From positions 33,916,001 to 33,980,000 of the forward strand of contig NC_087245.1 in assembly GCF_037042905.1 (NCBI RefSeq): DNA of 64,000 nt, in the 5' to 3' direction. Of this stretch, positions 1 through 64,000 are shown piece after piece (positions within the stretch are counted from its first letter, which is position 1; each line of letters opens with the position of its first letter). The position numbers and the translations under genes were made by a program. The notes beneath the pieces are model-generated. The model was given only the letters and a program-made list of their open reading frames with translations. It had not been told where the DNA came from and searched no databases. The DNA comes from Lytechinus pictus. Its lineage: Eukaryota.

Positions 1-574
1 TGCACCGTGCTATTTTTTTGTAGTGCCCCATGCACCTAAAGTGGTGTAAGCTCCAAGTTAGATGGCAAAAGCTTCGGTCTCTGTGAGTGTGAGTGTAGGC
101 CTAATGGTTGCTCAGCTGAACTCCGTCGGCTCTAGCCAGGAGTTTCAGTTTTTTTGGGCGGGTTGTGTGAAGATTGCGAATAAAGTATAAAATAAGTGTG
201 TGGAGCACAAAGAAGAATTGTACAGGAAACAGACATGTTTCATTCACAAATCTTGAGCTGTGATCTCATTGACATTGGGTGTTTTGGCTCTCATTTGCAT
301 ATTTTCCCATAATATAAAACCTATGTAGTGCGAGAAGTTTCTCTGCGAACCACCGATCAACCTCATACTAAACACGACGTATTTCCTTCAAGATTTCGAG
401 TTGAAAATCTAATTTTCTTCATATATGGAGCTGGGTTTCACCACTCTGGGGCACTCGTCATCCCCGACCATTTGCCAAACAGCAAAAGGTAGGGGATGGG
501 ACTAGAGGTATGTGAGGCGTACTCATAGACAAAATTTGTGATAAAAAATGTAAAAGTAAGAGAGTTTGACTTAC

Positions 575-760
575 CAGTCTTTCCCCCCGAACCAAACGTT
601 GATCTTCCTTCCGTTGTTGCTGGAATTTATCTTGGACTCAACGATATCTTGTCAATTATTCGAGGACTCTTCGGTAAATCGTCAGAATGTATGATGAAAT
701 TTGTCATGATCCTCAGCAGCGCATAGACTTCTACGTAGAGGATGTAACGCGCCCTCTTGT
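575..760 (-). other. Possible non-coding 5' exon of a minus-strand transcript leaving the window
   Basis: On minus, a relatively GC-balanced stretch ends in a consensus donor CTG|GTAAGT (569-574). It contains only short ORFs. Confidence 0.25.
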
Positions 761-2984
761 GCTCAATTAAAGAAAGCTAACGGAAGCGACCACACCACTG
801 TCCTCTACAAAGCTGTATAAAAATGCTTCTCACCACAGATACCTGTTTCCGGTGATGCTTCTATTTCGGAAATCCAAGATCCAGCGATAGTAGTCTCTTT
901 CTCCCCTGACACACAATATTTTATTTTTATTATTTTATACATCAGAATAATTTTAGCGCCATCAGCTTAGTTTATTCTATAATGAACTGTATCTTGTCGT
1001 ATGCTGAAAGGAAATATGATGCCTTTTTTTTTTGGGGGGGGGGGTTATTGCTTCTTTTCTCGATCCCCGATGCCTCTCTTTTATTGAGTACTATCATTGT
1101 AAGGGTTAATTATTAATATTATTTTGGTTTTCTATTATTTTTCATATTATTATGGAATATTCATCATCATATCACTTTTGTAAGCCAACATTTTGTACCA
1201 TCCTGAAATTAATATGGGTAAAGGCTGAAATGTGAAAAGAATGGAAGGGGCAAGAAACTCAAGACAAAGTGATAAAACAGAACATAATTACGTTCCAATT
1301 CTTTTTAATGAGTTTCTTTTATTTATCCAGGATGGGGAGCACATCAGGCTCGTGCCCACCCCCTCGAAAGCCATAGAACACATTTATTTTGCATCCATTT
1401 TGTTTGATAATTTGTACTGTTAATTTCATTTGATTGCAATCCTTTATGTTTGGATTTGAAATCAATTAAATTAACTTGAAACTTTCCCGCCCTCCCCTTG
1501 AAAATTGTGATCTACCCCTAAATAGGCCTTTGTGGTAAGTGATTTTTTATTTTATTTATTTCTTAATGAAAATCCTTTAGGTTAGGATTTTAAATCAATG
1601 AAAACAAACTTGAAACTTCATACTGTATAGCGAGGAGCTGTTATCATAATAAATAAATAACTAAATCAAATAAATCAAAATCAAATCATAATTGTGAAAT
1701 TATTCGTTACATAAATCTCCATCACGGGGGGGGGGGGAGCTTGTTATTTTTTTCTGTAAAAGAAACCACCCCCTCCCCCTTTGGAAAATCCTGGATTCTC
1801 CCCTGATTAGACCCACAGTAAAGTTTGTTATTCTGAATTTCTGTTACATAATAATTTGGAAATTAATGCCTAACTTTGTGAAAAGTATTTCTATCGTCAG
1901 GTTCATTAATTAGAAAAGAATAAGGGGCTTTTTCATCAAGAGTCCCATAACAGAAAATTAACAAAATCGAAACAACTGAATTTCTCCTTAATTTTTTTTT
2001 ATTTCATACAAAAATGTCTTTTTTCATTCCACTTTCACAACTACTAGTATCACTTTTGACTTTGTATAAACATGAAACAAAATTGCAAATTTGTCTTGAT
2101 TGAGGCTATCAAGACTTCCTTACCAGAATTCATTACAAGCAAAGTTTCGTCGAAACATCAATGGTCAGTGGTCCAAACGGGTTGATGAGCCTCTCTATGG
2201 TTTCGTGAGTTCTTTTTTCTTTTTCGATTTGTCACTGTCGAACACAATAGACGTAATGGAGGCAGTTGGATGAGGTTCACGTTGAGAAATCGGTGAGTTT
2301 TTATTCATTTTTTATATCATATTTATTAATTTAAAGTCATATCTGTCAAAATAACAGTTTACATCAACGGATCAGTTCAAGTATGAACTGATTCGCGATG
2401 CTTTGGGCAACAGATGGGGGGAAAATGACCAATGTATATTTTAACAATAGAGAGGTATACAGCCGAGAACGAGGTTATATTATTTATAACCTCGTTCGTA
2501 GGATGAGTGCTCTGGGGCTACACCGCTATTCCAACGCGTGTTGGAAAAGTCGACGCCAGACGGGTACGTTTTGGCCTTGAATTTCCAGCAAATTAATCAA
2601 AATTACGGCCTAAATTTAGGTCTATGTTATCAATTATATACTAATTTCATAATTATAATGTAAAACGGGTACTCACGGGTTCTTTTCTTTCCAAATTTTG
2701 TGTTTTCATCGCCTCTTCTGGCCAACTCTTGCGATGGATTTTGTCGCCATGGCATAGGATCCTGTACGTGCAAATCCAGGGCGAGTTGTCACATGACGCT
2801 CGCGAGTCTCTAGGGGTAATGGCCTTTAATCAAGGCGTTCTTTTTGCTATAATTTTATAATGACGCTTAAATATCGAAATCAATGTAGACGAGTCTGTGC
2901 AGGGGCATAACAGGGGTATATAAGAGGGGGCATAGTACATGTCGCATGTGGAAGATAAAAGTTACGTAATGTAAGCCCCGAGCA

Positions 2985-3296
2985 CTAGCGTACCTAGGGG
3001 GGGGGCAGTCTGCCCCCCCCCCCCCCCGATGAGTCACAAACCCATGCAAATTACATATCTCTGCCCCCCGGCCCCCCTGACGAGCTTGAAAACCTATTTT
3101 GCCCCCCTCCCGACGAGCTTGAATACCTATTTTGCCCCCCCTGGCGAGCTTGAAGACTTTTTTTTTGCTTGTCAATTTTTTTCTGGTACGATTGAAGACC
3201 TTTTTCATTGAAGAGCCTTTTTTTCCTTTTTTTTGCTTGTCAAATTTTTTGGCGGCCGATTTTGCCCCCCTGTGGAAAATCCTAGGTACGCCATGC
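2985..3296. mobile_element. G/C-run MITE with internal ~30-bp tandem repeats
   Basis: Terminal inverted match GCGTACCTAGG ... CCTAGGTACGC, and three copies of cgagcttgaa..cctattttgccccc. Confidence 0.6.
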
Positions 3297-3619
3297 ACTG
3301 CCCGCGCTACATGTATGTTGGTAGCCCTGGGACCTCTGGATATTAACTAATCCAATTTAATTACAGATGGCAGATTTTTTTATTATCTGAGTAGCCCCCC
3401 CCCCCCCCCGGATTATTTGTTCTCACATTACTTTCCTTTTTAAATTTCCTTTCGTTCTTTCTTTCATTTTTCTTTCTTTCTTCCTTCCGTTGCTCCTATG
3501 TTTTTTTTTCAGGTGAAATCCACTCGGGGGATGGCCAGCCATGCCCCCATCTGTTTATGCCTCTGAGATGTAGGCTATACTCATGATCTTAATCTTCGAT
3601 TTTCCAAAGTAGGGGGGTG

Positions 3620-4500
3620 CAATTTCTCAAGTAAAATTTGACAACCCCCCAAAAAGGTTATCACAGAAAAATTGTCATTTTGTCTCGCGTAAGATTTGAC
3701 AAGTAAAAAGAAAAGATGGTTACTAAAAATAAAAGACTCATTTTGTCCGTGTAATATTTGGCAAGCCTCCCCCCCCCCCCCCAAGTTTAACATATCGGAG
3801 GCGCGATGGCTCAGTCGGTAGAGCAGGGGTTTCGGATTCCGGTGACCCGGGTTCGATTCCCAAGTGGTGCGCTAGTGCCCTTAAGGCTTATCCTCATTAC
3901 CAGGTCCCTCGGAGAGGACCTTAAGCCGTTGGTCCCCTGGTTGCTTGCTCACAGGCATTCGTGCTTTTTTAGCAGTCAGGTAAAAAATCTCGATATAACA
4001 TAACATTAAAAAAAAGTGAAGGTCATTTTGTCCTGCGTGAAATTTTAAAAGTAATAAAAAGATGGTCACTAAAATTGAAGTTCATTTTGTTTGTGAAATA
4101 TTTGGCAAGCCCCCCTCCCAAAAAAAGGTTTTAACTAAAAATGATTGAAGGCCATTTTGTTCCTCTTAAAATTTGTCAAGTATAAAAAAAAAAATCACTA
4201 AAAAATGAAGGTCATTTGTCCCACGTAAAATTTGACAAGCCCCCCCCCCCCTAAAAAAAAATGAAAGGTAGCTGATAATGATTGAAGATCATTTTTTCTT
4301 GCATAACATTTTACAAAAAAAAGTGTGTCACTATTTGGCGAGCCCCCTACCCTCCAAAAAAAAGGTTTAATTAATAATGATCGAAGGTCATTTTGTCTCT
4401 CGTAAAATTTGACAAATAAAAAAAAGTTGTCACTAAAAAAAGAAGGTCATCTTGTCGCGCGTTATATTTGGCAAGCCCCCACCCCCCTAAAAAAGTTTGT
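3620..4500. repeat. Degenerate ~60-bp tandem repeat interrupted by a SINE
   Basis: Recurring gaaggtcattttgtc...aaaatttgacaag...actaaaaa units. Confidence 0.6.
3797..3995 (+). mobile_element. tRNA-derived SINE with RTE-type tail
   Basis: A box TGGCTCAGTCGG (3807-3818) and B box GGTTCGATTCC (3850-3860), followed by a non-tRNA body with GGAGAGGACCTTAAGCCGTTGGTCCC. Confidence 0.8.
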
Positions 4501-5589
4501 CATTAAATATAGAAAGTCATATGTTCAAAGTAAAATAAATTTGGGAAGCAAAAAAGAAAAGGACAAAAAAGAGCAAAGAATATGAACAAAATATCCCCAT
4601 TACAAATATTGCTGTGATTCTCATAAGGAGGTGGGGGGGGGGACTTAACTTTGTACGAACGACATTTTTTTTTTACATCCAAAATATTGACTATGAATCT
4701 CAAAAGGTGGAACGGGCCAGAAATGCTCAACCCCCCCCCCCCCCCCCTGATCTGCCATTGATTCCAATCGATAATGACTTTTCCCTGCAATACTGATGCT
4801 TGAAATCAAGATACTGAAGATTGATATATTGTAATATAAATTATGAACGTCTGACAAAAAGATAACCAACCGATCACCTGACCGATCAGCTGACCAGTAC
4901 GTGAATCACATCGTAGTTGATCAGTCCCCACAGCGTTTGGAACGCTCACCAAGAATTCAAGAAAAAAGACTGAAAATGTAAGTTTAACCTCAATCCATTA
5001 AATTTCAAATGTCGTAGAAGTTTCCTTATCATGTTTAAAACTAATTAATACCTAAATTGTTACCATCCACTATGTATTAAGGCGTACATTTGCCAAAGTT
5101 CTTGGGTGCAAATAGAAACGGCAATGTCTAACCGGTTTTATCACTGATGTCGCCTATGAGGTCCATACATGTAATGTTTGGACCTCATTGGTACTAGGAG
5201 TGGGTTTCACTGGCATTGTTGAGGTGCACAGGGGGAAGGAAGAGAATACACTCTAGAAAATGCGACAGTTTCAGGGTTTTTTTGGCGGGTTGTGTGAAGA
5301 TTGCGAATAAAGTATAAAATAAGTGTGTGGAGCTTGGTTTTACTCACTCACACTAATACTAGGTTAGTAATAATATATATATATACTAACCTCGTACAAG
5401 GGACCGTGTTTGACCCTGGATTTCGAAGTAGTCGGCAAACTTCGCTTCATTGCTGAAGTAATATTTGCCGAAATTCCTTCTCGCTACGCACCGGGGCTCT
5501 TTCCGGTAAGTAGCAATACATAACAAAATTATATATATGATTTTGAAATAATTTAATTACAAAAGGAGCAAATTTCGCTTATCTCGGCC

Positions 5590-7680
5590 CAGGGTTGGCG
5601 CGTTTTAAACGGTGTGTTTTAAAACATGTTTTAAAACGCGTTTTAAAACACCTCATAGACTTGTGTGTTATAAATATGCATGGATGTGATTTTACATGAA
5701 TTTATTCTTTATACTTTTATTTCTTAATTGGTTTATTATTTTCTTCTAACTAAATCTCTTTCTCAACACCACTCTTTTTCTCCTCTCTCTTTCCCCCCTT
5801 ATTCTCCCTTTCTCCATTGCTTTGTCATGTTCCTTTCCTCCTGTTCAATTGTGCACATCAATCCATATTTAAGAATATTCTCATTTTAACAAACATCTGA
5901 GTGTTGTGCTCACTTTTAGACAGGGAAAGAAACACTATTTAAAATGAGCTCAAATATGTAATAGTAGTACTTGAATGAAATGGAAGTGTTGCACAAACAT
6001 AATAATATTTTGCAAATAGACTGTATATCTGACATTGTAACCTTGAGGTACACACGAAATTAGGTGAAACTTTGCGCTTCGTAAAGATGAAGAAAAGTAA
6101 TTTAATTCAGTATAAGATAATCAGCTAGCAAACCTTTTTTTCCTCCCTGAACATGTGTGGAACTACCATTGTTTTAACATTTTTTGGTTCAGTCAAGTTG
6201 GTCATTAAATTTTTTATCAAATCTGTAAAAATTGTAATATTGTATTGTTCAAACAATTTTTAAAAAAATAGTGAGGGGCATTATCAACTCTCTCATTTGC
6301 ACATCACTGAGTTGTAATAAATGTTTTGTGAAAAATAAGCGAAATTTTAAAATGTTATAACTTTCTTATTTTACATCCGATTTTGATGAAATTTTCAGCA
6401 TTATGCTTGTTTGAATTTTTTCTACTGATTCAAATCAAACATTTTTCTGGGGTGGACTTGACCTTTAACCCTAACACACCCAGGGGACCGTAATGGCCCC
6501 CTTAAAAATTTATATGATAAATCCATAAGCACAACAGGGCCACGCCATATTGTTCAAGACTATTTTTTGGATACATGCATGGATATGTGGTTATGATATT
6601 ACCATGGAGCTATCAACACATTAATAGCTCAATGATATTACAAGTGCATGACAGACCAGAATTGCTCAATATTGTGATTTCATGTACATGTATAAAGCCA
6701 ATGCAAATTTTTCGCCAACATTTTTATCTGTATCAATATTTGTACTTTTTGTTAATGATTGGAAAATTATTGCCAATAATTTCCATTAAAAATCCGATTA
6801 AAAAAACACAAAAGTAACCACAAAACTGTAGATAAGAAATATGTAAAAAAAAGTTAAAACAAACATTAAAAAAACAATTTGATCAGAATTCCTCAATTAA
6901 AGAAATAAGCAGTTCAAGGGCCTAATATTTATAGATTTAAACCCAATTTTGTATTTCATGCACTTATGGGTACCCGGTTGAATGTAAATTTCATTGTAGC
7001 TTGTCCAGTACTGTGTGCGCCTCAGTGGCGACTGACTTGAATACTACCCAGGGAGTGGAGGATGTGCATACATTGTGTGCGGGAATGACTGATTGAATCC
7101 GATGATTGTGGTGATAAATCTTTAAAGCGCTTAGACATGTCGTTCCAATGTATTAAGCGCGATATAAAAGCGGACTTTTATCATTATTATTACTTAAAAT
7201 TTGTATAATTGATTCAAATGAAATAAAGCATATTGAGTAAATGAAATTAAGCATTGAAAGCCTATAGTCTATAGATTATGTCATTTTCTTACATTGTGCA
7301 AATTCTTCTCACCCCCTAAATTGACAAGACTCAAAAAACCCTGAGACTACATCATATGTATGAGGAATAAACTTATGAAATGTCAACTTACTTTTTCGGC
7401 ATTCGATTTCCTTGATTTCGTTATTTGGGGAAAATATGAACTTTTCTGTTGGAAATTCAGTAAAAAAAATTGTAGTCATCTCTTACTAATACTCCAAAAA
7501 TGTATTTAAAACATCAAGAGCTTAAATCATACTGTATTAAATGTACAATTTAATTGATTTACAGAAAATTACATCGTTCGTTGGGAAAAAAACGTTTTAA
7601 AACGATTTAAAACGTTTTAAAACAATAAAAAGCGTTTTATTTGTTTTTATTAATAAAAAACGTTTTTTATTACAACCCTG
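5590..7680. mobile_element. Probable non-autonomous hAT-like element containing other repeats
   Basis: Ends CAGGGTTG ... CAACCCTG, with clustered subterminal AAAACG/CGTTTT motifs at both ends. No clear TSD. Confidence 0.4.
6965..7192 (+). mobile_element. 3' portion of a SINE with L2-type tail
   Basis: atgggtacccg core, then aaagcgcttagaca...aagcgcgatataaaagc and an (att)n tail. Same tail type as the SINE at 15181. Confidence 0.6.
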
Positions 7681-8329
7681 AGGCATAGCAAGTGACTTCA
7701 TTTGTCTCTTCTACGGAAATACAAGGAAGCCCGTTAGTGGCGCTAATAAATTTCACAACCTTGATTCAGCTCCTCAGTACTTTTATAACTGTGTCTAAAT
7801 TCTTTGAATACGCAATTCTTATGATTAATTTACTAATTATGGGCACCAATAAATGAAATACCTTCAAAAACATAATTCAAGATTACTATTGGGGATGATA
7901 ACACTTTTTTGCAATTAATTTAAAACGATGACTAATAAAAAAAAAAATGAAAAAATACACATGCCTGGAACGAAACCAGCAGTACAAGCTTTAACGAACG
8001 TCAATAATACGGTATACCAAAGTCTATACAATGAAAAGATTGGACACTTTACGGACTTCGCGTAATGCCTTGCGTCGATTTGCGTGTAAAATAGTGTAGG
8101 TGCCTACATGTAGTCTTTCCCTTGTCGTGTCTTTGATATGAATATAAATCACGCGCCCTCTTTAGGCGAAAATTGATATCCACGCTGACCAATTTTTATC
8201 TCTGTGAAATCTTCACTAAAGATCAAGAAAATATACATATTTTTTAAAAGAAACTTCAAGGAGAAGTCACGGAAGGATCTAAATGATTCGGTAAGTGTCA
8301 TAGCAGAATGTGAAATACCAGATTATGCG

Positions 8330-10090
8330 TGATATTTTATGTGGGCAAAAGCCCAGTATATTTTGGATGTGTCGCGTGCATATGACTGATATTCCTTCGC
8401 ACGCGAGACGATATGAACCCATGGGTGGGTTTTACTGGCATTGTTGAGGTGCACAGGGGGAAGGAAGAGAATACACTCTAGAAAATGCTGTGGGTTTGTC
8501 TCAAAGAAACCTACAAATTGCCTGGTATTGTCATTATCCTTTATGCGGTTGATGAGGTCACGGCGCACAGATGCAGCACTTGGCTGGACATGATGAAACA
8601 TACCTCAGGCTCAGGCGATGTTCGTGCAGGCTCTACTCCACTTCACTACCGCTATACTACGCTCCACCTACCCGAACATCGGGACAGTGAACTCGATCGG
8701 ATATTCCGAGTCACAAAGGTGGGATGGCAATCATGGTTATCGTAAAAATTAAAGAAAAAAAATATAACGAGGGATATGAATGACTTAATATCTTACTCTA
8801 CACCCGTATTTCACTCTGTGTCCATCCTCCAGTTATCCTCAAAATTTGTGAATTTGGGCCAGTATCTTTTTCCTCACACATATTATTCACGGCCGATTTC
8901 AAAACATCGCATGCGATCGCGATCGATCAGCAACCTTCAATTTTTACGATAACCATGATTGCCATCCCACCTTTGTGACTCGGAATATCCGATCGAGTTC
9001 ACTGTCCTGATGTTCGGGTAGGTGGAGCGTAGTGTAGCGGTAGTGAAGTGGAGTGGAGTCTGCACGAACATCGCCTGAGGTAGATGAAACAAAGTGTTCT
9101 TCATCTTCTCGATTAGCAGAACACAGTCGACAGATGTCATCAGCAGCCTTTCCAAGTCTGGCCTGAGTCAAGTAAACTTTGCATGAGATCTGGGCTCTGA
9201 TGGTGATAGCTGGTCTCAGGGATGAATTAGCTATATGTCCAGGATACAAGTCAGTAGCCTTGGGCTTTGGTCTCCTGGTCCATAACGAGAGTGAAACTTT
9301 CTTGGATAGAGCCTCACTTTGCCTGGACTCTGATGCTCCAGTCACTGCTAACACCACCATGCGTTTCCAGAGGTTATAGGTTGGAGGTCTAGCCAACAGC
9401 TCGTTCAGTGAAGGAAGATTTAGCATCCTGAGAACAGAGCGCCATTGTTGAACAGAAGGGGTGTTGGCACAGATGCTATGAAGAAATAGCCTGCGTTCTG
9501 TTCTGTCAGGGGCAATGTTCAGGATCTGTCCTAAAAGCAGAAGCATCTCCTTCATAACCAGAAGACTTATAGGCAGTATGTCAGTCAGGAGGTACACAGC
9601 TTCATCAGATGCAGATACTGGAAGCCCTAGTATACGTTTGAAAACAAGATGGACCTGAGCTTTGTCGAGACGATTCAGCATGGCCTTGGAGAAAGACACG
9701 CAAGAGCAGCCATACATGTATAACATGCGTGGGACACAGAAGGTTGACCAAAGCTTGGCAGCGAAGGAGATGATGGAGATGTCCCGACAAGAGCAAAGAA
9801 CACTTTGTATCCTTTAGAGATAGCCTCCGCTGCAAAGTCGAACTGTACATCCCAAGTCCTAGTAATTCCAAGGTGTTTATGGGATGAGACCTCAATGATA
9901 GACTCTCCACCAATGTGCCAAGATAGACCATGATCTTTGTGGTGATTGAAAACTATCACGGCACTCTTAGAGGGGTATCCTGGGTGTATCGTAGAGTTAC
10001 ATTAAGCATCTCCTGGAGCTCTGTTGGGCTGTTGCTGAGAAGCGCTATGTCGTCAGCAAATGCTATGACACCAACATAAAGATTCTTGAT
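8330..10090 (-). mobile_element. 5'-truncated, frameshifted LINE ORF2 fragment (RT C-terminal part and CCHC knuckle; RTE-X-like)
   Basis: AFADDIALLSNSPTELQEMLN, then HKHLGI in a shifted frame, then CRLC...EEHFVSSCP. The last motif is restored only after removing the MITE at 8601-9082. Confidence 0.85.
8601..9082. mobile_element. MITE with ~150-bp TIRs and 9-bp TSD
   Basis: Arms 8601-8754 and 8935-9082 are near-perfect reverse complements. GATGAAACA is duplicated at 8592-8600 and 9083-9091. Confidence 0.9.
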
Positions 10091-10606
10091 TTTACATCTC
10101 ATGTTTACGTTATAATCTTGTTTTCTTTGTTTTTCCCAAGACGACAGCACGCATATCACGATATAAATAATTCCCTCTATTCTTTCAAAATATGGGCCTG
10201 GTATATTTGTTTTATATCCTTCTTTTAGAACAATAAACAATAGATCTTAATAACCTAGTTCTTGTACTTGTATTTCAACCCTTTTTTTTTTTAATATAGG
10301 TAACGCGCTGCACTGACTAACCTACTTTTCCTGAAGCGACACGCTCAGTGGATTAGCGCTGCACCGTCCCTTCACAAGACTTGCCCCGTAGAGACACCAC
10401 GCTGACCGTGCGGCCGAGAGGTCGCATGATCTGCGACATCATTGATGGAATAGTGCGTTATTCCATCATTGACGTCACAGAATAGTAAATTTTCTTCAGT
10501 GGGCATTTCATTTTCAAGATCATTGCAAAATAGTGAGAATATGTTTGGACTTGGTCACATGATCCTATCTAAATCAATCAGCATACAGGATATTAAACAA
10601 TATATA

Positions 10607-10830
10607 GCACCGGTGTGTTGGCTCAGTCGGTAGAGCATCCGTCAGACCAAAAGACATTAAAAGATGGGAGTTGCTGCTACCCTGTTTAGCGTTCAACGAT
10701 TAAAGGGATAGAGCCTCGTCGATCTGGCGCTGCACAGCCGCTGCTGGGCCCATGATCAATTGGGCAAAGCAAGTTTGCGGAGTATTTCATTTCATGTCTA
10801 TTTCGAACAATAAAATATGGATTTTTGCTT
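10607..10830 (+). mobile_element. tRNA-derived SINE with Meta-SINE-like core, B box deleted
   Basis: A box TGGCTCAGTCGGTAGAGC joined directly to accaaaagacattaaaagatgggagttgctgctaccctg. Confidence 0.65.
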
Positions 10831-10997
10831 CATTTCATCATTCATCATATTTGGTTAACTGAACCTACAGTATTCTATGCTTTTATTAAAATTTAAATTT
10901 ATGTAGCGATTTAAAGAATACTGAAAGGTAGTGTAATACATGTACATGTATATGTTATGGTATATTCTGTCTTTATGTCTGACAGTGAATTAAAACT

Positions 10998-11117
10998 AAT
11001 TTTGCCTCCGACGAAGATTCTGCTAGGATCGAAAGCTTAGGCCCCTTTTGACTTTCTAATTTACTCCATTGGATCTCTTTTATTAGATAAGCAGTTTTCA
11101 GCAGCTTTTTTTTTTGC
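10998..11117 (+). mobile_element. Penelope/retrozyme-like insert with minimal hammerhead-like motif
   Basis: gcct-CCGACGA-a-gattct gct aggatc-GAAA-gctt-aggc, flanked by the 15-bp direct repeat CAGTGAATTAAAACT. Confidence 0.55.
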
Positions 11118-11188
11118 CAGTGAATTAAAACTTTGGAAACAACTTAGTATTATTTAGATTTACCTTTTTAAATTGTTTTTTTTTTAAG

Positions 11189-11639
11189 GGTTTGGCAACC
11201 AAGGCAGTTTCAGAGGTGGCGTAGGAGGAGGAGGAGGAGGGGGAGGATCCCAGTCACAGTATAAATGGAGCAGCTCAAACTATGGTACCCAGCAGCAACA
11301 CTATGGTAGCCAGCAACAGAGGGGTCCAGGATCCAGGGATCTCTTTTCAGGAGGAGGAGCAGGAGGTGGAGGTGGAGATGGATCGTGGGGGAACAGAGGG
11401 AGCCATGGGCAGGGAGGCTACCAAGGAGGAGGCAGGGGATCTTGGGCTGGAGGTGGATCAAACCGTGATGGGGGTTTTAGGGGAGGAGGAGGAGGAGGAG
11501 GAAAACAAGTGAATTTTAAGGATTCATTCAACACCTTTCAGGGAAATAAGTTTGGAGAGCTTGCTGACCAAGGCTCAAGGGACGATAGAAGCAACCAGGC
11601 ACATGGTAACACACAAGATGTCCCTGCACAGGAGATCAT
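11189..11639 (+). CDS. NUP42: Nucleoporin NUP42 (NUPL2/CG1) internal coding exon, Gly/RGG-rich
   Basis: Polypyrimidine tract and TAAG acceptor, open frame GFGNQGSFRGG...DVPAQEI, donor AT|GTAAGT. Phase matches the next exon. Confidence 0.8.
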
Positions 11640-12145
11640 GTAAGTAGGCCTATAGATTTCTATCAAGGATGTCTAGCTTAGAAGATCTCTCCTATTATTT
11701 CCAGTGTTGTGAACTATATACCGTATTGCTGAATTGCTAAGTTTCTAACATGATTTTATGTCTTTCTTTAGTTCGGTTTCTTCTGTACTTTATCCAGACA
11801 TTTATTGCATACCCTGATTGAAGCAATGTTTCACAAATGGCCTGAGAATGAAGTTTGATAATGTAAAAAGGCTAAATATTAGTGATGATTGCCATTTTTT
11901 AATGAAAATCTTTTCTTCATTTTTAAATGCACAGGTGTTTGGACTTTAACAAACACTTTCCGCATCCTACAAGTTTGGTGATCCCCTCAACTTTCTGTTA
12001 AAATCAATCCACTGCTTATTAAATGCATTGGTTTGACTTTAAAAATCTGAGCTTCAAGGTCCCTCTTGTCACCTGTGAAGCCCTGAAAAACTGCAACTGA
12101 AAATCATTATCAGACAGTGCTTCAAAGAAGTGAAAAAAATGACCA

Positions 12146-12413
12146 GAGCCCTGTCTTACAAAGAGTTGAGATCATTCCGATCAACCACAACTATGGAAAG
12201 CCAGCAATGTCAACATCTAAATTGCATGTTTGTTCAAAATATTTTCCAGATATGTATATTCATACATTCATTGTTTTCTTCAAATTCAGTGTGCTTCTCT
12301 AAATTTGCAAAGGACATTGTGCAAATTTCCTGTAGAAGAAATTATGACATTGATGGATTTCCATATTAGCTGAGATTGATCGGATCAATTGTAACTCTTT
12401 GTTAGACAGGGCC
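12146..12413. mobile_element. PIF/Harbinger-like MITE, copy 1
   Basis: TIRs gccctgtcttacaaagagtt / aactctttgttagacagggc with CAG on both sides. Homologous copy at 21458-21723. Confidence 0.8.
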
Positions 12414-12679
12414 CAGAAACACCATAGAAATATACAATTTTTTTACTAATATAAGACTCACCATGAGATGAATTGAATAAAATATTTTCAGTCACTCAGA
12501 CAACTTGAAAGTGTCTTCTCGAACTTGATTTTTTTCCAGTGTTTATTACTTTATTTTCATCCATTTGAACAATAAGACAACACTCATCAAAATACACAAT
12601 TTTTGTTTTATAAGTAGGACCTCTGTAATGTTAACCTGTCTTGAATCACTGACTTGCTCATTCGTTTGTTCTTTAATAG

Positions 12680-12774
12680 GGATGGTATCCTCTATGACAT
12701 GGAGGAATGGGAGAGTGGGAAGATGTGGCCTTTTAGCTGTTACGGACCAAACAAATCAAAGTCTTGCTTGGCAG
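12680..12774 (+). CDS. NUP42: NUP42 coding exon
   Basis: DGILYDMEEWESGKMWPFSCYGPNKSKSCLA resembles the recalled human motif [24 protein letters not shown]/GT boundaries. Confidence 0.92.
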
Positions 12775-13830
12775 GTCAGTTGCATTCACTGATCTGAACA
12801 CTATCTTGATGGGCGGTGAAGCGTCCTGGACTGAAGCCATCGCCCGCCATCTTAGGACCATCAACACAGCGAACAAAGCCATTTAGTTTACATATAGTGG
12901 ACAGGATTTTTTTTTTATGAATTAAAAACCTACATCATTTTTGGCAAGGCTAATAGTAGCACTTCTCCATACTCATGATGTCCGCATTGGTGACTTCATT
13001 TCTGGATAGCCAATCAGCGTGCAACTGCCCATCCAGATAGAATTCTGATCAGTGGTTGCATTATTCCGTAATGGCAAATTGGCAATGACAGAGGTGCCAA
13101 TTTGCCAAGTAGTACTGATTTTTCCAGTACTGTATTTAGCGCTGAATAATGAGATGAATATTGATGGTGTCATGCAAATACTGTTTCTTAAATTTGTTTT
13201 TATTTGTTGTCCTACAGGGTTTCTTTGAAAATGATGATTTTCAGCTTTGAAAATACTGAAATATTCTTTTTGTTTAGGTTGGCAGCTCTGAAATAAAGTA
13301 AAATTAAATGCTTCTTCGTTAAATGCAACAGAAAATTTTAGTCAAGCAATGTTAATATTTGTTCAATTATCAATGTATCTATTTATTCATTTATTTAATT
13401 AATTTATTCATTTATTTATTCAATTTTTTTGGGGGGGAGGGGTTGGAAATCGACGTTGATATACGCTGTACACATGCTTATTTCAAAGAGGAGCTTAACT
13501 TCAAGGAGCTCTTAGCAGACAGCAATTGTCTTGCCATAGAGCCATACATGTATGCATCAGGATATTCTGGATGATTGTGCCATTCACAATACACTAGTAT
13601 TTTGTGAATTTGGGTTTTGAAATTTTTATGTAAATTCAGTATATTTTGAAAACTGATGAAGAGAAGTCCATTCCAAACTTGTTTTAATAAAAAAAATTCA
13701 CTGTAAAGAAAGGTTTTTTGTTAGGATTTTTTTTTTTTTTGGGGGGGGGTCATTTTGAAAACATGTTTAATCACTTTGAAATGCATATCTGAGTTAAAAG
13801 CAGCATATTTTTATATTGTTTCAACTCTAG

Positions 13831-13907
13831 GTCTGGAGGATTTATCCCAGGAGGAGCTTCGATTCTTAGCATACACTGCAGAGAAAGCTAAGCAGTTTGA
13901 CCAATAT
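13831..13907 (+). CDS. NUP42: NUP42 coding exon
   Basis: GLEDLSQEELRFLAYTAEKAKQFDQY matches the family D(I/L)SxEELR motif. AG/GT boundaries, in phase. Confidence 0.92.
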
Positions 13908-14480
13908 GTAAGACTTTTGTATGTTAAAAAAAGCATTTTCATGTGTGACTAGCCACCCAAAAAACTAACAATAATTCACCAGTGAAGGTTCTCTAGTAAA
14001 TAGCTGAAAAAGAAATTTGGTCTTCAAAAATTAAAACTTGTTCATATTTCTTTTCTTTTTTTTATCAATAATCACTTAGCCTACAAGTGGTAGTGGTTTG
14101 TCTTCTTCTTAGATCATATAATACCATATGGGTAAACCCATTTAGTCTGCTTTAATGTTGATCTACTTGTCAGTTGGTCTACCTTACACTTGCTGTTATA
14201 CACTAAATTTGATGCTCATTTAGTAAAATGCCCTACTCTGTCTTATTTCCACTTTATGTACTTATTACTTTTTACTTTGGTAGATGAAAATTTGGTTCAT
14301 AAATAGTTCATCTACCCATGTAGACTGAGTGTTGTTAAACCAATTTGATATAAGATGGAAAAAGATATGGTTTATTATTAACTGGAAATTATGATAATAA
14401 ATGCTCAGTAACTTTGAAAATATACCTGCAGTGGATTTTCGAATACTCGTTTTTTTTCGATTGCCTGTTTTTGTCAATAG

Positions 14481-14567
14481 AGGGCAGCATGTACTACAGC
14501 TATGGATGCTGTGAAGAATAAGAGGAACCAGCTTAAAAAGCCTTCCCAGTCAATGAAGAACCAATTG
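14481..14567 (+). CDS. NUP42: NUP42 coding exon
   Basis: RAACTTAMDAVKNKRNQLKKPSQSMKNQL, phase 0/0, with TAG acceptor and GTAAGT donor. Confidence 0.85.
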
Positions 14568-15180
14568 GTAAGTAGGCCTATATCAGATTCATCTTGTAAT
14601 GTCTTAATATTGATTTATCTCTTAAATGCTATATTTGTTTGTTTACTTATGCATGCATGCAATGAATAGCGTTATATTCAAACTAGCTGAATATTGATTT
14701 ATCTCTCATATGACTAAATAAGTGCTATATTTATTTATTCACTTATGCATGCATGCAATGCATATGCTAACTAATATTCAAACTAGTGGAATATTGATTT
14801 TATCTCTCATATGACTTAATAAAGTGCTATATTTATGTATTTATGCAAATATATGACCTCTGTGACCTTTGATCCCATGACTTCAATTCGTTTCAGGTCA
14901 TCTAGTCAGGTTATTGTAAGTAAGCTTTTTCGGTAAACTGGTATTATCAACACCGCCCAGTATGGAACGTAGAATGGTGTATGTACTGCCACCCAATATT
15001 TAATGCCGTGATACCAACATACCACACAGAGATAATCTTACAGAGAGCAAAAAAAAAACTAGTTACATGATGGTTTATAATTACCCACAAAATATTTGTC
15101 TGAAATCATAAACATTAGAGAGGTCTTCTGTTAATGTAAAGAAATGAGAAAGAATACTTTTATTTTTTCATATTTTTCGT

Positions 15181-15468
15181 GGAGCGTTGTGGCCCAGTAG
15201 ATTAGTCTTTTGGCTTTGAAACAGAGGGTCGTGGGTTCGAATCCCAGCCGTGGCGTAATTTCCTTCGGCAAGAAATTCATCCACATTGTGCTGCATTCAA
15301 CCCAGGTGAGGTGAATGGGTACCCAGCAGGATTAATTCCCTGAATGCATGAGCGCTGAAAGGCAGCTCGAGCTAAAGCCGGGGTAATAATGATAATAACA
15401 TCGTTCCTCGGAATAGAATATTTCTAGATAGATGGCGCTATATAAATGCCTATTATTATTATTATTAT
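15181..15468 (+). mobile_element. Full-length tRNA-derived SINE with L2-type tail
   Basis: A box TGGCCCAGTAG, B box GGTTCGAATCC (15234-15244), central cccaggtgaggtgaatgggtacc core, tail ggcgctatataaatgcc(tat)n. Confidence 0.9.
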
Positions 15469-15499
15469 ATACAATTTTTTTGTTTTTTTGTTAATTTAG

Positions 15500-15606
15500 G
15501 TGGACATGTACAAAGGAGCATCAGATAAGAATCCCTTTGCAGAGGCCAACCCAACTAATATCTTTGGTAACAGTGTCCCGTCCCTGACTGACATTTTCGG
15601 TGCCAA
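15500..15606 (+). CDS. NUP42: NUP42 coding exon, start of FG region
   Basis: VDMYKGASDKNPFAEANPTNIFGNSVPSLTDIFGA, with TAG acceptor and GTGAGT donor. Phase 2 matches the last exon. Confidence 0.85.
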
Positions 15607-15764
15607 GTGAGTACCGTATGCGTTCAAGTTTGTAGAAAGATTAGGTAAACAGGGAATGATATGAAATGCTTAGAAAAAAATATACCAGTTAGGTACTCGA
15701 AGAATGTGAAATGTGTTGATTTGTTATGCAACAATCACTTATATATTGATTGATTTTTGTTTAA

Positions 15765-16311
15765 CCACTTGACTGCTATAGGCTATAATGCGCACTGACC
15801 CCCCTGGTGCTACTGAATGGGACTAACAAGTTAGATCTACATGTATTTGGGACTACAACTGACAGCAACTTGGGGGAAAAATTGTAAATAATCACATCAC
15901 TTTCCTCATCACTTTTTCCAATATCCATACAAAAGAATCATCTTCCCCTTCTGACACAGATCTGTCACTATATTTATTACTCCTATCGTCTAAAGTTTTG
16001 TCAAAATCTTCTGATTCACTTCTCCACTGCGAGTCGCCATTTTGAACTGAGCGCCGTACACTATCACTATGGAAAAGTGAATACAAACATTTATAAATCA
16101 CTGCAAAACTTTCAATAACTTTTGTGGAATAGCGCCATCTGGTGACCATAGTCTGAAATTTGATATACATGTGCTGTTTTCATCGTAGGGGTATTAACAG
16201 CGCGGTGCTGACGCCTCAAACAGAAGATAGGTCAAGCACGTAATATTACGTGCCCAGCACAGATCGTACACTCGCCCAGCACGTAATATTACGTGCTACG
16301 CAGTCAAATAG
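15765..16311. mobile_element. piggyBac-like non-autonomous element
   Basis: TTAA on both sides, imperfect TIR ccacttgactgc / gcagtcaaatag, and two copies of the palindrome GCACGTAATATTACGTGC near the right end. Confidence 0.65.
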
Positions 16312-17033
16312 TTAAATCATTATTCCATAAAACCTAAGGTAATTGAAATTTTTTTATCATGATTTGCTTTTTCAAAAATTATCAGGTAGCAGCATGATAT
16401 TGAATTAAAAATCTCCCCCCAAATTAGTACCGGTACTTAAAAGAAAATTGTAAAATTAATTCATTCCAAAAGTTTTTAGCATCTGATCACAATGAAAATC
16501 ATCATGCATGTTGCCCCCAACATAACTTTTATAACTGGAAAACCAAATTCTTTAAAGAAATCTAATTTTAGTTTTCAAATCTTTGTAGGATTCTGATCAA
16601 ATTGACTTAAACAAAGTTGGTAGCAACATTTTTTTTTGTATAGATATAGATTTTTTTTGATATTCCATATATATAGATATACATGTATTTCTTTTTTCTA
16701 CTTTTTTTCAATGAAAATCATCAGCAACACCTTTGATAATAAGCAACATAAATTAATTCAGTTTCAGCAGTGAAAGTAACAATGATAATACATTTATGAA
16801 TTTTGAATAAAGAAAAATAATTTGTGTTAGATTTGTACATAAATTCACATTATTTTACCAGTCTTCTCATATTTGGTATGAAATGGGTACCTGGCAGGAA
16901 TTTATCGCTTTAAATGTTTGTGCGCTGTAAAAGGCTTGCCGGGCTGAAGACAGGCTAATAATATCCAACATCCCTCTGGAAGGGCTGAGAGATGTTTAAT
17001 GGTATGTGATATGCACTATACATTATTAGTGTT

Positions 17034-17202
17034 GATGTGGAAGAGGTTCATCGTGGTGAAGGATTGAGTAGAAGAAATAGCAGTTGTCTCACGATGTATC
17101 AAACGTAGTTGGAAAGCGATGTTTCGTCTGCAAGCTGCTAGACTTTGTCAGGCAATGACCAAAGACGCTGCTGCGCACAGGTTATAAACCGTCAGCAAGG
17201 CA
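17034..17202 (-). mobile_element. Penelope-like fragment with degenerate hammerhead-like motif
   Basis: Minus strand cCTGACAAa-gtctagcagcttgcagac-GAAAc, flanked by the 12-bp direct repeat ATTATTAGTGTT (17022-17033, 17203-17214). Confidence 0.5.
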
Positions 17203-18541
17203 ATTATTAGTGTTATTGCACAAGATTAAAAAGGAAAAAAAGTAATGAAACAATGTAATTAACTTTCATTGTTTTGTTTATTTTCCTGCAATCCATGATC
17301 AGAGTAGTAACACTGTACTATAGGTGTTTTATTATTACATGTATGTTGAGGGCTTCAAGTACTAGAAATGACCTTCGAACCTGGAATGTTCAGCTTCCTG
17401 TCAGAAGTCTCGATGATTGGAAATGCAGTCTTTGGCCTGCACCTTAAAGGGTTACTCCAGTCCGAAAATTATATGATTTGAACAGATTAGTAAAGTCACA
17501 CTGACAGAACACTAAAAATGTTATCAAAATTGGACAAGGAATAACAGAGTTATGACATTTTAAAGTTTTGCATTATTCTTCAAATCATGAATATGCAATG
17601 AGCAAGCTAGTGATGTCATATCTCACTTATTCTTTTGTATTTTATTTTATATGAATTATTGAATAATTTTTATTCACATTTTTCCTCCCAAGAATGCCAA
17701 AAAAATTGGATTGACTACTGGTTTAATGTGTAAAGATAAACATTGCTGCAATCTAAATCATCCACACATTTTACATGAAATATATGAAATGATTATTTCA
17801 TGTAATAATATAAGATAAAGGAAAGTGGGGACATAGGATCATCAGCCCATCTGTTGCATGTTGATAATGGCATGCATATAACTGTTTTCACAAAATATTG
17901 CTAATCTCTAAAGTTGCTCCAAGACATGATTTTGTATACAAATCTGTTTTATTTCCAGCTAAAATTCATGAATTTTGGCTGGGTTGAACGCAGAAACAAG
18001 ATCAATGAAAGTTTGAGTAACATTTAACGAGCAATAAGAAAGTTATAAGCATTCAAATTTTGTAATCACTACTGCTACGGAGATCCTCCTATTGGTGATG
18101 CAAACAAGATCTATGAGGTTACACAAGTACAACTCTCCCCTATTGGACACTGAAACTATACCCCAAACGTCTCTTTTTTGCCTATTCTAATGACATTACA
18201 TACATTTCATGATGTAATATTGTGAAACATCTATGACATGTCCTCTCTTAAAAAAAGAACACCTGATCTTGCAATTGACAATATAATAAATAACATTTGC
18301 ATGAAATTTGTACTATTATAAAGTAATGGGGAATTTGTACATGTGTGACATCACAGGTATTGGCCACATTGCCATGGGGGAATCTACATAGCATTTGTGA
18401 TCTCAATATTTAAAGGCTCATAATTCATTATCCATTTAATCCTTCTCAAACTTTCATTGATCTGTTTCTTTGATTTTCCTCTTTTGTGTGAATTCGACTG
18501 GAACAATGATTTCATTCTCCTTTAACTAATTTCCCTTCCAG

Positions 18542-19025
18542 CCTTGCCAACATCAAAGTGGCATCAGATTCCAACACAAGTACAGGAACAATGTTTGGGA
18601 AGCAACCACCAACAGGTTCATCTCTTCTAGGTGTCCCACCTGGGTCAGCGGAAAGCGCACCTGCCGCGCCAAGTAGCTCTTCACTCTTTAACAGAACTCA
18701 AGGTCCCACCCAACCTGTCTTTGGTGGTGCAGTTGGGAAATCAGATACACCAGCCCCTGCCTTCGGATCAGCGTCGTCCAGCAGTGCTTCTTCCGCTTCA
18801 TCGGTCTTCGGATCAGGGTCACAGACTTCTGTAGGATCCGGTACAGGTTTGTTTGGTAAAGGACCATCGACTCCAGCGGTAGATCCCCAGCAACAGAAGG
18901 CAGAGTCTAGGACTTACACCCCAATGGCTTCGCTGACTCCTGAAGAGAAGGAACAGTTTGAAGCACCGATATTCACTTTAGGGAAAGTACCTACAAGGCC
19001 ACCGCCCATTGAATTGGTGAGATGA
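18542..19025 (+). CDS. NUP42: NUP42 terminal coding exon: FG repeats and C-terminal Gle1-binding motif
   Basis: Several FG dipeptides in S/T/A/P-rich spacers. Ends YTPMASLTPEEKEQFEAPIFTLGKVPTRPPPIELVR*, like the hCG1 C-terminus (..EQF..KKFTLGKIP..PPP.ELL). Confidence 0.95.
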
Positions 19026-20015
19026 CACAGCTGACCAATGAGAACAATGCACTGTTGAAAGTTAGACAGAATGGAAGAAAAGGAATAATTGGACACTGAC
19101 AGTCAACAAGACAGAGATATAGGAATGGACGGTCAGGATACGCCTGAATTCAGAAACGGAAATAAGGATATTATTCTTTATTCCAAATTTTGCATTTTGG
19201 TTATGATTGTGTCAATATTTGTTTCCTAGGGTAGACACTACTTATGAAAGTGCTTTACTATTGGGTCCTACATTATACTCCTTCAGTCTAATTTGCTAGT
19301 CACCTAGCTAGAAGGTAGTGGGTCCCATTTTCTTACCAGTAAGTCCTTGGTATGCTTCAACAAGGACTTGAACCTATGGTCTTCCAATACAGATTATGCT
19401 CTCTTGGGAAGCACAGCTGAAAGAGGTATTTATATGTATCTACAGATCCTTGGGTGAACTCTTTCAAAAACAGACTAGACTAGCACCAAAGGGATAGCAG
19501 AGTCCTTGTACAGACTTTTTACCGGGTGGAAGGAAATTTCCAAATTGACAATCAATTCTGCTCCTTGCATATACACCCCGCTTCCCTATTTTACATTCAG
19601 ATTGCATGAAGAATATTTCATTTCCCCATGTGTTATATGTGAGCATCAATTAATCTTAAAGAAACAAGACAAGCCTGTTTTTGGTAGATCATAGCGGGAG
19701 GGGTGCGGTTGACTGCATAATTGTGCCTGTGTGGCTGTGTCATCATCCGTACAAAGCCATTCTAAAAACTATTTTGGTTTGACATGCAGGTGTGACACCA
19801 AACATAACTTCAGAGCTACCTGGGCATGGCAAATTTGGTCTCAAAAGTTGTGTGATATTTGAAAGTAAAAAAGACATGCAGCAACATCTTATTTGCATTT
19901 TTGACTTTATATTGCATGACGTGTCACAGGCATTCTGGGCCTTGTTAAGGTGATAGGAAAAACAGTATGAAAACATTGTAGGACATGTATCAATTGGATA
20001 ATATCTTGCCTTGTA

Positions 20016-20612
20016 GGCCTTTATTCTGAAGTCGGGTTTAATTCAAAGTCGGGTCTAAAGTTGTAGTTTAACTATGGATGACCAAAAGGGAAATAATCTC
20101 TAATGGTACAGGTTCAATTTATCTGCTAATTTGACACTCAAATGGTTGGTACCGATCTGCCAATAGTAGATAAATTAGTCTTCTTCACCATTAAAGCATA
20201 GTAAACATTAGAAATATACAATGGTCCGTATTCTGAAATCGGGTTTAAAGTTGTGGTTTAAGTATTGATAGCAAATTGTCACATAAATCACTAACAGTAG
20301 AGATATCATATTTCAGCTCGTTTTGCTCTCAAATAATTCATAATTGTCTAGGAAGTATAAATAGATGATTGTCTTCACCATCGATGAATCAGGAAAGAGC
20401 ACAGTAAACATAAGAACCATACAACTTAATACAAATTTTGACACTTTTGGCTCCCCATAATTTTAGCACAGAGTTAGACCATTGTCTAAGTTAAACCCGA
20501 CTTTAGAATACGGGCCAAAGTAAACAAATTTTTTACATTTTCTGCTTCCCATAAGTTTAGCCCAGAGTTAAACCGTGGCTTATAAAGATAACCGGACTTC
20601 AGAAAATGGACC
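20016..20612. mobile_element. MITE with a same-family MITE (20223-20516) nested inside
   Basis: Both carry TIRs of the type ggNccNtattctgaaNtcgggttta, and their internal sequences are homologous. Confidence 0.75.
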
Positions 20613-20663
20613 ATGGTGGTTACTCTTTTGCTGGTGATATCCAAATGTGATTATGTACATCTG

Positions 20664-20792
20664 GGTCCCGTAACACAAAGGTTAGCGATTGATCGTACGG
20701 TTGATTTTCACGATGGATTGTACATTGTTGTCAGTGGAATCAATCGTAGAAAAATGTTCTACAATCATTGCTAAGTGTTGTGTTACGGGCCC
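20664..20792. mobile_element. Short Harbinger-like MITE
   Basis: TIR ggtcccgtaacaca / tgtgttacgggccc with CTG on both sides. Confidence 0.75.
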
Positions 20793-21457
20793 CTGTTGTT
20801 GCTTTTATTACAGTTGTACATCACAACAATGTATAACAAAACTGAAAGGGTTGAGGTCAAGTATGAGGTGTCAGCCATGATATTTGGGAGATTATACATG
20901 TAGGTCTAACATCTCATTTGTGTCATCTAGACAAATTAATGTTGAGATTATTTTTTGTGTTTATCACAAGCTTTTTTTTTAATTGTTTTTTTTTTGTGTA
21001 TGGTTGAAAAAGTATTAAAGGGGAACTCCGGGCGGAAAATCAGATTCTTTTACCGAAAAAATGCAAAAATTTTATTACTTGTCTGATTATGATGAAATTT
21101 TCACTGTTTAGTTTGTCAGATTTTACAAACCAAAACATATTATTTTCAGGCTGGGGTACCCCTTCAAAATTCATGGGAAATGGGAAATTAAAGGGTTTAC
21201 TTGTCAATGATGTTACAAAGATAAATGAAAGATGACAACACTTTCTATAAAGTTTGCCTTTTTATATTTGGTATAGTTAAAACAATTGAATTAATGTGAC
21301 TATAGATTATCACAGAGATTTAATCCATTCATTATATATGTTTATGATGATGATTTTAATGATTATGAAGAAACGGTGATCAAAGAGATCAGGAATATAA
21401 TGATGTAAATCACAAACTGAATTGGGCTGTTGTATGTTCAGGAAAAGTGTAGATCAG

Positions 21458-21723
21458 GGCCCCATCTCACAAAGAGTTGTGATTAATCCGAACAATCGCA
21501 TCTATGGATGGCCAGCAATGACAACATGTATTATGCATGTTTGTTCAAAATATTCTCTAACTATGATGTTCATGCATTCATTGTTTTCTTTAAAATTCAC
21601 TGTGCTTCTCTTTGTTTACAAAGGACATTGTGCAAATTTCCTGTAGAAAACATTATGACACTGATGGATTTCCATACAGTTATGATTGATTGGATCAATT
21701 GTAACTCTTTGTAAGACAGGGCC
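21458..21723. mobile_element. PIF/Harbinger-like MITE, copy 2
   Basis: Homologous along its length to 12146-12413, with CAG flanks. Confidence 0.8.
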
Positions 21724-23607
21724 CAGGACTCGGTTCATCTTACGAAGAGTTGTGATTGATTCCATCAAACTCAATTTGCAACTAATTTAATTTTGTGTAA
21801 TTAAGATCAATAACTATTTGAGTTTGATTTGAATCTAGTGGCGCGTGTGCTGCACCTGACCCAGGTGAAGTAAATGGGTACCTGGCAGGAATTTATTTAT
21901 TGAAATGCTTTCACACTCTAAAAAGGTTGCAGGGCTAAAGCCAAGGGAACAATTTTTTAATTCGGGGTGCCGATGTAAATTTGAAAAAGCCCCCCCAAAA
22001 AAAAAAAAAAAAAAAGGGTTATCATTACAAAATGGTGATCAAATTGGTCCAAAGAGATTTGAAAAGCAAAAAAAAAAGAAAAGGTTTTCACTACAAAATG
22101 AAGGTCATTTTAGTTACATTTTCCATTTTTACACGTCTTCCAGAATACCTAGTGGTGCTGCCTAAGCAACCCCGCTTCCCAGGGCCATGCCTTTGGAAGT
22201 ACATAGGGATATAATGTGTTGTACGTTATACAAGAACTGCATCATTATCATCTTTTATCACAACTCTTTGTAAGACAGAGCCAGGGGTGTTTCACAAAGA
22301 TTTAAAGCTGACAAAAAGTCTTGCTTTAGTGCCAATGTGCACATTACTTTGGGTTTCTGTATCCCTCTTGAATTTAAAATTTATGTTCTAACTGTACAGG
22401 GGGTACGGTTATTACTCATCTTTTCCCATAATTTATCCATATAGTTTTATATTTTCTATATCACATATTGTTTTCGATCACTCATGTTGCATGCTACACC
22501 CCTTTAATATTACGAGTATTTTATTATTGTTGAGTTATTAATATATATTGTGAATCAAGGATCTGAGTTGGGACAGGAGGCTTCATGCCACAGTAATTCA
22601 GTTAAATTTTTCTGTCCCTGGCATTCCAATGGTTGATATTTCTTATTTTGTATTGTTTATACTGAAATGTATTTTTTGTATTATTTGCTGAATAAATAAT
22701 AATAATAATAAAAATTACTAGTAGATTATATGCAATCTCATTAATGAATAGGTTTGAATTGGTTTCCAATTTAGTAACAATTTTCAGATGTGCGAATGTG
22801 GTGATCAGCTACCGTATACAAATGAGAATTTGTCCATTTTACTTATAAATGTGTGTGAATTACCTTGAAATGTTGATGATACAACATTTGCTCCTGTGAA
22901 ATCTGCTCCCGTCTTCATACCTCATAGGGCATACATGTATGGTTAGAGTTGGGATTGTAATGGAATTGTTGGTTCAGAATAATGCAAAGATAAGGATTAG
23001 GGTTTATTTATTGTTGGAGCTAAGATTTTATGTTTGGCTAAACATGCAGATTTTCTTTAGGAGGAATAGTCTCAGGAGCAAAAGTCATGGAACCGAAATT
23101 AGGTAATTTTACATCATTTCTTCAATACCTGAAAGAATGTTCACTGAATATCTGGTTTTTTTTTAAATAAATGCCCTTAAGCTTTTGATCTTTGGAATTC
23201 ATTGTGTGTGGGGGGGGGGGAGGGGGTGATGTGTTGTGTTACTATGTCACTTTGAGTGTAATTCAACTGCCCATTTGTTGCCCCTCCTGAGAAGTTCTCC
23301 AAAGTACTCCACTGGCAACTGCATTCTACAACCCTGAGACTCCTACCTTACCATCCTCATTAAAAGACCAGAGACTAAAGCAATATTCGCTCAAATACAA
23401 TGATAAAACATTCATATTAACAAAAATAAATCACTTTTTTGTTTATTTTATTCATATGTGAATGATGGTATAGTCCGGTTGATTTTGTTTTGTTACTTTC
23501 ATTTAATTTCCCCCGTTTGACAGTTCAAATATCAATTTTATGCAAAATATTGATTCAGCTGATCTCCTTATATACAGAGGAAAATGAAACTGAACAAACA
23601 CATATAT

Positions 23608-23808
23608 GGGCAATTCCATAAAATGATCAACCTTTTTGTACGTCCGCCCCCCATTTTTCTCAAGTCTTACTTCACTTTATAAACTGATCAAGTCATGGTC
23701 CTTTGAGAACATTACAGACTGTCAAAAAAAACAAGAAATCAGAGACAGAAAATTTCATGAAGGTCCCACATAACGGTAGTCGGACGTACATATTTTATGG
23801 AATTGCCC
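23608..23808. mobile_element. MITE
   Basis: Perfect TIR GGGCAATTCCATAAAAT plus an inner tgtacgtccg/cggacgtaca pair, in an AT-dinucleotide context. Confidence 0.75.
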
Positions 23809-24652
23809 ATATGTATACATGTATATTGCCCTAATTAATGAACTTTGTTTCCGCACACTCGTTGCTATGACGCACCAATAAATTGCGCACTGTATGCTAT
23901 ATGCCTAGGTTATATGTTATCTTTAGCTTTTTTAGCTCCGGGTGCTTAAAAGGTGCTTATTCATTCAATGAAGTGATCCGGCCGGGTAACCCATTCACCA
24001 TGCATGTATGTTTTTCCTGATCTTCCTTACACAATATTATTAATAATAAATAAATCAATTCAAATTTTATCATCACTGGTTATAGGCCAAGTATATCTGC
24101 CCCGGTTTATCTCCCTTTTAAACACTCCTTATCTTTCATTGAAAGCTTGCTAGTGCTTGGCTTTAGGATACTAGTATCTTGCCACTCAAGTGAATGAAAT
24201 GAAAACACTTCTGAGTTTCAAGTGGTGGCGAGCAAAGGGTAAAAACAAAGAGGTTGTACTGTGGTAGCTCCATGATTAAACTGTGGTGAAAATATGTCTC
24301 ATGCCAGATGAATTTAATATCAGCTCTTGTAGTATCTCTCTCTCTCCGTTTCTTTATTTCTGTCTACCCCCCCCCCCCCCACCCATCTGTCTCTCTCCAT
24401 CCCTGTGCCCCAGTCCCCCCCCCCCCCCACAAACAATGAGTGGCCAGATTTGGCAGATGGAGCAATAAAATCTAAAAGGATGCAAACGAGCAAAATGCTA
24501 ACATTTTAATACAAAAATGTATATATCTTAATTGTAAAATGACATTCAGATATTAGATTTATCTTTGTTTGGTACCATGATTTCAAACGCCACTTCTCCC
24601 TGACCAATCCTGAATCTACCCGTGGATGGGGACTAGCAAGGGTATTTTTATA

Positions 24653-25863
24653 ATAGTAGACTTGTTAAGAGGTTGAACGCTGCATTTTTTAGTACAAATG
24701 TCCCACTTGGCACAAATGTTCCTTGAGTCAAAAGAAAAAGATTCATCCAAAGAGACACGCTGTATCTATGCAAATAAGCAAGTAATTTGCATAAATTTGC
24801 ATATTATGTCGATATAGTAAAAACAAGTATTTCAGAATATATATTTAACCAGAACTGACCTAAAATTGGAAATAAAGACTTAGGGTAAGAAAGGGAAGAA
24901 AATTGAATAAAATGATTGGGATATCCTTGTTTATTATTACCTAATTTACATGAATTATGCAAATTATAATTCATAACAAAGTATTTTTTCATGAATCCTG
25001 AACTGTTTCATAAATAACAGCAATTAATACACAATGTCAACATTCTACATGAAAGAGAATATATTAGCGAAAACGTCGATATGCTTCATGACAGTATTAG
25101 TGTCTTAATTTGAGAGGGCAAATATGTCAAAATATATGACGTGATATTGCGATAAAACGAGACCAAAATGTCACAGTCACACTCACGAATAGGACAATAA
25201 AGCGATCAATGGTATGTCATTCGAGATAACACAATCCCAACACAATTATAGCTTCCATCGGCTTCTCGTATCGCTTTTGTTGGTGTGTCTGCCACACCGT
25301 ATTCTATGATACATATGGACAAAATGCATTTCGGTATCGGTGAAACACTTTTAATTTTGTTTTATTTGTTTCTAATTTGTTTCTCTTGGAAAAATTTACA
25401 GGAGACATTGCTTTGCAGGTTACTGCTTTAATGAAACTCTGGCACATGAATCATGACGAATGTATCCTACCTCAATCCATATTTTAACTTTATTAAAATA
25501 TATATCTTTTGGAGACCCCGAAGTGGCAAAACTGCATCCCCCCGGCATTCCCGCCACCTTACAAAACCAGTTTGACTTGTATAATCGACTTGGAAAAGAC
25601 AGATGTATGAGACATCAGTCAACATGTTTCCTATAGAAAGTTTTTTGTTTATTTAAGCCTACGCCAACGGGAGCCCTCCGAATTTACCCCATCCTCTCTC
25701 CGTATTTCGACTTTAAATAAAAAAATATCGTGTTTTAAAGCCATCGGCAAGGCAAATTGCGTTTTTTGGTATGATAAAGCAACTTTTATATCTATATTTT
25801 TATATTTACATTCATCATTATTGATATTATTATAATTATTATTGATATTATTATCATTATTAC

Positions 25864-25909
<46 letters not shown>

Positions 25910-27763
25910 GTTCTGCCGTTTGTAATAATGCTCTAGCACAGTAAAGGCAATAACCCAACAGGAGCATGCCAAGGATACCCTTTCCCTTTTTGGTTTTATG
26001 TAATAAAAAATAGTTTATTATCTTTAGAACTCTTAATAGATTACTTTTGTTTGTATTAATATCTTGGAATAGATTGAGGAGAAAATACTCTACAACTGAC
26101 ATGTAGAGGAGCTGTGGTACATTGAATAAAAGCCACACAGCCCTTTATTGATTCCACCCTATGTTAAATTTAAATATTTTTAGAGCCCAGTCGGAAGAAA
26201 GATGCATTTCTACTACACACAGTAAAGCCTCTTTGCGTTCTCCTCTTGAAAAAAACAAACATAGAAGGCATTGTTTTATATCTCATAAAATAAGTTCGTG
26301 TACGTGACGGTGGCCTGTCGAAGTTGCCCAACCGTTTATTTTGTTTTGACAATATGTATTTAGAATATCGTCTAAACGAAGCCCTCATCTGGAAAAGGGC
26401 ACTTATTAAAGGCAGCATCTACATTATATAGAGGGAGCCCTGGCACTGGGAAGAGGGGGCTGAAGCTTGTTAAATTTCTTGGGACCAAAATTTTACATTG
26501 AACGTTTTTCGCTTTTCAAATTTACATCAAGAAATTTAACAAGCAAATAAACAAAAAGGATTGCACTACAAAATGAAGTTTTTTTTGGTAACGTTTCTTT
26601 TTTTTCGTTTTGTCACATCTGCCGGAATTCCAGGGGGTGCTGCCTATGGAGAATAACACACGCAGCAGACCCCCCCCCCCCTCCGGAAAATACTGCGGGT
26701 GCTTCAACCCCCGCTTCCAAGTACCAGGGCCTCCTATATATAATGTAGATGCTGCCTTTAATAAGTGCCCTTTTCCAGATGAGGGCTTCATTTAGACGAT
26801 ATTCTAAATATATATTGTCAAAACAAAATAAAGGGTTGGGCAACTTCGACAGGCCATCGTCATGTACAAACTTATTTTATGCGATATAAAACAATGCCTT
26901 CTATGTTTTTTTTTTCAAGAGGAGAAAGTAAAGAGGCTTTACTGTGTGTAGTAGAAATGTATCTTTCTTCCGAATGGGCTCTAAAAATATTAAAATTTAA
27001 CATAGAGTGGAATCAATAAAGGGGTTTGAGTATTTTAGAGCTTACGTGTGGCTTTTCTTTAATGTACCACAGCTATTCTACATGTCAATTGTAGAGTACT
27101 TTCTCCTCAATCTATTCCAAGATATCAATACAAACAAAAGTAATCTTTTAAGAGTTCTAAAGACAAACTATTTTTTAATACATAAAACCAAAGGGGAAAG
27201 AGTATCCTAGGCATGCTCCTGTTGGATTATAGCCTTTACTGTGCTAGAGCATTATTACAAACTGCAGAACAATAATAATAACATTGATAATAATGATAAC
27301 AATAATAATAATAATAATATTATTATTAATAATAATAATATTAATATAGATACATATGAAATACAAATTAAGACACTATTACTGTCATGAAGCATATCGA
27401 GGTTTTCGCTAATATATTCTCTTTTATGTAGAATGTTGACATTGTGTATTAATTGCTGTTATTTATGAAACAGTTCAGGATTCATGAAAAAATACTTTGT
27501 TATAAATTATAATTTGCATAATTTATGTAAATTAGGTAATAATAAACAAGGATATCCCAATAATTTTATGTCAATTTTCTTCCCTTTCTTACCCTAAGTC
27601 TTTATTTCCAATTTTAGGGCAGTTCTGGTTAAATATATATTCTGAAATACTTGTTTCCACTATATCGACCTAATATGCAAATTTATGCAAATTACTTGCT
27701 TATTTGCATAGATACAGCGTGTCTCTTTGGATGAATCCTTTTCTTTTGACTCAAGTCTACTAT
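24653..27763. mobile_element. ~3.1-kb foldback element with ~1-kb inverted arms
   Basis: About 24723-25112 mirrors 27362-27755, and about 25830-26466 mirrors 26700-27345. Ends TAGTAGACTTG / CAAGTCTACTA. Confidence 0.85.
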
Positions 27764-29074
27764 AAGGGGGCAGTCAGTTAGAGGACCTAAAAGATGGCGT
27801 CATTTTTCTCAATCGAACCGGGATATAAACGATCCAAAAGTCTCGGTGACTTTTACGTTTTTCTATGTTTAATATATTCTTCTTTCCATTCCCCCACTGT
27901 TCCCTTCCAATATAACATGGTGGCCACTGCCCAGATTAATACTCTATTGAATCTTTTAATCCACCTCATAACCAATGAATAAACTTCATGACAAGGAATC
28001 CAAATTAATTCATGAATTCGTTCTGGCAAGCTAGCCGAGAGCGAACAAAACGGCTTGACTTAAGGAGTGCTACACACCTGTTACAAGGTTCTGTGATGGG
28101 TCAGAAAGTATTTTGCCTATGCCAACAACAATATATGTTTCACTGATCAGGGGAGCATTTCACGACACAAGTTATTTTCACGGACTATTGTGATAAGCTA
28201 CTAAAATCCACACACCCCATTGGCTCAGAGCCAATAAGTCATTGAAAATCATTGACTATTTGTTTCATGAAATACCCCCCCCCTGCCTTGGTTATGTCCA
28301 GTGAAAATCCAGGTGGATAGAATATTTCGACGTCAAACAAATCTTTTGGTAGTGTTGCCTATTCAACTGACCGTTTTACTCAATTCGAATTTATATATCC
28401 GACTGAACAAAAAGGTGCATGGTAGGGGGCTGAAGGTGGGGGGATAGCCCCGAAGATTTTTTTTTATCAGTTGTTTAACAAAATACGAAGGGTTTAAGAT
28501 TATTGTGATCTCCATCAGTCATCTATGCAGACAAAGTGCTGATTTCGATATTTTATATTTTACTGAAATTAAAAAGGGAATATCTTGATACTGATGAAAC
28601 ACCAACGTCGTTCTGTCTGGGGTCAATTCTTGCACTCTCCTATCCTATCTGATCAAGGGGAGGGGGCGATCCGCCCCTTAATAAGAAGGAAATTATGTAA
28701 TTCTTTAATATTTGGGATACAAGGAAGATAGCATTAGCAATTGTTTCATGCCCCTCCCCATTTATGAAATGCAGTACCCGCCCCTAGTGACCAGTTACGT
28801 TCAGCTTGACTGGTTGTTTGGTCGTTGTTTGACGTTTCGCGATGCCGTGCAAAGGGATAGCATACCATGCTTAAACGTTGATACGTCGGAATAAACATCT
28901 TTTGTTCTAGCATGGCGCCACGGCTGACTTCCAAAGAAGACCGCATGGTCTGAATGCGAAGATGTATTCATCCGCGCCTTTTCAGCTCCTCTTCAGTTCA
29001 ATTGTATGTTTGGATGAGGGTTAGAATTCCACGTTTATCAGTTTCATCCTTCAAATTTAGACAATGAATGTCAT

Positions 29075-30850
29075 CTGAAAGGCAAGCAAAGAGGTTAGTT
29101 TATTCTCTAAATCTTTTATTTTTACGAAATATTATAAGGCATAAAGTGAATTTTTAATCCTTTTTGTTACTTGACACAGACAAAAATTTTGTTAATGTAA
29201 AGGGCATATAAGCATGTGAAGGCTATGGTCAAATGTATTTTACATTTACATTGAATCGTAAAGATAGATAATGAATCTTGTTTCTCGAAGGTTGAATTTC
29301 AATGTTATCATTAATTTACCTTTGCATTGGATTAAAACAGAAGGCGGAGCTTTATTTATTGAAGAGTGAACTTAAATTGAAATAATTGTGCGATACAGTA
29401 AGTCTTTGAATTCAAGTTTAACCAGGAGACAGTATCAACCAGAAATGGACAAGATGTCCACTCCGATAAATAAATGAAACTTACGACAAAAGTTTTTTGA
29501 AATCATATCTGATAAGACACAATATTTAAGATATCTGCCCCTAACAAAAAACGTTCAGAGCTGAAAGACTCCCATTTTGACTGGCCATTTGTATTTTTTT
29601 AGGATAGGTCGGCCTCGAAACAGCAGGAGAGATACTGAATAATTTGAGACAAGGAAGCAACTCGACAGATATTGTAAGATCAGCCGAGAACGGAAGGCAT
29701 GATATCTTCCTGCCGATAGCCTATCCTGTACTTAGAGCGGTGGAAGATCTTGGTAAGTAGATACTTTATAATGGAAGCATTTTCTACAACTTGATAACAC
29801 TTTTGTATCCTTTTTAGTATTCGATGCAATCTGGGCAAAATCGTGAATTTTGACACCCCCGCCCCCCCCCCAAAAAAAAAAAAAAGATTGGCACAACCTG
29901 GAAATAATATCAAAAGGATAATGAAAACAATTATATTGACTTGTAACCATCTTTAGAAAGTCAACTATTATATTATGTGCTTGAGGTTTCAGCAAAAATC
30001 AGCATATTTTTAGGGGGTCTTAAATCATTTAAGGTCTCGATTTTGAGAGAACGAAATTACCACTTGTTCACTGCAACCATCCTGCCTGTGGGGAATCTAC
30101 AGGTAGGACTATGGTATGCCAATGCTGTCATAGCTCACAATTAAAAAAATCATTAAAATATCACTTTTGTGACCAAAATCACTAATTTCCATACAGTTTT
30201 ATTTATTTTTCATTAGTAACTTGGGAATATTTTTTGTATTCACCAGAGCACTCAAAAACATGAATTTTGGGTGCAAAGTAATATGGCAAGAAAATTTTCA
30301 TTTTTCAATCTTTATTTTTAATTAAGAAAAAATTATTTAAAGAATCAAATTTACATTAGAGCAAAGCTATATGATAAATAGCTGTATTGGAAACTGACAG
30401 TGTGAGAAAATCAACAATTTGTCCCATAGAAAAAGAAAATTAGCCAAAATTGCCACCCTTATTTTGCCACACATGGATATGTAACTGAGAACAAGGTTAT
30501 ATCAAAACCTTGTTCATTGAATGAGTGGAAATTACATGAATATCATACGTTTTACACGTGCACGTGAAAATCCAGTAGCTTGTAAGGCATTTTCTGTTTA
30601 AAATTGCTCTAGTATGACAGTATTAAAAGCGTAAGGAAGGTATGACATTTATTTCCCCTCTGTTCATTGGCGGCATGAGGATGTGTGTGTGTTTTGGGGT
30701 TTTTTTTAAGCTGGGGCGCGGGCAGTGAACGGTAAATGAAAATGTTTTAGGACAAGAGAGGATGGATTTACTTTACATCTCTTTAATTCTTAAAAATTTC
30801 TGAGGGGGGCAATTTCCTCATGCGCCCCTCACCTTGTTGCCGCCACTGCC
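29075..30850 (+). repeat. Diverged direct repeat, copy A (copy B at ~54190-55290)
   Basis: Colinear shared blocks gaaaggcaagcaaaga, cctcgaaacagc..gagatactg, ttttacacgtgcacgtgaa and ttgccgccactgc. Confidence 0.7.
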
Positions 30851-33514
30851 CATCCCGCTCTCTTTCTTTCTCTCTTTCACATTCTTCGATCTCACTAACG
30901 CAAATTTTATATTGTAATTAGCTGCCAGTAAATATATGAAATAACAAAGCGAGGTATTTCAATTTTGCGTTCAACCAGAGAATTTCGTATATTTCACGGA
31001 TGCAAGCACACGCTCATTAAAAAAGACGTAGATTTCACGACCCATTGGCCGTGTTGACGGATGAAGTGTGTGGGGCACGTGCGGACTGTCATATCATTTT
31101 ACGCAGGCATGTCACTAAACACTGACTTTAAACCCATTTTCCAATCTCTTCATGGGGATACTCCGGGGGAGCGCTTTATCAACATTTTCGTCCGACAAGT
31201 TGAGGAATCAAACAACTTCCCTTTATTTTGATTGGCTAGGAAGCATTATTACAATGGTAACTGTCGGATAAAATATAAAATGGGTTTTGTCGGATAAAAC
31301 GTCAGACAAGTCCTTTCGTAAAATGCCCCCCCCCCCCCCCCGGCTGAAAATAAAAAGTTTTATCGAATAGAATAAAATCATATACCCCAACACACTGAAT
31401 ATTTGATCGACATCAGATAATGAACAACGAATTTGAAGTTATCTAAAATTGTCGCGTTATTTTCAAACAATTTTAAGCATGTCTTTATAAATATACAATG
31501 AGCTAGCTTAGCTGATGTCATCTCATGCATTTATAATTTTGTATTTTCTTTATTATGAAAGTATATTTTTTAACCTTTTCCTTCAATAATATAAAACCAA
31601 GATTGACTACTGGTTTCATTTGAAAGATATAAGTAGCAAGGACCAAGCAATTAAGTCAGTTTGCGAAGGTTGAATGATTTTAGTCAACTGTCGTGCATTC
31701 AGATTAAAATTATATCTTATGTGTAATTAAATAAAATAAGTTGAATTTGAAAATTTGATGACATTCTGACAACAGAGGGTTGGTATTGAATATTAAATTT
31801 TAGCACGAGGCCTAATATTCAATCCGTCATGAATATGTATTATAAAAAATGGGCTGATATTAAATACCCATTTTCACTTTTTATTGTATTCCATATTATT
31901 GTAACTATTTCATGATTTTGGTTTAATATAAACAAGAGTAAAATTTACAGCAAAATGCTGAACATTTCATCAAAATCTGAAAACAATTAACTGTTATTGA
32001 AATTTAAAGATTGGCAATATTTTATCCGACAATACTTTTATGAATTCGTCACGAATATTCATTAGGTGAGTTAATGTAATGCCCCCACTTTCTCCTTTCT
32101 TACATCATTACATGAAATCATAATTATTTCACATTTTAATATGCGTGTGTATAATATGTCTCCCTTATAATGAAATCAGCAAAATTATCTAATGCAATGA
32201 TTCAGCTGTCGTACCATTTTTTTTTATTGTTGGGGGACAAAATTTGAATAAACATATTTAATTTATTTATTTCATACAATAAAATATAAAAGTGGGGATA
32301 TGACATAAATTTGCTTATCAAATATTGAAGAAATGCATTGAACTTATTCACCGAAATAATGCAGATCTTTATCGTGTCATTAATTTGATATTCCTTGTCC
32401 AATTTTGATCAAATCTGCAGTGTTTTGTCCGTCTCAATTTTTTTATCTGTTCAAATCATTTTTCAGCCTGTAGCACTCCTTTGAATCAGGATAATACCAA
32501 TTTTGGCATAATAACGCCGATAACTAATTTTAATTACGTTTATAATCAATATTGTTCTGGTATTCACAATCCTTTTGTGTGTTTTATTCAATTCCACAGT
32601 TTTGACGGATTTGGGGAGTTCGCAAGTTATCCAGAATTCGCTTCGAAAGTTGGAAATGGAGATGGAATGAAAAGTACGACACACGTTTCCTCAATAAAGA
32701 CTTGGTCTGTGTTCTAATTCAGACATTGTCGATTTCACCACAGCCAAAATACCACACCTCCTCCAATGCCGTAACATCAGTGAGAAGTGCAGCCGGGGAG
32801 ACCTGGTGGCTTCAGATAAGAAGGCTGCATTTGTAGACTATGGACACGAAGAACGGAGAACTTGTTAGTAACATTCTTTGCGATACATTCCTTGCTCTAC
32901 TGCACAGGTGCATGTTACGCTATTGGCGCCAACTGCAGCATCCATCTCACCAAAATTAATGCGTCATATTTTAAGTCATGTGATCAAGCAGAATCCTTTC
33001 TCCCCGAGGACGGACAGGCACAACAGGTCCAACAATACAGAAGCTGCTCAAACGGGATATAATTTATATTTAAGAAGATATCTTTGGTAGTCGGCGAATC
33101 TTTATCCATTTGGAATATCAACAGAAAGAACTTGAGATACAGGATCACTTTGCGAACTTTTTCTCCGACAGAAACTCTTTAATTGTTATGTGCGGACTAG
33201 AAAACTATTTTCACGGCAGAGCTTCGCCGAGGCTAATCCGAACCCCAGCCCTAGCTCAGTCACGGGAGGTTTGTTGATGGGTCTCAAGACGGTTGTTCTG
33301 CCCTTGATTTATAAATTTGAACTTGATAATTTTGTGACTATCAGCGGACAGACATGTTTGTGGAGCTTTGGAGAAATATTTCTTTATTGGATCATATGAA
33401 AAATTGTGAAGTTGCTGAATATGTGTTGGATCATGGATGCATGACGACGCCGTCAAAGAGAGGACAGATGAACATGCTGAGACTGATCAAACGTTGCTGA
33501 ATGAGTGAGTCCTT

Positions 33515-33756
33515 TTACCCGTAGAACAATACAGCAATATCACTTAATGGTCTTAATGAAACTTTAAAATCTATGGAAACTGGTTAAGTTTAGGTTTTAG
33601 TGCCAGGATTCGTAGCGTAAGTTGATTTTATAGCCCCCCCCCCCCCCTCCCCGTAGGTGTAGAGTAGGCGCCTGGCCGAAACCAATTCTTTGGCCCTTTT
33701 CCATAAAATTTAATGTGTCATGTCAAGAAGATTGCTGTGTTGTCGCCTACGGGTAA
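33515..33756 (+). ncRNA. Conserved long RNA hairpin, copy 0 (most divergent)
   Basis: TTACCCGTAG/CTACGGGTAA, ACAATACAGCAAT/ATTGCTGTGTTGT, TATGGAAA/TTTCCATA, GCCAGG/CCTGGC. A poly-C run sits in the apical loop. Confidence 0.65.
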
Positions 33757-34974
33757 TGAAATTCAATTCATATTTTTTTTTAATGTTCGCCGAAAGCTTT
33801 ACAACTTTTTTTAATAAAAAGGTGGTAAGGCTTTTACTCTTTCCCGACAATTCTCGTAGAATTGTTCGTTGGTGTATTCAATCAGGGGCGGTTCCACTTG
33901 GAGAGGGCACCTATGCTCTGGGAACGATTTTTTTAACAGGATGTGCCGATTCAAATTTGACAAGCAAAAAAAAGGTTTCCCTTCACAACGAAGGTCATTT
34001 TGTTAACGATAAATTTAACAAGCAAAAAAAAAAGATTTCGCTACAAAATGAGGTGATTTTGGTTAAATTTATGTTATTTAGCATACCAGATTTCTAGGGG
34101 TGCTGCCTATGATGAATAACACACGCAGCACCCCCGCTTTCCAGAGCGAGGGGCAGGGGGCCTCACCCCCGATGAAAAATCAACACACAAAAGAAAAGAA
34201 AAAAAATAACGATAAGACAGTATTTAAGTTTTGGGTCGTTAAACTCTAAAGACCCCTATAATTGAATTGATAAAATAATACTATCATCGTTTTGGTAGTC
34301 TTGCCCCTAATACCCTGGCACCGCCCCTGAATGAAAAAAAAAACTTTCACATGCCAAGATATTGGCTGGTGAAATTTGCGTAAAAACGATCGAACGATAT
34401 TCGATATTTCGCATCCGAAACTGGACATCACGTTTGTCCATACCCGATCCGTATGATTACAAGGTGAGTTTCATTTAATTTTTGTTCTTGTTTTAATTTC
34501 GCATATTTCAATTGGGCATGGCAAGTATATTCGTTAACTTCTGAATACTACATTCCTTCATTAAGAATAAAGTGGTGCAGTGCACAGTCCCAAAATATAA
34601 AACCATACAGAATTATTTCGGTAATCCTCAATAAGTCAAGTATAATTGAGATGGATGGTTTATTAAATGATAGCTAAAATGAGTGACAAAGATCCAATAT
34701 TCAATGTCAAATGATGGAAAGGGCAATAGTTCAGAATTCCACAAACTGATATATGTTAGAACCTAGATCTTTTTGTTAATCCATGCTCAGATGGTAATTT
34801 CCGTAGATCTTGTTCTACAGTAGTCCCAAGCACAGTCCCACACACGTAATAATAGAAATAGATCTAGAGATCGTTACCATGGTTCCCATCGTGGATGGGA
34901 AAGGGCCATGGGTGCATAAAGTGGGGTAGGTGATGATAACGATAGACTACTTGACAGAAACCTATCTTTCTTTA

Positions 34975-36850
34975 GGTTTTTTTAGAACCTAACAGAAACA
35001 GAAGACCTTGCTGAAACAAACAGGTTTATGATGATGATTATTTAAAAAGTAATGAAAATGAAGTTTATTTAGAATCTATCTGATACAGAAATCCTCGCTA
35101 AAACCAATTTGTGAAGATGAGTATGAAAGTGATTATACTGATAATGTTATCAAATAGGGAAAAATGAAGTTTATTTAGAATCTATCTAATACAGAAAACC
35201 TTGATGAAACAAAAAGGTTTATTTTAAAAATGATGACCATAGCCAAGTATGAAAGACAATGTACAGTAAGGTATTTAGATTCTAACTGAAACAGAAAATC
35301 TTTGCGGAAACGAATAGGTTAATGATGATGAATATGAAATGGCAAAAAAACCTTGCTAAAACAATGGTTTATGATTGATCATAAAAATGATGATCATTGC
35401 CAAATATGAAAGAAAACGTATTGTATTTAGAATCTAACTGAAACAGAAAACCTTGCTGAAACAAAAAAAAAGGTTATTGATGGTGACTATAAAAGTGATT
35501 ATGATTATTGTTGTCCAATATAGAAGAAAATAAAGTTTATTTAGAATCTAGCTGAAACAGAAAACCTTGCTGAAACGAAAAGGTTTATGATGATGATGAT
35601 GATGATGAAAGTGATTATAATGATGATTATTGTCAAATATGACAGACGGTAAAGTTTATTTAGGATCTATCTGATACAGAAAACCTTGATGAAACAAAAA
35701 GGTTTGATTATTATAAAGATGATGATCATTGCCAAATATGAAAGAAAACGTATTGTATTTAGAATCTAACTGAAACAGAAAACCTTGCTGAAACAAAAAA
35801 AAAGGTTATTGATGGTGACTATAAAAGTGATTATGATTATTGTTGTCCAATATAGAAGAAAATAAAGTTTATTTAGAATCTAGCTGAAACAGAAAACCTT
35901 GCTGAAACGAAAAGGTTTATGATGATGATGATGATGATGAAAGTGATTATAATGATGATTATTGTCAAATATGACAGACGGTAAAGTTTATATAGAATCT
36001 ATCTGATACAGAAAACCTTGCTGAAACAAAAAGGTTTGATTATTATAAAAATGATGATCATTGCCAAATATGAAAGACGCTTTAGTGTATTTAGAATCTA
36101 ACTGAAACAGAAAACCTTGCTAAAACGAATAGGTTTATGATGATTATTATTAAATGACAGAAAACCTTGCTGAAACGAAAAGGTTTATGGTGATTATTGT
36201 ACAAATAAATGATCATTGATAAATATGAAAGACAATGTAGTATATTTATAATCTAACTGAAACAAAAAAAACCTTGCTGAAACGAAAAGGTTTTTTTTAT
36301 GATAAAAATGATTATAATGATTATTGTCAAATATGACGGACGATGAAGTTTATTTAGAATCTAATTGAAACAGAAAACCTTGCTGAAACGAAAATGTTCA
36401 TGATGATGATGATTTTTATGATTATTGTCAAATATGAAATAAAATTAAATTTATTCATAATCTAACTGAAACAGAAACCCTTGCTAAACAAAAAAAGATT
36501 ATGATGAATACTATGAAAGTGATTATAGTGATGATATTTGTCAAATACGAACAAAAATTAAGTTTATTTAGAATCTATCTGATACAGAAAACCTTGCTTT
36601 AACAATAAGGTTTATGATGAATGGTTTATCAAGATGATTATTCTAAAAGTAATGATGATCATTGTAAAACATGACATACGATGAGCTTTATTTAGAATCT
36701 AACTGATACAGAAAACCTTGCTGAAACAAAAAGGTTTATTATGATTATGAAAGTGATTTGATGATTATTGTCAATTATAAAAGACAATGAAGTTTATTTA
36801 GAACCTTGCTGAAACCATGGATCTACTACTAATGTCCATGCTGAAACAAA
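34975..36850 (+). repeat. Intronic ~110-bp degenerate tandem array
   Basis: Unit tttatttagaatctaactgaaacagaaaaccttgctgaaac..ggtttatgatg, with a near-exact 333-bp higher-order duplication (35391 vs 35724). Confidence 0.9.
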
Positions 36851-37167
36851 GAGTTCCGTGATGATTGTAAAAGTGATGATAATGATCTTTCCCAAATATA
36901 AGACAAAGAAGTGTGCTTTATATGCTAGAGTGCATAAGTCATTTACGTGATCAACAATTATTATCAAATTCAAGCTATTTCATTAACCTTGTTCTTATTG
37001 TGTGTTTATGTTTCAGGTATGGCATGCTAAAAAAAATCTACATGATACACTGACACGTTTAGGAGACGTTTGGATTGTAAAACAAAAAAAAATCGTTGCA
37101 TTTCTTTTCGGCCTGTTGACCTGAGTTAACCCCTTTAACGTGGGCAAAATTCTGCGAGAATTATTTA

Positions 37168-37384
37168 CCTGTAGAACAATACAGTAATATCACTTCATGA
37201 TCTTAATGAAACTATGAATTTTATCGAGCTTGTTTGTTGAGGGCAAGTTTAGTGTCAGGATTTCTGGGTAAAATTCATACATTAGGTCCCCGTTAGGCGC
37301 CTGACAGTTTAAGCTTGTTCTTAAACTAGCTCGTTAAGATTTATTGTTTCATGTCAAGAAGATTGCTGTATTGTCGACTAAAGG
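37168..37384 (+). ncRNA. Conserved long RNA hairpin, copy 1 (exon-like unit 37017-37633)
   Basis: Nested complementary blocks with many G-U pairs. The unit is bounded by a TTTCAG acceptor and a GTAAGT donor. Confidence 0.65.
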
Positions 37385-37791
37385 ATGCTTATTTTCAACG
37401 TGATTGGGATAGTTCGACTCAAAATTGTTGAGGTTATGCCTGATTTAGGCCAAACTATCGATAGCTTTTTTGCGTTCTGACGTTATACTTTTGATTAGCA
37501 AAAATTATATAAAAAGTCGTTGATTCGTTAATTCTCTTCGTGCGATCGTATGTTTCTCGCTTTTAATGGTCATTCTCAATCTCAATTTGCACATCATAAA
37601 TCATCGATCGTCTCGTTCGTTTGAATGATCGCGGTAAGTTTAAAATCATTACCACTCTTTGAAAATCTCTTTACTGATATATTTGTCTATTGATTTATTG
37701 CTATAATTCAAATTTCGTAGTTTGGATGTAGGCCTAACATTTTTATGTAGAGCAACATTATAATGCACGTACATGTAATGCTGTGATGGAA

Positions 37792-38094
37792 ACAGTTCTT
37801 AGTAAAATTATCTTAAATCTTATAAATATGAAAAGGCCTTCAGAACTAGTGTTATACAAAACGCTGCATTTGATACAGTTCTTAGTAAAATTATCTTAAA
37901 TCTTATAAATATGAAAAGGCCTTCAGAACTAGTGTTATACAAAACGCTGCATTTGATACAGTTCTTAGTAAAATTATCTTAAATCTTATAAATATGGAAA
38001 GGCCTTCAGAACTAGTGTTATACAAAACGCTGCATTTGATACAGTTCTTAGTAAAATTATCTTAAATCTTATAAATATGAAAAGGCCTTCAGAA
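37792..38094 (+). repeat. 83-bp tandem repeat, ~3.7 near-identical copies
   Basis: acagttcttagtaaaattatc... starts at 37792, 37875, 37958 and 38041. Confidence 0.95.
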
Positions 38095-38792
38095 CAACTA
38101 GTTATATACAAAGCGATGAATTTGATAATGATGAAACTAGAGCTAGTAGCGACATTAATATGATACTAGATGATACTTGCAGGTGATGGAAGATATCCAA
38201 TATTCAGCATAAAAAGGTGGATAAGGACAAGATTTGTTCAGAATTTCACAACTTCATGTACTTTAGGCCTATATCTTTTCTTGATATGCTCAGATTGAAT
38301 TTTTTCAGTCCCACACACGTAATGAAGAAATGGATTTTAGAAGCCGTTGCCATGGTGAATAGGCATGATAGGAAAGAGCCATAGACCCGTAAAGTACGAA
38401 AATGAGAACAGTTGCAGCTTACCTGACAAAAGCTAACTTTCTTCGGTTATTTAGAAACTAACTGAAAAGAAAACTGCTGAAACAAAGGTTTATGATGATA
38501 ATGAACATGATGAAAGTGATATTGATGATCATTGTCAAATTAAAATAACACTGAAGTTTGCTTTATATTCTAGATCTAGTGCATAATTTATATATTAGAT
38601 TAAGAAACCATTATCAGAACCATGCTTTTCATTAACATTGATATTTTTGTGTTTATCTTTCAGGTATGGAATGCTTAGAATATTTACATGATACAAGAGG
38701 CGTCTACTGTAAAAAAAAGGATCGTTGCTTATATTATCGGCCTGTCGACCTTAGTAAAAATGGTAAACATCATACATGAGCAAGAATAAGTT

Positions 38793-39011
38793 ACTTGTAG
38801 AACAATACAGTAATATCACTTAATGATCTTAATGAAACTATGAATTTTATCGAGCTGGTTTGTCAAGGCCAAGTTTAGTGTCAGGATTTCTAGGCAAAAT
38901 GTATACATTAGGTCCCCCTTAGGCGCCTGACAGTTTAAGCTTGTTCTTAAACTAGCTCGTTAAGATTTATTGTTTCATGTCAAGACGATTGCTGTATTGT
39001 CACCTAAAGGT
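38793..39011 (+). ncRNA. Conserved long RNA hairpin, copy 2 (unit 38664-39258)
   Basis: Same fold as copy 1, with splice-consensus boundaries. Confidence 0.65.
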
Positions 39012-40202
39012 TGCTTATTTTCAACGTGATTGGGATAGTTCGACTGTCTCGAAAAAACAGTTGAGGTCGGACTCGTTTGTTTTTTTGCGTTCTGACGTTA
39101 TACTTTCAATTAGCAAAAATGCGTTGTAAAAAGTCGTCATACGTTAATTCTCTTCGTGCGATCGTATGTTTCACGCTTTCTCGCTTTAAATCGTCATTCT
39201 CACAGCTCAATATGCAATTCATTAGTAATCGATAGTCTCGTTCGTTTAAATGATCTCGGTAAGTTTAGATTAATTAATACTCTTTTCATATTACATTTTA
39301 AACATCAGTCACTTCATTCGTTTGATTTAGTGTTGTAATTCAAATTCCGTAATTTGAATGTAACATTTTTATATTGAACCACGTTTCCATGCACGTGCAT
39401 GTAATGCTACGATGGAAACAGTTCTTAGTAAAATTATCTTAAATCTTATAAATATGAAAAGGCCTTCAGAACAACTAGTTATATACAAAGCGCTGAATTT
39501 GATAATGATGAAACTAGAGCTAGTAGCGACATTAATATGATCCTAGATGATACTTGCAGGTAATGGAAGATATCTATTATTCCAGCATCAAAAGGTGGAT
39601 AAGGACAAGATTTGTTCAGAATTTCACAACTTCATTTATTTTAGGCCTAAATCTTAATATGCTGAGAAGGAAATTTTTGTAATTCTTATTCGACAGTTTG
39701 AAGCTATAACAACAGTCCCACACATGTAATGACGAAATGGATTTTAGAGGCCGTTGTCATGGTGAATAGGCATGATAGGAAAGAGCCATAGACCCGTACA
39801 GTACAGTAAGATAATGATAACAGTAATAGCCTACCTGACAAAAGCCAACTTTCTTCGGTTATTTAGAAACTAACTGAAAAGAAACCTTGCTGAAACAAAA
39901 AGGTTTATGATGATTATGAACATGATGAAAGTGATAATTGTCAAATAGAAATAACACTGAAGTTTGCGTTATATTCTAGATCTAGTGCATAATTTATATA
40001 TTAGATTAAGAAACCATTATCAGAACCATGCTTTTCATTAACATTGATATTTTTGTGTTTATGTTTCAGGTATGGAATGCTTAGAATATTTACATGATAC
40101 AAGAGGCGTCCGCTAGATTGTAAAAAAAGGATCGTTGCTTATGTTATCGGCCTGTCGACCTGAGTAAACATGGTAAACCTCATACATGAGCAAGAACAAG
40201 TT

Positions 40203-40421
40203 ACCTTTAGAACAATACAGTAATATCACTTCATGATCTTAATGAAACTATGAATTTCATCGAGCTGGTTTGTTGAGGCCAAGTTTAGTGCCAGGATTTC
40301 TAGACAAAATTTATAGATTAGGTCCCCCTTAGGCGCCTGACAGTTTAATCTTGTTCTTAGACTAGCTCTTTAAGATTTATTATTTCATGTCAAGACGATT
40401 GCTGTAATGTCACCTAAAGGT
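40203..40421 (+). ncRNA. Conserved long RNA hairpin, copy 3 (unit 40070-40667)
   Basis: Basal stem ACCTTTAG/CTAAAGGT and the same fold. Confidence 0.65.
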
Positions 40422-41649
40422 TGCTTATTTTAAACGTGATTGTGATAGTTCGAATGTCTCGAAAAAACAGTTGAGGTCGGACTAGTTTGTTTTTTGCGTT
40501 CTGACGTTATACTTTCAATTAGCAAAAATGCGTTGTAAAAAGTCGTCATACGTTAATTATGTTCGTGCGATCGTATGTTTCACGCTTTCTCGCTTTAAAT
40601 CGTCATTCTCACAGCTCAATATGCAATTCATTAGTAATCGATCGTCTCGTTCGTTTAAATGATTTCGGTAAGTTAGATTGATTAATACTCTTTTCAGATT
40701 ACATTTTAAACATCAGTCTCTTCATTCGTTTGATTTAGTGTTGTAATTAAAATTCCGTAATTTAAATGTAACATTTTTATATTGAACCACGTCTCATGCA
40801 CGTGCATGTAATGCTATGATGGCAATATTGTTCTTAGTAAAGTTATCTTGAATATTGGAAATATGAAAGAGGCTTTAAACTAATCGGTTAATACAAGAAG
40901 CTAGATTTGATAATGATGATAATCAACCTAGAGGCAATATGATATTAGGTGATTACAAGAAGTGGCAAATATCTAATATTCAGTGGTAAGAGCAGTTTAG
41001 AATTTAACAACTTTATATATTTTAGTCCTAGATCTTTTTTTTAAGATGCTCAGATGGGATTTTCGCAATTCTTGTTCGGCAATTTGAAGCTATAACAGTC
41101 CCACGCACAGTCCCACACACGTAATGGTTTAGAGACCGTAGCCATGATGTTACTCAAAGAGTCATGGATAGGAAAGGGCCATAGGCCTGTAGAGTGGGGA
41201 AATAGCAGTCAAAGCTTACATGACAAAAGCCTAATTTCCATTCGGTTATTTAGAACCTAACTGAACCGAAACTTTGCTGAAACAAGAAGGTTTATAATAA
41301 ATATAATACTCAAATTTTATATAGCGCGAATTAAAGTTAAGTCTATTTACGATTACGACAGTGATGATAATGATGATGATCATTGTTAAACAAGACAATG
41401 AATTTGTTTTATATTCTAGATTTAGTGCATATTGCATTTATGCTTATTATATTTAGAAACAATTATCAGAACCATGCTATTTCAATTACGTTGATCTATT
41501 TTGTGTGTTTATATTTCAGGTATCGAATGCTCTGAATACCTACGTAATACAGGAGGCGTCTAGATTGCGATAAAAACATAGTTTCTTATATTACCGGCCT
41601 GTCGACCTGAGTAAAAATGGTAAACATCATACATGAGCAAGAACACTTT

Positions 41650-41868
41650 ACTTGTAGAACAATACAGCAATATCACTTCATGATCTTAATGAAACTATGA
41701 ATTTTATCGTGCTGGTTTGTAAAGGTCAAGTTTAGTGTCAGGATTTCTAGGCAAAATGTATACATTAGGTCCCCAGTAGGCGCCTGACAGTTTAAGCTTG
41801 TTCTTAAACTAGCTCGTTAAGATTTATTATTTCATGTCAAGAAGATTGCTGTAATGTTAACCACAGGT
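41650..41868 (+). ncRNA. Conserved long RNA hairpin, copy 4 (unit 41520-42108)
   Basis: Basal stem ACTTGT/ACAGGT and the same fold. Donor GTGAGT at 42109. Confidence 0.65.
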
Positions 41869-43019
41869 TGCTTATTTTCAACGTGATTGGGATAGACTGT
41901 TTCGAATAGATGTTGAGGTTGTGCCTTATTACTATCTTAGCGTTTTTTACCTTATGACTTTAGATCTTCAGTTAGCAAAACTTCCGCTGTTAACAATCGT
42001 TCATTCGTTAATTCTCTTCGCGTGATCGTACGTTTCTCGCTTTTAATCATCCTCATCAGCTCGATAAGCACATCATAAATCATCGACCGTCTCGTTCGTT
42101 TGATCATGGTGAGTTTAAAATCTCTAACAATTTTTTGGATTTTTTTTTTACAAGCACCGATTATTGCTATAAGTACATATATTTATTGATTTATTGCTGT
42201 TATTCAAATTTTCGTAATTTTAACTTGAAATTTTTATTTAGAATATTCTCATGCGCATACATATAATGTAGTGATTGAGACATTGTTCTAAAGTGTTTGG
42301 TACCGCAAAATCGTTCAATAGCCATTAAAACGGACATACTGATGCTTTTCGACATGCACTCATCGAAGTAAAATCGCATGAATTAATAGAACGCTAGAGC
42401 GAAACAATATATTATGGAACCGAAAGAGACAATGGACGCTAAACGGCGAGCTGTGATTGTCAGTTTGTTCGATTTAAGGCTATTTTATGACATTGTTCTT
42501 AGTAAAATTATTTTGAATTTTATACTAGTTATACAAAGCACTCAATTTTATAATGGTGATTATGAAACTATGGTAGCAAAAACATTGATTTGATATCAGA
42601 TCTATTTCACAAATAGAAATAACGAGTAGGCCTAGAATACATCAATTGACAACATTCTATGGAAGCTTATTTTATATTCTAGATCTATATGGTATATGTA
42701 ATTATAATTCAAGTATAATCAAAATGCCACTCAATCATCAGAAAAAAAAATATGTATCTTCTTGTTACAGATCTGTAATGGACGGTCAATACATCTTCGC
42801 GCAGTTTTGGAGAGAAGTTTCCGCAACAATGTTGAATAGGAAAAAACTAAAAATAAACCAAGCTCTGCGCAAGCCACATGCCTATGGAACAAAAAGGAAT
42901 GTCACAGCAACGCACATATAACTGAACATTTTATGAAATATCTAAAGAGGAATAATGGTATTAGAGTGAGGTTGAAATTAGGTTATGATCGACATCATAG
43001 AGTAACACGGGACATTTCA

Positions 43020-46000
43020 TCTACAACATTTTGTCGCCTTTTCATCTACAAATCTTCGTCAACCTTTCTTCAAATATCTACCACTCTTTGTCTCCCTTTC
43101 ATCAAATATCTACCACTCTTTGTCTCCATTTCATCACAGAACAAGTCACCTTTCATCTACCACTCTTGTCACCCTTTCCTCATAGAGCATCAAGCCACCA
43201 ATTATCTTCCTTTCATATATCCCTTTCATCAAAGATCATCAATTCACTTTTCGTAACCTTTCATCAAAGAGCATCGAGTCACTTTTCGTCACCCTTTCAT
43301 CAAAAGCATCAAGTCTATTCATCTGCCTATCATCAGAGAGCATCAAATTCACCCTTTGTCAACCTTTCATCAAAGAATATCAAGTCACTCTTCATCAACC
43401 TTTCATCAACGAGCATCGTAACTTTTCGTCACCCTTTAATCAAAGACCATCAATTAACTTTTCGTCACCCTTTCATAAAAAAACACTAACACCTTTCGTC
43501 ACCCTTTCATCAAAGAGCACTCAGTCACTCTTCGTCACCCTTCCATCAAGTCATCATTCATCACCCTTTCAACAAAGAGCACCAAGTCTCTTTTCGTCTC
43601 CCTTTCATCAAGAAGCATCAAGTTGCCCTTCGTCACCCTTTCATAAAAGAGCATCAAGTAACTTTTCGTCACCCATTCATAAAAGAACACGTCTCTTTTC
43701 GTCTCTCTGTCATCAAAGTGCATCAATTCGACCTTCATCTCCCTTTGTTACCCTTTCATCAAAGAGCAACGAGTCACTCTTTGTCGCCCTTCGCCACCCG
43801 TCACCCTTTCATAAAAGAGAACCAAGTTATTTTCATCACCCTTTCAACAAAGAGCATTAAGTCTCTTTTCGTCTTCTTTTCATCAAGAAGCATCAAGTTG
43901 CCCTTCGTCACCCTTTCATCAAAGAGCATCAAGTCACCCTTCGTCACCCTTTAATCAAGGAGCGAAGAATCACTCTTCGTCGCCCTTTGTCACCCTTTCA
44001 TAAAAGAGAACCAAGTCATTTTCGTCACCCTTTTACCAAAGAGTATCAGGTCGCCCTTTGTCACCCTTTCATCAAAGAGCATCAAGTCACTCTTCGTTGC
44101 CCTTCGTCATCCTTTCAAAAAAAAGAGCAATTCATTTTTCATATACCACTCTCCATCTCCCTTACATCAAAGAGCATCAATTCACTTTTCGCCACCCTTT
44201 CATAAAAAGAGCATCAAGTCGCCCTTCGTCACCCTTTTATCAAAGAAGATCAAGTCATTTTCGTCACCCTTTCGTAAAAAAGCATCAACTCTTTTTGTAT
44301 CCCGTCATCAAAGAGCAGAAAGTCGCCCTTCGTCACCCTTTGATCAAGGAGCATCAAGTCAATCTTCGTCACCCTTTCATCAAATAGCAACATGTCAGTT
44401 TTCGTCTCCCTTTCATCAAAGATCATCAAGTCGCTTTTTATCTACCACTCTTTATCTCCCTTTCATCAAAGAGCATCAAGTCACTTTTCATCTTCCTTTC
44501 ATCAAAGAGCATCAAGTCACTTTTCGTCTCCCTTTCATCAAAGAGCATCAAATCGCCCTTTATCCCCCTTTCATCAAAGAGCATCAATTCACTCTTCGTT
44601 GCCCTTCGTAATCCTTTCAAAAAAGAGCAATTCATTTTTCATCTACCACTCTTCATCTCCCTTACATCAAAGAGCATCAATTCACTTTTCGCCACCCTTT
44701 CATAAAAAAGCATCAATTCGCCCTTCGTCACCCTTTTATCGAAGAAGATCAAGTCATTTTCGTCACCCTTTCGTAAAAAAGCATCGACTCTTTTTGTATC
44801 CCGTCATCAAAGAGCATAAAGTCGCCCTTCGTCACCCTTTGATCAAAGAGCATCAAGTCAATCTTTGTCACCCTTTCATCAAATAGCAACATGTCAGTTT
44901 TCGTCTCCCTTTCATCAAAGATCATCAAGTCGCTTTTTATCTACCACTCTTTATCTCCCTTTCATCAAAGAGCATCAAGTCACTTTTCATCTTCCTTTCA
45001 TCAAAGAGCATCAAGTCACTTTTCGTCTCCCTTTCATAAGAGAGCATCAATTCACTTTCGGCACCCTTTCATAAAAAAGAATCAAGTCGCCCTTCGTCAC
45101 CCTTTCATCAAAGACAAACGAGTCAATCTTCGCCGCCTTCGTCATCCTTTCATATAAGAGCACCAAGTCATTTTTCGTCAACCTTTCTTAGAAGAGCATC
45201 AAGTATCACTTTTCGTCACCCTTTCATAAGAGAGCATCAATTCACTTTCAGCACCCTTTCATAAGAAAAGAATCAAGTCGCCCTTCGTCACCCTTTCATC
45301 AAAGACAAACGAGTCACTCTTCGCCGCCTTCGTCATCCTTTCATATAAGAGTACCAAGTCATTTTTCGTCAACCTTTCTTAGAAGAGCATCAAGTATCAC
45401 TTTTCGCCACCCTTTCATAAAAAGAGCATCAAGTTGCCCTTCGTCACCCTTTCATCAAAGAGCATAAAGTCGCTTTTTATCTACCACTCTTTATCTCCCT
45501 TTCATCAAAGAGCATCAAGTCACTTTTCATCTTCCTTTCATCAAAGAGCATCAAGTCACTTTTCGTCTCCCTTTCATAAGAGAGCATCAATTCACTTTCG
45601 GCACCCTTTCATAAAAAAGAATCAAGTCGCCCTTCGTCACCCTTTCATCAAAGACAAACGAGTCAATCTTCGCCGCCTTCGTCATCCTTTCATATAAGAG
45701 CACCAAGTCATTTTTCGTCAACCTTTCTTAGAAGAGCATCAAGTATCACTTTTCGTCACCCTTTCATAAGAGAGCATCTTTACTTTCGGCACCCTTTCAT
45801 AAGAAAAGAATCAAGTCGCCATTCGTCACCCTTTCATCAAAGACAAACGAGTCACTCTTCGCCGCCTTCGTCATCCTTTCATATAAGAGTACCAAGTAAT
45901 TTTTCGTCAACCTTTCTTAGAAGAGCATCAAGTATCACTTTTCGCCACCCTTTCATAAAAAGAGCATCAAGTTGCCCTTCGTCACCCTTTCATCAAAGAG

Positions 46001-48165
46001 CATAAAGTTACTCTTCGTCACCCTTTCATCAAAGATGATCAAGTCATTTTCGTCACCCTTTCGTAAAAAAAAGCATCAAGACTCTTTTTGTATCCCGTCA
46101 TCAAAGAGCATAAAGTCGCCCTTCGGCACCCTTTTATAAAAGAGCATCAAGTCACTCTTCGTCACCCTTTCATCAAATAGCAACATGTCAGTTTTCATCT
46201 CCTTTTCATCAAAAATCATCAAGTCGCTTTTTATTTACCACTCTTCATCTCTCTTACATCAAAGAGCATCAATTCACTTTTCGCCACCCTTTCATAAAAA
46301 AGCATCAAGTCGCCCTTCGTCACCCTTCCAATAAAGTGTGTCAAGTCGCCCTTCGTCACCCTTCCATCAAAGATCATCAAGTAACTCTTCGTCACCCTTT
46401 TATCAAAGATCATCAAGTCACTCTTTGTTGCCCTTCGTCATCCTTTCATAAAAGAACATCAAGTCACTTTTCATCTACCACTCTTCATCTCCCTTACATC
46501 AAAGAGCATCAATTCACTTTTCGCCACCCTTTCATAAAAAAGCATCAAGTCGCCCTTCGTCACCCTTCCAATAAAGTGTGTCAAGTCGCCCTTCGTCACC
46601 CTTCCATCAAAGATCATCAAGTAACTCTTCGTCATCCTTTCATATAAGAGCACCAAGTCATTTTTCGTCACCCTTTCATAAAAAAAGCATCAAGACTCTT
46701 TTTTGCATCCCGTCTTCAAAGAGTAAAAAGTCACACTTCGTCTCCCTTTCATCAAATAGCATCGAGTCACTTTTCGTCTCCCTTTCATCAAAGAGCATCA
46801 ATTCACTTTTGTCCCCTTTCATAAGAGAGCATCAATTCACTTTCGGCACCCTATCATAAAAAAACATCAAGTCGCTCTTCGTCACCCTTTCATCAAAGAA
46901 CATCAAGTCACTTTTCATCTACCACTCTTCATCTCCCTTACATCAAAGAGCATCAATTCACTTTTCGCCACCCTTTGATAAAAAAGCATCAAGTCGCCCT
47001 TCGTCACCCTTTCAATAAAGAGTATCAAGTCGCCCTTCGTCACCATTTCATCAAAGATCATCAAGTCTCTTTGTTGCCCTTCGTCATCATTTCATAAAAG
47101 AACATCAAGTCACTTTTCATCTACCACTCTTCATCTCCCTTACATCAAAGAGCATCAATTCACTTTTCGCCACCCTTTCATAAAAAAGCATCAAGTCGCC
47201 CTTCGTCACCCTTTCAATAAAGTGTGTCAAGTCGCCCTTCGTCACCCTTCCATCAAAGATCATCAAGTCACTCTTCGTCATCCTTTCATATAAGAGCACC
47301 AAGTCATTTTTCGTCACCCTTTCATAAAAAAGCATCAAGACTCTTTTTTGTATCCCGTCTTCAAAGAGTATAAAGTCGCCCTTCGTCACCCTTTCATCAA
47401 AGAGCATCAAGTCACTCTTCGTCTCCCTTTCATCAAAGAGCATCAATTCACTTTCGTCCCCTTTCATAAGAGAGCATCAATTCACTTTCGGCACCCTATC
47501 ATAAAAAAAACATCAAGTCGCCCTTCGTCACCCTTTCAACAAAGAGCATCAAGTCGCCTTTCGTCACCCTTTCATCAAAGAGCAACGAATCACTCTTCGC
47601 CGCCCTTCGTCACCCTTTCATATAAGAGCACCAAGTCATTTTTCGTCACCCTTTCTTAAAAGAGAATCAAGTCTCGTTTCGTCCCCCTGTCATAAAAGAG
47701 CATCAAGTCTCCTTTTGTTTACCGGTCATCGAAGAGCATCAAGTCGCCCTTCGTTACCCTTTCATGAAAGAGCATAAAGTCACTCTTCGTCACCCTTTCA
47801 TAAAAGAGCATCAATTCATTTTTCTTCATCCTTTAATAAGAGCATCAAGTCTCCTTTCGTCTCCCCCCTGTCAAAGAGCATCAGGTCGCCCTTCCATCAA
47901 AGACCATCAAGTCGCCCTTCGTCACCCTTTCACCAAAGGGCATCAAGTCACTTTTCATCTCCCTTTCATCAAAGAGCATCAAATCGCTCTTCATCCCCCT
48001 TCAAAGAGCATCAATTCACTTTCGTCACCTTTTCATCATAAGAGAGCATCAATTCACGTCCGGCACCCTTTCATCAAAGAGCATCAAGTCTCTTTTCGTC
48101 ATCCTTTATTAAAAGAACATCAAGTCGCCCATCATCACCCTTTTGTCAAAGAGCATCATGTCATC
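43020..48165 (+). repeat. ~5.1-kb minisatellite of a 36-bp unit with higher-order duplications
   Basis: Consensus CGTCACCCTTTCATCAAAGAGCATCAAGTCGCCCTT. Longer periods of about 499 (44381/44880), 540 (44941/45481) and 240 bp. Confidence 0.97.
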
Positions 48166-48649
48166 CTTCTTCTAGCGAAAAGGGTAAGTTATAACTGATA
48201 GTTTTAAACGATACATCTTGGTTTGACATTAATCAAATCTATAAAAGGGTACAATATATGAAACACATATTTAACGTGTTCAATGATGTCCATTTTTAAC
48301 AAATATGAGCAGGAACGAAATGATATTAGATGAAAAAGTAAATTTTCATGTTTCAGTAAATTTGAATGCATCCCCAGATATTTCAAATTTGATTAAGAAA
48401 GTAAAATATTGTCATTAACATATTTCATTTATTAAGTTTAGTCTCTGATTTTGAAAGGAAGATCGAAAATATATTTGGTCGGGCCAATTTAGAATGAAAA
48501 TGCCTATATATATATATATATATGTTATTTGATGTTTATTTAGCAGATAAAATAAGAGTCATATGTAATCACTTTTTAATATGTCATAAATTTGACAATA
48601 CTGTTTTTTTATTTACTCAGGGGAGCTTTTAATATTTCATTCTGATATA

Positions 48650-51600
48650 TCATTCTCTTTACAGACTAGATGTAACTGAACCTAATAATGATAATTCTTA
48701 TCTACCAAGGGTAGCCACTTCACTCCAGCATTTGTATCCTTTGTAATTAAGTTAATTTCGTCCTTTTTTCCCTCTGATAGCCAGCTCAGCTTTCAAAAGG
48801 AGAGTTGCTGACAAAAGACAGAAGTCCAATTTCAAAATATGTATTTCAATGGTATGATTGGTTGCTATTTCAGCTGTAATTCGCTTGCATTTCCGTTTCT
48901 CATAACTTCTGATACATTCTCTTTTCAGGCTGGATGAGTATTTACGCATGATATATATCATGGCTCATATCAATCAATTAGTAGCCAGTTAGGCTTTACT
49001 GCAGGTCTTCCAGTGGCCCTAACAAACTTTCAATTGCCCAGTTAAGCAAATTGATTTTTTGGCCGCCATCACGTGATACTGCATCATACAGAGGGAGAGG
49101 CGCCTTTAAGAAAGAAAAAGCATTCGAATTTTATTATGTGGACTTCCATGGCATAATCATTATTCTATTTTCAGACTGGATGCGTTTTAATCATATCATT
49201 AATGTATCTTTCTTATTTACCAAGGATAGCCACTCTAGCTTTTGTTAGTCTTCCATATGGTCCTGTTAAGCATTAAGTTATTTCCCGTATATAGTGATTC
49301 ATATTTACCCAAGGTAGCCTCTCCGTGGTTTTGTTGGAGATCTTCTACCTGTATTTCTAACAGAATGAAGTATATGTTCATTTATCTAGGACTCTTATTA
49401 TCCAAGGTATATAGCCACTTCGGGTATTAAAGATGGTTTCTAATGTTGATGAGTTTTTTTTTCATTCTTATAAAGCGGATATGGTGACAAGAAAACAGAA
49501 AGACCCATTTTAATTCGATATGGTGCAGTATACTTATTGAAATGTAAAATTATTCTGGATAATCGTTTATTTCATTTTCTTTTACACTTTAACACCAAAA
49601 TCTTATTCTCTTTCAGGATTGGATACCTTTAACGCAGTGCAATTAATGGCCGTTGGTGACAGCATTTCAATTTGCCCTTCTTAAAGACTTTCGGCATGCA
49701 GGGTTGCGACTTCAGTCTTTACTACCGGACTTTGAGCGTACTCCCCTTTCACAAAGTATAATAATAATAATAATAATTACCATTATTTAAAAAGGGTTCT
49801 TATTTACAGAGGGAATTCACTCAAGCTAGTGCAACCGGGTTCTACTTAATGTTTGTCCCGAGTACCCATTTTAGCTTTTTATAGGTGGTCGGCTTCCAAT
49901 CACCCAGTAATGACGACATATTACTTGCTTATAATGGCTTTTATTTACCCAATGTAGAAACTTTGACATTTATGGCCGCAACTCAGTGACACTGCAACAT
50001 TTGAAGGCAAATGTCCTACTTTTAATAGTATTGTGTGAAATTCCATGTAACTTGTGATTATTATTCTCCTTTCAGGCAGGTTGCATTTTAAGCATTTTAT
50101 CGATGTCTTTTATTTTTCTAGAAAAGCCCCTCTAGGTTTTCTTGGCCGTTTTGCACCAGGCACTGCTTGAACAAAGTTTTTATTCCCGTTAAAGAGTAAC
50201 ACTTTCTTTTATTAGGGGATGATTGCCAACAAAATGAAATGTATTTTCTTCCTTAATTAGCCACTATGGGTTTTTGTGATTTTCTAATGGAGATTAATAT
50301 GATAATTTCTCCTTGTCATTTTGGAGGGTAGTAAGGAGACAAAAAAAAATTGATGACATGTGATTCAATATACTTCTTGAAATGTAAAGTTATCAGGAGT
50401 TGTTACTTTTTGTTTTTTTGCTTGCTATGTCGAAATTTTATTCTCGTTCAGGATTGGATACCTTTAATGCAGGTGACCTGTTGCGACTTCAGTGTTTACT
50501 CTTGGGCTACTTTCTGCGTACTTACCTTTCACAAAATAAAGTCATTATCCATAAACTAGGTTCTTATTTACAGAAGGAATCAATTCCAGCCAGTTGCAGT
50601 CGCCGAGCAGGCTTTGTTAAATGTTTGTTCTGAGTAGTTACTTCATTTTTCCCCCTACGGTCATATAACTTTTTTATATCAAATTCTATTTATCCAGTGT
50701 AGCAACTGTGACTTTAAATTTAGGCGACATTCTAATTACAAAAGTTTCTATTCCTGTTAAAAGTGACCCTTGTTTTTCTCAGGATGCAGAGTTGCGACGT
50801 CAGTGTTTACTACGGGACTTTGAGCGTACTCCCCTTTCACAAACTATAATAATAATAATAATTACCATTATTTAAAAAGGGTTCTTATTTACAGAGAGAA
50901 TTCACTCTAGCTAGTGCAACCGGGTTCTACTTAATGTTTGTCCCGAGTACCCATTTTAGCTTTTTATAGGTGGTCGGCTTCCAATCACCCAGTAATGACG
51001 ACATATTACTTTCTTATAATGGCTTTTATTTACCCAATGTAGCAACTTTGACATTTCTGGCGGCAACTCAGTGACACTGCAACATTTTAAAGCAGAGGTC
51101 CTACTTTTAATAGTATTAAGTGGAATTCCATGTAACTTGTGATCATTATTCTCTTTTCAGGCAGGTTGTGTTTTAAACATATCGATGTCTTTATTTTCTC
51201 AGGAAAGCCCCTCTAGGTTTTCTTGGCCGTTTTTCACCAGGCCCTGCCTAACATGAAGTTATTATTCCTGTAAAAGAGTAACGCTTTCTTTTATTAGGGG
51301 GCCACTTCGGATATTTGTTTGCAATCCCCTAGCTGTATTGCTCACAAATGAAATGTATTTTTTTTCCTTAATCAGCCACTATGTGTTTTTGTGATTTTCT
51401 AATGGAGATTAATATGATCATTTCTCTTTGTCATTTTGGAGGTTGGGAAGGAGACAAAAAATCAATTTTAATGTCATATGATTCAATATACTTCTTGAAA
51501 TTTAAAATTATCAGGAGTTGCATTTTCATTTTTGCTTGCTATGTCGAAATGTTATTCTCGTTCAGGATTGGATACCTTTAACGCAGTTAACCAGTTGCGA

Positions 51601-52900
51601 CTTCAGTGTTTACTCTCGGGCTACTTTCTGTATATTTACCTTTCTGTTTATTTACCTTTCACAAAATAAAGTCATTATCCATAAAGTTTTGTATTTACAG
51701 AAGGAATCAATTCCAGCCAGTAGAAGTCGCCGAGCAGGCTTTGTTTAATGTTTGCCCAGAGTAGTTACTCCATTTTTTTTTGCCCTACGGTCATATAACT
51801 TTTTTCTATCAATTTTTATTTATCCAGTGTAGCAACTGTGACTTTAAATTTAGGCGACATTCCAATGACAAAAGTTGCTATTCCTGTTAATAATGACACT
51901 TATTTTTCTCAGGTAGTCACTTCAGATTTGTATTGCTAACAGAATTTAGTATGATTTCAATCTTAATTGGGGAGCCCTTTCGGGTTTTACCGATGGTCTT
52001 CTAATATTTCCCTTTTTCCTATTTCCCTATTTCATTTTTAAAATCAGATAATGTGATACACAGACAACCGGATTGATACCGTATAATGCGATATTACTGA
52101 GATGTATAGTTATCCTGGATATTTTTGTATAGCATATGTTCAACTCATTTCGTTGAAATATTCTCTTTCAGGGCTCGATGCCTTTATTTTGACGGCAATA
52201 TTATGAATCCCCATGATAGCACCATTCCTAACAGGTCCAATAATATATACATTTTCTTTTGATTTGATGCAGGGTTAACATTTCATTGTTTACTATCGGA
52301 ATTTCAGCCTAAGAACAAAATTTAATCATCTTGTTAATGATAAAGGTCCTTAATTACCCAGGATATTCACTTTGAATTTAGGTAGCTGTCGAATGCGGGC
52401 TCTGCTTCATGCGTTTATGATTAAAAAAAAATGAAAACCTTTTTTTAACGATAGACAATTCAGCATCTAGTGGTCTTCCAGCTGAGTCCGCTAACCACTG
52501 TTTAATTATTTTGTGTCCTAGTTGATAATGACTCTATAATTCTATTTCTATATACGTACCAAATCCAGGCTAGGTACTTTTGGCATTTATTCGCAGTCTT
52601 CCAGCATGCCTAACTGCTGAACATATAATTTTATTTCCTAAAATAATGAATAAATTCACCTCAGGTAAACAGTCGTGTTTTTTACTGGTAGCCAGCGCAT
52701 CCAGCTGATCCTGCTAAACATAATCATGATAACAAGTACGTCATGGTCATTGTTTTCATTTTCCGAAGGATGTCCAAATCGGCTTTTAATGGTGGCCTGC
52801 CATATGGCCTCGTTTATAATTTTATTTTTCAACCTTAATAACTATTTTTTACTCATTTCAGCTTTTTGTCAGTCCCCGAGCAGGCTCTGCTTTTACCTCA
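48650..52900 (+). repeat. Old degenerate tandem array including a younger ~1.1-kb tandem duplication (49698-50782 / 50786-51912)
   Basis: Recurring ttatttacc(c)aNggtagccactt...gtcttcca..ggNcct and ttattctctttcagg motifs, and two colinear ~1.1-kb blocks. Confidence 0.75.
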
Positions 52901-54189
52901 GAAGCAGACTGTGGCTGCTCTGGTTAGTTTGAACCAAGTGTTCCTGTTTGTACTTTGTTCTCTTTTGACTTTAATATCGTTTTGATCATTAGTTTGCGTA
53001 CTGCTGTTTAAACGTTTGTTTTACAGAATGCCAGTGACATAACGGAGGTCAGCATTGTTTGATGCGTTTCCTGATAAAATATTGTAATTGAACGACTAAT
53101 CGTTTTTATCTCCCCTTTCAGCGTAGGCATTCACCCTCAGCCGTGTTCGCCTGCTGCCTTCGCCCTGCATGATCTGCAAGTTACCGACATCATGATCAAG
53201 GCCTTTTCGCCGGTTGCCTTTGCTCTTGTTCCCCCCCCCCCCCCCTGCATGTATTCTCTCATCGCAGCAGCGCTTCCGCCGTGCCTTCGCTTTGCTTGCT
53301 GCGAATTATTACGTGTTTTCGCCTATCATTTTATTTACATAAATGTTTGTGTATATTTGTGAATATTGTTGTATACATGTGTCTGCATGTTGAATATGTT
53401 TTTATATGTGCGTAGTTTGTGCCCGTCAGTGCCTATTTGTGTATATATGTGCATAATTGTGCGTTTATATATCTGTTTGTGAAATTTGCTATACGTGTAT
53501 TTATTTTTTATTCGCCTTCCATTCGCTGGGATTTTTATACTAACTTTATTTTTCATTACATATTTTTGTTCTTTATTTTGATTTCGGATCACCTTTAATT
53601 TTTACTAACCCGGGGTCATGCTGCTACCTTCACGTGGTGACTCTGTTATGTGCAAGGGCGTCACTTGTAATACCTTCTAGGTGGATGCCAGAGGTAGACA
53701 ACTATCCCTAGATTCAAAATCGACTAGAATTTGCCCACAGGCATTTGAAGAATTTATTTGTTTATATATACGATAATAAGAATCCTAAATTGAAATGATC
53801 TAAATGCAGAATACTAATCCAGATGCATGAGTTATTGCACAAAATCTGGTGACGTCCTTGCATAACTAAAGCAGCCATTAAACGTGATTGACTTTTTATC
53901 CATTTCATCTCTTATGTTTCTTATTCAAATTCAAACTCATTTCCCAGCACTTAATGAACTGTATGTCATATGAAAGGAATCTTAAAAGTGCCAAGATCAG
54001 ATAACAATATTTTGGACCTCATCATGTCTAAATCCTTAAGGAGAAAAGATGATGAATTCCGTCATTTCTACATCTTCAGCCATTAACATTGGCGTCGCTC
54101 CGAATTTGAGACGCGGGGGGGGGGGGGGGGCACAGTATCTGTCGCCTTTCCAGCTACTTAAAAATTTATATAATTATTTATTTAAGACA

Positions 54190-55290
54190 ATGCAATCAGA
54201 AAGGCAAGCAAAGATATTCATTATTTGAATCATGTAATTTTATATAATGTTAAGCATGTGAAATTTTAACCCTTTATGTTCTTACAGACAAAAATGATAT
54301 CAATGTGAATAAAGGTTATGGGCAAATTGCATTTCATTACAAAGAGACATAATGAAGTTTATTTCTTGAAAATTGAATTTTAAAGTAAAATAAAAGTACG
54401 TTGCATTAAGCCTGTTAACCCATCTTTCACCAGAAGACCATTATCACAAAGTAGGTCTGCCCCTGTTTCAGAATACCTCAATAGATAAGATGGCGTAAAA
54501 TGAAAGACCCCATTTTGACTCATTTGCATTTTTCATTTTGCATTATATATTATTATGAAGACGGAAAGGTCGTCCTCGAAACAGCTGGAGGCGAGATACT
54601 GCAGCAAAAGTCGACAGATAAAGTGAGAGCAGCCAAGAACAGAAGACTTGACGTCTTCCTGCCTATAGCCTACCCTGTATAGAGGGCAGTGAAGAATCTT
54701 AGTAAGTAAATACTCTAGAATGAATGAACATTACATTTCCTACAAATTGACACCACTTTAATCAATTTTTCAGAATTTTAGGCAAGCTGGTGCAAAATCG
54801 GGAATTTCGACATTTTTCCCAAAATGTTAAATCTGGAAAATAAAATCATACGCATGTATGTTAAATGAACAATGAAATATTTTATTGACTTGTGACCATG
54901 TAATAACATTCAACTGTGATATGCTTGATGTTTCAGCAATAATAGAAAACAAGAGCTTGAGGGAGAGGGTTGAATTATTCAAGGTCGCAAGTTGAAAGAG
55001 TATCTGTATTTTTACACGTGCACGTGAATATCCAATAGTTTGTAATGCAGTAAATGGCTAATTTGCTCTAGTATGACAGTAAAACGTAAGGGAGACGACA
55101 TATTCCCCCTCTTTTCAATCGCCTGTCAGTGGCAGCACCATAATTTTTTTTAAGTTGGGGCAGTGAAGGAAAGGGCTTTTTTTTTTGGGGGGGCGAGGAT
55201 GGATGGATTACTCTTCAACATCTTTCCTTTATTTTTCAAAGTTTCGGAGGGGAATTATCCCATACCCCTCCCGTTTTGCCGCCACTGCAT
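54190..55290 (+). repeat. Diverged direct repeat, copy B (copy A at ~29075-30850)
   Basis: Colinear shared blocks with copy A. Confidence 0.7.
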
Positions 55291-55321
55291 CTTCTCTCTT
55301 TCTCTCCCCCTCTCTCCCCCC

Positions 55322-55358
<37 letters not shown>

Positions 55359-55422
55359 AATTTTATATGAATTTTGTTGGAACTATAACAATGCATTACC
55401 TCTTTGCCTCTTTTATATATAA

Positions 55423-55537
55423 AATATATATATATTTATTCATACCTTGGTCAGTTCGGTCTACAAACTTCATTACGTATATTCATTACGTATATTTATA
55501 GACCGAACTGACCAAGGTATGAATAAATATATATATT
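55423..55537. mobile_element. Small palindromic MITE within a (CT)n/(TA)n microsatellite region
   Basis: ~43-bp near-perfect inverted arms (atatttattcataccttggtcagttcggtcta), with a spacer of two ttcattacgtata copies. Confidence 0.75.
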
Positions 55538-55603
55538 GCTCTGCCCCGGCATTGAGCACTTTTGGAAACCTCAACCAATCCCATATCATGTGGATATATG
55601 TAT

Positions 55604-55635
<32 letters not shown>

Positions 55636-56529
55636 GTATATGTATATATATATATACATATATATGTGTGTGTATATATATGTATATATGTTTATATATG
55701 GTTACCAATGAAACAATGAAACTAAACAGAGTAAAAAGTGCATATTTATCAGCATTATAAAATGATTAAGTTATCAATTTTGATTACATTGGGGGATTTG
55801 CTACCATTATAGTTCTTTCCTTTCATGTACCTATTTTTTTATTAAAAAAATAATATTACGTATAAAAATAGTTTTGCTGTCATATGTTTCTTCACCCCAC
55901 AGAATTGTATTTGTATTCTGTTCTTTTCAATAACGACAAGAATGTTAATTTATTTGTATTTATAAAAAGATATATCTCATGTAACCTAAACTAAAAATGT
56001 GAGCGCGAAGCGCGAGCAAAAGAATTCTACTACACTGACCTGAAAATAACATCTTTGCATGAACTCATCAATATTATAATGTCTCACTGATCATATAATG
56101 TTAAAAACGTTATTGACATTCTGACGTGAAAATATGACATTTTAATAACCTTCCGTAATAACAGACAGGATACTTAACTCATTTAATAATAATGCTAGCA
56201 CGAAGTGAATGCTCTGATAAAAAAAAGAATGTTAAAGCAGTCTGACAAAGAGGAAATTTATGAAGAGCTTACGTATCTCATGTAATAGAAAAAGGAGCAC
56301 GACGCTGAAAACTCTGGAAATTAGCGGTTTAAGTGTTATTTGACATATAGGGAAATTATTATGGAGATACGTCTGTCATTAAACAAATTAATCAAAATAC
56401 AATACTTCCATTTTTTTTCTGGGGAGACGTGGCCTATTGTGTCCCCTCCTTTGAAATGTTAGGGGTACCCTGCCACCCCCCCCCCCCCTCCCCCATGGAT
56501 GGGGACAACCATGATTATTACCAGAAAAT

Positions 56530-59010
56530 GTATTTATTAACAATATTTCAACAGGATACCCAATCAACATAAAAACTGCTCTCCCTTGGGGTCCTGCATA
56601 TTACAAAACAATCAAAATGTATCTTATTATACACAGTAAAATTAACATGAGAAAATATACATACATTATGATTGAACATAGTAGTTAAAATCAGATATAA
56701 ACGAAACTATAAATAACTATTAACTACGCACATCATTAGAAAGAAGGGAATATACATACATAGAACATAATAATCGACATTGACATCGGAGATATTTACT
56801 ATTGGAAAAAAAAAGCTGCAATTAGACTTAAAGGTTATCTTTTAAATATTTCTTAAAAATTGAGAGGGAATTTATGTTTTGAGGTTCAGGTTGAAGACTA
56901 TTCCATAATGAGACGGCTTGATAATGAAATGAGTGTTTGAATGATTCAATATGACATTTTGGGAAGTGTAACTTATTATGAGAGGAACTTCTTGTACAGT
57001 ATGAATGAATTTCTTTCCTAAAAGTAAATGATTTGGACAGACATGTGGGAGCAATACACTTCATACATTTGAACATAAAAATAAATCTAAAAATGCGAAC
57101 TCTATCTTCAAATCTTTTCCAGTCTAAGAGGGCAAACAAATTTTCCGAAGGGGTCAAGACATGGGCATTTAAAATTATCCTTGCGGCTCTTTTCTGTAAC
57201 TTATTCAATCTTTCGGTATCTTCTTTGAATTTATCCCCCCCAGACAATACAACAATAATCTAGAATTGGCAAAACCATAGCATTATATAAAGTGAGTAAA
57301 GTATTTTCATTGACACAACCTTTTAACCTTCGTAAGATACCTAACTTCCTGCTAACGTTATTGGCTACTTTAGATACATGTTCTTTCCATGATAACTCAT
57401 TATCAATGATTATACCTAAACATTCAAAGGATTGAACTTGTATAATCTCGTGACCATTACAAATTATTTTTAACTGAGATTCATTGAAATGAATAGAGTA
57501 TGCAAATCGAGCTCGTGTACCAACAATCATACATTTTGTTTTTTCATAATTCATCATCATACGGTTTTCTTCTAACCAGCAGGCTACATTTTCTAAATCC
57601 AATTGTATTTTTTTTGTATTTCAGCTAAACTATCACCTTCGGCATAAATAGATGTATCGTCTGCGTACATAACTATTTTAGAGTGTTTCAATACATTAGG
57701 CATATCATTTATAAATATGGAAAATAATTTTGGGCCCAATATGGATCCCTGCGGTACTCCTTTCCGCATCCCTTTAATTTCAGAAAGTACCCCCATTTAT
57801 ATTAACACGTTGTGATCTAGTAAATAGATATTAAAGAATTAAACCATTTGATTGAGTCTGATGAGAAACCATATTTTTTCAATTTTAATAACAGCAAATC
57901 CAAATCTACCAAATCGAAGGCCTTTTTTTCAAATCAATGAAAATTACACCGACCATCTTCCCTTTATTAATACTTGTATACCAATCATTAACCATATATA
58001 CTAATGCAGTTTCAGTTGAATGGTTTTTCTAAACCCGAATTGGCCTTCACATCATAATCTAGAAACATTCAGAAACGAATCTAGTTCTGTATTAAGAATC
58101 TTTTCTACAATCTTGGAAACAATACTTACTACTGAAATCGGTCTATAATTACTCTTTTCTTCAGTACTACCCTTTTTATGAAGGGGAAAATTTTTAGCTT
58201 CCTTCCATTCCTTTGGAAAAGAGCAAGATGAAAAAGAATTGTTTATCAAAGTTACTAAAGAAGGAATCAAAACGTGACCACATAATTTAATTATTTTACA
58301 ACTTATTCCATCAAGGCCACAAGACGAATTTGTATTTAAAGTTTTAATAGCCTCTATGACTTGATCAGAATCTATTATCGGTAAGTTAAAAAGAAAATTT
58401 TCTTGGGAAGAGTTTGGATGATCAGTTTGATGTGGTGAATAGTTAATATCAGTGACATCACTAAAATCTTCAATCACGTCTTTGGTAACTGACACAAAAT
58501 AATCATTAAAATGGTTGGCAATATTCAATGGATCATTGTATTCATTTCCATCGAAAACAATCTTATTCAAGGAAGATTTATGTTTTTGAAGGTAATAATT
58601 CTTTAATACATTTCCATAATTCGCTGCTGTTATTTTTACAATCAAAAATTTTCTTATGAAAATATTTCTTTTTATTAGATTTGACCATAATATTAACTGT
58701 ATTTCTACTTTGTTTATACATGATCCAGTGTTCTTCTGATTTTGATTTCATAAATTTCTTTAATTTTTTATATCGTATCATAACATCTCGTATATCACTT
58801 GTTATCCATGGTGTATGTTTTTCTTTAACTCTCCGTGACTTAATAGGCAAATGACCATTTACGACATTCAATAAAGATTGCTTCCATTTTTGCCATACAA
58901 TGTCAATATCTTCTTCACTATTTAGAAACACTCCAATCTACATTGTATAAATCATGCTTAAAACTATTCTCATTGAACTTTTTATGTATATGTTTATTCT
59001 ACCGAGGTAC
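56530..59010 (-). mobile_element. 5'-truncated, frameshifted CR1/L2-group LINE (Crack/Daphne-like) ORF2 with 3' UTR
   Basis: Successive ORFs give PLHKKG..NYRPIS, GVPQGSILGPKLFSIFIND..MYADDT, LGIIIDNELSW and LQKRAARII. The 3' tail is gcaggaccccaagggagagcag...gggtatcctg followed by AATAAA. Confidence 0.95.
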
Positions 59011-59436
59011 TTGTAGATATTACCTTGTTTTTGCCTACCATATCTGCCACCCCTTACGCCCCCCCCCCCCCCTCTTCCTCCTCTTCCTCCTCTTCTGCAC
59101 CACAAACGGCTTAGTACCTGAGGGGCGTGTTTTTAGTATACATCACCACACTCAAACTTTTTGTTCAACCATTTTGAATTGATAGATCGACTCACGTTTG
59201 AATAGTATAGCATCCGCATCGAATGTGTATACATTCTTTATTGTCAGACAGCACGAAAAATCAGCTTGATCACAAGAGCATTTATTTGTTAACCAAACGT
59301 TTCCAATTCGATCAATGGGTTTTCGAGAACTGGTCCAAAGGTTCTATGTGTTTAATTCACTTCCATTACCTGCGATGAGGGTAATAATCATTACAGTCAA
59401 TGAATTATTTTCGATTAAGAGGCATATTTAGCTATA

Positions 59437-59964
59437 CAGTGCGTCCCAGAAAGAAAGGAAACCGGGATTCCCATGTCTTTTTTAATTCAAATGCAAATAA
59501 ATTATATTTCATTCACATATAAATCAATTATTCAATTTATTTTGATACCTCATGAATATGAGACAAACACTTCACGCATTAATGAGCAAGACGAGTTTGA
59601 AAATTTAATGTTAAAACCAGGTTGCGCAGAAAAATTGCACATGATTGGTTCGTGATCCGACGACCGTGCATATTCGACGATTGGCTCATTAGCATTTCTT
59701 TTGTATTATTTTTTAAAGCTTCTCTCACTGATCCCTGAAATGAGATGGGATTCAGATTCACACGTAAGTTTCTGCGCAAATGGTTTCTGCTTCAATATTT
59801 ATTGTTTGTAATCTGCCATGCGTGAAAAAAATGCTAAGCTGTTGCTTTCAAATGAGAGATGAGATTCCACTCTTGCCATGAGTATCAAATTTATAGAAAA
59901 AAATATTTAATAATTGTGAAATCTATCTCTGAAAACGAGTTTCCCTTTTTTGTGGGACGCACTG
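59437..59964. mobile_element. Tc1/mariner-type MITE
   Basis: TA|CAGTGCGTCCCA ... TGGGACGCACTG|TA. Confidence 0.85.
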
Positions 59965-61307
59965 TATATTGAGAAAAGATCTGAACTGCGGTACACTTCG
60001 ACCAATTGTTATTATAATCTTTTTGTATGTTGAATTTAAGGCTTGAAGCTTAATACTGATTCGGAAACCAGATGAAGCATCTTCGGACAATTAAATGTTT
60101 GTTTACCGCAAGCATATCGTTTTAAGTTTGTTTATCGCACGCATATCCCATGATAAACCAGATTGCATCTGTATGATGCGATGATCAAGAATTTAGGGAA
60201 AATTTCCAACTGTTCCCATATTCAATTAGTGTTTCAATTAAACTGATATAAAAGACATGTGTGCTTTGTACTCTTTTAGAAAGTTCAAATGATATGACTC
60301 CGCCAGCATTGTCAACACTACAAGCACAAGATTGATCGCTAGGTTGTTTCGCTCCTTTTAACAATCTTAAATTATATTCTCTTTTAAACTCCTATCTGTC
60401 TTCATGGTAAATTAGGTAAATTATTGATCCATCGAAGCTAGTGAAACACAATATTTGAAAAGGGGTTAATATTACAATTGTGCGCATGGTTTCTATAGAA
60501 AATCACTTACATAATCCCAGGACCTTGAAACAGTGAAAAGGTTGGGTAGAAGGGCAAGTTTTCTTTATCAGTCATTCAAGAAGGTGTGCAAATCATGCGT
60601 TCCCGTATTCTCCCACACCAAAATTATGATTATATAATACATACATAGAATACATAGAATTGTTCTACAATATAGAAAAAATGCATTTTATTGTTCTAAA
60701 TGCAAATTTTAAGCGTTCAAAATTAATATGTAACCATGGTAACGGGTATCTTGAAACTAGTTCATTACTAGTTTGCAACTCCGAGTGGTTGCAACTATAT
60801 TTTAAGTTTGGAGACTGGTTATGCTCACCATTTACGGTTTTATTCCCCCTGTTGTCAATGTTTGCATAATCTCGATATAGAGAACCAAACAACGTCACGA
60901 CAGTGAACAGTCAGACCGCAGGTCCCTATGCTAATGAGCAAAAAGGCCAGATTCATCCAAATCATCTCGTGGCTGAATCCTCCTCCTTGCAAAATCTCGT
61001 GATTCGTGAGATTTTCTTTCTCTAAGAATTTACCTGTTTTAACCTCAAGTTAAATGAAATATTATTGCACCATCAGATAGAGTAAAAGTTACTCTTTCAT
61101 ATTGGTCATTTATTTTGTATATAATATTTTGTCAAATAAGTAAATTTCTGGCCTGAAAATGTGCCTCAAAACTGAATTTTCTTCCTCTGTTTTCTTTTGC
61201 AAATTGTGCAAAACTTTTTATTTTGAGCCTCAATGATATTTATATCAACATAAAGCTGAACTTCTGTACTTTCTCACAATGCCACTCTTGATATGCAGCA
61301 CCTTATA

Positions 61308-61595
61308 ATCGGGTCAAGATCACACTTTTCCCACCAAGGTACAAGACGAGATTTCTGAAATGTTGTACTTGCATGAAATCCAGAGTTCTGATTGGCTGGA
61401 TAAGATTCACAGAACAACAGGCGCGGGGTATTTGAGGAGATTACCACATGGGAAGTGTGACCTTCCCACGAACCCAGGCACTGGAACCGTTGGAATTTGC
61501 CAGTGTGCGGTCTCTTTGACCAATCAGAGTGCAGTATTCTTGTTTTCAAGCTGCTTTCTGTACTTGGCAAATGAAAAGTGTGATCTTGACCCGAT
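61308..61595. mobile_element. MITE with TA flanks
   Basis: Perfect TIR ATCGGGTCAAGATCACACTTTTC, with inner tgattggct / accaatcaga symmetry. Confidence 0.8.
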
Positions 61596-63357
61596 TAAAC
61601 CAATTCTTATTTTGAAACCTATATCATTTCAAAGCATACATATTCAGCTTTATCATTATATAAAAATCATTTGGGCTCAAACAAAAATAAAGTGTGAAAA
61701 TAGCAGCTTTTGTCAGGTGAAAATATTTATTTTGTAGCATATTTTAGATCAAAATTTTAACCTATATTACAAAATCTTTGAATAAATCCAAACACATGAC
61801 CTGAAAGAATGATTCTTCTTCTTTACAATGGTACCAAATTCATGAAATCGATGCACAATTAGAGCAGCAATGACCGAATGAAAAGAGGTGTTTTGGTCCG
61901 CATCAAGCTCATTAAATATGCAAAACATCTCAAGTCATGAATATCACTTGGATGAAAGAAGCCACTTTCTTGGGACCTGCAGTCTGACTGTGAAGCCACT
62001 GTTTATTCTGAAGATAATAAAAATAGTATTCCAGTTCATATAAGACATGACCTTCTTTTTCACTGCATGTCTGATGAGTATGCGATCGATTTTGTCTATC
62101 CCCATTTTTAGGTACTGTATGAACGAACGAAACACACAAGAGGAGTAAATAAGCAAATACAATTTTTCAGAAAATTTTGAAATTGATAAATAAATATTTA
62201 TTCACTTTGGGGTGTAGCGGATGTACAGAAAGCCACCTGTTCATGATATATAGCTTCGTGATAACTGAAATAGTAATTATTTCAGGCTAACCTCGATTAG
62301 GAGTTGCTTATTTCTTTTTCTTTTGGCATAGGGGAGTGGGGTAAACAAGGCCACCTTTTTGTATAATTCCAACTATATTTTTTAATGTAAAGCAGTAGAA
62401 ACATGATTAGATGTCAATTACTAGATCTAGATTAAACTGAAATTATCCATTAGAAATGTCAGAACTAATCAGCCTAATTTGCATATTAACAGGCCATTAA
62501 TACTTCAGTCGGGTGGCCTTATTGGTGCGGCAGCCCAGGAGATTTATTCAACCGAAAGCCGGACAAGCAAATAGCTGGATGACATTGACCCTGAAGTTTA
62601 CAAAAAAGCATTGCTGCCGGGTTTTATCCGTGGTCTTCCACCAAAATGACGTAATATAATTATGACGTCATTTCAAAATGGCCCTATTTCACCATTTTTT
62701 AGACATTCTACACATAGCATCAAGTCAATGGAAAATATCTCAGCCAAACCATGTTTGTGTCTTTTTAAACTTTCACAATATGTTGTTCAAGTAGTGCACA
62801 AGTGACATGCAAAATTTCAGAAACACTGAGAAATGTTTACATATGCAAATTAGTTCATGAAATTTGCATATCATTAGTTTGGGGATCTCTTGCTTCAAAA
62901 ATTGTCGAAGATCAATTCAGAAATCTATTTTTTTTTGGGTACTTTTTTGATATATTTCCTGTCAAGCATAATATTGTTCTCTTTATCATTTATATGTCAG
63001 TAATTGGAAATGACATTATAGACTGTGGTTTCAGCCCCCTTTTCAATATGATACGTACATAGAAATCATGCGTTTTTGCCTGTTTTTCACCATATAGCTG
63101 AGTTGTGTGAACGATACAGTATGTCTTTTTTATTGGTGTTTCCTGCATATTGCATGATATTAAATCTCCGAAACAACATATTTTCATCTTCATTATGTCT
63201 CTGCTATTAAATTAATGATTTCAGCAAAGATTGATCGCCCACTGGACAAAACTGGACAGTCTATAGGCTACGTTTTCAGCCTAATTTTCAACAACGAACC
63301 TATACCATGAATGACTGCATTATTGCAGTCGAGTCGGAAATGGGGGTTCATGTCCAC

Positions 63358-63532
63358 CGTGTGTATTTGAGTTTTGTCAGACGTGTATCAATCAGATATG
63401 ATTATTTACGTCTGGGACCGACCTTTAACGTCACCATCCGAAAGACGTGACCAGGGCTCGAACCTCGAACCTCTGCATCAATTTGTAACTTCCCCACAGC
63501 TTGGATTATAGGCGCACACCACAACGCCCAGT
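63358..63532 (-). mobile_element. SINE with 7SL (Alu-domain)-like head, B box and RTE-type tail
   Basis: Minus strand CTGGGCGTTGTGGTGTGCGCCTATAATCCAAGCTGTGGGGAAGTT, then GGTTCGAGCCC, then CGGATGGTGACGTTAAAGGTCGGTCCC. Confidence 0.7.
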
Positions 63533-64000
63533 TAAAATAACATAACCATCATAACATATATTTAATTAACATTTTGTATTGCCTGAAGTGTCTAGTTAAT
63601 GAATCCTGATGTCCCCTTTGCCAAATCATGTCCCACGGGGTTCAAAATTGATAACTTTGGCGGCCCTCTTGGATTTTTGTTATGAAAACCAATCATCAAA
63701 TTCAGGGTCCATGCCATCCATCTATGGGGTCATTTGCTTGTCCGGCTTTCGGTTGAATAAATCTTCTGGGCTGCCGGACTATATTTGCCCCACCTAAATG
63801 GGGCAAATGAGGCCGCCTGATTAAAACCTATTTCATGTTGCTTTTTCGAAGTAAAAATAGTTCAGTTGGTTTAATACAATCACTAAACATTTATTAGAAA
63901 CAATCATATTAACATTTAGTTATTTACCAAATGACCCTCATTTTATGAATAATTTATTAATCCTATCCAATATTATAGGGAAAAAAGATTCTCAGATTGT

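Follow-up and report, generated by a model that had tools for sequence, protein, structure and literature searches.

A candidate tandem cluster of giant pre-miRNA-like hairpins in Lytechinus pictus

On the plus strand of a 64,000-nt stretch of the Lytechinus pictus genome (contig NC_087245.1, positions 33,916,001 to 33,980,000; "the window", to which all coordinates below refer), five homologous rod-like hairpins of 220–243 nt each are arranged in tandem. NUP42, which also lies in the window, is a 99% match to L. pictus. Each lies in a unit that is probably spliced and non-coding and whose hairpin, judging from its conservation, appears to be under selection. The reading we favour, with a probability of about 40%, is that these are giant pre-miRNA-like hairpins, clustered in tandem within a spliced, non-coding Pol II host RNA (predicted); their modelled anatomy suggests a substrate of the RNase III enzymes Drosha and Dicer.

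Five Tandem Hairpins

The hairpins are located at 33515–33757 (copy 1; minimum free energy (MFE) −74.7, z −5.6), 37165–37387 (copy 2; MFE −81.4, z −9.6), 38791–39010 (copy 3; z −10.6), 40201–40420 (copy 4; MFE −59.2, z −3.9) and 41648–41867 (copy 5; MFE −73.2, z −6.8), with z values based on 40 shuffles per segment. Compared with this range of −3.9 to −10.6, seven flanking segments gave −1.7 to +1.1; with 200 shuffles, copy 3 scored −7.3 on the plus strand and −3.75 on the minus strand. A two-arm pattern matched five times in the window and never in 100 shuffles. An nhmmer search with the hairpin returned five plus-strand matches and no sixth copy in the 64-kb window, the best other non-self match having an E-value of 0.36. 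When 413 windows were scanned for stems, copies 2–5 ranked at the top with 78–88 pairs (runner-up: 61); copy 1 was unranked.

The consensus structure comprises 87 pairs, with 91.4% of cells paired, and two-sided change is seen at eight consensus pairs versus 2.9 ± 1.3 in shuffles (1/500). It is predicted to carry two 4-nt bulges on the 5' arm and, in copies 1–4, a basal stem of 7–10 bp followed by a 1x3 internal loop; copy 5 differs here. A predicted extension of 148–167 nt between the arms is paired in all five copies. Copies 2–5 fold better on the plus strand than on the minus strand by 10–27 kcal/mol, with a plus-strand G–U bias in copies 2–4. Copy 1, the most diverged copy, has a poly-C insertion in its apical loop and nearly equal MFEs on both strands (−74.7 vs −76.1); the z value of copy 5 is similar on both. 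Copy 4 folds most weakly, four of its twelve differences from the consensus disrupting pairs, and may be decaying.

Predicted Exons and Introns

A preliminary description had placed each hairpin between a pyrimidine-rich acceptor and a consensus donor on the plus strand, and all of these predicted sites were located. Pyrimidine-rich AG dinucleotides are present at 32599, 37016, 38663, 40069, 41519 and 42770, and GTRAGT motifs at 34464, 37634, 39259, 40668, 42109 and 48184; between 32 and 43 kb, GTRAGT occurs eight times on the plus strand and not once on the minus strand. The proposed boundaries stand for the predicted plus-strand exons 2 (37017–37633, donor GTAAGT), 3 (38664–39258), 4 (40070–40667) and 5 (41520–42108), while the start of exon 1 (32600–34463, plus strand, donor AAG|GTGAGT) has become uncertain, since hairpin 1 is preceded by at least four candidate acceptors (32599, 32722, 32907 and 33171). 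A 447-nt MITE (33883–34329), which has terminal inverted repeats of 9 bp and a target duplication of AAT, has inserted into unit 1 and adds to its length. Pieces similar to this element occur elsewhere in the window. The distance from the 3' arm to the donor is 264–272 nt in copies 2–5 and, after subtraction of the MITE, about 283–285 nt in copy 1.

The acceptor of unit 2 reads CAG|GTATGG, a motif found in copies 2–4, weakened in copy 5 and missing at the acceptor of 42771. Second acceptor candidates exist in copies 3–5 (39205, 40614 and 42059), with none in copy 2; a copy 1 acceptor at 33859 was discarded as their homolog, as its position does not match after MITE removal. Splice-motif positions make it possible that the hairpins of copies 3–5 are intronic, with CAG|GTATGG serving as a donor to the second acceptor. 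Recursive splicing at this motif counts as no more than a minor option, given its weakening in copy 5 and its absence at 42771.

The mutual homology claimed for the introns applies to introns 2–4 (72–92% by segment) and partly to the predicted plus-strand intron 1 (34464–37016; 69–71% to other introns). For intron 5 it is confined to short pieces near its start, with 40–49% over most of its length when alignment is forced. Intron 1 is enlarged by a tandem array of an approximately 100–120-bp repeat (~35000–36800), the motif of which is also present in introns 2–4. We infer an ancestral unit of acceptor, 130–150 nt, hairpin, about 250 nt, donor and intron that would have been tandemly duplicated in two rounds, an old one setting copy 1 apart from the rest and a later one yielding copies 2–5.

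A sixth predicted plus-strand exon (42771–48183) is hairpin-free, non-coding and consists mostly of a 36-bp minisatellite (43221–48163; ~132 units, 68% matches, 12% indels) with higher-order periods of 191, 202 and 499 nt and a strand-skewed composition. As had been noted, the units have no reading frame in common: in the joined six-exon model of 9676 nt, the longest ATG-initiated frame encodes 164 aa and falls within the 36-mer array, whose anchor spacings are multiples of three in 51% of cases. Pfam yielded no family for units 1 and 3 (12 frames searched); of two array reading frames, one gave two sub-cutoff matches; protein homology searches gave either nothing or one repetitive 29% match at E 1.8e-5. 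An array of protein-coding exons was rejected on the grounds of the missing shared frame, the lack of homologs and 20 indels in the exon flanks.

Constraint on the Hairpin

Among copies 2–5, 30 of 220 hairpin columns are variable and no indel is found, as compared with 103 of 341 columns and the 20 indels in the exon flanks (Fisher p 4e-6, the columns not being independent). As judged from these alignments, the hairpin is under more constraint than its flanks; gene conversion could also homogenise the copies. Copies 3 and 4 show no such extra conservation (hairpin 93%, flanks 93–96%).

Against the consensus of copies 2–5, copy 1 differs at 61 of 215 aligned bases, and its exon flanks align to units 2–5 with scores within the shuffle range. 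Across all five copies, 21 of 22 positions on the basal 5' arm and 20 of 22 on the basal 3' arm are invariant, versus 7–9 of 22 in the mid-stem; the hairpin termini vary more than the inner duplex. Conservation also extends over some 40 nt of the 5' arm, the bulge sequences and a second block near the apex. The inter-arm extension is 87–100% identical among copies 2–5 and diverged against copy 1; the upper 3' stem reaches 100% in copies 2, 3 and 5, and the basal 3' arm 82–95%.

In a position-matched null with 120 randomisations of the substituted sites, the actual bases of copy 1 fold at least as well as 114–120 of them, and in the reverse direction the real bases equal or surpass 111–120 of 120. 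In a MAFFT alignment of the five related sequences, 6 of 14 doubly changed pairs of copy 1 are still paired. Within a candidate 23-mer on the 3' arm, positions 1–8 and 10–18 are identical in all copies, in a register chosen after the alignment was seen and uncertain by about 2 nt.

Proposed Processing and Competing Roles

The giant pre-miRNA reading is favoured because the fold is stable, with two-sided pair changes and the outcome of the position-matched null; because the hairpin is more constrained than the exon flanks; and because conservation against copy 1 peaks at the base, the flanks being unalignable. The predicted helices are short (9–15 bp, with 6–13 G–U pairs) and unlike a perfect inverted repeat, and copies 2–5 fold better on the strand that bears the splice signals. 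Further, the anatomy fits the precursors described in PMC12553114, and tandem hairpin hosts of the C19MC type have a precedent as portrayed in PMC2691840.

In the mechanism we propose, cropping by the Microprocessor would take place some 10 bp up from the base, beside the 1x3 internal loop, with the conserved 5'-arm bulges replacing the terminal loop as its docking site. Dicer would then cut a single basal duplex, thereby excising the 148–167-nt extension. The likeliest guide would be the 3' arm 23-mer, e.g., 37352–37374 in copy 2, with candidate counterparts at 33721–33743 (copy 1), 38978–39000 (copy 3), 40388–40410 (copy 4) and 41835–41857 (copy 5); the extra copies would increase the output of a single novel small RNA.

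Several features argue against this reading. The 5' strand of the candidate duplex contains a 4-nt bulge, and the upper half of this duplex is poorly paired in copy 1. In copies 1–4, pairing continues below the basal stem and renders the basal junction ambiguous. In copies 2–5, the upper 3' stem surpasses the basal 3' arm in conservation and, together with the apical block, this is unpredicted by a model with one miRNA duplex. Only 6 of the 14 doubly changed pairs of copy 1 are kept, in a set of just five related sequences; copy 1 folds equally on both strands, copy 5 has similar z values on both, and the hairpins of copies 3 and 4 are no more conserved than their flanks. The seed-like pattern depends on the post hoc register, and no known seed family is matched in the MirGeneDB rows covered, unlike in the main examples of PMC12553114, which belong to conserved families.

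Part of this evidence would be accommodated by a protein-binding or editing stem kept intact in a modular lncRNA of five stems and the 5-kb 36-mer exon, giving rise to no small RNA. Xist and roX are repeat-built scaffold RNAs to which such a transcript may be likened. Conservation of the bulges and of some 40 nt of the 5' arm exceeds the needs of one 22-mer, and the second block at the apex, the absence of indels across 220 nt in copies 2–5 and the large strand-skewed repeat exon downstream would fit such a module. We nevertheless consider it rather unlikely: conservation is strongest above the ~10-bp basal stem, where RNase III products would arise, no Rfam lncRNA matched at the gathering score, and tandem minisatellites are common in the genome without implying a function.

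Constraint on the entire stem among copies 2–5 would suit an hpRNA-like locus, in which Dicer cuts all 80–90 bp into several phased endo-siRNAs. Tandem, spliced hpRNA clusters of variable copy number have a precedent in the account of PMC10317233, and PMC11230266 reports gene silencing by Dicer-substrate RNAs in Lytechinus variegatus. This role is distinctly unlikely, however, as the helices do not exceed 9–15 bp, the mid-stem is unconserved against copy 1, and the arms have no gene or transposon homology in the window or in Pfam (unit 3).

Quite improbable is a neutral remnant of a foldback element or MITE, multiplied by an ordinary tandem duplication, with splice-like signals that are copies of a single chance or formerly functional pair and with nothing expressed. 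In its favour, the termini of copy 1 form a perfect 10-bp inverted repeat, the inner 7 bp of which have TA on either side (in copy 1 only), the exon flanks of this copy are unrelated to other units, and other foldback elements exist in the window. But the hairpin ends are more variable than the inner duplex, the hairpin evolves more slowly than its flanks and without indels, copies 2–4 show the plus-strand G–U bias, and copy 1 lines up with a homologous intron and an equally spaced donor and is, hence, not an independent insertion. The hairpins fit a MITE/foldback class poorly, as their termini are not best conserved and they change more slowly than the flanks.

Number of Transcription Units

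One host RNA spanning all copies is modestly favoured over an arrangement in which every donor closes exon 1 of a separate mini-gene, the latter being a substantial minority option. In its full form, which we regard as possible though doubtful, the alternative is a row of two-exon mini-genes, each with a CpG-rich segment as promoter plus short first exon and a 3' end made by the Microprocessor at the hairpin. Such an architecture is compatible with any role of the hairpin; the preliminary description had assigned it one role only, as a substitute for a poly(A) signal.

Each of the five donors is directly preceded by a 125-nt segment with 10–13 CpG: ten in unit 1 (34339–34463; observed/expected 2.0), a possible promoter/first exon, and 12–13 in the equivalent segments ending at 37633, 39258, 40667 and 42108 (observed/expected 2.5–3.0). 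These five segments account for all but one of the six non-overlapping 125-nt windows (n = 511) with at least 10 CpG. Among 28 plus-strand GTRAGT sites, only the five donors and a site at 5506 are preceded by 10 CpG or more, versus 1–2 CpG at three GTRAGT donors that end NUP42 exons, and copy 1 has its peak despite unalignable sequence. Against this, copies 2–5 are duplicates, so that the pattern amounts to about two independent observations; ten other windows equal or exceed the copy 1 peak in a sliding scan; and the CpG-promoter idea is without a positive control, the first coding exon of NUP42 not having been found in the window.

Of the promoter and 3'-end signals invoked earlier, a TATA-like tract per unit was not borne out, being limited to copy 2 (TATAWA background in the window: ~0.47 per 250 nt). 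The other elements before the donor—CCAAT-like TGATTGG, TGACGT and TTCTCTTC—are each present in three of five copies. AATAAA, said to be missing from copies 1–4, is missing from copies 2–5 and present in copy 1 at 33813, 56 nt past the hairpin; 3' ends made by the Microprocessor have a precedent in PMC6150625. The mini-gene model has lost its TATA and no-AATAAA arguments and gained the CpG peak before the donors. The composite of a deuterostome lineage-specific giant pre-miRNA cluster with a novel seed, organised as tandem mini-genes with Microprocessor 3' ends a short way upstream of the CpG-rich promoter of the following copy, is improbable in this entirety.

Known Families and Related Loci

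Inspection by eye of 58 Strongylocentrotus purpuratus rows of MirGeneDB 3.0 revealed no seed or mature match. Three 9–10-nt arm motifs had no match in the mature, star and loop columns of 14,689 of 19,725 MirGeneDB rows, and six 7–8-nt motifs had no matching 5' end among the first seven places of each. A possible likeness to miR-10/100, miR-31 and miR-33 was abandoned because of a mismatch in seed or arm with the S. purpuratus sequences, as was one to miR-281, for which Rfam gave no match. Rfam 15 returned nothing for the window at the gathering score, the cluster and three hairpin pieces also being negative; at E up to 10, none of 12 weak matches lay on a hairpin. SECIS and C/D snoRNA identities were considered and dropped. 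The sole tRNA of the window is at 3801–3872.

In metagenome contigs, the two-arm pattern matched four times; none of the matches folds into a rod, and their alignment to the window is a single 25-nt piece (E 0.096). Viral contigs contained no match. Six arm motifs did not occur in the main texts searched, and no description of the locus turned up among the papers listed on sea urchin miRNA and lncRNA; the supplementary novel-miRNA lists of PMC3048847 and PMC6039759 could contain a match.

Significance

If true, a validated cluster would extend giant microRNA precursors to echinoderms, and urchin miRNA catalogues would be incomplete. The paralog series—intact, diverged and possibly decaying—would also serve, in a model animal that is tractable, to test which bulges enable Microprocessor cropping of a long stem. 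Were the hairpin instead a protein-binding module of a repeat-built lncRNA, it would still be a predicted constrained RNA structure that is undescribed.

Comparison with Known Systems

With the Drosophila hpRNA clusters presented in PMC10317233 (hp-CG4068, whose tandem copies share a common transcript, and hp-tHMG), the locus has in common tandem long hairpins, non-coding transcripts (here predicted) and variable copy number. Those hpRNAs are Dicer-2-dependent and often derived from a target gene or transposon, while here no source was found in the window and conservation is, unlike theirs, focused at the base. A hairpin near the 3' end of a putatively spliced non-coding unit and the lack of a poly(A) signal in copies 2–5 recall the lnc-pri-miRNA genes ended by the Microprocessor (PMC6150625, citing Dhir et al. 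2015); unlike the genes outlined there, the units would form a tandem row in which a putative promoter follows each hairpin at a distance of about 120 nt, and copy 1 has an AATAAA.

C19MC, in the description of PMC2691840, likewise consists of tandem units with one hairpin each, a repeated exon and a non-coding spliced Pol II host (here predicted), and its host, as here, may be one transcription unit or several. Its 46 hairpins are normal-sized, intronic and Alu-flanked, in contrast to the five giant, predicted exonic ones of L. pictus.

Giant precursors were surveyed in arthropods and are reported in few other non-deuterostome lineages, and standard pipelines overlook such loci, according to PMC12553114, where 1 of 13,788 deuterostome entries has a loop above 50 nt. 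The longest loop among the 58 S. purpuratus rows is 44 nt, less than a third of the predicted excised region of 148–167 nt. Unlike the giant pre-miRNAs detailed in PMC12553114, the present candidates are from an echinoderm, occur in five tandem copies, have an unmatched seed and an extension that is also conserved among recent copies, and are processed by prediction only. Like dipteran mir-989, Daphnia mir-375 and lepidopteran mir-12 as depicted there, they are predicted to combine a basal stem of ~10 bp (with an ambiguous junction in copies 1–4), a conserved basal duplex within diverged flanks (copy 1 versus the rest), a 5'-arm bulge adjoining the predicted dicing site and a long paired extension of comparable size.

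Tandem hairpins and their predicted fold

The tandem family of RNA hairpins is, as judged from the sequence, real and constrained. The five homologous hairpins proposed in the preliminary description lie at 33515-33757, 37165-37387, 38791-39010, 40201-40420 and 41648-41867 (copies 1-5), one in each tandem repeat unit of ~1.4-1.6 kb, and are borne out by a two-arm pattern that has five matches in the window and none in 100 shuffles; no sixth copy was detected in the window by nhmmer. Folding z-scores on the + strand are -5.6, -9.6, -10.6, -3.9 and -6.8 for copies 1-5; seven segments taken from the flanks score between -1.7 and +1.1. The predicted fold is a rod of ~80 pairs, 6-13 of them G-U, in which helices reach at most 15 bp. 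A basal stem of 7-10 bp, a 1x3 loop and a 13-bp duplex lead into 148-167 nt of paired extension, and the 5' arm carries two conserved 4-nt bulges. In copies 2-5, the + strand folds better than the - strand by 10-27 kcal/mol; copy 1 has no strand preference in folding, and the z-score of copy 5 is alike on both strands.

Constraint and history of the copies

The alignment of copies 2-5 has 30 variable columns out of 220 in the hairpin, and no indels. In the exon parts on either side, 103 of 341 columns vary and there are 20 indel events; the difference (Fisher p 4e-6) is to be taken as indicative, the copies being related. This contrast is driven by the older pairs, such as copies 2 and 5 (91% in the hairpin vs 68-81% in the flanks), and is absent between copies 3 and 4 (93% vs 93-96%); copy 4 also carries four changes that break pairs. 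Across all five copies, invariance is concentrated at the base of the stem (21/22 positions in the 5' arm, 20/22 in the 3' arm; 7-9/22 at mid-stem).

Two-sided changes affect 8 of 87 pairs, where 2.9 are expected, a value reached in 1 of 500 shuffles, and in 111-120 of 120 trials the real bases fold at least as well as random substitutions placed at those sites. Against selection on pairing counts that just 6 of the 14 doubly changed pairs of copy 1 are still paired in the automatic alignment.

Copy 1 has diverged at 61 of its 215 aligned bases, and its exon flanks align to the other units no better than shuffles. Part of its intron is alignable (71%), and the arm-to-donor distance, 264-272 nt in copies 2-5, is 733 nt in copy 1 or ~285 nt without a 447-nt MITE (33883-34329, AAT target duplication) that lengthens its predicted exon, the 5' end of which is uncertain. 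Given this kept spacing and partly homologous intron, copy 1 is an old duplicate and not a separate insertion. Pieces related to the MITE occur at ~4355-4455, 22057-22164 and 26532-26674.

Exon-like units and their surroundings

The acceptors and donors proposed earlier are present as sequence motifs, and the locus does look non-coding: the longest ORF of the six joined predicted exons, 164 aa, lies inside a minisatellite, and Pfam plus three protein searches returned nothing credible. Other details need correction, since an AATAAA, said to be missing after copy 1, is present at 33813, and the TATA-like tract attributed to the units occurs in copy 2 only. Of the introns, described as mutually homologous, intron 5 is alike in short pieces only. 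The acceptors at 37017, 38664 and 40070 read CAG/GTATGG and so double as 5' splice-site-like (recursive-splice-like) motifs; this is weakened in copy 5 and missing at acceptor 42771. Units 3-5 each contain a second candidate acceptor, at 39205, 40614 and 42059.

The 36-bp minisatellite of the predicted sixth exon (43221-48163) has ~132 units, a strong C-over-G skew and higher-order periods of 191, 202 and 499 nt; its three + frames are mostly stop-free but frameshifted, and only 51% of its spacings are in frame, in line with a non-coding locus. Downstream, 48600-52400 holds an array of decayed repeats in which about ten motifs resemble acceptors, on the + strand only; it includes a 1.1-kb internal duplication (49696-50783/50784-51913, 86%); in 48201-54000, TTTCAG occurs 11 times on + and never on -, with an AT skew of -0.16. 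These repeats could belong to the hairpin transcript as its non-coding 3' portion, or represent an array of exon-edge repeats. Two diverged copies (~70%) of a dispersed repeat, 29056-30878 and 54182-55314, bracket the non-coding cluster, and a large foldback element lies at 24722-27755 (~1.3-kb arms inverted at 87-97%, 234-nt core).

Upstream, a tRNA-Arg(TCG) was called by ARAGORN at 3801-3872, and six exons of NUP42 were mapped to 11188-19022, with 99% identity between the NUP42-like protein of Lytechinus pictus and ORF 18570-19022, which places the window in that sea urchin or a very close relative. Residues 28-458 are present, and the first 27 are encoded nowhere in the window; the first intron may be very long, or the assembly may differ here. 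From ~23 kb to the window end, the ORF list, inspected by eye, contains no obvious gene except LINE-like fragments near 57-59 kb.

One transcript or several

From the sequence we infer transcription, splicing and processing at this locus. If it is transcribed, one host RNA running across the copies is the somewhat more probable arrangement, and internal exon duplication accounts for the layout more simply than tandem mini-genes. The latter, with 3' ends cut by Microprocessor, for which such a role is described in PMC6150625, are plausible at somewhat less than even odds. Their best support is the CpG-rich segment ending at each of the five donors (34340-34463, 37510-37633, 39135-39258, 40545-40667 and 41985-42108): the last 125 nt contain 10-13 CpG (observed/expected 2.0-3.0 vs 0.70 for the window), a number reached in 6 of 511 non-overlapping windows, five of which are these pre-donor segments, and upstream of only one other of the 28 + strand GTRAGT sites. 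However, copies 2-5 are not independent observations, and the CpG peak of copy 1 is unremarkable in a sliding scan. The sole other such case in the window, 5391-5506, ends at a GTAAGT donor and is possibly a non-coding first exon.

Comparison with known hairpin RNAs

No published description of the family was found in searches of main texts and article listings, and it is apparently undescribed. Rfam gave no match, and no known miRNA family was recognized by eye among 58 S. purpuratus MirGeneDB rows, where the longest loop is 44 nt; the comparison covered the first 14,689 of 19,725 table rows, which begin with the longest loops. In the 3' arm, positions 1-8 and 10-18 of a candidate 23-mer (near 37352-37374 in copy 2, with a putative star on the basal 5' arm near 37176-37203), whose register was set from stem geometry after the alignment had been seen, are invariant in five copies. 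Three features speak against a miRNA reading: the predicted duplex contains a bulge, pairing continues beneath the predicted basal stem, and the upper 3' stem is almost perfectly conserved in copies 2, 3 and 5. The last would fit equally well a long hairpin that yields several endo-siRNAs (hpRNA; PMC10317233), a protein-binding structure or gene conversion. Our leading but tentative reading, with a probability of about 0.4, is that the family would act as a cluster of giant precursors of the pre-miRNA type.

Some canonical miRNA precursors do contain very long regions that Dicer excises. According to PMC12553114, their conserved duplex is accompanied by a basal stem of ~10 bp, cropping depends on an unpaired stretch adjoining the dicing site, and the long extension is paired but divergent in sequence. 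The hairpins described here resemble them in the conserved basal duplex and the predicted bulges, and more ambiguously in the basal stem, below which pairing continues, and in the paired extension, whose sequence diverges in copy 1 but is largely kept among copies 2-5. The tandem architecture of the locus recalls that of C19MC (PMC2691840).

Follow-up and report, generated by a model that had tools for sequence, protein, structure and literature searches.

A predicted intronic hairpin RNA family of Lytechinus pictus with a possible binding pocket for the U2 snRNA 5′ domain

RNAs that pair with the U2 5′ domain and the hairpins of this locus

In the literature consulted, the RNAs described as pairing in trans with the U2 5′ domain are of two kinds, U6 and the guides of the box C/D and H/ACA types. 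Helix Ia of U6 pairs with U2 G25-C28 (PMC13019295, in part), and the two snRNAs also form U2/U6 helix III (PMC7960923, in part). Among the guides, SCARNA9 (mgU2-19/30) is assigned Gm19 and Am30 and SCARNA2 (mgU2-25/61) is assigned Gm11, Gm25 and Cm61 (PMC7960923, in part), and intronic box C/D scaRNAs including mgU2-47/U90 carry long apical hairpins (PMC4041459, in part). A precedent for pairing that remodels a target without modifying it is snR30/U17 (PMC7601244, in part).

The window analyzed here, a 64-kb stretch of animal DNA with few long open reading frames, contains five copies (0 to 4) of a fold-back sequence of 220-240 nt, referred to below as the rod (Table 1). Judged by its sequence, the rod is predicted to be an unannotated hairpin RNA under structural selection. 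A conserved segment in its 5′ strand is tentatively read as the left strand of a putative U2-binding pocket in a predicted intronic long hairpin RNA, and the probability of this reading is put at roughly 0.4. By analogy with the systems above, the rod RNA would likely work like a scaRNA or an snR30-type guide without being a member of either group.

The rod resembles the U2 box C/D scaRNAs in the U2 stretch addressed, the long apical hairpin, the predicted intronic location (as for SCARNA9, mgU2-47 and U90) and the presence of one paralogue per intron. Unlike in these RNAs, its two antisense pieces face each other across one loop and would bind contiguous U2. Box rules for C/D and H/ACA RNAs were taken from the available parts of PMC6770171, PMC5733568, PMC7601244 and PMC4041459. 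No C box (RUGAUGA) within one mismatch was common to the copies in the five rods, and a CUGA D box was not in place, CTGA occurring within the rod only in block C of copies 1-4 and being absent from copy 0. A GU/UG wobble stem, sought as a run of at least three GT/TG repeats, was lacking in all five rods, and block B resembled the fly extended CAB consensus, by eye, only with one or two extra U. A simple scan of the + strand of 27.8-56 kb revealed no C/D-type guide against U1, U2, U5 or rRNA. By the fifth-nucleotide rule, AUGA after the left element would point to U2 A26 and A(A/C)GA to G20 through a G-U pair, each one nucleotide off vertebrate Gm25 and Gm19 and in the same direction.

As in an H/ACA pocket, both loop strands hold adjacent target stretches (U2 22-33 on the left, 15-21 on the right). 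Unlike an H/ACA RNA, the rod has no conserved second hairpin and is gap-free at C21-U22, with no unpaired U-N. At 14-16 nt below the pocket top, a position inside the lower stem, none of the five copies had an H (ANANNA) or ACA box, and none was shared downstream. Whereas snR30 pairs with 18S rRNA at the basal side of its loop, according to the available part of the source, the rod would pair with U2 at the distal side. Like U6, the rod would pair overlapping parts of U2; unlike U6, it has no Rfam U6 match, extends over 220-240 nt and is predicted to be intronic, the two being compared by these features.

Several other RNA classes were considered. If a small stem-loop flanks the long hairpin at a three-way junction, as drawn in the first-pass annotation of this DNA, the rod resembles telomerase CR4/5 with its P6.1. 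This candidate was rejected because the helix order fits the - strand only, where copy 0 breaks the stem, because there is no H/ACA domain and because the element occurs in five copies. A telomerase template was sought in the rod by eye only and none was seen, and echinoderm telomerase RNAs are described as lacking P6.1 (PMC8480181, in part). SECIS, hammerhead, K-turn, iron-responsive element, 7SK GAUC helix, histone downstream element and transposon terminal repeats with target duplication were discarded by inspection against their consensus. No matching case was present in the available parts of PMC3884663 and PMC6298559.

Table 1. Positions of the hairpin copies, of the elements of copy 0 and of the predicted exons, numbered from the first base of the window.
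Feature	Position	Strand	Remarks
Hairpin copy 0	33517..33754	+	most diverged copy; apical loop with poly-C expansion
Hairpin copy 1	37167..37385	+	left loop strand 37189-37205, right 37353-37359
Hairpin copy 2	38793..39011	+	left loop strand 38815-38831, right 38979-38985
Hairpin copy 3	40203..40421	+	left loop strand 40225-40241, right 40389-40395
Hairpin copy 4	41650..41868	+	left loop strand 41672-41688, right 41836-41842
Upstream U2-complementary 10 nt, copy 0	33523..33532	+	10/10 with U2 nt 36-46, U2 C40 bulged, colinear
Lower stem 5′ strand, copy 0	33526..33538	+	13 bp, partner ~33731-33743
Basal loop left strand (17 nt), copy 0	33539..33555	+	contains the proposed side stem-loop 33539-33551
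Mid-helix 5′ strand, copy 0	33556..33595	+	7 invariant nt first, then diverged yet paired with compensatory changes
Apical block B, copy 0	33596..33610	+	14/15 columns invariant; possible 21-nt 5p arm begins here
Apical block C, copy 0	33665..33677	+	11/13 invariant; partner of block B; possible 22-nt 3p arm begins here
Basal 3′ block, copy 0	33718..33738	+	20/21 invariant
Predicted exon 3′ of copy 0	33860..34463	+	acceptor 105 nt below hairpin; GTGAGT donor 34464; sequence-based
Predicted 135-nt non-coding exon after copy 1	37499..37633	+	branch-like CTGAC, pyrimidine tract, AG; GTAAGT donor
Predicted 145-nt exon after copy 2	39114..39258	+	sequence-based
Predicted 145-nt exon after copy 3	40523..40667	+	sequence-based
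Predicted 133-nt exon after copy 4	41976..42108	+	sequence-based

Host, fold and conservation of the five copies

Copies 1-4 are located inside a tandem unit of 1.4-1.6 kb and are 76-88% alike. Copy 0 has little besides the hairpin in common with them; its upstream flank aligned like shuffles (z -0.5 to 0.3) and its downstream flank gave a weak alignment to the other copies (z 0.7-3.6). Because copies 1-4 are so closely related, the set amounts to about two independent lineages. A sixth hairpin copy was not found by nhmmer within the 64-kb window. The exact hairpin pattern matched no locus in metagenomes, and gapped hairpin patterns retrieved 59 metagenome and 10 viral loci, none of them homologous (best nhmmer E 0.052 among the 69 loci). 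Rfam covariance models gave no match at gathering score in the 64-kb window, and sub-threshold hits around copies 0 and 2 were taken as chance. No description of the hairpin family was found in Rfam or in the literature searched, in which subscription journals were thinly covered.

Downstream of each of the five copies, an acceptor-like AG at 101-113 nt opens an exon-sized stretch that ends at a GTRAGT donor. Exon length, measured in four cases, was 133-145 nt, and three of the four lengths are not divisible by three; for this reason the host was read as non-coding and the rods as intronic. The rods are thus predicted to be intronic in a tandemly duplicated non-coding host. An alternative exon layout would be a single 600-nt exon starting from an acceptor about 150 nt upstream of copies 1-4. 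At this distance from each of the four copies (37018, 38663, 40070 and 41520, + strand), a strong acceptor directly abuts a donor-like GTATGG, which reads GTATCG in copy 4, and the juxtaposition resembles a recursive splice site. The predicted exon after copy 0 is split by a 447-bp inverted-repeat insertion (33883-34329) that has terminal inverted repeats of 9 bp and an AAT duplication.

Folding of the rod was better than chance in copies 0 and 2, the two of the five for which shuffle-based z-scores were obtained (z -5.1 and -7.8, respectively; 0 of 200 shuffles each). In a consensus of 75 pairs, 92.5% of the cells were standard pairs, as opposed to 33-43% in slid controls. Changes on both sides of a pair were seen in 6 of the 75 pairs, three of them mid-helix, a number reached by 1 of 500 shuffles; the kinship of the copies inflates these counts of compensatory change. 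The + strand was predicted to fold better than the - strand by 12-27 kcal/mol in copies 1-4, and copy 0 folded equally on both strands. The ratios of G-U to A-C oppositions were 9:1, 10:3, 10:6 and 8:2 in copies 1-4 and 5:5 in copy 0.

Four conserved blocks are opposed in the fold, forming a basal and an apical module with a diverged mid-helix between them. In the basal module copy 0 matched the other copies at 59 of 63 columns, compared with 38 of 77 in the mid-helix (Fisher p 4e-9); the apical module was likewise conserved (25 of 28 columns, p 2e-4). The conserved sequences of the five copies included TCTTAATGAAAC, with five exact matches, and CATGTCAAGA(A/C)GATTGCTGT, found in all five. No clear target of the apical blocks emerged from the RNA panel (animal rDNA, 5S, U1, U5, part of U3, and U2). 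Block C contains a self-complementary 8-mer, AGGCGCCT (33665-33674 and equivalents), that is unchanged in all five copies and could allow kissing or dimerization.

The first-pass annotation had interpreted ATCA-CTT(C/A)A-TG(A/G)T in the 5′ strand as an invariant side stem-loop without counterpart on the 3′ arm, making the hairpin a three-way junction and the functional core of the element. The motif is indeed present in all five copies (33539-33551, 37189-37201, 38815-38827, 40225-40237 and 41672-41684), and its single stem change is the one described, U-A to U-G in copy 0. Folding analyses did not predict a stable side stem-loop: its pair probability was 0.00-0.10, forcing it cost 1.8-6.6 kcal/mol, the stem alone had an energy of +0.5 to +1.1 kcal/mol, a 4-bp hairpin arose in 19-30% of shuffles of the 17-nt strand, and the stem contained no compensatory change. 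A partner on the 3′ arm does exist in the RNAalifold consensus, which is linear and pairs CUU(C/A)-A-UG(A/G)U with GUCA-A-GA(A/C)G, leaving two 4-nt bulges. This pairing had a probability of 0.98-0.99 in copies 1 and 4 and was weak in copy 0, and two loop transversions disrupt its register, which is evidence against the linear fold. With the left strand 53-66% unpaired, a fair description of the basal region, as modelled, would be a conserved, metastable 17x9 internal loop.

The segment was also not better conserved than its surroundings, as had been proposed, since 11 of its 13 columns are invariant and so are 48 of 50 in the rest of the basal module (p 0.19). Nor does the upper stem diverge freely; the sequence of the mid-helix shifts while its pairing is kept, including the three double-sided changes there. 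What stands of the original proposal is a conserved functional core beyond what a simple inverted repeat would account for, the basal module having been selectively conserved among the paralogues while the flanks of copy 0 barely align. The intramolecular three-way junction is not supported, being disfavoured in all five copies and without covariation.

Complementarity to U2 and its chance expectation

The two strands of the basal loop jointly pair with U2 nt 15-33 at 19 of 19 positions in all five copies (ΔG -22.0 to -22.6). The duplex consists of 17 Watson-Crick and 2 G-U pairs (16 and 3 in copy 0) with one 3-nt bulge. In copy 0, positions 33541-33545 of the left strand pair with U2 nt 33-29 and 33549-33555 with nt 28-22, the bulge lying between them, and 33722-33728 of the right strand continue gap-free with nt 21-15. 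The long stem would thereby enter between U2 C21 and U22. The three variable positions of the loop are all tolerated by this pairing, because the C/A sits in the 3-nt bulge, the A/C faces C14 just beyond the duplex and the A/G exchanges an A-U for a G-U pair. Conservation does not single out U2, however, since positions of the module that do not pair are equally conserved.

The longest unbroken run on one strand was 8 bp. The 7-bp run of the right strand was kept for 4 of 9 distinct U2 5′ variants, namely those with a UUUU loop, in a comparison from which two non-U2 rows were excluded. Ten nucleotides just upstream of the loop continue the complementarity (Table 1), and in the free RNA the last 7 of them belong to the lower stem, which would need to open. 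Opening was predicted to cost 9.4 kcal/mol for U2 and 3.1-7.5 kcal/mol for the loop, less than the duplex energy; the net gain is modest, with junction penalties still to be subtracted.

The U2 sequences were those of other animals, obtained from loci in bacterial genome assemblies, and Rfam confirmed 18 of the 20 scanned. A gapped pattern built from words of the window with U2 in mind, and so not blind, returned 94 loci in bacterial assemblies and no viral loci. Several of these bacterial genome assemblies contain eukaryotic DNA, including tandem U2, U1, U5, U3 and 5S genes and whole rDNA units, and their U2 genes are evidently eukaryotic contamination. U2 39-47 is identical in Lytechinus variegatus, urchin nt 1-38 lying outside the file concerned (PMC4640811 S1, in part).

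The pocket score was reached by 0 of 642 decoy tiles of the window and by 1 of 600 dinucleotide shuffles of U2; under three scoring schemes it was reached by 0 of 1280 window tiles and by 0-1 of 438 microbial tiles. Two joins built from the rod as controls remained unmatched (p 0.5-0.8). At decoy sites, the 8/8 left run occurred 47 times in 127,954 and the 7-bp right run 122 times in 127,978, and the two were never adjacent. Among 209 tiles from the animal rDNA unit, 5S, U1, U5, part of U3 and U2, a panel without U4, U6, U7 and the minor snRNAs, U2 ranked first with a score of 28 versus 20 and a ΔG of -22.0 versus -15.9 for the next.

The fitted tail probability was ~0.001-0.003 per target of U2 length (192 nt) and became ~0.05-0.13 when we extrapolated it over ~8 kb of rRNA and snRNA. 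Corrected for search space, the significance of the U2 match is modest, and U2 was proposed as the target post hoc with loop boundaries of our own choice. The 5′ arm alone was not significant against U2 (p 0.05-0.11), the extended U2 path was equalled by 2-3 of 1280 window tiles, and the upstream 10-nt segment had a conditional chance of 2.3-7.9%. Counting action in trans and in cis together, the complementarity, as read from the sequences, has about an even chance of being functional.

In the mechanism proposed for the pocket, splicing of a + strand host transcript would leave the rod as a stable intronic RNA. Its weakly structured loop would open and U2 would be laid across both strands, with the long stem between U2 C21 and U22. 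The resulting three-way junction would be intermolecular and would resemble an H/ACA pocket without the unpaired uridine. If a three-way junction forms at all, it is more likely this intermolecular one, in which each of the two loop strands pairs with U2 and the long stem is the third arm. Both U2 stem I and the branchpoint-interacting stem-loop would come apart on binding, and the U2 segment modified at Gm19, Gm25 and Am30 in vertebrates would be held in the pocket, most likely to be presented for modification or refolding while U2 matures. The upstream 10 nt may lengthen the contact to U2 36-46, approximately where we take helix III to be located on U2, and the apical module would be a protein-binding or localization element. 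Free or immature U2 would be the likelier partner, because U2 nt 25-45 form a protein-supported BSL in the mature 17S snRNP (PMC13019295, in part).

Several points count against the U2 pocket. With no C/D or H/ACA box, stabilization of the rod RNA is without explanation; copy 0 has no strand preference, and there are only about two lineages. It is doubtful that the rods are the first members of a box-less, intron-encoded and tandemly amplified RNA class that would clamp the U2 5′ domain (nt 15-33, possibly to 46) and act as a chaperone, as a non-canonical G19/G25 methylation guide with shifted box spacing or as a U6-like decoy keeping U2 inactive. If they were, two-strand pairing in a single loop without boxes would broaden the forms of snRNA guide or chaperone, and such RNAs would escape box-based annotation. 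They would also offer a handle on the role of the extended stem I of free U2 and on U2 refolding in biogenesis and recycling, questions left unanswered in the available part of PMC13019295. If the U2 match is due to chance, the rods would still constitute an unannotated, structurally selected hairpin family, and the side stem-loop would be of little interest.

Alternative readings and the surrounding DNA

Since no panel RNA emerged as a target of the apical module and its geometry is pre-miRNA-like, the main rival is a small-RNA precursor. In this reading, which is unlikely overall, the rods would be intronic pri-miRNAs or related precursors in tandem cassettes; the apical module would be the pre-miRNA, the basal module would serve in processing or protein binding, and the U2 match would be a coincidence. 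Blocks B and C both start with U and, in copies 1-4, would yield a 21/22-nt duplex carrying a 2-nt 3′ overhang on either end, joined by a 25-nt loop. The conserved portions of the 5p and 3p candidates are their 5′ parts, and the basal 3′ block is exactly 21 nt long, begins with U and varies only at position 12. The primate C19MC cluster consists of tandem non-coding cassettes with one intronic miRNA each. The present locus shares with these cassettes the repeated exon-intron unit and the one conserved hairpin per intron, but its hairpin is two to three times longer and conservation is strongest at the base.

Typical animal pri-miRNAs do not have such a long stem with a conserved module below the cut, whereas about 35 additional bp and the more strongly conserved module of the rod lie beneath the predicted cut. 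Furthermore, the 5p candidate varies at position 8, the basal and apical blocks of the 3′ arm are 76 nt apart and thus out of a 21-22-nt phase, and no Rfam family at gathering score accompanies the miRNA reading, which would also leave the U2 complementarity unexplained. Among sea-urchin miRNA texts, the candidate miRNA words were absent from three small supplements of PMC3247247 and from the main text of PMC3048847, and a literature search with them matched one unrelated paper.

It is quite unlikely that the side stem-loop forms after all, probably with a protein, so that the junction would be a protein-binding or tertiary motif and the U2 match fortuitous. Every one of the 20 side-stem cells and of the 15 in the adjoining 3-bp helix is a standard pair, but invariant pairs carry no information for structure. 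Both transversions fall at sites that are unpaired in the side-stem fold and paired in the linear fold, which speaks for the side stem; an open, U2-paired loop tolerates them equally. The fold costs just 1.8-2.4 kcal/mol in copies 0, 2 and 3, but 6.6 kcal/mol in copies 1 and 4, and the low pair probability, the positive energy of the stem alone, its frequent occurrence by chance and the lack of compensatory change described above also argue against it.

Still less probable is a loop without specific function, in which a decayed fold-back element or an antisense U2 fragment was tandemly copied and homogenized by gene conversion. The locus is rich in recent tandem duplications and inverted repeats, the independent copies are few, copy 0 has no strand bias, and the colinearity of the U2-matching pieces fits descent from U2. 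By inspection, however, the match to U2 stops outside nt 13-46, and four opposed blocks with a compensated, diverged helix, in a copy 0 whose flanks have decayed, are impossible from one conversion tract.

Improbable, finally, is action of the U2 pairing in cis, as a docking site or decoy ~130-300 nt upstream of each 3′ splice site that would tune exon inclusion: the spacing from hairpin to acceptor is constant in all five copies, no boxes are needed and the evidence for U2 complementarity applies equally, but mature U2 is probably inaccessible, since nt 25-45 lie in the protein-supported BSL (PMC13019295, in part), and the host has no evident coding output to regulate.

The surroundings of the rods include a gene for a NUP42-like nucleoporin (11188-19025, + strand), whose last coding exon (18510-19025) is 98% identical to a Lytechinus pictus protein. 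A 3-kb palindrome at 24722-27755, with arms 88-97% complementary, resembles a fold-back transposon. A minisatellite of ~16 units of 100-120 nt (34976-36821) arose by amplification of a sequence that the 1.4-kb unit contains once. On the - strand at 56800-58940, broken reading frames resemble, by eye, the reverse transcriptase of a non-LTR retrotransposon, Pfam giving no hits on pieces of them.

Between an acceptor and a GTAAGT donor at 42771-48183 (+ strand) lies a 5.4-kb block of 36-nt C/T-rich repeats. Because 29 of 66 repeat spacings are not multiples of three and all + frames contain stops (28-42), the block resembles a giant exon made of repeats in a non-coding RNA. The adjoining stretch 48190-53400 contains a 1.1-kb tandem duplication and has 22 acceptor-like sites and no GTRAGY donor on the + strand (2 and 2 on the - strand); it is possibly an array of alternative 3′ splice sites or of decayed exon-junction repeats. 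The stretches 29056-30878 and 54182-55314 are ~70% alike in patches, each with an exon-like stretch ending in GTAAGT, and are perhaps the paralogous 5′ ends of two non-coding genes.
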